From positions 8,382,962 through 8,446,961 of the forward strand of contig NC_134034.1 of NCBI RefSeq assembly GCF_964204645.1: a stretch of DNA of 64,000 nt. Reading direction: 5' to 3'. This document shows, piece after piece, positions 1-64,000 of the stretch. The number at the start of each line of letters is the position of its first letter. The stretch's first letter is position 1. The position numbers and the translations under genes were made by a program. This DNA comes from Tubulanus polymorphus (taxonomy: Eukaryota > Animalia > Nemertea). Below the pieces are notes generated by a model. It made no database searches and had not been told where the DNA came from. It saw nothing but the letters and a program-made list of their open reading frames with translations.

Positions 1-165
1 CTTCGCGGAGATTCCCGTGTCGGGGTGAACTTGCTTCAACACCTTGTAAATGTAGATGCTGTAGCTTTCCTTTCTTCTCTTCCTCCTTTTCTTGTCACCG
101 GTGTGAGCGGCTTTAGCCTTGGTGGCTGCCTTCTTGGCACCTTTGCTTGAAACTTTCGGCGGCAT
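1..165 (-). CDS. H2B: Histone H2B, 5' part (runs off window); promoter interrupted by a LINE
   Basis: Identical to 18591-18755; ATG at 165-163. Confidence 0.95.
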
Positions 166-204
166 GACGACTGTGCGTTAGCGAATGCGAAATAACACCG
201 GCGC

Positions 205-2626
205 AGCAGCAGCAGCAGCAGCAGATAGAAAAAGACAAACGCGCGGAGCGCGTTTTTAATGCTCGAGAGTGGTGGCCACTCTCCTACATTCAGGACGCGT
301 AGGTGCATGATTATTTGCTTGATATGATGATAGGTATATGAGTTGAACTATTATGAGATGAACTAAGGGGGATGTGGGTGGTGTGATAATTGTGTGAGTG
401 TGAAGGTACTGGTGGAAGGATTCAAACAAAGGTACATACAGAACGGACAGTTTTTATTATTTAGGCGTTTTTGTTTGGTTCGGTCCTTATCAGGAGTTTG
501 TTAGTGATTAATTATAATATTTTTTTTTTTTTTTTTTTTTTTTTCTATAAATAGTGATTAATATAATACGTATATATCACAAGAGTCTATGATATAATAT
601 ATGGTAGATATATATGTATATAATATGATACACAAAAATAGTGATTTTCCTCCGTTAAGGGGAGTCGCGATATAGTTAGAATACTTTGTCAATTACTATA
701 TACAAAACTTATAATTTCTTAGATATGATAATAAAGTATATAGTTATACTGCATATAGTTCGGTTCACGTGACGTGTTGTGTAAGGAGTAGCGACCTAGA
801 TACGGGCTACCTATATAGTTCTTGTAACACAAAGAAATCTTCCATTCAATTCTCCGACTACGCGGGTGTCGGTTCGTAGTAGAGTACACGCTATAGAGTT
901 ATAGAATTGACTTAAACGCTTCCACGATGTCTGAAGACGGCCATGGACTCGAAATATCGTAAAAGACACTCCTTAGTATCGGGTTATTTCGGTTGGAATT
1001 TAGGTAATTTTTCGTTAAGAGTTTAAAGCGCTGTTCCACAGTTTCTATTCGAGCTTGTTTATGTAGGTCTGCCGTTCTTGTATGGCGCGGTTGGCCTAGA
1101 ATGATTCGTAAGCATTTATTTTGGTGTATTTGAAGGCGGTCTAACTGACTACATGGGCAAGTTACCAGTATCGGAGCTCCGTATTCATAGATTGATCGAA
1201 TGAGTAATTTAAAAGCAGTGAGTATGTATTCCATTTTTACGCGGTTTCGTTTCAAAATAGCTAGTATTCCAGTTCTTTTATTTGCCTTAATTAATCTCTC
1301 TGTTATTTCCAGATTCCAGCGTAAATTAGACGAAAAAGTAATTCCGAGGAATTTGGTAGAATTTGATAGTGGTATTTGTTGGCCGTGAACAGTGTGCTCA
1401 GTGTATGGGTCGGTATTTATTAGGCGACTAAAGTGTATACTAACACATTTAAGCGCGTTTACTTTTAGCCTCCACATGTCACTCCATTGAGTTAGTTTGT
1501 CTATCGATTTTTGATGGAGATTTTCGATTGTTTTAGTTTTTACATTGTGCGTGTTCCATAGACTCATATCGTCTGCGAACAATGACGATTGACTATAATG
1601 ACTAGCTTTAATTGTATCCGAGGGAAAATCGTTTATATAGATGATGAAAAGTGTCGGCGAGAAAATCCCTCCTTGAGGGACTCCAGCGTTTATTTGCCTT
1701 GGCTGGCTAATACACCCTTCATTAGCGACTTTAAAAGTTCGACCCTGTAGATAGTTTTTAAGTAAGAGCTTAAAGTTGGTTGGAATAGATAAATGATTAA
1801 TTTTGTAGATAATTCCGTCGTGCCAAAGTTTATCGAACGCTTTCTCTAGGTCGAAAAATGTAGCACGCGTGCATTTCCGACGTTTTAGGCCTTTAGCGAT
1901 ATCATGAGACATTTTTAATATTTGATCTATGGTCGAATGTCCTTTTCGAAAACCAGCTTGTATTTCGGTAAAGAAGTTGGTATTTTCTAAGTAATCTGTT
2001 AATTTATTGTTCATGATTTTTTCGAAAATTTTGCCGATCGAGTTGGTTAAACTGATAGGACGCAAATTTTTGCAAAGTGTAGCATCTTTGCCGGCTTTTG
2101 GAATCATAGTAATTTTCGCAGACTTCCAGAATGATATATAGTAGCCATTTCTTTGGCAGTAGTTAAAAATGTGACATAGGTGGGTTAAAAATATCGAAGG
2201 ACAATTTTTAATAATCGCGTTCGTGATTCTATTTTCTCCGGGTGCTTTATTAAGTTTCAACCGTTTGATATAGCGTTTTATGTCTAGTTCAGTAATTGTT
2301 TCGTTTAGTATATGACCCGTGTCTTCTTCAGTATTTTCGTATACGAAGTTTCTATTGGATTCTTCTACGAAACGTTTATGTTGATCGCTGAAGTTTGGAT
2401 CAGTAGGCGTTTGAAAAACGTCGAATAAAAAGTCGGCGTATAGTTCGACGATATCTTTATCGTTACTCGCGGTTCGATCGTTATAAGCTAAATTCGAAAT
2501 AATGTTTTTTTTATCAACGTTACCGTTAATGTTTTTAATACCTCGCCAGAATTTACTCGAGTTCGGATTCGATGTATTTATGTCATCTAGTAGTTTTTTA
2601 GTCTTGTTATTTTTGTGGTCACGCAT
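205..2626 (-). mobile_element. 5'-truncated I/Jockey-group non-LTR retrotransposon (copy 1) inserted in the H2B core promoter
   Basis: The empty site ccggcgc-gca-acgcgccaacc (18788-18808) is split: left part ends at 204, right part resumes at 2627. Contains an RT ORF, a 3' UTR with internal poly(A) (T-run 520-544) and a (CTG)n tail at 205-224. No TSD; ~3 bp of target deleted. Confidence 0.95.
899..2626 (-). CDS. LINE ORF2, reverse-transcriptase portion (endonuclease lost to 5' truncation); frame uninterrupted
   Basis: Motifs KAPG, RPISL, QAGFR, DLEKAFD, GVPQG, LFADD, KFLGI; C-terminal QNKCLRIILG; no RNase H visible. Confidence 0.93.
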   Translation of the reverse strand: MRDHKNNKTKKLLDDINTSNPNSSKFWRGIKNINGNVDKKNIISNLAYNDRTASNDKDIVELYADFLFDVFQTPTDPNFSDQHKRFVEESNRNFVYENTEEDTGHILNETITELDIKRYIKRLKLNKAPGENRITNAIIKNCPSIFLTHLCHIFNYCQRNGYYISFWKSAKITMIPKAGKDATLCKNLRPISLTNSIGKIFEKIMNNKLTDYLENTNFFTEIQAGFRKGHSTIDQILKMSHDIAKGLKRRKCTRATFFDLEKAFDKLWHDGIIYKINHLSIPTNFKLLLKNYLQGRTFKVANEGCISQPRQINAGVPQGGIFSPTLFIIYINDFPSDTIKASHYSQSSLFADDMSLWNTHNVKTKTIENLHQKSIDKLTQWSDMWRLKVNALKCVSIHFSRLINTDPYTEHTVHGQQIPLSNSTKFLGITFSSNLRWNLEITERLIKANKRTGILAILKRNRVKMEYILTAFKLLIRSIYEYGAPILVTCPCSQLDRLQIHQNKCLRIILGQPRHTRTADLHKQARIETVEQRFKLLTKNYLNSNRNNPILRSVFYDISSPWPSSDIVEAFKSIL

Positions 2627-2815
2627 ACGCGCCAACCGTATTTATGTGAGCGCGCCGGCTCCCGTCGAGCGACCAATCAGCGCATCTGTTGATCGCCTGG
2701 CACTCGGCGCCGAGTATAAGTTCGTTCAGGCGCGCCGCGTACGCGAACGTTCACACGCACTGTTTCATTCGTTGTCAACGTCGTCGTATCGTCAAATTTG
2801 ATATCACCGATCAAC

Positions 2816-3190
2816 ATGTCTGGCCGAGGTAAAGGAGGAAAAGCGAAAGGCAAGGCCAAGAGCCGCTCGTCCCGCGCAGGGTTGCAGTTCCCGGTCGGAA
2901 GGATCCATCGTCTTCTCCGCAAAGGAAACTACGCCGAACGTATCGGAGCCGGAGCGCCGGTGTACCTAGCCGCCGTCATGGAATACTTGGCCGCCGAAGT
3001 GTTGGAGTTGGCCGGCAACGCCGCCCGCGACAACAAGAAGTCGAGAATCATCCCGCGACATCTGCAGTTGGCCATCCGCAACGACGAAGAGTTGAACAAG
3101 CTGCTTTCCGGTGTCACCATCGCCCAAGGCGGTGTACTGCCCAACATCCAGGCCGTGCTTCTGCCGAAAAAGTCCGCCAAGTCCAAGTAG
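2816..3190 (+). CDS. H2A: Histone H2A
   Basis: MSGRGKGGK...[14 protein letters not shown]...LLPKK; true ATG at 2816. Confidence 0.99.
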
Positions 3191-3228
3191 ATCGCGTCCG
3201 TGTCCCGCGCGTCGCGCATCCAAGCAAC

Positions 3229-3300
3229 GGTCCTTATCAGGACCACTTCAACTTCCCAGAAAGGGCCAGTACTGACCTCGCCTGCCTCGCTTATTGCTTC
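3229..3300 (+). terminator. H2A 3' processing signal: stem-loop, purine-rich HDE and downstream motif (also at 19400-19471, 29665-29736, 39921-39992)
   Basis: GGTCCT-TATC-AGGACC, then CCCAGAAAGGGCC, then GCCTCGCTTATTGCTTC. Confidence 0.92.
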
Positions 3301-3616
3301 GGTGATCACGATGATATAATTTCGTTGTTGTTGTTGTTTGTTGTTGTTGTCGTTGTTGTTTTATCATCAGCGTGTACGGGGGGTATATACGTTATCAAGG
3401 CGTTGGCCCGCGTACGATCCCAGTTCCAATTCTCATCGGCTTTCGCGGCGTCCACAATGAAAAACTGTGTGTGTTATGTACATTACATTTATTAGTAGGG
3501 CGACATTCGTCAGGCGTGTTTACATATGTACCCGGTATTTATTTCTCTTCTATTCCCCCGACACCGACGACGGCAACAGCAAAAAGAAACGTGCAAAACA
3601 AGACAAACAAGCAATG

Positions 3617-4421
3617 CAGGGTTCAATACATGCAGCCCCTCAAATCCCCGAAGAACCCCTCAAATTCCAAAATTCGTTTGTTAGGGATGGAACAAACTCC
3701 CTCAAATTCATCTTAGTTTTAGTCGTCGCTCAAATTCAGAAAACCGCTGCATTGGCATTTTATACTGCATTGTCTTGGTAGCCTGGCTGGGTTAGTTAGA
3801 ATCAATGGTAATAAGTGGGGGCTATAGGCCTCGTTATCATCCCCGTAAAGTGTCCAAACTAACTTTCTCAATTATTTTGGAAGGTTTATTCGATTGCGAA
3901 GAGTCATTTTGACACATTTATCCAGGAGTTCAGAAAAACGGGGCCCTACGTACTTGAGCTGAATGTCGATATGGCGAGAGTTATTCTTACAAAATGCCGA
4001 AATCGGCAATTTTTCAAGTTGGTTGCTTAAAGAAGGACTCAAATTTAAAAACAAACATTCGGTATTCGTCAAAATGTTCCGTTTGCGACGGAATGTTTTC
4101 CGGCAGCTTTTCGTCGAAACAATGCTCTTCAGTCGGGATTGGGCCCCGGCTATCCTAGACGAGTTCTTTCACCCAAAATCAAGTTGAACGGTTTAGGCCC
4201 TAATTAGTATATGGCATATAGTCGAATGTTGATAAGGTTATTCGATTCATTGGCGCCTAAATGCATTTCGCTAATTCTGATAAGTATTGTACTGGTACTG
4301 TGTGTTTTATGTATCGGTTAGGTTTTCGTCGCGAAATATGACCCTCAATTTGGCGGTCACACCCTGAAAAACCGCTCAAATGCCCGTCACATTTCATAGC
4401 GTTTGTCCTGTAGGAACCCCG
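3617..4421. mobile_element. Possible degenerate hAT-like non-autonomous element in the H2A-H4 spacer (in every unit)
   Basis: Ends CAGGGTTCAATAC and GTAGGAACCCCG; repeated (C)CCTCAAAT motifs near both ends. Confidence 0.35.
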
Positions 4422-4452
4422 TGCAATAACACCTTTCGCGTAGGACTATTTC

Positions 4453-5291
4453 CTTTCATAAAACACGATCATGCATCTTTTTGCGGCCCTGCAACGAAAG
4501 TCGTATAATATGCCTGCTTTCGAAATTACGTATATCGACATCGTTTTTAGCACGATTGCCTCCACCCACATCGTACAGCTATTCAAGACGTGTACGACAT
4601 CATCATCGGCAGTACCGTCCTATATACTAGAAAGTAGTTACGCGCATATTTATACATAATTTCTATTGTAGATGTAAATGCGGGATTAAATCAGAACTAA
4701 ATTTAAAGCTGAGGTATTCAACGAGACTCCAGTAGACAGGAAACCGGCAAGGCAGCCATTTTTCTTTTCTATCAAAATGATTTAACCTGGTAGAAGTCAT
4801 CTGCATCTATATTCTACTGTAACTCTTTCGGCAACCACATACAATGTCCTTGGACGATTTGTGGATAATTTGTCATGTTATTTTGTATGATTATGTATAC
4901 AGAATGTCAGATCTATATATGGTTAAAAAAAAACAAACAACATCATCGGCACCAGTAGATTGTGTCAATCGCCGAGCGAGATCTCCAGGGCTAGTTTATT
5001 TAGTACACCGATTTAGTCCCTTTTTTCGTTGTGTGAATGATGGCGGGTTCGCATCGCACGCGCGCGGCACCGGTATATTGCGCGATTCCCGGCGTAACCG
5101 CGCCATCGTGGGACGCACCGACAATACGTGCATGCAGTGCGGATAGCTATTTATTCATTTATTTACTACAGGATAGCAAATAGCTCGAAACTTCTATCAA
5201 AAACTTTCTTTCATAAAACACGATCATGCATCGTTTTGCGGCCCTGCAACGAAAGTCGTATATATGCCTTTCGAACTTACGTATCGACATC
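4453..5291 (+). repeat. ~85-90 bp imperfect direct repeat (4453-4542 and 5208-5291), followed by a short CCCTAA-like tract
   Basis: ctttcataaaacacgatcatgcatc...gcggccctgcaacgaaagtcgtata...atcgacatc occurs twice per unit. Confidence 0.85.
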
Positions 5292-5566
5292 CTAACCCTA
5301 ACCCCAACCCTAACAGCGAGTTAATGTAAATCCATGCAATGATCTTAAAAAAAAATCACACACATTATACAATCAGCTATTATCTTAGAACATCCCAATG
5401 CTGTGAATGTCTACGCTTAGATTGATATCAGTTAATTGCAGACATGTTACGTGTGTGGTGGCGATTCGATGGTATTTTGAATAGAGAGTGCGGTTTTAAG
5501 GACGAGGACATCATTAATTTTGAGGACATCGAGATTTTTGGAGTATAGTGCGTCGGTGTGTGAGCA

Positions 5567-6283
5567 GGTTAGCGGTAATAATCCCCTAGGTCAAAAAAGC
5601 CCATCGGTAAAAATCCCCAATACTTCCAAAAGTAGGTACAAATCCCCCTCTTTTTGAATGGAGTGTAACGTCAATTAATTTCATATTAATATATCATATA
5701 TCGCCGTTGAACTCAATAAGGATATATCATGACCAAACAAACTATATAGTATACACTATTTGCGCATTATAACATACTAAAAATTAACAGTAGTTCATTA
5801 GTACTAAATTCGCACTTAAAGTTAACGCGCGCAGCTTAATGAAAGGGTTCATTGCACATTTCAAATATATCACACTAGCATGAATCTTATGACATTTCAT
5901 TTTGAAAGTTCATTACTTCTGATCATTCATTCATGGCATCGCACAGCTGAAATATACCACGAGTTATCAAGCGTCCACAGTTCAAAACTAATCCAGTTCG
6001 AATTGTAAGATATATTGCATTTAAAAAGTTCATCATTGTCATTAGTTATTACAAGTTGTTTCCTTCTAAACAGTTTACTAAATAAGAATTTATCGACGGC
6101 TGTGCAAACATAATTCAGTCTCAATTGCGAATGAATACGCTGCAAAAGCACCATCTTGCTTTGAAATGTTCCTGAAAATCACCAAGTCGGCGTTTTACCT
6201 ACTTTTGAATATTCGGGGATTTTTACCTATAGGGTATTTTTTTCCTGGTTTTTGTTTTGTTTTGTTTTGTTTTACCTACAACC
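5567..6283. mobile_element. MITE-like element with long imperfect TIRs (in every unit)
   Basis: Left ggtaaaaatccccaatacttccaaaagtaggt is the inverted match of right acctacttttgaatattcggggatttttacc; termini GGTT...AACC. Confidence 0.6.
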
Positions 6284-6311
6284 GGGTGAGGGCAGTGTGT
6301 GATTACAGTTG

Positions 6312-6890
6312 GTCGAATATGCAATTTTTGTCGGAAATGAGCTGAACATAGTACCATAAAAATCGAAATTTTTTGAAGTTTTATGTCTGAAAGTCTGGTA
6401 TTGATTGGACTGCTAATTACTTAAATACTCTCTGTAATTGATTACTTAATATGGGTTTTCTTCCTTTTTTATTTTTGGCAAACCGTCGAATATCCATAAA
6501 TATCCATATATGGGCATGTATATCCGTCGAATATGGAGAATGAATTGAATTATTACACAGCGAACCGTCGAATATGCGTCGAATATGGAACATTATTTAT
6601 ATGATTATTTTTGGTGAACCGTCGAATATGCGTTGAATATGGTCACTCCATCTGAAATGGTTTTTCCGGACCCCGTCGAATACGGTGACCCCTTTTTTCA
6701 GTTCAAAAATGTTGGTAACTATCAGTGATTTTCGGTATTAGCTTGTTTGATACGCTAATACAGTATCTAAATCAACTTATTGTGACTTAATATCCGAGAT
6801 AAATGAATCTGATATCGGAAACGAGAGTGACAAAAAAGTTCAAAATTTCAAATTGATTTTTCTCAGTTTCGATAAAAGTGCATATTCGAC
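6312..6890. mobile_element. MITE-like element with ~30 bp TIRs and internal CGTCGAATA repeats (in every unit)
   Basis: gtcgaatatgcaatttttgtcggaaatgag versus inverted ctcagtttcgataaaagtgcatattcgac; about 6 internal cgtcgaata copies at 6483-6682. Confidence 0.55.
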
Positions 6891-6919
6891 GGTTCGCCAG
6901 AAACCCAGCGAATTTCTCA

Positions 6920-7152
6920 AAGCACTACGGCATAGGAACGACACCGACAGGGATACGGTGGCCGAGTCGCGCGAAGCACTGCCGACATAGGCGACCTATG
7001 CAGCTTGTGCTTTGAATGACATAGAGAGCGTAGTGTCGGAGCGGCGGACCCTATGCAGCCTGTGCTTCGAACGGCATAGTACGCGTAATGCTTCGGCGAT
7101 GTACGAGTGCATAGGAGGGCTATGCACGACACTACATACGGCGTCGTATAAA
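6920..7152 (+). promoter_or_regulatory. H4 promoter: four AAGCAC-N5/6-CATAGG motifs and a TATAAA box
   Basis: Motifs at 6920 and 6974 (forward), 6995 and 7050 (reverse); TATAAA near 7147. Confidence 0.65.
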
Positions 7153-7284
7153 GCGCATCGGCGCTCGGGTCGGGCTATCATTCGTACATTCGACTCGTCG
7201 TTGTGACACGGAGCGCGGTTTCTATCAACTCTACTCAATAATCATCGATTAATCATGTCTGGCCGAGGCAAGGGCGGTAAAGGA

Positions 7285-13479
<6,195 letters not shown>

Positions 13480-13539
13480 TAAGCAGCTCAGCCCAGCGCG
13501 CAGCGGTCGCGGCCGCGGCGCCTGAGAAAACAACAACAC

Positions 13540-13617
13540 GGTCCTTATCAGGACCACTTCAACTTCCCAGAAAGAGCCAGTGGTAGTGCGCTGACCCGGT
13601 GCCTCGCTTTTTGCTTC
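13540..13617 (+). terminator. H4 3' processing signal (also at 23795-23872, 34060-34137, 44316-44393)
   Basis: GGTCCT-TATC-AGGACC, CCCAGAAAGAGCC, GCCTCGCTTTTTGCTTC. Confidence 0.92.
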
Positions 13618-14197
13618 ACACCCTCGCCCATATGTTATTAACGTAACGTGCCCTTGTTGTCGGTGTATGTCGGACACGATGGCTAAACGGTCCGAATTAA
13701 TTTCGAGGGATTAATCACGCGTACATCATACGTACGTACATACACATACACATACACACACACATAGGTACACGGATAATAGTAATTTTAATGTTGATTG
13801 ATAAATACGTAATTGCGTTTGTTTTCGGTGTTTTGTTGAAGTTTTTTTTCGGCCCCCGCTTTTCGCGGGTGCGATCGATTGATCGTTAATGACTTTGATT
13901 TTGGGTCGGGCGATGAAAAAAAGCCAGTGCAGAAGGAATTGTAGTACGCATGTATGGTTTCGCAAACACGAGTACTTCTGAATATATAGGACATCATTCG
14001 GGGTATTTTACATATCGAAGCACTTTACTTTCTATAGGCGATTGAAATTAAAAATCGAATCAGTTATTTAGGGCCTATGCGAGGGGAAAACACACGCCGG
14101 GCGATTAGATTCGAGCTGGACAATTGAAAGTTGGCGCGCATAAATGAATATAGGCCTACAGTACGTACACACGGTACCTCAACTCGGTCTTAATACG

Positions 14198-15102
14198 TGC
14201 CGCCGCCGCCGCCGCCGCCGCCGGTAGAAGGAACCATCGTTTTTATATCCGTTCTTTTTTTGTAACGCGTCTGGCGCTGTATTGATTGTCACCATCGAAA
14301 AACGACTAAGCTTCGTCGTCAACCGACCGATTTGGGTCGTCGTCCGAGATAAAATAAGAAAGAATCCGATCCATTGCACGAAGTATGTATCGTAGACCTA
14401 TGGACCTATAGCTAACGATAGTGCAGTGGTCTCTTTAGTTTCTCTTGTAATGTAATCGCGCGCGACGGCGAGCCGAGTCTCATTTCGTCGTAAATGGCGA
14501 TGGCATTATTTTATGTAATTCTATGTAAACGGCCTTATTTCTATGTAGCTAGCTGCCTGCCTGCCGCGGCTTATTGCGGCTCGGGGGTGGGTGTGGTTAC
14601 TGCGAGGCCGGCCGGTCGCACGAACGACTCGGATCTGCTGCGTGCAGTACGCTTTGATCGTGATTTTTCGAGATCAGCTTTGAAGCTAATAGAACTTCAT
14701 CGTCTCCGTGTATGTATATATATATATATATATATATGTATACGGGATTTTTCCGATTACATGCTTTCCATTAATTCGATCGCTCGCGCCGCCGCGTGTC
14801 TGCTCTGGGGAGTGTGGAATGACCTATCTTTTCTCGGAGAGAAAAATATACGTCAAACCATGGCCACAGCTAGCTAAATGATCGATAAGGCCTAAATACC
14901 TAACGCACTTTTTTCAACGGCGATGATGGCATTGATTTATAAAACACCGGCCAGCTTCAAAAATGTAATTGACAATAGAGATAAACTAGAGTGGCCAATG
15001 ACAACGTAATGATGAAACCATATTCCGCAACGTTGTTGCCGGCGGCCCCCGCCGTTTTGTTAAGTTACTTCATGCGAATTGTTCGGCGCGCCGATGACGA
15101 TT

Positions 15103-15145
<43 letters not shown>

Positions 15146-15150
15146 TGATG
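14198..15150. repeat. Length-variable microsatellites (GCC)n, (TA)n and (GAC)n in the H4-H3 spacer
   Basis: (GCC)n near 14198, (TA)n near 14715, (GAC)n near 15108. Copy number differs between units and accounts for the small length differences among the first three H4-H3 spacers. Confidence 0.9.
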
Positions 15151-16122
15151 TATATAGGTTCATCCGTATTTTACGCCGCCGTTTTTAAACACCATACATA
15201 TTCATTCGTGTGCATGGTTGGGATGCGCGCGTTTAATCGCATTTCATCGATCCTGTCTGCATCGCGCGCGGCGGATAGATTTTTGTTCGTTTGTCAACAA
15301 CTCTGATTACAAACGTTCATACCGTGTCAACAAGAGTTTTCAGTTAGGCCTACAACAACGTACGCGTACGTGTGCAAATTTCGTTTCTCGCATTTATTAA
15401 TGAGCAGTAATTGACTATACGACACGACGCCGCAGTTGTACGTCGATTAGTCGCGCGTCGAATATTATGAGAAAAAAACAATTCGAAGTTTTGAACATTT
15501 TTGTCGCCCCTCTCTTTTTTAATTCATTTGTTTATTTCCTGAATATATGATATATAAACTGATGCAAAATAACAGCAGGGTAACACGCATTTTCCGACAC
15601 ATATCAGGTAGGTCCATTTAGCGTGGAAGTTAAGCAACGGTGGCCTGCCTGTCTGACTTGGGTACCTTATTAGGTTTTTGCCTTCAACGCTATCCGATAT
15701 TGACACTGCTACAATACATGCGATTTTACTGATTGCTTTCGAATTAATAAACCTATATTCATTTATTTATTTATTCGCTTATTTACTTATTTATCCGTTG
15801 AGAAATAATTCCTCATAATTTAGGCCCTAATTCGCTTACGTAATTGCGACTGCGCGGGTTCAAATTGGCCGTTGATTAATTCAGTTTAGCGCGAAGATAT
15901 GTGATCATATCATCGTTTCTATGACAGACATCGGTGTGTAATAATAGGGATGGGAGATGATAGCCTATGGCATGGCATGTGAGCAAAAAACGATCACGGA
16001 TATCGGCGTACATCGCTGTGGTGAGGGAAGGTAGTGTATTTATTTACATCGAACGAAACGCGTCGATCGCGGCCGCCGGCTGCTCCCGGCGCTTCACTTC
16101 CTTTATTCAAATAGCCGGCCGA

Positions 16123-16187
16123 CCAATCGGCGCCCGACTATGCGAGCCAATCGCGTTCGCGCAGCGCGCCGACCGAGCGTCGATAAA
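16123..16187 (+). promoter_or_regulatory. H3 promoter: two CCAAT boxes and a GATAAA TATA variant
   Basis: CCAAT at 16123 and 16147; GATAAA at 16182, 75 bp before the ATG. Confidence 0.6.
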
Positions 16188-16244
16188 CCGGCCGGCGACA
16201 CTATAGTCGTACTATTGTAACGTTACATCGTTCGCTCTAGTTGA

Positions 16245-16667
<423 letters not shown>

Positions 16668-16713
16668 GTCGGACGACTATACGCGTCGTCGCATAATTGT
16701 AGACAACACTTAC

Positions 16714-16787
16714 GGTCCTTCTCAGGACCACTTAAAACTCCCAGAAAGAGCCGGTGTGTTTTGCCTGCCTCGCCTCGCTTTTGCTTC
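16714..16787 (+). terminator. H3 3' processing signal (also at 26979-27052, 37235-37308, 47480-47553)
   Basis: GGTCCT-TCTC-AGGACC, CCCAGAAAGAGCC, GCCTCGCTTTTGCTTC. Confidence 0.92.
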
Positions 16788-18259
16788 CCCTCGGTTCCTC
16801 TTGCATTGTTGAGAAATTGGCGACAAGAAAAAACAAAAACAAAAATCAATCACTCGCCAATGCAATAATGCTACGTATTTATTAGGATCGCGTCGGTTGT
16901 CGTGCCTGTGCGCTGTGCGGGCCTCCGTTTAACAATATTTATACTCGGCCCGTTGTATGTAGTAGGTACGTGGTGATCGTTTGTATTACTAGAAAACGCG
17001 AACGTGTTTCGCTTCTTTTTTTGTTGGTCCGGCCGCCGATTGTAATCGATTATTATTCTTCGCTGCATTTGGCGCACGAAACAAGACGCCTCGGGTGAAC
17101 CCGACGTCAAACCTACGTTCGGTCGGTTTTGCCGTGCCGCGACTATTTCGACGTCGGTTCGCGCAAAAACGATCCATCTTTTTCCCCGGCTTGCTGTCTC
17201 GCTGTATTATATACGATCTGTTCTGGCAGAATAAATGATACGGAATGGTGAAATTCAGAGCGCCCAAAACTATGCGTCGACTGATAAATCGATACAAAAC
17301 TCAACATATAGAATTCCTTCGCCATATACGAGCCGAAGCATCAATCGCCGGTTTTAACCGCACTGAATCAATCCTCTTGAGGAAACTGCATTCGTGTTGG
17401 TTTGTTTTAAGTTTTTCAGTCGTAAGTTTTTATCTTCCGCTTTTAATTGTCTAGCGACAAAAGTTTCGAGGAGTCGGCATTACTAGAAATCTTACGTCGG
17501 TTATCCCAGTTTTGAGCGTCGTATCGGCCCCCCTCGGTCGCCTAAGACGACAGACAGGCTGCGTGCGTGCTGCGTAATCAGGATTATTAGGGGGTGTCTG
17601 TCTGGTGGTCGTGCCACAAATTCCCAAGGCCATTTGTTTCCGAGGTTGTAGGCGTTCAAATTGCCATTCTCATTTCGATCCGAGTATAATATTATACGAT
17701 GCATAATATCAGAAGACAATTTGTTGCCGTTTCAAAGTTTGGCCCGAGATTTTATCATTCGACATTTCACCGTTCATACCAACGGGTATCGGCCTAGTGC
17801 GCCGCGTACAAACATGTTTGTGGTTGACATTTTTTTCTCGGCAGTTTAATAATGCATTTCATAAAATTTCAATTGCATTTCCTCGAAAATTGATATATAC
17901 GCACACAGAGATTCGCGCTTGTTGCTCTCTGCTCCTCAGTCGGTTAGTTATAGCGCGCTATTTAATAATTACAGCGCGTCACATTCTATGTAATCTGATA
18001 TGTATTGTTCTTCAACGGGACTCGCATGTTTCGTGTGTAGGCGCGCGTATTTCTTTCAGTCATTTTTTTCAAGTAACGAAGACAACGACCCGGACAAAAT
18101 CAAGAAGAAACCCGTCAGTCACAAAATCCACAAAACAAATAAATAAACCAACAAAAACGAAACAAAAAATCAACGCGTACTACATACATATATAGACAAT
18201 AATTACGTACGACGAGTCGAGTCGAGTCCTCGGTCGGTACGGTACGCAGGGTAAAAGGC

Positions 18260-18333
18260 GAAGCAAAGCGAGGCGACGGGAAAGCGCAAAAACTGGCCCT
18301 TTCTGGGAATTTGAAGTGGTCCTGATAAGGACC
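18260..18333 (-). terminator. H2B 3' processing signal (also at 28525-28598, 38781-38854, 49016-49089)
   Basis: Minus strand: GGTCCT-TATC-AGGACC, CCCAGAAAGGGCC, GCCTCGCTTTGCTTC. Confidence 0.92.
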
Positions 18334-18383
18334 GTTGGTTGATGCCCGATGGCGTAGGTACACACGCGCGCACGTAGCGCCGT

Positions 18384-18755
18384 TTACTTCGAACCGGTGT
18401 ACTTGGTGACGGCCTTCGTACCCTCGCTGACGGCGTGCTTGGCCAGCTCTCCCGGCAACAGCAGTCTGACGGCGGTCTGGATTTCCCGACTGGTGATGGT
18501 CGATCGCTTGTTGTAGTGCGTCAGGCGTGACGCCTCGGCGGCGATCCTCTCGAAGATATCGTTGACGAAGCTGTTCATGATGCTCATGGCCTTCGCGGAG
18601 ATTCCCGTGTCGGGGTGAACTTGCTTCAACACCTTGTAAATGTAGATGCTGTAGCTTTCCTTTCTTCTCTTCCTCCTTTTCTTGTCACCGGTGTGAGCGG
18701 CTTTAGCCTTGGTGGCTGCCTTCTTGGCACCTTTGCTTGAAACTTTCGGCGGCAT
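18384..18755 (-). CDS. H2B: Histone H2B
   Basis: [23 protein letters not shown]...[14 protein letters not shown]. Confidence 0.99.
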
Positions 18756-18986
18756 GACGACTGTGCGTTAGCGAATGCGAAATAACACCGGCGCGCAACG
18801 CGCCAACCGTATTTATGTGAGCGCGCCGGCTCCCGTCGAGCGACCAATCAGCGCATCTGTTGATCGCCTGGCACTCGGCGCCGAGTATAAGTTCGTTCAG
18901 GCGCGCCGCGTACGCGAACGTTCACACGCACTGTTTCATTCGTTGTCAACGTCGTCGTATCGTCAAATTTGATATCACCGATCAAC
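18756..18986. promoter_or_regulatory. 231 bp bidirectional H2B/H2A promoter (empty LINE target site)
   Basis: Minus-strand CATAAATA at 18810-18817, CCAAT at 18844, plus-strand TATAAG at 18886; palindrome GGCGCG-CAA-CGCGCC at 18790-18804. Confidence 0.8.
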
Positions 18987-19361
18987 ATGTCTGGCCGAGG
19001 TAAAGGAGGAAAAGCGAAAGGCAAGGCCAAGAGCCGCTCGTCCCGCGCAGGGTTGCAGTTCCCGGTCGGAAGGATCCATCGTCTTCTCCGCAAAGGAAAC
19101 TACGCCGAACGTATCGGAGCCGGAGCGCCGGTGTACCTAGCCGCCGTCATGGAATACTTGGCCGCCGAAGTGTTGGAGTTGGCCGGCAACGCCGCCCGCG
19201 ACAACAAGAAGTCGAGAATCATCCCGCGACATCTGCAGTTGGCCATCCGCAACGACGAAGAGTTGAACAAGCTGCTTTCCGGTGTCACCATCGCCCAAGG
19301 CGGTGTACTGCCCAACATCCAGGCCGTGCTTCTGCCGAAAAAGTCCGCCAAGTCCAAGTAG
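18987..19361 (+). CDS. H2A: Histone H2A
   Basis: Same protein as 2816-3190. Confidence 0.99.
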
Positions 19362-22300
19362 ATCGCGTCCGTGTCCCGCGCGTCGCGCATCCAAGCAACG
19401 GTCCTTATCAGGACCACTTCAACTTCCCAGAAAGGGCCAGTACTGACCTCGCCTGCCTCGCTTATTGCTTCGGTGATCACGATGATATAATTTCGTTGTT
19501 GTTGTTGTTTGTTGTTGTTGTCGTTGTTGTTTTATCATCAGCGTGTACGGGGGGTATATACGTTATCAAGGCGTTGGCCCGCGTACGATCCCAGTTCCAA
19601 TTCTCATCGGCTTTCGCGGCGTCCACAATGAAAAACTGTGTGTGTTATGTACATTACATTTATTAGTAGGGCGACATTCGTCAGGCGTGTTTACATATGT
19701 ACCCGGTATTTATTTCTCTTCTATTCCCCCGACACCGACGACGGCAACAGCAAAAAGAAACGTGCAAAACAAGACAAACAAGCAATGCAGGGTTCAATAC
19801 ATGCAGCCCCTCAAATCCCCGAAGAACCCCTCAAATTCCAAAATTCGTTTGTTAGGGATGGAACAAACTCCCTCAAATTCATCTTAGTTTTAGTCGTCGC
19901 TCAAATTCAGAAAACCGCTGCATTGGCATTTTATACTGCATTGTCTTGGTAGCCTGGCTGGGTTAGTTAGAATCAATGGTAATAAGTGGGGGCTATAGGC
20001 CTCGTTATCATCCCCGTAAAGTGTCCAAACTAACTTTCTCAATTATTTTGGAAGGTTTATTCGATTGCGAAGAGTCATTTTGACACATTTATCCAGGAGT
20101 TCAGAAAAACGGGGCCCTACGTACTTGAGCTGAATGTCGATATGGCGAGAGTTATTCTTACAAAATGCCGAAATCGGCAATTTTTCAAGTTGGTTGCTTA
20201 AAGAAGGACTCAAATTTAAAAACAAACATTCGGTATTCGTCAAAATGTTCCGTTTGCGACGGAATGTTTTCCGGCAGCTTTTCGTCGAAACAATGCTCTT
20301 CAGTCGGGATTGGGCCCCGGCTATCCTAGACGAGTTCTTTCACCCAAAATCAAGTTGAACGGTTTAGGCCCTAATTAGTATATGGCATATAGTCGAATGT
20401 TGATAAGGTTATTCGATTCATTGGCGCCTAAATGCATTTCGCTAATTCTGATAAGTATTGTACTGGTACTGTGTGTTTTATGTATCGGTTAGGTTTTCGT
20501 CGCGAAATATGACCCTCAATTTGGCGGTCACACCCTGAAAAACCGCTCAAATGCCCGTCACATTTCATAGCGATTGTCCTGTAGGAACCCCGTGCAATAA
20601 CACCTTTCGCGTAGGACTATTTCCTTTCATAAAACACGATCATGCATCTTTTTGCGGCCCTGCAACGAAAGTCGTATAATATGCCTGCTTTCGAAATTAC
20701 GTATATCGACATCGTTTTTAGCACGATTGCCTCCACCCACATCGTACAGCTATTCAAGACGTGTACGACATCATCATCGGCAGTACCGTCCTATATACTA
20801 GAAAGTAGTTACGCGCATATTTATACATAATTTCTATTGTAGATGTAAATGCGGGATTAAATCAGAACTAAATTTAAAGCTGAGGTATTCAACGAGACTC
20901 CAGTAGACAGGAAACCGGCAAGGCAGCCATTTTTCTTTTCTATCAAAATGATTTAACCTGGTAGAAGTCATCTGCATCTATATTCTACTGTAACTCTTTC
21001 GGCAACCACATACAATGTCCTTGGACGATTTGTGGATAATTTGTCATGTTATTTTGTATGATTATGTATACAGAATGTCAGATCTATATATGGTTAAAAA
21101 AAAACAAACAACATCATCGGCACCAGTAGATTGTGTCAATCGCCGAGCGAGATCTCCAGGGCTAGTTTATTTAGTACACCGATTTAGTCCCTTTTTTCGT
21201 TGTGTGAATGATGGCGGGTTCGCATCGCACGCGCGCGGCACCGGTATATTGCGCGATTCCCGGCGTAACCGCGCCATCGTGGGACGCACCGACAATACGT
21301 GCATGCAGTGCGGATAGCTATTTATTCATTTATTTACTACAGGATAGCAAATAGCTCGAAACTTCTATCAAAAACTTTCTTTCATAAAACACGATCATGC
21401 ATCGTTTTGCGGCCCTGCAACGAAAGTCGTATATATGCCTTTCGAACTTACGTATCGACATCCTAACCCTAACCCCAACCCTAACAGCGAGTTAATGTAA
21501 ATCCATGCAATGATCTTAAAAAAAAATCACACACATTATACAATCAGCTATTATCTTAGAACATCCCAATGCTGTGAATGTCTACGCTTAGATTGATATC
21601 AGTTAATTGCAGACATGTTATGTGTGTGGTGGCGATTCGATGGTATTTTGAATAGAGAGTGCGGTTTTAAGGACGAGGACATCATTAATTTTGAGGACAT
21701 CGAGATTTTTGGAGTATAGTGCGTCGGTGTGTGAGCAGGTTAGCGGTAATAATCCCCTAGGTCAAAAAAGCCCATCGGTAAAAATCCCCAATACTTCCAA
21801 AAGTAGGTACAAATCCCCCTCTTTTTGAATGGAGTGTAACGTCAATTAATTTCATATTAATATATCATATATCGCCGTTGAACTCAATAAGGATATATCA
21901 TGACCAAACAAACTATATAGTATACACTATTTGCGCATTATAACATACTAAAAATTAACAGTAGTTCATTAGTACTAAATTCGCACTTAAAGTTAACGCG
22001 CGCAGCTTAATGAAAGGGTTCATTGCACATTTCAAATATATCACACTAGCATGAATCTTATGACATTTCATTTTGAAAGTTCATTACTTCTGATCATTCA
22101 TTCATGGCATCGCACAGCTGAAATATACCACGAGTTATCAAGCGTCCACAGTTCAAAACTAATCCAGTTCGAATTGTAAGATATATTGCATTTAAAAAGT
22201 TCATCATTGTCATTAGTTATTACAAGTTGTTTCCTTCTAAACAGTTTACTAAATAAGAATTTATCGACGGCTGTGCAAACATAATTCAGTCTCAATTGCG

Positions 22301-23377
22301 AATGAATACGCTGCAAAAGCACCATCTTGCTTTGAAATGTTCCTGAAAATCACCAAGTCGGCGTTTTACCTACTTTTGAATATTCGGGGATTTTTACCTA
22401 TAGGGTATTTTTTTCCTGGTTTTTGTTTTGTTTTGTTTTGTTTTACCTACAACCGGGTGAGGGCAGTGTGTGATTACAGTTGGTCGAATATGCAATTTTT
22501 GTCGGAAATGAGCTGAACATAGTACCATAAAAATCGAAATTTTTTGAAGTTTTATGTCTGAAAGTCTGGTATTGATTGGACTGCTAATTACTTAAATACT
22601 CTCTGTAATTGATTACTTAATATGGGTTTTCTTCCTTTTTTATTTTTGGCAAACCGTCGAATATCCATAAATATCCATATATGGGCATGTATATCCGTCG
22701 AATATGGAGAATGAATTGAATTATTACACAGCGAACCGTCGAATATGCGTCGAATATGGAACATTATTTATATGATTATTTTTGGTGAACCGTCGAATAT
22801 GCGTTGAATATGGTCACTCCATCTGAAATGGTTTTTCCGGACCCCGTCGAATACGGTGACCCCTTTTTTCAGTTCAAAAATGTTGGTAACTATCAGTGAT
22901 TTTCGGTATTAGCTTGTTTGATACGCTAATACAGTATCTAAATCAACTTATTGTGACTTAATATCCGAGATAAATGAATCTGATATCGGAAACGAGAGTG
23001 ACAAAAAAGTTCAAAATTTCAAATTGATTTTTCTCAGTTTCGATAAAAGTGCATATTCGACGGTTCGCCAGAAACCCAGCGAATTTCTCAAAGCACTACG
23101 GCATAGGAACGACACCGACAGGGATACGGTGGCCGAGTCGCGCGAAGCACTGCCGACATAGGCGACCTATGCAGCTTGTGCTTTGAATGACATAGAGAGC
23201 GTAGTGTCGGAGCGGCGGACCCTATGCAGCCTGTGCTTCGAACGGCATAGTACGCGTAATGCTTCGGCGATGTACGAGTGCATAGGAGGGCTATGCACGA
23301 CACTACATACGGCGTCGTATAAAGCGCATCGGCGCTCGGGTCGGGCTATCATTCGTACATTCGACTCGTCGTTGTGA

Positions 23378-23737
<360 letters not shown>

Positions 23738-24453
23738 GCAGCTCAGCCCAGCGCGCAGCGGTCGCGGCCGCGGCGCCTGAGAAAACAACAACACGGTCCT
23801 TATCAGGACCACTTCAACTTCCCAGAAAGAGCCAGTGGTAGTGCGCTGACCCGGTGCCTCGCTTTTTGCTTCACACCCTCGCCCATATGTTATTAACGTA
23901 ACGTGCCCTTGTTGTCGGTGTATGTCGGACACGATGGCTAAACGGTCCGAATTAATTTCGAGGGATTAATCACGCGTACATCATACGTACGTACATACAC
24001 ATACACATACACACACACATAGGTACACGGATAATAGTAATTTTAATGTTGATTGATAAATACGTAATTGCGTTTGTTTTCGGTGTTTTGTTGAAGTTTT
24101 TTTTCGGCCCCCGCTTTTCGCGGGTGCGATCGATTGATCGTTAATGACTTTGATTTTGGGTCGGGCGATGAAAAAAAGCCAGTGCAGAAGGAATTGTAGT
24201 ACGCATGTATGGTTTCGCAAACACGAGTACTTCTGAATATATAGGACATCATTCGGGGTATTTTACATATCGAAGCACTTTACTTTCTATAGGCGATTGA
24301 AATTAAAAATCGAATCAGTTATTTAGGGCCTATGCGAGGGGAAAACACACGCCGAGCGATTAGATTCGAGCTGGACAATTGAAAGTTGGCGCGCATAAAT
24401 GAATATAGGCCTACAGTACGTACACACGGTACCTCAACTCGGTCTTAATACGT

Positions 24454-24488
<35 letters not shown>

Positions 24489-25364
24489 TAGAAGGAACCA
24501 TCGTTTTTATATCCGTTCTTTTTTTGTAACGCGTCTGGCGCTGTATTGATTGTCACCATCGAAAAACGACTAAGCTTCGTCGTCAACCGACCGATTTGGG
24601 TCGTCGTCCGAGATAAAATAAGAAAGAATCCGATCCATTGCACGAAGTATGTATCGTAGACCTATAGACCTATAGCTAACGATAGTGCAGTGGTCTCTTT
24701 AGTTTCTCTTGTAATGTAATCGCGCGCGACGGCGAGCCGAGTCTCATTTCGTCGTAAATGGCGATGGCATTATTTTATGTAATTCTATGTAAACGGCCTT
24801 ATTTCTATGTAGCTAGCTGCCTGCCTGCCGCGGCTTATTGCGGCTCGGGGGTGGGTGTGGTTACTGCGAGGCCGGCCGGTCGCACGAACGACTCGGATCT
24901 GCTGCGTGCAGTACGCTTTGATCGTGATTTTTCGAGATCAGCTTTGAAGCTAATAGAACTTCATCGTCTCCGTGTATGTATATATATATATATATATATG
25001 TATACGGGATTTTTCCGATTACATGCTTTCCATTAATTCGATCGCTCGCGCCGCCGCGTGTCTGCTCTGGGGAGTGTGGAATGACCTATCTTTTCTCGGA
25101 GAGAAAAATATACGTCAAACCATGGCCACAGCTAGCTAAATGATCGATAAGGCCTAAATACCTAACGCACTTTTTTCAACGGCGATGATGGCATTGATTT
25201 ATAAAACACCGGCCAGCTTCAAAAATGTAATTGACAATAGAGATAAACTAGAGTGGCCAATGACAACGTAATGATGAAACCATATTCCGCAACGTTGTTG
25301 CCGGCGGCCCCCGCCGTTTTGTTAAGTTACTTCATGCGAATTGTTCGGCGCGCCGATGACGATT

Positions 25365-25410
<46 letters not shown>

Positions 25411-26509
25411 TGATGTATATAGGTTCATCCGTATTTTACGCCGCCGTTTTTAAACACCATACATATTCATTCGTGTGCATGGTTGGGATGCGCGCGTTTA
25501 ATCGCATTTCATCGATCCTGTCTGCATCGCGCGCGGCGGATAGATTTTTGTTCGTTTGTCAACAACTCTGATTACAAACGTTCATACCGTGTCAACAAGA
25601 GTTTTCAGTTAGGCCTACAACAACGTACGCGTACGTGTGCAAATTTCGTTTCTCGCATTTATTAATGAGCAGTAATTGACTATACGACACGACGCCGCAG
25701 TTGTACGTCGATTAGTCGCGCGTCGAATATTATGAGAAAAAAACAATTCGAAGTTTTGAACATTTTTGTCGCCCCTCTCTTTTTTAATTCATTTGTTTAT
25801 TTCCTGAATATATGATATATAAACTGATGCAAAATAACAGCAGGGTAACACGCATTTTCCGACACATATCAGGTAGGTCCATTTAGCGTGGAAGTTAAGC
25901 AACGGTGGCCTGCCTGTCTGACTCGGGTACCTTATTAGGTTTTTGCCTTCAACGCTATCCGATATTGACACTGCTACAATACATGCGATTTTACTGATTG
26001 CTTTCGAATTAATAAACCTATATTCATTTATTTATTTATTCGCTTATTTACTTATTTATCCGTTGAGAAATAATTCCTCATAATTTAGGCCCTAATTCGC
26101 TTACGTAATTGCGACTGCGCGGGTTCAAATTGGCCGTTGATTAATTCAGTTTAGCGCGAAGATATGTGATCATATCATCGTTTCTATGACAGACATCGGT
26201 GTGTAATAATAGGGATGGGAGATGATAGCCTATGGCATGGCATGTGAGCAAAAAACGATCACGGATATCGGCGTACATCGCTGTGGTGAGGGAAGGTAGT
26301 GTATTTATTTACATCGAACGAAACGCGTCGATCGCGGCCGCCGGCTGCTCCCGGCGCTTCACTTCCTTTATTCAAATAGCCGGCCGACCAATCGGCGCCC
26401 GACTATGCGAGCCAATCGCGTTCGCGCAGCGCGCCGACCGAGCGTCGATAAACCGGCCGGCGACACTATAGTCGTACTATTGTAACGTTACATCGTTCGC
26501 TCTAGTTGA

Positions 26510-26932
<423 letters not shown>

Positions 26933-28648
26933 GTCGGACGACTATACGCGTCGTCGCATAATTGTAGACAACACTTACGGTCCTTCTCAGGACCACTTAA
27001 AACTCCCAGAAAGAGCCGGTGTGTTTTGCCTGCCTCGCCTCGCTTTTGCTTCCCCTCGGTTCCTCTTGCATTGTTGAGAAATTGGCGACAAGAAAAAACA
27101 AAAACAAAAATCAATCACTCGCCAATGCAATAATGCTACGTATTTATTAGGATCGCGTCGGTTGTCGTGCCTGTGCGCTGTGCGGGCCTCCGTTTAACAA
27201 TATTTATACTCGGCCCGTTGTATGTAGTAGGTACGTGGTGATCGTTTGTATTACTAGAAAACGCGAACGTGTTTCGCTTCTTTTTTTGTTGGTCCGGCCG
27301 CCGATTGTAATCGATTATTATTCTTCGCTGCATTTGGCGCACGAAACAAGACGCCTCGGGTGAACCCGACGTCAAACCTACGTTCGGTCGGTTTTGCCGT
27401 GCCGCGACTATTTCGACGTCGGTTCGCGCAAAAACGATCCATCTTTTTCCCCGGCTTGCTGTCTCGCTGTATTATATACGATCTGTTCTGGCAGAATAAA
27501 TGATACGGAATGGTGAAATTCAGAGCGCCCAAAACTATGCGTCGACTGATAAATCGATACAAAACTCAACATATAGAATTCCTTCGCCATATACGAGCCG
27601 AAGCATCAATCGCCGGTTTTAACCGCACTGAATCAATCCTCTTGAGGAAACTGCATTCGTGTTGGTTTGTTTTAAGTTTTTCAGTCGTAAGTTTTTATCT
27701 TCCGCTTTTAATTGTCTAGCGACAAAAGTTTCGAGGAGTCGGCATTACTAGAAATCTTACGTCGGTTATCCCAGTTTTGAGCGTCGTATCGGCCCCCCTC
27801 GGTCGCCTAAGACGACAGACAGGCTGCGTGCGTGCTGCGTAATCAGGATTATTAGGGGGTGTCTGTCTGGTGGTCGTGCCACAAATTCCCAAGGCCATTT
27901 GTTTCCGAGGTTGTAGGCGTTCAAATTGCCATTCTCATTTCGATCCGAGTATAATATTATACGATGCATAATATCAGAAGACAATTTGTTGCCGTTTCAA
28001 AGTTTGGCCCGAGATTTTATCATTCGACATTTCACCGTTCATACCAACGGGTATCGGCCTAGTGCGCCGCGTACAAACATGTTTGCGGTTGACATTTTTT
28101 TCTCGGCAGTTTAATAATGCATTTCATAAAATTTCAATTGCATTTCCTCGAAAATTGATATATACGCACACAGAGATTCGCGCTTGTTGCTCTCTGCTCC
28201 TCAGTCGGTTAGTTATAGCGCGCTATTTAATAATTACAGCGCGTCACATTCTATGTAATCTGATATGTATTGTTCTTCAACGGGACTCGCATGTTTCGTG
28301 TGTAGGCGCGCGTATTTCTTTCAGTCATTTTTTTCAAGTAACGAAGACAACGACCCGGACAAAATCAAGAAGAAACCCGTCAGTCACAAAATCCACAAAA
28401 CAAATAAATAAACCAACAAAAACGAAACAAAAAATCAACGCGTACTACATACATATATAGACAATAATTACGTACGACGAGTCGAGTCGAGTCCTCGGTC
28501 GGTACGGTACGCAGGGTAAAAGGCGAAGCAAAGCGAGGCGACGGGAAAGCGCAAAAACTGGCCCTTTCTGGGAATTTGAAGTGGTCCTGATAAGGACCGT
28601 TGGTTGATGCCCGATGGCGTAGGTACACACGCGCGCACGTAGCGCCGT

Positions 28649-29020
28649 TTACTTCGAACCGGTGTACTTGGTGACGGCCTTCGTACCCTCGCTGACGGCG
28701 TGCTTGGCCAGCTCTCCCGGCAACAGCAGTCTGACGGCGGTCTGGATTTCCCGACTGGTGATGGTCGATCGCTTGTTGTAGTGCGTCAGGCGTGACGCCT
28801 CGGCGGCGATCCTCTCGAAGATATCGTTGACGAAGCTGTTCATGATGCTCATGGCCTTCGCGGAGATTCCCGTGTCGGGGTGAACTTGCTTCAACACCTT
28901 GTAAATGTAGATGCTGTAGCTTTCCTTTCTTCTCTTCCTCCTTTTCTTGTCACCGGTGTGAGCGGCTTTAGCCTTGGTGGCTGCCTTCTTGGCACCTTTG
29001 CTTGAAACTTTCGGCGGCAT
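28649..29020 (-). CDS. H2B: Histone H2B
   Basis: Identical protein to the other H2B copies. Confidence 0.99.
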
Positions 29021-29251
29021 GACGACTGTGCGTTAGCGAATGCGAAATAACACCGGCGCGCAACGCGCCAACCGTATTTATGTGAGCGCGCCGGCTCCCG
29101 TCGAGCGACCAATCAGCGCATCTGTTGATCGCCTGGCACTCGGCGCCGAGTATAAGTTCGTTCAGGCGCGCCGCGTACGCGAACGTTCACACGCACTGTT
29201 TCATTCGTTGTCAACGTCGTCGTATCGTCAAATTTGATATCACCGATCAAC

Positions 29252-29626
29252 ATGTCTGGCCGAGGTAAAGGAGGAAAAGCGAAAGGCAAGGCCAAGAGCC
29301 GCTCGTCCCGCGCAGGGTTGCAGTTCCCGGTCGGAAGGATCCATCGTCTTCTCCGCAAAGGAAACTACGCCGAACGTATCGGAGCCGGAGCGCCGGTGTA
29401 CCTAGCCGCCGTCATGGAATACTTGGCCGCCGAAGTGTTGGAGTTGGCCGGCAACGCCGCCCGCGACAACAAGAAGTCGAGAATCATCCCGCGACATCTG
29501 CAGTTGGCCATCCGCAACGACGAAGAGTTGAACAAGCTGCTTTCCGGTGTCACCATCGCCCAAGGCGGTGTACTGCCCAACATCCAGGCCGTGCTTCTGC
29601 CGAAAAAGTCCGCCAAGTCCAAGTAG
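29252..29626 (+). CDS. H2A: Histone H2A
   Basis: Identical protein to the other H2A copies. Confidence 0.99.
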
Positions 29627-32600
29627 ATCGCGTCCGTGTCCCGCGCGTCGCGCATCCAAGCAACGGTCCTTATCAGGACCACTTCAACTTCCCAGAAAGG
29701 GCCAGTACTGACCTCGCCTGCCTCGCTTATTGCTTCGGTGATCACGATGATATAATTTCGTTGTTGTTGTTGTTTGTTGTTGTTGTCGTTGTTGTTTTAT
29801 CATCAGCGTGTACGGGGGGTATATACGTTATCAAGGCGTTGGCCCGCGTACGATCCCAGTTCCAATTCTCATCGGCTTTCGCGGCGTCCACAATGAAAAA
29901 CTGTGTGTGTTATGTACATTACATTTATTAGTAGGGCGACATTCGTCAGGCGTGTTTACATATGTACCCGGTATTTATTTCTCTTCTATTCCCCCGACAC
30001 CGACGACGGCAACAGCAAAAAGAAACGTGCAAAACAAGACAAACAAGCAATGCAGGGTTCAATACATGCAGCCCCTCAAATCCCCGAAGAACCCCTCAAA
30101 TTCCAAAATTCGTTTGTTAGGGATGGAACAAACTCCCTCAAATTCATCTTAGTTTTAGTCGTCGCTCAAATTCAGAAAACCGCTGCATTGGCATTTTATA
30201 CTGCATTGTCTTGGTAGCCTGGCTGGGTTAGTTAGAATCAATGGTAATAAGTGGGGGCTATAGGCCTCGTTATCATCCCCGTAAAGTGTCCAAACTAACT
30301 TTCTCAATTATTTTGGAAGGTTTATTCGATTGCGAAGAGTCATTTTGACACATTTATCCAGGAGTTCAGAAAAACGGGGCCCTACGTACTTGAGCTGAAT
30401 GTCGATATGGCGAGAGTTATTCTTACAAAATGCCGAAATCGGCAATTTTTCAAGTTGGTTGCTTAAAGAAGGACTCAAATTTAAAAACAAACATTCGGTA
30501 TTCGTCAAAATGTTCCGTTTGCGACGGAATGTTTTCCGGCAGCTTTTCGTCGAAACAATGCTCTTCAGTCGGGATTGGGCCCCGGCTATCCTAGACGAGT
30601 TCTTTCACCCAAAATCAAGTTGAACGGTTTAGGCCCTAATTAGTATATGGCATATAGTCGAATGTTGATAAGGTTATTCGATTCATTGGCGCCTAAATGC
30701 ATTTCGCTAATTCTGATAAGTATTGTACTGGTACTGTGTGTTTTATGTATCGGTTAGGTTTTCGTCGCGAAATATGACCCTCAATTTGGCGGTCACACCC
30801 TGAAAAACCGCTCAAATGCCCGTCACATTTCATAGCGATTGTCCTGTAGGAACCCCGTGCAATAACACCTTTCGCGTAGGACTATTTCCTTTCATAAAAC
30901 ACGATCATGCATCTTTTTGCGGCCCTGCAACGAAAGTCGTATAATATGCCTGCTTTCGAAATTACGTATATCGACATCGTTTTTAGCACGATTGCCTCCA
31001 CCCACATCGTACAGCTATTCAAGACGTGTACGACATCATCATCGGCAGTACCGTCCTATATACTAGAAAGTAGTTACGCGCATATTTATACATAATTTCT
31101 ATTGTAGATGTAAATGCGGGATTAAATCAGAACTAAATTTAAAGCTGAGGTATTCAACGAGACTCCAGTAGACAGGAAACCGGCAAGGCAGCCATTTTTC
31201 TTTTCTATCAAAATGATTTAACCTGGTAGAAGTCATCTGCATCTATATTCTACTGTAACTCTTTCGGCAACCACATACAATGTCCTTGGACGATTTGTGG
31301 ATAATTTGTCATGTTATTTTGTATGATTATGTATACAGAATGTCAGATCTATATATGGTTAAAAAAAAACAAACAACATCATCGGCACCAGTAGATTGTG
31401 TCAATCGCCGAGCGAGATCTCCAGGGCTAGTTTATTTAGTACACCGATTTAGTCCCTTTTTTCGTTGTGTGAATGATGGCGGGTTCGCATCGCACGCGCG
31501 CGGCACCGGTATATTGCGCGATTCCCGGCGTAACCGCGCCATCGTGGGACGCACCGACAATACGTGCATGCAGTGCGGATAGCTATTTATTCATTTATTT
31601 ACTACAGGATAGCAAATAGCTCGAAACTTCTATCAAAAACTTTCTTTCATAAAACACGATCATGCATCGTTTTGCGGCCCTGCAACGAAAGTCGTATATA
31701 TGCCTTTCGAACTTACGTATCGACATCCTAACCCTAACCCCAACCCTAACAGCGAGTTAATGTAAATCCATGCAATGATCTTAAAAAAAAATCACACACA
31801 TTATACAATCAGCTATTATCTTAGAACATCCCAATGCTGTGAATGTCTACGCTTAGATTGATATCAGTTAATTGCAGACATGTTATGTGTGTGGTGGCGA
31901 TTCGATGGTATTTTGAATAGAGAGTGCGGTTTTAAGGACGAGGACATCATTAATTTTGAGGACATCGAGATTTTTGGAGTATAGTGCGTCGGTGTGTGAG
32001 CAGGTTAGCGGTAATAATCCCCTAGGTCAAAAAAGCCCATCGGTAAAAATCCCCAATACTTCCAAAAGTAGGTACAAATCCCCCTCTTTTTGAATGGAGT
32101 GTAACGTCAATTAATTTCATATTAATATATCATATATCGCCGTTGAACTCAATAAGGATATATCATGACCAAACAAACTATATAGTATACACTATTTGCG
32201 CATTATAACATACTAAAAATTAACAGTAGTTCATTAGTACTAAATTCGCACTTAAAGTTAACGCGCGCAGCTTAATGAAAGGGTTCATTGCACATTTCAA
32301 ATATATCACACTAGCATGAATCTTATGACATTTCATTTTGAAAGTTCATTACTTCTGATCATTCATTCATGGCATCGCACAGCTGAAATATACCACGAGT
32401 TATCAAGCGTCCACAGTTCAAAACTAATCCAGTTCGAATTGTAAGATATATTGCATTTAAAAAGTTCATCATTGTCATTAGTTATTACAAGTTGTTTCCT
32501 TCTAAACAGTTTACTAAATAAGAATTTATCGACGGCTGTGCAAACATAATTCAGTCTCAATTGCGAATGAATACGCTGCAAAAGCACCATCTTGCTTTGA

Positions 32601-33642
32601 AATGTTCCTGAAAATCACCAAGTCGGCGTTTTACCTACTTTTGAATATTCGGGGATTTTTACCTATAGGGTATTTTTTTCCTGGTTTTTGTTTTGTTTTG
32701 TTTTGTTTTACCTACAACCGGGTGAGGGCAGTGTGTGATTACAGTTGGTCGAATATGCAATTTTTGTCGGAAATGAGCTGAACATAGTACCATAAAAATC
32801 GAAATTTTTTGAAGTTTTATGTCTGAAAGTCTGGTATTGATTGGACTGCTAATTACTTAAATACTCTCTGTAATTGATTACTTAATATGGGTTTTCTTCC
32901 TTTTTTATTTTTGGCAAACCGTCGAATATCCATAAATATCCATATATGGGCATGTATATCCGTCGAATATGGAGAATGAATTGAATTATTACACAGCGAA
33001 CCGTCGAATATGCGTCGAATATGGAACATTATTTATATGATTATTTTTGGTGAACCGTCGAATATGCGTTGAATATGGTCACTCCATCTGAAATGGTTTT
33101 TCCGGACCCCGTCGAATACGGTGACCCCTTTTTTCAGTTCAAAAATGTTGGTAACTATCAGTGATTTTCGGTATTAGCTTGTTTGATACGCTAATACAGT
33201 ATCTAAATCAACTTATTGTGACTTAATATCCGAGATAAATGAATCTGATATCGGAAACGAGAGTGACAAAAAAGTTCAAAATTTCAAATTGATTTTTCTC
33301 AGTTTCGATAAAAGTGCATATTCGACGGTTCGCCAGAAACCCAGCGAATTTCTCAAAGCACTACGGCATAGGAACGACACCGACAGGGATACGGTGGCCG
33401 AGTCGCGCGAAGCACTGCCGACATAGGCGACCTATGCAGCTTGTGCTTTGAATGACATAGAGAGCGTAGTGTCGGAGCGGCGGACCCTATGCAGCCTGTG
33501 CTTCGAACGGCATAGTACGCGTAATGCTTCGGCGATGTACGAGTGCATAGGAGGGCTATGCACGACACTACATACGGCGTCGTATAAAGCGCATCGGCGC
33601 TCGGGTCGGGCTATCATTCGTACATTCGACTCGTCGTTGTGA

Positions 33643-34002
<360 letters not shown>

Positions 34003-35620
34003 GCAGCTCAGCCCAGCGCGCAGCGGTCGCGGCCGCGGCGCCTGAGAAAACAACAACACGGTCCTTATCAGGACCACTTCAACTTCCCAGAAAGAGCCAG
34101 TGGTAGTGCGCTGACCCGGTGCCTCGCTTTTTGCTTCACACCCTCGCCCATATGTTATTAACGTAACGTGCCCTTGTTGTCGGTGTATGTCGGACACGAT
34201 GGCTAAACGGTCCGAATTAATTTCGAGGGATTAATCACGCGTACATCATACGTACGTACATACACATACACATACACACACACATAGGTACACGGATAAT
34301 AGTAATTTTAATGTTGATTGATAAATACGTAATTGCGTTTGTTTTCGGTGTTTTGTTGAAGTTTTTTTTCGGCCCCCGCTTTTCGCGGGTGCGATCGATT
34401 GATCGTTAATGACTTTGATTTTGGGTCGGGCGATGAAAAAAAGCCAGTGCAGAAGGAATTGTAGTACGCATGTATGGTTTCGCAAACACGAGTACTTCTG
34501 AATATATAGGACATCATTCGGGGTATTTTACATATCGAAGCACTTTACTTTCTATAGGCGATTGAAATTAAAAATCGAATCAGTTATTTAGGGCCTATGC
34601 GAGGGGAAAACACACGCCGGGCGATTAGATTCGAGCTGGACAATTGAAAGTTGGCGCGCATAAATGAATATAGGCCTACAGTACGTACACACGGTACCTC
34701 AACTCGGTCTTAATACGTGCCGCCGCCGCCGCCGCCGCCGCCGGTAGAAGGAACCATCGTTTTTATATCCGTTCTTTTTTTGTAACGCGTCTGGCGCTGT
34801 ATTGATTGTCACCATCGAAAAACGACTAAGCTTCGTCGTCAACCGACCGATTTGGGTCGTCGTCCGAGATAAAATAAGAAAGAATCCGATCCATTGCACG
34901 AAGTATGTATCGTAGACCTATGGACCTATAGCTAACGATAGTGCAGTGGTCTCTTTAGTTTCTCTTGTAATGTAATCGCGCGCGACGGCGAGCCGAGTCT
35001 CATTTCGTCGTAAATGGCGATGGCATTATTTTATGTAATTCTATGTAAACGGCCTTATTTCTATGTAGCTAGCTGCCTGCCTGCCGCGGCTTATTGCGGC
35101 TCGGGGGTGGGTGTGGTTACTGCGAGGCCGGCCGGTCGCACGAACGACTCGGATCTGCTGCGTGCAGTACGCTTTGATCGTGATTTTTCGAGATCAGCTT
35201 TGAAGCTAATAGAACTTCATCGTCTCCGTGTATGTATATATATATATATATATATGTATACGGGATTTTTCCGATTACATGCTTTCCATTAATTCGATCG
35301 CTCGCGCCGCCGCGTGTCTGCTCTGGGGAGTGTGGAATGACCTATCTTTTCTCGGAGAGAAAAATATACGTCAAACCATGGCCACAGCTAGCTAAATGAT
35401 CGATAAGGCCTAAATACCTAACGCACTTTTTTCAACGGCGATGATGGCATTGATTTATAAAACACCGGCCAGCTTCAAAAATGTAATTGACAATAGAGAT
35501 AAACTAGAGTGGCCAATGACAACGTAATGATGAAACCATATTCCGCAACGTTGTTGCCGGCGGCCCCCGCCGTTTTGTTAAGTTACTTCATGCGAATTGT
35601 TCGGCGCGCCGATGACGATT

Positions 35621-35666
<46 letters not shown>

Positions 35667-36765
35667 TGATGTATATAGGTTCATCCGTATTTTACGCCGC
35701 CGTTTTTAAACACCATACATATTCATTCGTGTGCATGGTTGGGATGCGCGCGTTTAATCGCATTTCATCGATCCTGTCTGCATCGCGCGCGGCGGATAGA
35801 TTTTTGTTCGTTTGTCAACAACTCTGATTACAAACGTTCATACCGTGTCAACAAGAGTTTTCAGTTAGGCCTACAACAACGTACGCGTACGTGTGCAAAT
35901 TTCGTTTCTCGCATTTATTAATGAGCAGTAATTGACTATACGACACGACGCCGCAGTTGTACGTCGATTAGTCGCGCGTCGAATATTATGAGAAAAAAAC
36001 AATTCGAAGTTTTGAACATTTTTGTCGCCCCTCTCTTTTTTAATTCATTTGTTTATTTCCTGAATATATGATATATAAACTGATGCAAAATAACAGCAGG
36101 GTAACACGCATTTTCCGACACATATCAGGTAGGTCCATTTAGCGTGGAAGTTAAGCAACGGTGGCCTGCCTGTCTGACTTGGGTACCTTATTAGGTTTTT
36201 GCCTTCAACGCTATCCGATATTGACACTGCTACAATACATGCGATTTTACTGATTGCTTTCGAATTAATAAACCTATATTCATTTATTTATTTATTCGCT
36301 TATTTACTTATTTATCCGTTGAGAAATAATTCCTCATAATTTAGGCCCTAATTCGCTTACGTAATTGCGACTGCGCGGGTTCAAATTGGCCGTTGATTAA
36401 TTCAGTTTAGCGCGAAGATATGTGATCATATCATCGTTTCTATGACAGACATCGGTGTGTAATAATAGGGATGGGAGATGATAGCCTATGGCATGGCATG
36501 TGAGCAAAAAACGATCACGGATATCGGCGTACATCGCTGTGGTGAGGGAAGGTAGTGTATTTATTTACATCGAACGAAACGCGTCGATCGCGGCCGCCGG
36601 CTGCTCCCGGCGCTTCACTTCCTTTATTCAAATAGCCGGCCGACCAATCGGCGCCCGACTATGCGAGCCAATCGCGTTCGCGCAGCGCGCCGACCGAGCG
36701 TCGATAAACCGGCCGGCGACACTATAGTCGTACTATTGTAACGTTACATCGTTCGCTCTAGTTGA

Positions 36766-37188
<423 letters not shown>

Positions 37189-38904
37189 GTCGGACGACTA
37201 TACGCGTCGTCGCATAATTGTAGACAACACTTACGGTCCTTCTCAGGACCACTTAAAACTCCCAGAAAGAGCCGGTGTGTTTTGCCTGCCTCGCCTCGCT
37301 TTTGCTTCCCCTCGGTTCCTCTTGCATTGTTGAGAAATTGGCGACAAGAAAAAACAAAAACAAAAATCAATCACTCGCCAATGCAATAATGCTACGTATT
37401 TATTAGGATCGCGTCGGTTGTCGTGCCTGTGCGCTGTGCGGGCCTCCGTTTAACAATATTTATACTCGGCCCGTTGTATGTAGTAGGTACGTGGTGATCG
37501 TTTGTATTACTAGAAAACGCGAACGTGTTTCGCTTCTTTTTTTGTTGGTCCGGCCGCCGATTGTAATCGATTATTATTCTTCGCTGCATTTGGCGCACGA
37601 AACAAGACGCCTCGGGTGAACCCGACGTCAAACCTACGTTCGGTCGGTTTTGCCGTGCCGCGACTATTTCGACGTCGGTTCGCGCAAAAACGATCCATCT
37701 TTTTCCCCGGCTTGCTGTCTCGCTGTATTATATACGATCTGTTCTGGCAGAATAAATGATACGGAATGGTGAAATTCAGAGCGCCCAAAACTATGCGTCG
37801 ACTGATAAATCGATACAAAACTCAACATATAGAATTCCTTCGCCATATACGAGCCGAAGCATCAATCGCCGGTTTTAACCGCACTGAATCAATCCTCTTG
37901 AGGAAACTGCATTCGTGTTGGTTTGTTTTAAGTTTTTCAGTCGTAAGTTTTTATCTTCCGCTTTTAATTGTCTAGCGACAAAAGTTTCGAGGAGTCGGCA
38001 TTACTAGAAATCTTACGTCGGTTATCCCAGTTTTGAGCGTCGTATCGGCCCCCCTCGGTCGCCTAAGACGACAGACAGGCTGCGTGCGTGCTGCGTAATC
38101 AGGATTATTAGGGGGTGTCTGTCTGGTGGTCGTGCCACAAATTCCCAAGGCCATTTGTTTCCGAGGTTGTAGGCGTTCAAATTGCCATTCTCATTTCGAT
38201 CCGAGTATAATATTATACGATGCATAATATCAGAAGACAATTTGTTGCCGTTTCAAAGTTTGGCCCGAGATTTTATCATTCGACATTTCACCGTTCATAC
38301 CAACGGGTATCGGCCTAGTGCGCCGCGTACAAACATGTTTGCGGTTGACATTTTTTTCTCGGCAGTTTAATAATGCATTTCATAAAATTTCAATTGCATT
38401 TCCTCGAAAATTGATATATACGCACACAGAGATTCGCGCTTGTTGCTCTCTGCTCCTCAGTCGGTTAGTTATAGCGCGCTATTTAATAATTACAGCGCGT
38501 CACATTCTATGTAATCTGATATGTATTGTTCTTCAACGGGACTCGCATGTTTCGTGTGTAGGCGCGCGTATTTCTTTCAGTCATTTTTTTCAAGTAACGA
38601 AGACAACGACCCGGACAAAATCAAGAAGAAACCCGTCAGTCACAAAATCCACAAAACAAATAAATAAACCAACAAAAACGAAACAAAAAATCAACGCGTA
38701 CTACATACATATATAGACAATAATTACGTACGACGAGTCGAGTCGAGTCCTCGGTCGGTACGGTACGCAGGGTAAAAGGCGAAGCAAAGCGAGGCGACGG
38801 GAAAGCGCAAAAACTGGCCCTTTCTGGGAATTTGAAGTGGTCCTGATAAGGACCGTTGGTTGATGCCCGATGGCGTAGGTACACACGCGCGCACGTAGCG
38901 CCGT

Positions 38905-39276
38905 TTACTTCGAACCGGTGTACTTGGTGACGGCCTTCGTACCCTCGCTGACGGCGTGCTTGGCCAGCTCTCCCGGCAACAGCAGTCTGACGGCGGTCTG
39001 GATTTCCCGACTGGTGATGGTCGATCGCTTGTTGTAGTGCGTCAGGCGTGACGCCTCGGCGGCGATCCTCTCGAAGATATCGTTGACGAAGCTGTTCATG
39101 ATGCTCATGGCCTTCGCGGAGATTCCCGTGTCGGGGTGAACTTGCTTCAACACCTTGTAAATGTAGATGCTGTAGCTTTCCTTTCTTCTCTTCCTCCTTT
39201 TCTTGTCACCGGTGTGAGCGGCTTTAGCCTTGGTGGCTGCCTTCTTGGCACCTTTGCTTGAAACTTTCGGCGGCAT
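38905..39276 (-). CDS. H2B: Histone H2B
   Basis: Identical protein to the other H2B copies. Confidence 0.99.
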
Positions 39277-39507
39277 GACGACTGTGCGTTAGCGAATGCG
39301 AAATAACACCGGCGCGCAACGCGCCAACCGTATTTATGTGAGCGCGCCGGCTCCCGTCGAGCGACCAATCAGCGCATCTGTTGATCGCCTGGCACTCGGC
39401 GCCGAGTATAAGTTCGTTCAGGCGCGCCGCGTACGCGAACGTTCACACGCACTGTTTCATTCGTTGTCAACGTCGTCGTATCGTCAAATTTGATATCACC
39501 GATCAAC

Positions 39508-39882
39508 ATGTCTGGCCGAGGTAAAGGAGGAAAAGCGAAAGGCAAGGCCAAGAGCCGCTCGTCCCGCGCAGGGTTGCAGTTCCCGGTCGGAAGGATCCAT
39601 CGTCTTCTCCGCAAAGGAAACTACGCCGAACGTATCGGAGCCGGAGCGCCGGTGTACCTAGCCGCCGTCATGGAATACTTGGCCGCCGAAGTGTTGGAGT
39701 TGGCCGGCAACGCCGCCCGCGACAACAAGAAGTCGAGAATCATCCCGCGACATCTGCAGTTGGCCATCCGCAACGACGAAGAGTTGAACAAGCTGCTTTC
39801 CGGTGTCACCATCGCCCAAGGCGGTGTACTGCCCAACATCCAGGCCGTGCTTCTGCCGAAAAAGTCCGCCAAGTCCAAGTAG
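39508..39882 (+). CDS. H2A: Histone H2A
   Basis: Identical protein to the other H2A copies. Confidence 0.99.
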
Positions 39883-42800
39883 ATCGCGTCCGTGTCCCGC
39901 GCGTCGCGCATCCAAGCAACGGTCCTTATCAGGACCACTTCAACTTCCCAGAAAGGGCCAGTACTGACCTCGCCTGCCTCGCTTATTGCTTCGGTGATCA
40001 CGATGATATAATTTCGTTGTTGTTGTTGTTTGTTGTTGTTGTCGTTGTTGTTTTATCATCAGCGTGTACGGGGGGTATATACGTTATCAAGGCGTTGGCC
40101 CGCGTACGATCCCAGTTCCAATTCTCATCGGCTTTCGCGGCGTCCACAATGAAAAACTGTGTGTGTTATGTACATTACATTTATTAGTAGGGCGACATTC
40201 GTCAGGCGTGTTTACATATGTACCCGGTATTTATTTCTCTTCTATTCCCCCGACACCGACGACGGCAACAGCAAAAAGAAACGTGCAAAACAAGACAAAC
40301 AAGCAATGCAGGGTTCAATACATGCAGCCCCTCAAATCCCCGAAGAACCCCTCAAATTCCAAAATTCGTTTGTTAGGGATGGAACAAACTCCCTCAAATT
40401 CATCTTAGTTTTAGTCGTCGCTCAAATTCAGAAAACCGCTGCATTGGCATTTTATACTGCATTGTCTTGGTAGCCTGGCTGGGTTAGTTAGAATCAATGG
40501 TAATAAGTGGGGGCTATAGGCCTCGTTATCATCCCCGTAAAGTGTCCAAACTAACTTTCTCAATTATTTTGGAAGGTTTATTCGATTGCGAAGAGTCATT
40601 TTGACACATTTATCCAGGAGTTCAGAAAAACGGGGCCCTACGTACTTGAGCTGAATGTCGATATGGCGAGAGTTATTCTTACAAAATGCCGAAATCGGCA
40701 ATTTTTCAAGTTGGTTGCTTAAAGAAGGACTCAAATTTAAAAACAAACATTCGGTATTCGTCAAAATGTTCCGTTTGCGACGGAATGTTTTCCGGCAGCT
40801 TTTCGTCGAAACAATGCTCTTCAGTCGGGATTGGGCCCCGGCTATCCTAGACGAGTTCTTTCACCCAAAATCAAGTTGAACGGTTTAGGCCCTAATTAGT
40901 ATATGGCATATAGTCGAATGTTGATAAGGTTATTCGATTCATTGGCGCCTAAATGCATTTCGCTAATTCTGATAAGTATTGTACTGGTACTGTGTGTTTT
41001 ATGTATCGGTTAGGTTTTCGTCGCGAAATATGACCCTCAATTTGGCGGTCACACCCTGAAAAACCGCTCAAATGCCCGTCACATTTCATAGCGATTGTCC
41101 TGTAGGAACCCCGTGCAATAACACCTTTCGCGTAGGACTATTTCCTTTCATAAAACACGATCATGCATCTTTTTGCGGCCCTGCAACGAAAGTCGTATAA
41201 TATGCCTGCTTTCGAAATTACGTATATCGACATCGTTTTTAGCACGATTGCCTCCACCCACATCGTACAGCTATTCAAGACGTGTACGACATCATCATCG
41301 GCAGTACCGTCCTATATACTAGAAAGTAGTTACGCGCATATTTATACATAATTTCTATTGTAGATGTAAATGCGGGATTAAATCAGAACTAAATTTAAAG
41401 CTGAGGTATTCAACGAGACTCCAGTAGACAGGAAACCGGCAAGGCAGCCATTTTTCTTTTCTATCAAAATGATTTAACCTGGTAGAAGTCATCTGCATCT
41501 ATATTCTACTGTAACTCTTTCGGCAACCACATACAATGTCCTTGGACGATTTGTGGATAATTTGTCATGTTATTTTGTATGATTATGTATACAGAATGTC
41601 AGATCTATATATGGTTAAAAAAAAACAAACAACATCATCGGCACCAGTAGATTGTGTCAATCGCCGAGCGAGATCTCCAGGGCTAGTTTATTTAGTACAC
41701 CGATTTAGTCCCTTTTTTCGTTGTGTGAATGATGGCGGGTTCGCATCGCACGCGCGCGGCACCGGTATATTGCGCGATTCCCGGCGTAACCGCGCCATCG
41801 TGGGACGCACCGACAATACGTGCATGCAGTGCGGATAGCTATTTATTCATTTATTTACTACAGGATAGCAAATAGCTCGAAACTTCTATCAAAAACTTTC
41901 TTTCATAAAACACGATCATGCATCGTTTTGCGGCCCTGCAACGAAAGTCGTATATATGCCTTTCGAACTTACGTATCGACATCCTAACCCTAACCCCAAC
42001 CCTAACAGCGAGTTAATGTAAATCCATGCAATGATCTTAAAAAAAAATCACACACATTATACAATCAGCTATTATCTTAGAACATCCCAATGCTGTGAAT
42101 GTCTACGCTTAGATTGATATCAGTTAATTGCAGACATGTTATGTGTGTGGTGGCGATTCGATGGTATTTTGAATAGAGAGTGCGGTTTTAAGGACGAGGA
42201 CATCATTAATTTTGAGGACATCGAGATTTTTGGAGTATAGTGCGTCGGTGTGTGAGCAGGTTAGCGGTAATAATCCCCTAGGTCAAAAAAGCCCATCGGT
42301 AAAAATCCCCAATACTTCCAAAAGTAGGTACAAATCCCCCTCTTTTTGAATGGAGTGTAACGTCAATTAATTTCATATTAATATATCATATATCGCCGTT
42401 GAACTCAATAAGGATATATCATGACCAAACAAACTATATAGTATACACTATTTGCGCATTATAACATACTAAAAATTAACAGTAGTTCATTAGTACTAAA
42501 TTCGCACTTAAAGTTAACGCGCGCAGCTTAATGAAAGGGTTCATTGCACATTTCAAATATATCACACTAGCATGAATCTTATGACATTTCATTTTGAAAG
42601 TTCATTACTTCTGATCATTCATTCATGGCATCGCACAGCTGAAATATACCACGAGTTATCAAGCGTCCACAGTTCAAAACTAATCCAGTTCGAATTGTAA
42701 GATATATTGCATTTAAAAAGTTCATCATTGTCATTAGTTATTACAAGTTGTTTCCTTCTAAACAGTTTACTAAATAAGAATTTATCGACGGCTGTGCAAA

Positions 42801-43898
42801 CATAATTCAGTCTCAATTGCGAATGAATACGCTGCAAAAGCACCATCTTGCTTTGAAATGTTCCTGAAAATCACCAAGTCGGCGTTTTACCTACTTTTGA
42901 ATATTCGGGGATTTTTACCTATAGGGTATTTTTTTCCTGGTTTTTGTTTTGTTTTGTTTTGTTTTACCTACAACCGGGTGAGGGCAGTGTGTGATTACAG
43001 TTGGTCGAATATGCAATTTTTGTCGGAAATGAGCTGAACATAGTACCATAAAAATCGAAATTTTTTGAAGTTTTATGTCTGAAAGTCTGGTATTGATTGG
43101 ACTGCTAATTACTTAAATACTCTCTGTAATTGATTACTTAATATGGGTTTTCTTCCTTTTTTATTTTTGGCAAACCGTCGAATATCCATAAATATCCATA
43201 TATGGGCATGTATATCCGTCGAATATGGAGAATGAATTGAATTATTACACAGCGAACCGTCGAATATGCGTCGAATATGGAACATTATTTATATGATTAT
43301 TTTTGGTGAACCGTCGAATATGCGTTGAATATGGTCACTCCATCTGAAATGGTTTTTCCGGACCCCGTCGAATACGGTGACCCCTTTTTTCAGTTCAAAA
43401 ATGTTGGTAACTATCAGTGATTTTCGGTATTAGCTTGTTTGATACGCTAATACAGTATCTAAATCAACTTATTGTGACTTAATATCCGAGATAAATGAAT
43501 CTGATATCGGAAACGAGAGTGACAAAAAAGTTCAAAATTTCAAATTGATTTTTCTCAGTTTCGATAAAAGTGCATATTCGACGGTTCGCCAGAAACCCAG
43601 CGAATTTCTCAAAGCACTACGGCATAGGAACGACACCGACAGGGATACGGTGGCCGAGTCGCGCGAAGCACTGCCGACATAGGCGACCTATGCAGCTTGT
43701 GCTTTGAATGACATAGAGAGCGTAGTGTCGGAGCGGCGGACCCTATGCAGCCTGTGCTTCGAACGGCATAGTACGCGTAATGCTTCGGCGATGTACGAGT
43801 GCATAGGAGGGCTATGCACGACACTACATACGGCGTCGTATAAAGCGCATCGGCGCTCGGGTCGGGCTATCATTCGTACATTCGACTCGTCGTTGTGA

Positions 43899-44258
<360 letters not shown>

Positions 44259-44974
44259 GCAGCTCAGCCCAGCGCGCAGCGGTCGCGGCCGCGGCGCCTG
44301 AGAAAACAACAACACGGTCCTTATCAGGACCACTTCAACTTCCCAGAAAGAGCCAGTGGTAGTGCGCTGACCCGGTGCCTCGCTTTTTGCTTCACACCCT
44401 CGCCCATATGTTATTAACGTAACGTGCCCTTGTTGTCGGTGTATGTCGGACACGATGGCTAAACGGTCCGAATTAATTTCGAGGGATTAATCACGCGTAC
44501 ATCATACGTACGTACATACACATACACATACACACACACATAGGTACACGGATAATAGTAATTTTAATGTTGATTGATAAATACGTAATTGCGTTTGTTT
44601 TCGGTGTTTTGTTGAAGTTTTTTTTCGGCCCCCGCTTTTCGCGGGTGCGATCGATTGATCGTTAATGACTTTGATTTTGGGTCGGGCGATGAAAAAAAGC
44701 CAGTGCAGAAGGAATTGTAGTACGCATGTATGGTTTCGCAAACACGAGTACTTCTGAATATATAGGACATCATTCGGGGTATTTTACATATCGAAGCACT
44801 TTACTTTCTATAGGCGATTGAAATTAAAAATCGAATCAGTTATTTAGGGCCTATGCGAGGGGAAAACACACGCCGGGCGATTAGATTCGAGCTGGACAAT
44901 TGAAAGTTGGCGCGCATAAATGAATATAGGCCTACAGTACGTACACACGGTACCTCAACTCGGTCTTAATACGT

Positions 44975-45021
<47 letters not shown>

Positions 45022-47010
45022 TAGAAGGAACCATCGTTTTTATATCCGTTCTTTTTTTGTAACGCGTCTGGCGCTGTATTGATTGTCACCATCGAAAAAC
45101 GACTAAGCTTCGTCGTCAACCGACCGATTTGGGTCGTCGTCCGAGATAAAATAAGAAAGAATCCGATCCATTGCACGAAGTATGTATCGTAGACCTATAG
45201 ACCTATAGCTAACGATAGTGCAGTGGTCTCTTTAGTTTCTCTTGTAATGTAATCGCGCGCGACGGCGAGCCGAGTCTCATTTCGTCGTAAATGGCGATGG
45301 CATTATTTTATGTAATTCTATGTAAACGGCCTTATTTCTATGTAGCTAGCTGCCTGCCTGCCGCGGCTTATTGCGGCTCGGGGGTGGGTGTGGTTACTGC
45401 GAGGCCGGTCGCACGAACGACTCGGATCTGCTGCGTGCAGTACGCTTTGATCGTGATTTTTCGAGATCAGCTTTGAAGCTAATAGAACTTCATTGTCTCC
45501 GTGTATGTATGTATATGTATACGGGATTTTTCCGATTACATGCTTTCCATTAATTCGATCGCTCGCGCCGCCGCGTGTCTGCTCTGGGGAGTGTGGTGGA
45601 ATGACCTATCTTTTCTCGGAGAGAAAAATATACGTCAAACCATGGCCACAGCTAGCTAAATGATCGATAAGGCCTAAATACCTAACGCACTTTTTTCAAC
45701 GGCGATGATGGCATTGATTTATAAAACACCGGCCAGCTTCAAAAATGTAATTGACAATAGAGATAAACTAGAGTGGCCAATGACAACGTAATGATGAAAC
45801 CATATTCCGCAACGTTGTTGCCGGCGGCCCCCGCCGTTTTGTTAAGTTACTTCATGCGAATTGTTCGGCGCGCCGATGACGATTATATCGACGACGACGA
45901 CGACGACGACGATGATGTATATAGGTTCATCCGTATTTTACGCCGCCGTTTTTAAACACCATACATATTCATTCGTGTGCATGGTTGGGATGCGCGCGTT
46001 TAATCGCATTTCATCGATCCTGTCTGCATCGCGCGCGGCGGATAGATTTTTGTTCGTTTGTCAACAACTCCGATTACAAACGTTCATACCGTGTCAACAA
46101 GAGTTTTCAGTTAGGCCTACAACAACGTACGCGTACGTGTGCAAATTTCGTTTCTCGCATTTATTAATGAGCAGTAATTGACTATACGACACGCCGCAGT
46201 TGTACGTCGATTAGTCGCGCGTCGAATATTATGAGAAAAAAACAATTCGAAATTTTGAACATTTTTGTCGCCCCTCTCTTTTTTTATTCATTTATTTATT
46301 TCCTGAATATATGATATATAAACTGATGCAAAATAACAGCAGGGTAACACGCATTTTCCGACACATATCAGGTAGGTCCATTTAGCTTGGAAGTTAAGCA
46401 ACGGTGGCCTGCCTGTCTGACTTGGGTACCTTATTAGGTTTTTTCCTTCAACGCTATCCGATATCGACACTGCTACAATACATGCGATTTTACTGATTGC
46501 TTTCGAATTAATAAACCTATATTCATTTATTTATTTATTCGCTTATTTACTTATTCATCCGTTGATAAATAATTCCTCATAATTTAGGCCCTAATTCGCT
46601 TACGTAATTGCGACTGCGCGGGTTCAAATTGGCCGTTGATTAATTCAGTTTAGTTAGCGCGAAGATATGTGATCATATCATCGTTTCTATGACAGACATC
46701 GGTGTGTAATAATAGGGATGGGAGATGATAGCCTATGGCATGGCATGTGAGCAAAAAACGATCACGGATATCGGCGTACATCGCTGTGGTGAGGGAAGGT
46801 AGTATTTATTTACATCGAACGAAACGCGTCGATCGCGGCCGCCGGCTGCTCCCGGCGCTTCACTTCCTTTATTCAAATAGCCGGCCGACCAATCGGCGCC
46901 CGACTATGCGAGCCAATCGCGTTCGCGCAGCGCGCCGACCGAGCGTCGATAAACCGGCCGGCGACACTTTAGTCGTACTATTGTAACGTTACATCGTTCG
47001 CTCTAGTTGA

Positions 47011-47433
<423 letters not shown>

Positions 47434-49139
47434 GTCGGACGACTATACGCGTCGTCGCATAATTGTAGACAACACTTACGGTCCTTCTCAGGACCACTTA
47501 AAACTCCCAGAAAGAGCCGGTGTGTTTTGCCTGCCTCGCCTCGCTTTTGCTTCCCCTCGGTTCCTCTTGCATTATTGAGAAATTGGCGACAAGAAAAAAC
47601 AAAAAAAAAAATCAATCACTCGCCAATGCAATAATGCTACGTATTTATTAGGATCGCGTCGGTTGTCGTGCCTGTGCGCTGTGCGGGCCTCCGTTTAAAA
47701 ATATTTATACTCGGCCCGTTGTATGTAGTAGGCACGTGGTGATCGTTTGTATTACTAGAAAACGCGAACGTGTTTCGTTTCTTTTTTTGTTGGTCCGGCC
47801 GCCGATTGTAATCGATTATTATTCTTCGCTGCATTTGGCGCACGAAACAAGACGCCTCGGGTGAACCCGATGTCAAACCTATGTTCGGTCGGTTTTGCCG
47901 TGCCGCGACTATTGCGACGTCGGTTCGCGCAAAAACGATCCATCTTTTTCCCCGGCTTGCTGTCTCGCTGTATTATATACGATCTGTTCTGGCAGAATAA
48001 ATGATACGGAATGGTGAAATTCAGAGCGCCCAAAACTATGCGTCGACTGATAAATCGATACAAAACTCAACATATAGAATTCCTTAGCCATACGAGCCGA
48101 AGCATCAATCGCCGGTTTTAACCGCACTGAATCAATCCTCTTGAGGAAACTGCATTCGTGTTGGTGTGTTTTAAGTTTTTCAGTCGTAAGTTTTTATCTT
48201 CCGCTTTTAATTGTCTAGCGACAAAAGTTTCGAGGAGTCGGCATTACTAGAAATCTTACGTCGGTTATCCCAGTTTTGAGCGTCGTATCGGCCCCCCTCG
48301 GTCGCCTAAGACGACAGACAGGCTGCGTGCGTGCTGCGTAATCAGGATTATTAGGGGGTGTCTGTCTGGTGGTCGTGCCACAAATTCCCAAGGCCATTTG
48401 TTTCCGAGGTTGTAGGCGTTCAAATTGCCATTCTCATTTCGATCCGAGTATAATATTATACGATACATAATATCAGAAGACAATTTGTTGCCGTTTCAAA
48501 GTTTGGCCCGAGATTTTATCATTCGACATTTCATCGTTCATTCAAACGGGTATCGGCCTAGTGCGCCGCGTACGAACATGTTTGTGGTTGACATTTTTTC
48601 TCGGCAGTTTAATAATGCATTTCATAAAATTTCAATTGCATTTTCTCGAAAATTGATATATACGCACACGGAGATTCGCGCTTGTTGCTCTCTGCCCCTC
48701 AGTCGGTTAGTTATAGCGCGCTATTTAACAAATAAATACAGCGCGTCACATTCTATGTAATCGGATATGTATCGTTCTTCAACGGGACTCGCATGTTTCA
48801 TGTGTAGGCGCGCGTATTTCTTTCAGTCATTTTTTTCAAGTAACGAAGACAACGACCCGGACAAAATCAAGAAGAAACCAGTCACAAAATCCACAAAACA
48901 AATAAATAAACCAACAAAAACGAAACAAAAAATCAACGCGTACTACATACATATAGACAATAATTACGTACGACGAGTCGAGTCCTCGGTCGGTACGGTA
49001 CGCAGGGTAAAAGGCGAAGCAAAGCGAGGCGACGGGAAAGCGCAAAAACTGGCCCTTTCTAGGAATTTGAAGTGGTCCTGATAAGGACCGTTGGTTGATG
49101 CCCGATGGCGTAGGTACACACGCGCGCACGTAGCGCCGT

Positions 49140-49511
49140 TTACTTCGACCCGGTGTACTTGGTGACGGCCTTCGTACCCTCGCTGACGGCGTGCTTGGCC
49201 AGCTCTCCCGGCAACAGCAGTCTGACGGCGGTCTGGATTTCCCGACTGGTGATGGTCGATCGCTTGTTGTAGTGCGTCAGGCGTGACGCCTCGGCGGCGA
49301 TCCTCTCGAAGATATCGTTGACGAAGCTGTTCATGATGCTCATGGCCTTCGCGGAGATTCCCGTGTCGGGGTGAACTTGCTTCAACACCTTGTAAATGTA
49401 GATGCTGTAGCTTTCCTTTCTTCTCTTCCTCCTTTTCTTGTCACCGGTGTGAGCGGCTTTAGCCTTGGTGGCTGCCTTCTTGGCACCTTTGCTTGAAACT
49501 TTCGGCGGCAT
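49140..49511 (-). CDS. H2B: Histone H2B, last gene of the array; TATA box and upstream promoter replaced by a LINE
   Basis: Intact ORF; the LINE tail starts 40 bp upstream of the ATG. Confidence 0.95.
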
Positions 49512-49550
49512 GACGACTGTGCGTTAGCGAATGCGAAATAACACCGGCGC

Positions 49551-50811
49551 AGCAGCAGCAGCAGATAAAAAAGACAAACGCGCAGAGCGCGTTTTTAATG
49601 CTCGAGAGTGGTGGCCACTCTCCTACATTCAGGACGCGTAGGTGCATTATTAATTGCTTGATATGATGATAGATATATGAATTGAACTATTATGAGATGA
49701 ACTAAGGGGGATGTGGGTGGTGTGATATTTGTGTGGATGTGAAGTTACTGGTGGAAGGATTCAAGCAAAGGTGCATACAGAACGGACAGTTATTACTGTT
49801 TAGGCGTTTTTATTTGGTTCGGTCCTTATCAGGAGTTTGTTAGTGATTAGTTATAACAGTTTTTTTTTTTTTTTTTTTTTTTTTTCTTTTTAATATATGT
49901 ATATATATAGTCTTTAAATTCAATTTAATGTTATGTACACAAAAATAGAAGTTTTCTAGTGATTTTCCTCCGTTAAGGGGAGTCGCGAATACTTTGTCTA
50001 TTACTATATACAAAGCTTATAATGTACATTTCTTAGATATGTTAATAAGAGTATATAGTTTTACTGCATATAGTTCGGTTCACGTGACGTGTTGTGTAAG
50101 GAGTAGCGACCTAGATACGGGCTACCTATATAGTTCGTGTAACACAAAGAAATCTTCCATTCAATTCTCCGACTACGCGGGTGTCGGTTCGTAGTAGAGT
50201 ACACGCTATAGAGTTATAGAATTGACTTAAACGCTTCCACGATGTCTGAAGACGGCCATGGACTCGAAATATCGTAAAAGACACTCCTTAGTATCGGGTT
50301 ATTTCGGTTGGAATTTAGGTAATTTTTCGTTAAGAGTTTAAAGCGCTGTTCGACAGTTTCTATTCGAGCTTGCTTATGTAGGTCTGCCGTTCTTGTATAG
50401 CGCGGTCGGCCTAGAATGATTCGTAAACATTTATTTTGGTGTATTTGAAGGCGGTCTAACTGACTACATGGGCAAGTTACCAGTATCGGAGCTCCGTATT
50501 CATAGATTGATCGAATGAGTAATTTAAAAGCAGTGAGTATGTATTCCATTTTTACGCGGTTTCGTTTCAAAATAGCTAGTATTCCAATTCTTTTATTTGC
50601 CTTAATTAATCTCTGTTATTTCCAGATTCCAGCGTAGATTAGACGAAAAAGTAATTCCGAGGAATTTGGTAGAATTTGATAGCGGTATTTGTTGGCCGTG
50701 AACAGTGTGCTCAGTGTATGGGTCGGTATTTGTTAGGCGACTAAAATGTATACTAACACATTTAAGCGCGTTTACTTTTAGCCTCCACATGTCACTCCAT
50801 TGGGTTAGTTT
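49551..50811 (-). mobile_element. I/Jockey-group LINE copy 2 (3' 1.26 kb), same insertion nucleotide as copy 1
   Basis: Junction acaccggcgc|agcagcag is identical to 204|205. Shorter (CTG)n tail; ORF2 C-terminus at 50214-50811 with a 2-bp deletion near 50610. Confidence 0.95.
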
Positions 50812-52297
50812 TGCGATCACCTCCAGTCGGACGTGATCCGGAACCATCAACATCGTCGCCGGTTGTCCTTGAAAAATCCAGAAAGCGTATATCTCCTAGT
50901 GAACACTTTGTTGAGTTTGTTCGCGGGAAGCTGTCACGGACACAAACCAAACAGCAAGAGATGCTATCTTCGCCTGTTCTGAGGAAAGATACAGCAACTA
51001 CGTATGCTGACGTCGTTGCGGTACCACCCGCTGAAAATACAATAAATCATACATCAACTATAGAAGAACCTATAAGTACGGACTCTGTATCCCGAAAGCG
51101 ACCGGCGTGTGAGTCGCCATCAGACGCCGGCCAAAGACAAACAAAGTTCCGTCGGACCGACGAAAATATATGCAGACCAATAATTGCTACGAGAGTAGCG
51201 AAATACATGAACGAACCGACCTTTATAAGGACTCTAGTTAAGGAAATCCCCAACATTAAGATTAAATCCATAAAACGACTCATGTCCGGGGATTACAGAA
51301 TCAACCCAGAATCTTATCGCGACATGAAATTAATTTTAAATTCAAAAGATACAACTTTTTCAAACTACGACATTTCATTTCACAAGTTGGAGAAACCGGC
51401 AGAGTTCATCGTAGTAATTAATAATGTTGCCGAATATAGCGAAAGAGATATAGATATTGCACTAACTGATCACTCAATAACACCGAAATATATAACGAAA
51501 ATGAAATCGGCGTTAACGAACAAAACAACCGACAATTTGCGCTAACTGACAAATCAGATTATAATTTCCTAATAACTAACGGCTTAGAAATTTTCTCCGG
51601 GGTAAAGAAAAGATGCGTCGCGTACAGACGCGCTCCGAGTATTCTACAATGCAGAAAATGCCAAATGTTCGGGCATAACCAATATAGGTGCACAGAAGAA
51701 AACGCGATCTGCGCAAAATGCGCAAAGTACCACCCAACACACGAGTGCTCCATTAAAGAAAATTTCGTCTGTTCAAATTGCGGTGGAGAACACCGAACGT
51801 TTGATAAAGCTTGCACTTTTGTGCAAGAGCAAATACAAAAACAACGCGAGAGATCTAGATCGAGATCAAAATCAAACTCTAGACCCGTTAATACGAAAGA
51901 ACGAAGAAAGCCCGTGCCAACTCCACGTAAGAAAAAGCAAAATTTACCTCAGAAACCCATTCCGTCGGAACAAAATAAAACCCAACCACCAATTCCGAAA
52001 CGCAGATACTCCCTAGATAAACTAAAAGAAACACCGCCATCGAATAAACTTATTACACTAAATGAAACGTCATTCCTATCGCTAATAGCCGACATAATTT
52101 ACAGAGTTCGTATGAATAAAGAGAACAGCTTATCTGACATCTGTGCGAGGATTAGCGAAAGCACACTAGACCACACCTATTTAAAAATCAGTGGTAAAGA
52201 TATATATGATTACACAATCGGCAAAAACTCACACCGGCTGAGTAAGATAGAAATAACGAGACCGTTATCTGCTAGCGATATAAATCTAGCTAAATAG
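50812..52297 (+). pseudogene. LINE ORF1 (gag-like, three CCHC zinc knuckles), frameshifted near 51540
   Basis: QCRKCQMFGHNQYRC, CAKCAKYHPTHEC, CSNCGGEHRTFDKAC. Confidence 0.85.
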
Positions 52298-52360
52298 AAT
52301 CGTAAGCGATGTATTGATTTTAATCTAACACATTAACTTACTTTTAAACAATTATTTAAC

Positions 52361-55126
52361 ATGGCTAAGTCTACTCTGAATATATGTTATTTAAACATAA
52401 ACGGCGTGAAACAAAAATTGCCAGAAGTAACTGAATTACTTTTGAATAAAAATATCGACATTCTTTTCGTAGCCGAAACTAAATGCAAAACGATAAATTT
52501 TAATCCGAAAAATTATAAGAAAATCCATAAGCGGAGGACAGGAAAATCCGGAGGGGGTTTAATGGCTCTATACAACCGTGACCTGTTTATCGAACAACTG
52601 ACTTTTAATTTTAACAGCGACTCAACTGAATATATAGCTTTATCGGTGAAAAATAACGATAACAGTACTTTCAATGTCATAGGGGTTTATTGCCCACCTG
52701 CGAAAATTCTCGAACCACAATTTGTAGATGTCATTGAACGATCGAATCAAAATTTTTTCATTTTGGGTGATTTGAACGCTAAACACCCGATACTCGGTAA
52801 CCGTACGCCTAATACAGCCGGAATTAATCTAACGAACATTATTAATACGCACGGTCTCGTTTCATTAAATACAAAAGACCATACCTATTATGATTACCGC
52901 GTGAGAGGATACACTGATATTCTAGATAGAGCGCTTTGTAGTTCGCTTTGTAGTTCGCACATATTCCCTAAAGTAAACTCTTTTCATGTTTGCGATAGCG
53001 ATCATCGATAGTGATCACCGACCAATTTTAATAAATATTTCTACGCGTCCGAAAGTCATCGAACGCGAACTATATACCGACTTACTGTCTACGAGAAATA
53101 TCGACTGGTCAAAATTCCACGACAACGTATCTGACAAGCTCTCAACGATCGATACAACAAATCTAACTACTAACGAGCAGGTGGAAAATACTTACAGCAA
53201 AATAGAATTAGAAATAATTAACGAAATTAAAAGACAAAATAGCATGGAAAATAATAAAAGATCGAAACGAGTTGACCGCTTACCTCGTAATATAGAATTA
53301 ATAATTAAACGACGACGTTATTTAAAACGAGAATACGTTAAAACGCGTCACACTTATTCAAAATCACAATATAATAGATTAACTCTTGAAATTAGAAAAC
53401 TTATGCGAGACCACAAAAATAACAAGACTAAAAAACTACTAGATGACATAAATACATCGAATCCGAACTCGAGTAAATTCTGGCGAGGTATTTAAAACAT
53501 TAACGGTAACGTTGATAAAATAAGTATTTCGAATTTAGCTTATAACGATCGAACCGCGAGTAACGATAAAGATATCGTCGAACTATACGCCGACTTTTTA
53601 TTCGACGTTTTTCAAACGCCTATTGATCCAAACTTCAGCGATCAACATAAACGTTTCGTAGAAGAATCCAATAGAAACTTCGTATACGAAAATACTGAAG
53701 AAGACACGGGTCATATATTAAACGAAACAATTACTGAACTAGACATAAAACGCTATATCAAACGGTTGATACTTAATAAAGCACCCGGAGAAAATAGAAT
53801 CACGAACGCGATTATTAAAAATTGTCCTCCGATATTTTTAACCCACCTATGTCACATTTTTAACTACTGCCAAAGAAATGGCTACTATATATCATTCTGG
53901 AAGTCTGCGAAAATTACTATGATTCCAAAAGCCGGCAAAGATGCTACACTTTGCAAAAATTTGCGTCCTATTAGTTTAACCAACTCGATCGGCAAAATTT
54001 TTGAAAAAATCATGAACAATAAATTAACAGATTACTTAGAAAAAACCAACTTCTTTACCGAAATACAAGCTGGTTTTCGAAAAGGACATTCGACCATAGA
54101 TCAAATATTAAAAATGTCTCATGATATCGCTAAAGGCCTAAAACGTCGGCAATGCACGCGTGCTACATTTTTCGACCTAGAGAAAGCGTTCGATAAACTT
54201 TGGCACGACGGAATTATCTACAAAATCAATCACTTATCTATCCCAAACAACTTTAAGCTCTTGTTAAAAAATTATCTACAGGGTCGAACTTTTAAAGTCG
54301 CAAACGAAGGATGTATCAGCCAGCCACGGCAAATAAACGCTGGAGTCCCTCAAGGAGGAATTTTCTCGCCGACACTTTTTATCATCTATATAAACGATTT
54401 TCCTTCAGATGTAATTAAAACTAGTCATTATAGTCAATCGTCATTGTTCGCAGACGATATGAGTCTATGGAACACGCACAACGTGAAAATTAAAACAATT
54501 GAAAATCTGCATCAAAAATCGATAGACAAACTAACCCAATGGAGTGACATATGGAGACTAAAAGTAAACGCGCTTAAATGTGTTAGCATACACTTCAGTC
54601 GCCAGATAAATTCCGACCCGTACACTGAGCACACTGTCCACGGCCAACAAATACCGCTATCAATTTCTACCAAATTCCTCGGAATTACCTTTTCGTCTAA
54701 TCTACGCTGGAATCTGGAAATAACAGAGAGATTAATTAGGCAAATAAAAGAATTGGAATATTAGCTATTTTGAAACGAAACAGCGTAAAAATGGAATACA
54801 TACTCACTGCTTTTAAATTACTCATTCGATCAATCTATGAATACGGAGCTCCGATACTGGTAACTTGCCCATGTAGTCAGTTAGACCGCCTTCAAATACA
54901 CCAAAATAAATGTTTACGAATTATTCTAGGCCGACCGCGCTATACAAGAACGGCAGACCTACATAAGCAAGCTCGAATAGAAACTGTCGAACAGCGCTTT
55001 AAACTCTTAACGAAAACGTACCTGAATTCCAACCGAAATAACCCGATACTAAGGAGTGTCTTTTACGATATTTCGAGTCCATGGCCGTCTTCAGATATCG
55101 TGGAAGCGTTTAAGTCAATTCTATAA
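52361..55126 (+). pseudogene. LINE ORF2 (AP endonuclease + RT), broken by frameshifts and a stop
   Basis: YLNINGV, VAETK, LGDLNAKH, SDHRP and RT motifs. 13-bp duplication near 52994, TAA at 53493, frameshifts near 53768 and 54740. Confidence 0.9.
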
Positions 55127-55640
55127 CTCTAAAGCGTGTACTCTACTACGAACCGACACCCGCGTAGTCGGAGAATTGAATGGAAGATTTCTTTTTGTTA
55201 CACGAACTATATAGGTAGCCCGTATCTAGGTCACTACTCCTTACACAACACGTCACGTGAACCGAACTATATGCAGTAGAACTATTTACTCTTCTTAACA
55301 TATCTAAGAAATGTACATTATAAGCTTTGTATATAGTAATTGACAAAGTATTCTAACTATATCGCGACTCCCCTTAACGGAGGAAAATCACTATTTTTGT
55401 GTATCATATTATATACATATATATTTACCATATATTATATCATAGACTCTTGTGATATATACGTATCATACTAATCACTATTTATAGAAATCTCGAAGTA
55501 CTCGTACTTTATTACAACTCCGCTTGACGGAAGAAAACTTCTATTTTTGTGTGTATAACATTAAATTGAATTTAAAAACTATATATAAACATATATTTAA
55601 AAAAAAAAAAAAGAAAAAACTATTATAACTAATCACTAAC

Positions 55641-58535
55641 CATTTTTTAATTCATCATAAAATTGTTCTTTTAATAATTCAGTTATGTTAAAATCATTAT
55701 GATTTTTATAGAAAGAATATGGAATTGCTCCTTCATATCTCATTAATTGAAAATCATCATTATTTTGGTAGTGTTGTTTTAATATTTTTGATTCATCATC
55801 AACTAATGATTTTGATAAGTTATCTAATGAACTATTTAAAAATCTATATGAATCTATAAATCTTAAACACCAAAATTGGAATGATATATAATTCTCAGAT
55901 GTTTTAGCTAACATTCTAAATTTATAAGTTGGTATTTTATCTTTTGGTCTATTTGAATTTAATCTTTCTATTTCATTATTAATTTCTTCTATTTTATGGC
56001 ATAACTGCTTGATGAATAAATGTGCATCATATCCTGATAGATTATGAAATATAACTGGTACAAAGTTAATTTTCTTAGCTTGTAAGTTACAATTCTCATG
56101 TGCAGCGCCTCTAAACTTTCCATTCAAGTGATCATGGTCTCTTACTTTTTTATCTTTATAATTAAATATCTTTTCACAATAATAACATTTATCTGCAAAC
56201 TCAAATGCTTCTTTATCTTCTCCTGTCATTATAATTTCTATATTTGTATTCGATAATTTACTTAATCTTATTTCATATTCAATTAATAAGTCACAAAAAT
56301 GATTGATAACATTTTCATTTCTATAATCATAATATTCACTTTCAATTAGTTCTGGATAATCAGATTTTATATATAACCCGAAAGCTGCAGCTGATTGATG
56401 AATCTTTTTAATTGTATTTGTTTTTGGTGGTTCATCTGAAAAATCATTTTCATTAGAATTTTATTTCTTTCTTTTATAATATATTTCTTTCCTATCTTGA
56501 TCAGTTAGTTCTTTATTTAATGATTCAAAATCTCCATATATTACAAATGGAACTTTATTTTTGTAATCATATTTTTTGAATTCTAATATTTTATCTTTTT
56601 CATTTGGTAAAACTAATTTACAATAATCATGATTTTCACATAATTGTTTATGATTTAATAATGTACTTTCATTACTGAATCTATGTAAACATTTTCTACA
56701 AAGATATATTTCATGGTGATCATTTTCTGATTTAAAAAATAAATCGATTTTATTGAAATCGATAAAGGTTCTAATGTATAATGTTTTATGTTGTTACCTT
56801 TTGTATTTGGTAATTTGATTAAATCAAATACATTTATTCTTGAATTATTATCTCTTTCTATCTTTGGGATGTTTTTAATTCTAACAGGATACTTATCTAT
56901 CTTATAATTATTTTCAAATGGTTTATAATGAGTTACAATCTACAAATATTATAAGTTGCAGGATGTAAACAACTTATTATAGCCCATAGAAAACATTTAT
57001 CATCATCATTTTGTACATTTATTACAGCATTAGTTTTAAATGGTAGTTTAATATAACTCGATGCTTCAATATCTGGTTCTTTATAATATGATACATTATT
57101 TTCATCAATTGGTTTTGATTTAGTTAACTTATTATATTTTGTGTTATAAACATGTAAAGTCATAAATATCATTTCATCAAATATTAAACCAGATCCTTCA
57201 AAATATTTCTCTTCTATTTTAGTTTTTACTTCATTATAACATTTATCTAATTTATCATCTATATGTTGTTTAGATATAATGTTGTGAATGAGAATTTATA
57301 TTATATATTGGTTTATCTTCAGATTTTATAAACTTTACTTTAGAAGATATACTAATTTTAGGATATTCAACATCAGTAATTATTTTTATTATTTCTTTCA
57401 TATTTTCTAAATGTTTTTTATTTTCTTCTAATGTTTTTCCTTTATGAAATTTAAACTCGATAGCTGCTGGGCCAATATCACTTTTAAATGCTTCGGTTAT
57501 CTCTATATCTTTTTTATTATCCAATGAATTAATATATTTTCTTACATCTTCCATGTATGGTCTTTTATTTAATTTATTTTTTATGCTTTTAATTGTCTTC
57601 TGTTTCTTATCATTATCTTTATCAAAATAATCTTCACCTAAAATATCATTATTCTTATTTCTAATATGACTTTTAGATTTTAAATGTTCATTATAATATC
57701 TTTTATCACTGAATGATTGATTACATGTATCACATTTGTATGTTTCTTTTTCATTCTTTAATTCATCTAATTTAGTTTCTAATATATCATCTATATATTC
57801 TAGTTTCAATTTATTCTCTAAATGTGTTTTAGTTTTATTGTGTCTTGCTTTTTGGGATTTATCTATATTGATATTACATGTTGGACAGTAGTACTTATTT
57901 GCTTCGATTTTAATACTAAATTTTTTATTAAAATTGATTTTAGAAGTTCAATAATTTATATCATGTATTATTTCAATCACACTTTACTAACACTTTTAAT
58001 GTTTAAAAATCTAACTCACACAAATATGAATATTGAAATAATGTTGTAAATATATACTTTTATATTGAATAATCTGTCAATTTAAATGTTATTCATTTAC
58101 ATGAATATTTTAAGAGTAATAGGGGTAATGGGCTTTCAGGTTAAAGGTTGAATGGTCGAGTTCATTAAAAACAAATATTAAAAGTAATTTAAAACTATAA
58201 TATATTTTCATAACCGTGTGCATTTAAGTTGAATAATAGAATAATAATTATTATTAAAATATATTTGATTATATGAATTTGTGTATTGTAAATAAATCAA
58301 TTGGTCGCGGAGCGGAGCGGTAGCGAAGTGGAGCGACCAATTGATTTAATACAATATGCTTTTAAAATTTAAATTATTGATATCTTAAGAATATCTTGAG
58401 AATAAATATTTAGTTATAATATAAAATGCACACGGTTATGAAAATATATTATAGTTTTAAATTACTTTTAATATTTGTTTTTAATGAGCTCGACCGTTCG
58501 ACTTTTGATTTGAAAGCCCATTACCCCTATTACTC
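55641..58535 (-). mobile_element. Decayed Polinton/adintovirus-like PolB element (copy A), truncated at the LINE, with a terminal fold-back hairpin
   Basis: Fragments with a zinc finger, NVQNDDDKCFLWAI, VRDHDHLNGKFRGAAHENCN (endonuclease VII-like), FHNLSGYD and RFIDSYRFL; multiple frameshifts. Confidence 0.8.
58114..58535. repeat. ~420 bp imperfect palindrome
   Basis: Outer arms gagtaataggggtaatgggctttca...ccgtgtgcattt and their inverse; inner stem taaatcaattggtcgc/gcgaccaattgattta around a GC-rich loop at 58309-58332. Confidence 0.92.
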
Positions 58536-58720
58536 ATAACAAAAACAAAGTATCATTCATTAAGTTCCCCTGTAGCTAAGTATCTTAAGATGTTTTGGTG
58601 GTATTGTGAAATTGAATTGTTCATTTCTAGGTTTAAGTTAAAACTGATTTTAGTCCCCTCGAGCTCCAACTTGTGCAGAAAACCTGACATCATCATTTTC
58701 CTCATAGACCAAACATTTAC

Positions 58721-60740
58721 CGTGTTTTCAGGGGCTACAATCACCCAGTTACAGTCTAGATTGTGAAAATAGCTCTTCGGGTAGTTAGGGCTGGTTATGA
58801 TGCCTGATCTACCATTCTGTATTATAGGTTTTTTACTACATGTCGAATCAACTACAAATAAATATTGAATTTATTGTTTTATATGTGATTTACTGATTCC
58901 GCGATAAACTTTTCATTATGAGCTACCTCTCCGTAACCGCCAATGAAGTCTAAAACCCGTGTTACTACTAGACCTGTCTGATCTAAACCCGATGACTACA
59001 ATACCTGAATAGTAACGTGTAGGTGGCGCTCTACTGCCGCAATATCTATCCATATTTTCCGCTGTAAAGATAAACATACAAATTAATATTTTCTAGCAGC
59101 CACATCGCAATATTCAATACTCCCTGATGAAGAAATAAATCTGATAAAATTTTATGAATCATTAACGTTGTGAAGTGTTTATATATTACCAGTTTCACTA
59201 TTTATCATCAACTCGTCATAAAAGCAAATGCCCAGTAAAGTTGCTGTACGAAAATTCGCGTCGATTGATATTTCAACCATCTGCAAAAAATATATGAATT
59301 CAGCATTTATTATCGTTTAACAGTGAACATGTATGTATTGTTTACAGGATGTAGGACCCGATATATACAGGGTGTCTCAGAAAATGTGATACACAATTCA
59401 TTAACTACATGTAATTTTAGTTACTTTCTTAGGGAGGGGGGTAAGGTTGGTAGACCTGGATGTTTGCATGTGGATTGATTGGCCCTAGAGTCAAACCAAA
59501 AACTACAGATTGTTCCATTGTGTACGTGTATTGTTAAATGACTAGCTGCTGCCTGTTGAGATATTGATCACTAAATCACTGGATTTCACTTCTTTAAACT
59601 TCTTTCAACCTGTGTAGACTGTGTAAGGTATTCAAAACATATCTCCAACATGAATCGAAAACTTTAGTCTTCGGAAAGTAACAGATTTTGAGAAATACTG
59701 AATCTGATGAGTCAAAATTGTACGATAAAACGTCGACCTCAAGTGAGCAAACAGTCACCATATTGAACAAATCTGGAGCAGCTTAATTTGTAACTAGGAC
59801 CAACAATTTTATTAAGGAGAAATTTGTCTTAGTTAATTTATGTCATGTCTCAAATCATCATGTCATATGACAACAGATCATTTAACAATACACGCACACA
59901 ATGCAATAATCCTTACTTCTTATATCGGTTCAACTCCAACCATTTTAATGGCCATTAATAAAGCGGCGTTCACACGGCAACTAGTTAGACCGGTCTAAAT
60001 GGGTCCGTACCTGGTCCGGTCCAAATTTAGACCGGACAAAATTTTGGTGAGCGTTCACACGGCGTTTTGACATGCGGTGATAAAATCGCTTGTCACCGGG
60101 CCCACAAGATGTCGCCTTCTGCTAAATAATGAATTGCGCCTGGATGAAGTCTTGCTTCCAGATTCCAAGTAGAGCAAGACATTCAATTCGCGTTTCAACA
60201 TTCCATCCTCGAGCAAACATTCAGGTCTACGAACCTTACCGCCCCCCCCCAAAAAAAAATTATTTTCAATTATGATAAATGAATAATTAATTTTCAAGCT
60301 ACGGTAACACATTTTTGAGACGCCCTGTAAATTCAGTTTTGACTTTACTCTAGAGTTATCGATTAAACTAAATCCCGGCTGAATTTAGTCCCCATTGAGC
60401 TCCTACTAGTTCAGTAAACCCGACATCATTTTTCACATAGACCAAATATTTACCGTGTTTTCAGGTGGTGCAGAGACAGAACAGGTTTTCAAAATAGTAG
60501 TTCGGATAGTTAGGGCTGGTTATGACGCCCGATGAACCATTCTGTACTCTAGGTTTTTTACTACATGTCGAATCAACTACAAATAAATATTGAATTGAAT
60601 TGTTTTATATGTAATTTACTGATTCCAATCACCGCCACTGAAGTCTAAAACCTATGTAGCTAAAGAGCTGTCTGACGTAAACTGGATCGGATGTGTATAA
60701 GACCGGAGTAGTAATGTGTAGGTGGTGCAGATCACCTGTC
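58721..60740 (-). pseudogene. Tandem CUB-domain exons of a host gene, probably pseudogenised
   Basis: AG/GT-bounded exons 58721-58851 (CSKKP...GIITSPNYPKSYFHNLDCNWVIVAP), 58927-59045 (YCGSRAPP...FRSDRSSSNTGFRLHW) and 59190-59280 (frameshifted ..YDEL..). Paralogous, frameshifted copies at 60454-60576 and ~60630-60740. Confidence 0.75.
59368..60327. mobile_element. Tc1/mariner-type non-autonomous element in a CUB intron
   Basis: TA|CAGGGTGTCTCAGAAAATGTG ... CACATTTTTGAGACGCCCTG|TA; a second inner inverted segment at ~59437 and ~60212-60250. Confidence 0.8.
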
Positions 60741-60797
60741 ACCACAGTTAAATGGTCACAACACTAACCAGACAAATATCTAAGACATCAAACATTA

Positions 60798-60845
60798 TGG
60801 CCTAGTGGTTAGCGTAATCGCCCGGAGGTCCTGGGTTCGAGGCTT
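60798..60845 (+). mobile_element. tRNA-derived SINE head or tRNA pseudogene fragment
   Basis: A box TGGCCTAGTGG and B box GGTTCGA, with no complete cloverleaf. Confidence 0.5.
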
Positions 60846-61186
60846 AGGATAGGCTTGTAACCTCTTCTAGCTAGGTGCTGATAAGTTCCCGCGATAGAAA
60901 TATCTTTTGTTTTTGATTAACTAAATCTGTTTTTAATCTATTAAATTATGTATATAGTGGTTTTAAAACTTATTGTCAATTCTCCTAACATCAGTTTGAC
61001 CGGTGCCATTCTACCAACAGGTAGTTTCTGTTCTGAGAAAACCTGTTCTTTCTATTGAAATAAACAACTGTCCTTGAAACGAGTACCGGAACAACGCGTC
61101 GTACTGGCCGTTTAGTGAGGTAATAAAGTGACGTAGAGAGAATCCGACAATTATAACGAAAAAGTCCGAAAATGTAACTTCGAGAT

Positions 61187-61307
61187 TGTAGTTTATTTCA
61201 ACGTTTCGACTTTATCCTAATAGTCATCTTCAGGAATACTGTATTCCTTGAGCTAGTGTAGTTTATTTAACGTTTCGACTATATCCTAATAGTCATCTTC
61301 AGGAATA
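61187..61307 (-). ncRNA. Two tandem minimal hammerhead-ribozyme-like motifs (Penelope/retrozyme type), probably degenerate
   Basis: Minus strand TATTC-CTGAAGA-T-GACT..AGTC-GAAA-CGTT at 61187-61238 and 61257-61307. Confidence 0.6.
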
Positions 61308-61334
61308 ATGAGATACTACAAAAATTATGAGATA

Positions 61335-64000
61335 AGTATGTAGGAATTAGTTGTTTCAAATCAAAGGTCATAAAAAATGAAAAAATAAATTCTCGCACGC
61401 TCGAATTTATTTTTTCATTTTTTATGAGCCCCTTCAACCTTTGATATGAAACAACTAATTCCTATATACTCTTAAAATATTCATATATATGAACATAATT
61501 TACATGAATTTCATATTATTATTACTATTATAAATAAATAATGAAATATATTTTTATAAATAAATAAAATAAAATGAAATAAATAATACAGTGATATTAT
61601 TATTAGATTATAAATAAAATAAAATAAAATAATTAATGAAGTTATATTATTATTATTATAAATAAATAATGAAATATATTTTTATAAATAAATAAAATAA
61701 AATAATAGAGTGATATTATTATTATTATTATTATTATTACTATAAATAAATAAATGATGAAATATATTTTTATAAATAAATAAAATGAAATAAAATAGAA
61801 TAAATAATAGAGTCATTTTATTATTAGATTAAAACTAAAATAAAATAAAATAAAATAAAATAATTAATGAAGTCATATTTTTTAGTAATAGGAAAAGTAG
61901 GGGTTCAAGCCAAGGTCGGAGGTCGAGCTATTATAGATAGATAGATAGATATATTTAAAACATATTTCAATATTTATATTTGTATGAGTTAGATTTTTAA
62001 ACATTAAAAGTGTCAGTAAAGTGTGATTGAAATAATTCATATATATATGAATAACATATAAATGAATAACTTTTAAAATCAATTTTAATAAAAAATTTAG
62101 TATTAAAATGGAAGCAAATAAGTACTACTGTTCAACATGCCAAATCAATATAGATAAATCTCAAAAAGCAAGACACAATAAAACTAAAACACGTTTAGAG
62201 AATAAATTAAAGTTAAAATATAAAGATGATATATTAGAAACTAAATTAGATGAATTAAAGAATGAAAAAGAAATATATAAATGTGATACGTGTAATCAAT
62301 CATTCAGTGATAAAAGATATTATAAAGAACATTTAAAATCTAAAAGTCATATTAGAAATAAGAATAATGATATTTTAGGTGAGGATCATTTTGATAAAGA
62401 TAATAATAAGAAACAGAAGACAATTAAAAGAATAAAAAATAAATTAAACAATAAAAGACCATATATGGAAGATGTAAGAAATTATATTAATTCATTAGAT
62501 AATAAAAAAGAAATAGAAATAACCGAAGCATTTAAAAGTGATATTGGTCCAGCAGCTATTGAGTTTAAAATTCATAAAGGAAAAACATTAGGAGAAAATA
62601 AAAAACATTTAGAAAATATGAAAAATATTATAAAAATAATTACATATGTTGAATACCCTAAAATTAGTATATCTTCTAAAGTAAAGTTTATAAAATCTGA
62701 AGATAAACAAATATATAATGTAAATTCTCATTCACAACATATTATTTCAAAACAACATATAGATGATAAATTAGATAAATGTTATAAAATAGAAGAGAAA
62801 TATTTTGAAGGATCAGGTTTAATATTTGATGTAATAATATTTATGACTTACATGTTTATAACACAAAATATAATAAGTTAACTAAATCAAAACCAATTGA
62901 TGAAAATAATTTATCATATTATAAAGATGATAGTATAAATGGATCAAGTTATATCCAATTACCATTTAGAACTAATGCTGTTATAAATGTACAAAATTCT
63001 GATGATAAATGTTTTCTATGGTCAATTATTAGTTGCTTACATCCTGCAACTGATAATTTTTGTAGAGTATCAAAGTATAAACCATTTGAAAACAATTATA
63101 AGATAGACAATTATCCTGTTAGAATTAAAAATATGCCAAAAATAGAAAGAGATAATAATATAAAGATAAATGTGTTAAAATGTGTTAAATGTGATAAATT
63201 TAGTCAAATTGCCAAAAACAAAAGGTAATAATATTAAACATCATACATTAGAACCTCTATACTTATCAAAAGATTATGATTCAAATGATGTTATAGATAT
63301 ATTATATTATGAGAATCATTATATGTGGATTAAAAGAATTGATTTATCTTTTAAATCAGAAAATGATTTTGATAATAAAATATACCTATGTAGAAAATGT
63401 TTACATAAATTCATAACTGAAAGTGCATTATTAAATCATAAACAATTATGTGATAATCATGATTATTGTAAAATAGTTTTACCAAATGAAAAGGATAAAA
63501 TATTAGAATTCAAAAAATATGATTACAAGAATAAAATACCATTTGTAATATATGGAGATTTTGAATCATTAAATAAAGAATTAACTGATCAAGATAGAAA
63601 AGAAATATATTATAAAAGAAAGAAATTCTAATGAAAATGATATAATTGATTATTGAAATCCCCTAATAACAAATACAATTAAAAAGATTCATCAATCAGC
63701 TGCAGCTTTTGGATTATATATCAAATCTGATTATCCAGAACTAATTAAAAGTGAATATCATTATAGAAATGAAAATGTTATCAATCATTTTTGTGACTTA
63801 TTAATTGAGTATGAAATCAAATTTAGTAAACTATTAGATACAAAAATAGAAATTATAATGACGGAAGAAGATAAAGAAGAATTTGAGTTTGCAGATAAAT
63901 GTTTTTATTGCGAAAAGATATTTAATTTTAGAGATGAAAAAGTAAGAGACCATAATCATTTGAATGGAAAGTTTAGAGGCGCAGCGCATGAGAATTGTAA
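61335..64000 (+). mobile_element. Decayed Polinton/adintovirus-like PolB element (copy B) with terminal hairpin at 61335-61470; runs off window
   Basis: Closely homologous to copy A. ORF starts at 62108 with two zinc fingers, then frameshifted GSSYIQLP, DDKCFLWSI, PFVIYGDFESL and VRDHNHLNGKFRGAAH. Confidence 0.8.
61505..61880. repeat. Very AT-rich degenerate tandem repeat inside PolB copy B, absent from copy A
   Basis: Recurrent tgaaatatatttttataaataaataaaat and tattattatt blocks about 100-125 bp apart. Confidence 0.75.

Follow-up and report, generated by a model that had tools for sequence, protein, structure and literature searches.

A LINE with two independent insertions at one nucleotide of histone H2B promoters, and a possible role of the TATA box in placing it

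The window analysed here, a stretch of 64,000 nucleotides from Tubulanus polymorphus, contains a histone gene array with divergent H2A and H2B genes. Copies of one LINE lie in two of the H2B promoters, and a third copy lies next to the array. The features are as follows (positions within the window).

1..165, minus strand: H2B coding sequence, 5′ part with the ATG at 165-163; the gene is cut by the start of the window
166..204, minus strand: H2B leader still joined to the gene, ending in the left palindrome arm (…ggcgc)
205..2626, minus strand: LINE copy 1, 5′-truncated, 2,422 bp, 3′-UTR haplotype A; (CTG)n tail of 20 nt at 205-224, AGC repeats on the plus strand
899..2626, minus strand: truncated ORF2 of copy 1 (RT domain and C-terminal region), Pfam RVT_1, E=1e-37
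2627..2815, unstranded: remaining divergent H2A-H2B promoter with the right palindrome arm, the H2B TATA-like box, CCAAT and the H2A TATAAG
2816..3190, plus strand: H2A coding sequence, unaffected by the insertion
7285..13185, plus strand: unrelated poly(A) LINE inside the H4 coding sequence, ORF 7418-10639 (APE and RT), 14-bp TSD at 7271-7284 and 13187-13200
18790..18804, unstranded: empty target GGCGCG-CAA-CGCGCC, also at 29055-29069 and 39311-39325
49551..50811, minus strand: LINE copy 2, 5′-truncated, 1,261 bp, 3′-UTR haplotype B, 14-nt tail at 49551-49564; right edge of the assembled histone array
50812..~55641, plus strand: LINE copy 3, inverted, truncated at both ends, with frameshifted ORF1/APE/RT and 3′-UTR haplotype C; outside histone DNA

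The H2B segment is homologous to 18384-18755 on the minus strand, which matches Pfam Histone, and the ORF paralogous to H2A (18969-19361) matches Pfam Histone_H2A_C and Histone. The H2B TATA-like box reads ATAAATA on the minus (H2B) strand at 2639-2645 and lies at 18810-18816 in the empty unit. The 5′ limit of copy 1 was set by read loose ends at 2627, where the H2A-H2B spacer picks up again; longer copies of the element run on past 2626. Copy 2 has histone DNA on its H2B side only. Its truncated 5′ end abuts the inverted copy 3, and this junction was confirmed by an independent contig (X1 loose end at 1498).

The original prediction had described two insertions at the same nucleotide, and the junctions 204/205 and 49550/49551 indeed both read acaccggcgc/agcagcag. 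The unequal tails of the two copies, the palindrome as the empty target (read at three empty units within the window) and the loss of exactly ′gca′ from copy 1 (18795-18797 in the empty unit), without a TSD, were likewise confirmed. The empty form was also seen in 374 reads of an independent WGS run. Both copies are oriented like H2B and lie in the interval from its TATA-like box to its start, so that H2B is cut off from this box, while the H2A side is intact, as had been stated (2622-7284 is 99.9% identical to the empty units). For the host, the consequence of each insertion is a gene uncoupled from its TATA box, and one or two H2B genes of about 70 are affected. At the empty site the first nick would fall at 18794/18795 on the plus strand and the second cut at 18797/18798 on the minus strand; according to the model of target-primed reverse transcription, the 3′ end of the strand at 166..204 would serve as primer. 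The poly(A) LINE at 7285-13185 is another parasite of this histone array. It is unrelated to the LINE with the (CTG)n tail and, unlike it, sits inside the H4 coding sequence at one specific sequence.

The family is a low-copy Jockey-like LINE with ORF1, an ORF2 containing APE and RT, and a (CTG)n tail. ORF2 of the dispersed copy L019 and copy 3 match Pfam Exo_endo_phos_2/Exo_endo_phos and RVT_1, which places the element among the APE-type LINEs; in copy 3 the APE domain begins at 52361, as predicted, and is accompanied by RT. The earlier assignment to the Jockey/I group is reasonable in view of three CCHC knuckles in ORF1 and APE plus RT in ORF2, but the RNase H of the I clade is absent. The knuckles are three CX2CX3-4HX4-6C motifs in the ORF1 translation of L019, for which a Pfam search gave no match. 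A search of the 917-aa ORF2 for RNase H (PF00075) found none, its C-terminal 144 aa hold neither RNase H nor a Cys motif, and the best database relatives of ORF2 (26-31% identity) likewise have no RNase H. In the public protein collections the best ORF2 relative reaches only 31% identity and lies on a short contig; the exact ORF2 is not on record there. Copies extend from about 250 bp to about 6.0 kb, end at a common 3′ end and carry TSDs of 9-15 bp, the hallmarks of target-primed reverse transcription. The genome contains 12 family 3′ ends, two at H2B and ten elsewhere (L015 to L024). Few copies can be hidden, because read depth in an independent individual gives about 7-8 body copies. Subfamilies exist: L015 is 99% and L023 about 80% identical to copy 1.

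Copies 1 and 2 are independent insertions, as had been proposed: they derive from separate source lineages and differ in 3′-UTR structural haplotype and truncation point. Four indel blocks distinguish haplotype A (copy 1, L015, L019) from B (copy 2, L017, L020) and C (copy 3, L016). The suggested comparison of element and flank divergence showed that copies 1 and 2 differ at 12 of 681 nt at the ORF2 end, at 18 of 297 nt in the distal 3′ UTR and by several indel blocks, versus no difference in their 204-nt H2B flanks; over 1.5 kb the H2B-side flanks are 97.8% identical. Each copy is closer to dispersed relatives. Copy 1 differs from L015 at 3 of the 297 distal 3′-UTR positions (99.1% identity between the copies), and copy 2 differs from L017 and from L020 at five each (98.5-99% identity). 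In the tree, copy 1 groups with L015/L019 and copy 2 with L017/L020 (support 100/98 and 99/98), and the AU test rejected a clade of copies 1 and 2 (p=1.4e-4).

A single old insertion could have been copied together with the histone unit; concerted evolution would later have homogenised the flanks as the inserts diverged. Alternatively, ectopic gene conversion from dispersed copies could have overwritten the inserts. The identical 204-nt flanks in an array that evolves in concert fit such a history, as does the divergence of the two copies at the ORF2 end (1.8%), which is near that of the 1.5-kb flanks (2.2%). We nevertheless regard it as very improbable. Apart from the AU result, the diagnostic indels and substitutions of each copy are common to different dispersed copies, and copy 1 is shorter than its nearest relative, L015, which therefore cannot derive from it. 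Gene conversion, for its part, would need to have replaced the entire insert in both units.

Seven H2A-H2B spacers are present in the assembly, read depth suggests about 70, and the array units are 99.4-99.9% identical to each other. Such multicopy H2B promoters alone raise the chance of repeated use. Two insertions at one nucleotide are far beyond chance in the 268-Mb genome. A read survey for extra histone insertions showed no further truncation point joined to the spacer among the loose ends listed, the tail junction being masked as repeat.

The ten 3′ ends outside H2B fall in two retroelement-like promoters, one pogo-like transposon, four copies of two abundant short repeats and one anonymous site; two are without an assigned target. 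Altogether, at least five unrelated sequences harbour the 12 3′ ends, which differs from the single conserved target of the R1, Tx1, R2 and CRE type, and at least 10 of the 12 copies are in multicopy sequences. The reuse of one nucleotide is not confined to H2B: L015 and L023, which belong to different subfamilies, use the same nucleotide of another promoter (the upstream sides of L023 and copy 2 were inferred from paralogs). TSDs of 9-15 bp flank L015, L016, L017, L018, L021 and L022.

The original prediction had attributed the repeated hit to specificity for the sequence or structure of the palindrome; on this view, an endonuclease would recognise GGCGCG-CAA-CGCGCC or a cruciform formed by it. 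Two insertions at one nucleotide within a palindrome suggest this, and the 8-mer CGTTGCGC is common to the H2B site and the repeat next to L019/L022. At L019/L022, however, this 8-mer is about 50 nt off the junction, the cuts within the H2B palindrome are asymmetric, and 10 of the 12 insertions are in unrelated, non-palindromic sequence. Recognition of the palindrome is thus very unlikely. Random targets in other copies had been named as an outcome that would count against specific insertion; the other targets are indeed unrelated in sequence, but they are not random, since each reconstructable one has a TATA box at a fixed distance and the insertions have a fixed orientation.

Three further explanations for the flanking sequences were rejected. 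Chimeric retrocopies formed by template switching, which would fuse the LINE tail to another RNA at its 5′ end, do not fit the histone sites, where the H2B flank runs on for at least 1.5 kb in array context, or L015, L016, L017, L018, L021 and L022, where only the LINE is enclosed by the TSDs. The possibility that the L015 flank is a related tandem LINE was dismissed, as the ORF1 proteins are without similarity. Several flanks after the tail have cores resembling CUGAUGA…GAAAC; as hammerhead ribozymes they gave no Rfam match (none at E≤1 in ten loci, none at E≤10 on the 211-nt stretch alone), and no stem I could be drawn by eye.

For eight reconstructable targets, L020 and L024 being left out, we measured how far the tail junction, that is, the nick, lies from the first T of the TATA box.

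H2B: 21 nt
L015: 21 nt
L016: 22 nt
L017: 23 nt
L018: 23 nt
L019 paralog: 22 nt
L021: 25 nt
L022: 26 nt (23-26 nt given CTG ambiguity)

In this post hoc analysis of 12 insertions in one genome, a TATA box lies 21-26 nt upstream of the tail junction in 8/8 reconstructable targets and 21-23 nt upstream in six of them, L021 and L022 (25-26 nt) being outside this tight mode. Most of these targets also have an Inr-like TCAGT a few bases downstream. The 5′ flank of L020, a target outside the eight, ends in TATATA. Wherever the downstream unit is known, the LINE has the same orientation (H2B; a 519-aa ORF followed by an ORF with weak RT similarity; the pogo-like transposase). Such a motif occurs in a 7-nt window by chance at 0.016-0.018 per site (background 314 kb). 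With five to six positives among eight target families this corresponds to P ~1e-8 to 1e-9, the motif and window having been defined after seeing the data and the short-repeat families L018/L021 and L019/L022 being related to each other. At all junctions 1-4 nt are able to pair with the tail. No insertion occupies the TATA boxes of H2A, H3 or H4 in this array. A TATA box at fixed distance and in fixed orientation explains the repeated hit at H2B better than the palindrome does.

The same observations could reflect a preference for open promoters without any measured distance. A weakly specific endonuclease would favour nucleosome-free, highly active core promoters such as those of histone genes and transposons, microhomology to (CUG)n would set the exact base, and the TATA distance would be a by-product of accessible or melted DNA. 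The possible tail pairing at every junction agrees with this, as do the spread of distances from 21 to 26 nt and the nature of the targets, promoters of multicopy and probably germline-active units. Accessibility alone, however, predicts both orientations and a wider spread over a nucleosome-free region of 100-200 bp, whereas the distance is 21-23 nt at six of the eight targets and the element is always oriented like the gene. We therefore consider this explanation unlikely, although plausible enough to keep in mind. Far less probable is survivorship, in which insertion is random and purifying selection spares only those copies that sit in redundant promoters (those of histone units and other transposons). 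The predominance of multicopy targets, in which damage is tolerated, would be expected, but selection cannot yield a fixed TATA offset of 21-23 nt, a constant orientation and reuse of an identical nucleotide inside tolerant targets that are kilobases in size.

We favour, with a probability of roughly 0.6, a LINE that is positioned by its distance from the TATA box and captures the promoter, the two H2B events having hit one nucleotide because the position of the first nick was chosen in this way. The nick would come first at the tail junction, as in the standard model of target-primed reverse transcription. Counted from the first T of the TATA box, it would be made about 21-23 nt downstream in the template strand, roughly at -10 of a Pol II core promoter, and the element would end up oriented like the downstream gene. 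The exact base would then be set by the 1-4 nt over which the (CUG)n RNA tail pairs with the DNA end at the nick. The second strand would mostly be cut 10-15 bp downstream, so that the initiator is duplicated as part of the TSD; for this reason, full-length copies would come to lie directly behind a host TATA box and initiator. The full-length L016 copy lies 5 nt behind TCAGT within its upstream TSD, with TATA and CCAAT further upstream. In histone copy 1 the second cut would instead have been made 3 bp upstream, producing the ′gca′ deletion. Distance would probably be read not by element proteins contacting TATA directly but through a factor bound to the TATA box (TBP/TFIID/PIC) or a DNA structure that TATA induces, and the host promoter would drive the element.

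A more specific version is tentative, and we judge the odds to be somewhat against it. Here a TATA box occupied by TBP or the pre-initiation complex would be the point from which the integration complex measures off about two helical turns in the downstream direction; the integration complex would then nick the template strand at about -10 and insert in the orientation of the gene. The LINE would thereby appropriate the host TATA box and, via the TSD, a duplicated initiator to drive its transcription, with S-phase-active histone promoters being favoured targets. Such a LINE would be the equivalent, for Pol II, of TRE5-A and Ty3, which are guided by TFIIIB.

If correct, a LINE that reads position relative to TATA in Pol II core promoters would represent a new targeting principle. 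It would account for the expression of an element that itself has no obvious promoter and for the way in which histone arrays and other transposons turn into landing pads, and it would offer a natural system for studying the docking of a retrotransposition complex on the Pol II initiation machinery.

The target-specific LINEs covered in a review recognise one conserved sequence, namely rDNA, snRNA genes or microsatellites (PMC4640811). Our literature search, which covered part of the journals, yielded no description of a LINE that targets TATA boxes or histone promoters. SLACS/CZAR/CRE in spliced-leader genes and R2/R1 in rDNA are promoter-borrowing LINEs; like the element described here, they insert downstream of a host promoter in the orientation of multicopy genes, with small deletions or short TSDs at a fixed site. 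They differ in using one conserved target sequence, and most have a restriction-like endonuclease or belong to the R1/Tx1 clades; the ribbon-worm LINE is found in at least five unrelated sequences that have only the TATA offset in common. LINE targets further include tRNA genes, telomeres and spliced-leader genes, and a Pol III complex in Dictyostelium. In that organism, TRE5-A and TRE3 integrate position-specifically near tRNA genes via TFIIIB, which contains TBP. The ribbon-worm LINE resembles them as an APE-type LINE with multicopy targets and with a fixed distance and orientation of its insertions, and it too would take its position from a transcription complex and not from DNA sequence. 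TRE5-A and TRE3, however, are directed to Pol III genes, at about 50 bp on the upstream or about 100 bp on the downstream side, whereas the ribbon-worm LINE inserts in Pol II TATA promoters between TATA and the start site. Yeast Ty3, which integrates within 1-2 nt of Pol III start sites via TFIIIB, shares the nucleotide-level reuse of a site defined by the initiation complex, but it is an LTR element with an integrase and a Pol III target. A fixed distance and orientation relative to a promoter element, as in TRE5-A and Ty3, is found in all eight reconstructable targets. The Drosophila LTR elements 297 and 17.6 are retroelements likewise tied to histone-gene TATA boxes, with insertions reported in TATA boxes including that of a histone H3 gene. 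They enter the ATAT sequence proper through the sequence preference of their integrase, whereas the ribbon-worm LINE inserts about 15 bp beyond the box by target-primed reverse transcription.

Both LINE insertions at the H2B promoter join the histone DNA at the identical junction, …acaccggcgc|agcagcag…, which confirms the shared insertion nucleotide of the original prediction. The promoter belongs to a tandem histone array in the window (C10:8382962-8446961 of the 268 Mb genome) with a unit of approximately 10,255 bp, in which the divergent genes for H2A and H2B share a spacer of approximately 230 bp. The histone genes listed with unit 13186-23441 and the LINE copies are:

16257-16667, plus strand: H3
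18384-18755, minus strand: H2B
18988-19361, plus strand: H2A
23426-23737, plus strand: H4
205-2626, minus strand: LINE copy 1, its 5′ limit set by loose ends of reads
2639-2645: ATAAATA, the TATA-like box of H2B, beyond the insert and away from H2B
49551-50811, minus strand: LINE copy 2, with histone DNA on the H2B side only
50812 to approximately 55641, inverted relative to copy 2: LINE copy 3, truncated at both ends

At the H2B sites the LINE has the orientation of H2B itself, and its 3′ tail, a (CTG)n repeat when read in the sense direction, adjoins the H2B leader 39 nt upstream of the ATG. The unoccupied target is ggcgc|gca|acgcgcc, which lies within a 6+3+6 palindrome. Since longer copies of the LINE run past position 2626, the insertion of copy 1 cost exactly the bases gca, without a target site duplication (TSD), as had been proposed. 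H2B is indeed parted from its TATA-like box, with the insert lying between the two, and next to copy 1 the H2A side of the promoter is unaltered. The truncated 5′ end of copy 2 is joined head-to-head to copy 3 at 50811|50812, a fusion that a short-read contig of the sequencing run X1 contains as well. The assembled array stops at this fusion, where the spacer lacks its H2A half; this may reflect a rearrangement or deletion tied to the insertion.

All seven H2A-H2B spacers of the assembly are located in this array: five have no insert, copy 1 occupies another, and the seventh is the half-site with copy 2 at the right edge. In an independent individual (Illumina run X5, approximately 7.2x genome coverage) the spacer (window 2658-2815) reaches a depth of approximately 500x and the LINE body approximately 50-60x, corresponding to approximately 70 histone units and approximately 7-8 bodies of the LINE. 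Either the array, with seven units assembled versus about 70 by depth, is collapsed in the assembly, or the copy number is variable. The read depth implies that few LINE copies are missing from the assembly.

Two further elements were found in the window:

7285-13185, plus strand: an unrelated poly(A) LINE (ORF 7418-10639 with APE, RT and zf-RVT)
55636-56229, minus strand: an ORF with matches to Endonuclease_7 and organellar/viral-type DNA polymerase B

The poly(A) LINE is inserted behind codon 10 of the H4 coding sequence, flanked by a 14-bp TSD (7271-7284/13187-13200), in the same histone unit as copy 1. The ORF lies in very AT-rich DNA that extends to 64000 and contains large inverted repeats (56087-58055 versus 64000-61949); this region resembles a Polinton/Maverick or else a linear-plasmid/virus-like element.

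Searches with the 3′ UTR and with a conserved 3′-end 19-mer agree on 12 3′ ends of the (CTG)n-tailed family in the assembly. Full-length copies, at the dispersed loci L016 and L019, are approximately 6.0 kb long. ORF1 has three CCHC knuckles; ORF2 (917 aa) carries APE and RT, and neither RNase H nor a C-terminal Cys motif was found in it. The architecture is Jockey-like, but with a tail made of trinucleotide repeats; the closest database proteins are 31% identical. Endonuclease reading frames are uninterrupted in some natural copies. L024 represents a divergent subfamily whose tail differs, and the copy at L020 on chromosome 8 has an unrelated insert of approximately 520 bp in its 3′ UTR (L020:6955-7474). 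The antisense strand of the LINE 3′ UTR contains the exact 14-mer of the histone mRNA stem-loop of this species (window 482-495 and 49821-49834, plus strand), which occurs 18 times in the window versus 0 in shuffles and is kept in every LINE copy, divergent subfamilies included. A 5.5-kb contig of run X2, from a longer LINE copy, is missing 132 and 91 nt (window 1001-1134 and 1221-1313); both gaps are bounded by GT..AG on the LINE-antisense strand and may reflect splicing of an antisense transcript or a copy with deletions.

The two histone insertions had been predicted to be independent. A comparison of element and flank divergence, intended to separate this from one insertion duplicated with the unit, is ambiguous alone, because 1.8% at the ORF end is close to 2.2% in the 1.5-kb flank and arrays of this kind homogenise their flanks. 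Independence is supported by the indel forms of the 3′ UTR. Copy 1, L015 and L019 share form A, in which a 6-nt block is absent and a single member of a pair of related AT-rich blocks remains. Copy 2, L017 and L020 share form B, which contains the 6-nt block and the second member of the AT-rich pair and is missing a 10-nt block. Copy 3 and L016 share form C, with both members of the pair. Substitutions group the copies in the same way. In the distal UTR (297 nt) copies 1 and 2 differ at 18 positions, copy 1 and L015 at 3, and copy 2 and L017/L020 at 5; the respective numbers for the ORF2 end (approximately 683 nt) are 12, 4 and 5. A maximum-likelihood tree places copy 1 with L015 and L019 (100/98) and copy 2 with L017 and L020 (99/98), and forcing copies 1 and 2 into one clade is 61 log-likelihood units worse (AU p=1.4e-4). 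L015 exceeds copy 1 in length and thus is not its descendant. As read from these sequences, it is the haplotype sharing with dispersed copies that decides for independent insertion.

The palindrome as target was not supported. The remaining ten of the 12 3′ ends are located in sequences unlike the H2B site. We rebuilt six targets from TSDs (L015, 14 bp; L016, 10-15; L017, 12-14; L018, 9-10; L021, 13-14; L022, 10) and read that of L019 from an uninterrupted inverted paralog 300 bp upstream of the element; none of these seven has a palindrome at the junction. In all eight rebuilt targets, H2B included, a TATA box precedes the tail junction, with the following distances from its first T to the junction:

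H2B: 21 nt
L015: 21 nt
L016: 22 nt, with a CCAAT box just upstream
L017: 23 nt
L018: 23 nt
L019 paralog: 22 nt
L021: 25 nt
L022: 26 nt (23-26 possible, since a CTG of the target is indistinguishable from the tail)

In 314 kb of the same genome, TATAWA or ATAAATA starts 20-26 nt upstream of a random position with a frequency of 0.016-0.018. Five to six positives among eight target families give P of approximately 1e-8 to 1e-9, with motif and window picked post hoc; no reasonable correction for this choice removes the enrichment. A TATA-distance rule is therefore better supported than palindrome specificity, on a small, post hoc sample (12 insertions in one genome, two target families being related to each other). 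TCAGT is present in four of the eight targets and a close variant in two others (TCAGC in L015, TCATT in L021), the A being 6-12 nt past the junction; H2B and L018 scored no motif of this kind. At L020 the 5′ flank ends in TATATA and no TSD is seen, as would fit a deletion at the target. Two copies, L015 (99% identity to copy 1) and L023 (subfamily of approximately 80% identity), are joined to one shared nucleotide of a target family, the junctions of L018 and L021 are 3 nt apart and those of L019 and L022 1-4 nt. Reuse of a single nucleotide is thus not unique to the histone site.

The insertions are independent events at a fixed TATA offset, and the LINE is always co-oriented with the downstream unit. 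The targets other than H2B include the following, listed with coordinates of the repeats concerned:

L015 (L023 by homology): retroelement-like, with a 519-aa ORF from 9 nt past the junction, then an ORF that weakly matches RT
L017: a pogo/Tigger-like transposase downstream
L018/L021 and L019/L022: two related, very abundant short repeats
L019:8063-8190, inverted copy L019:1669-1790: the L019-type repeat, a type not present in the window
61133-61330 of the window, minus strand: the L018/L021-type repeat

For the L019/L022 type there are 931 candidates; many of these show 100% identity, and they are frequently paired head-to-head. Each type has its own TATA box, together with a TCAGT initiator in the L019/L022 type and the TCATT variant in the L018/L021 type. 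Both may be Penelope-like or retrozyme-like elements. A CUGAUGA…GAAAC core in them looks similar to a hammerhead, yet Rfam gave no match.

If TPRT proceeds in the standard way, H2B would be nicked first at 18794|18795 on the plus strand, the H2B template strand; the nicked 3′ end …GC could pair with CUG-repeat RNA, and the second cut would fall on the opposite strand, 3 bp upstream. We infer that a ruler sets the first nick on the template strand approximately two helical turns downstream of TATA, which would be near -10, in the region of promoter DNA opening. The ruler could be TBP/TFIID or the pre-initiation complex, to which the LINE particle would be tethered, or the TATA-induced DNA deformation; direct reading of TATA is less likely. 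Tail microhomology would then choose the exact base, and each primer end offers 1-4 nt of possible pairing with the CUG repeat. TSDs are 9-15 bp long and usually include the initiator. A normal second cut would place a full-length copy directly behind the host TATA box and duplicate the initiator; the full-length copy at L016 begins 5 nt past TCAGT. The host gene would keep its initiator and lose its TATA box. For a LINE without an obvious promoter of its own, this geometry would permit transcription at any landing site. Histone promoters fire in S phase, and we speculate that S-phase-linked integration, together with the multicopy nature of these promoters, could account for two of 12 insertions being in H2B.

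The target-specific LINEs covered by a review insert into rDNA, snRNA genes and microsatellites and belong to early-branching, Tx1 and R1 clades (PMC4640811). A full-text literature search covering some but not all journals found no description of a LINE targeting TATA boxes or histone promoters. Since several unrelated targets are used, the family is not a sequence-specific LINE; its insertion geometry is that of a position-specific element. The closest functional analogues are the LINE TRE5-A and Ty3, which are guided by TFIIIB, and the promoter-borrowing SLACS/CRE and R2.
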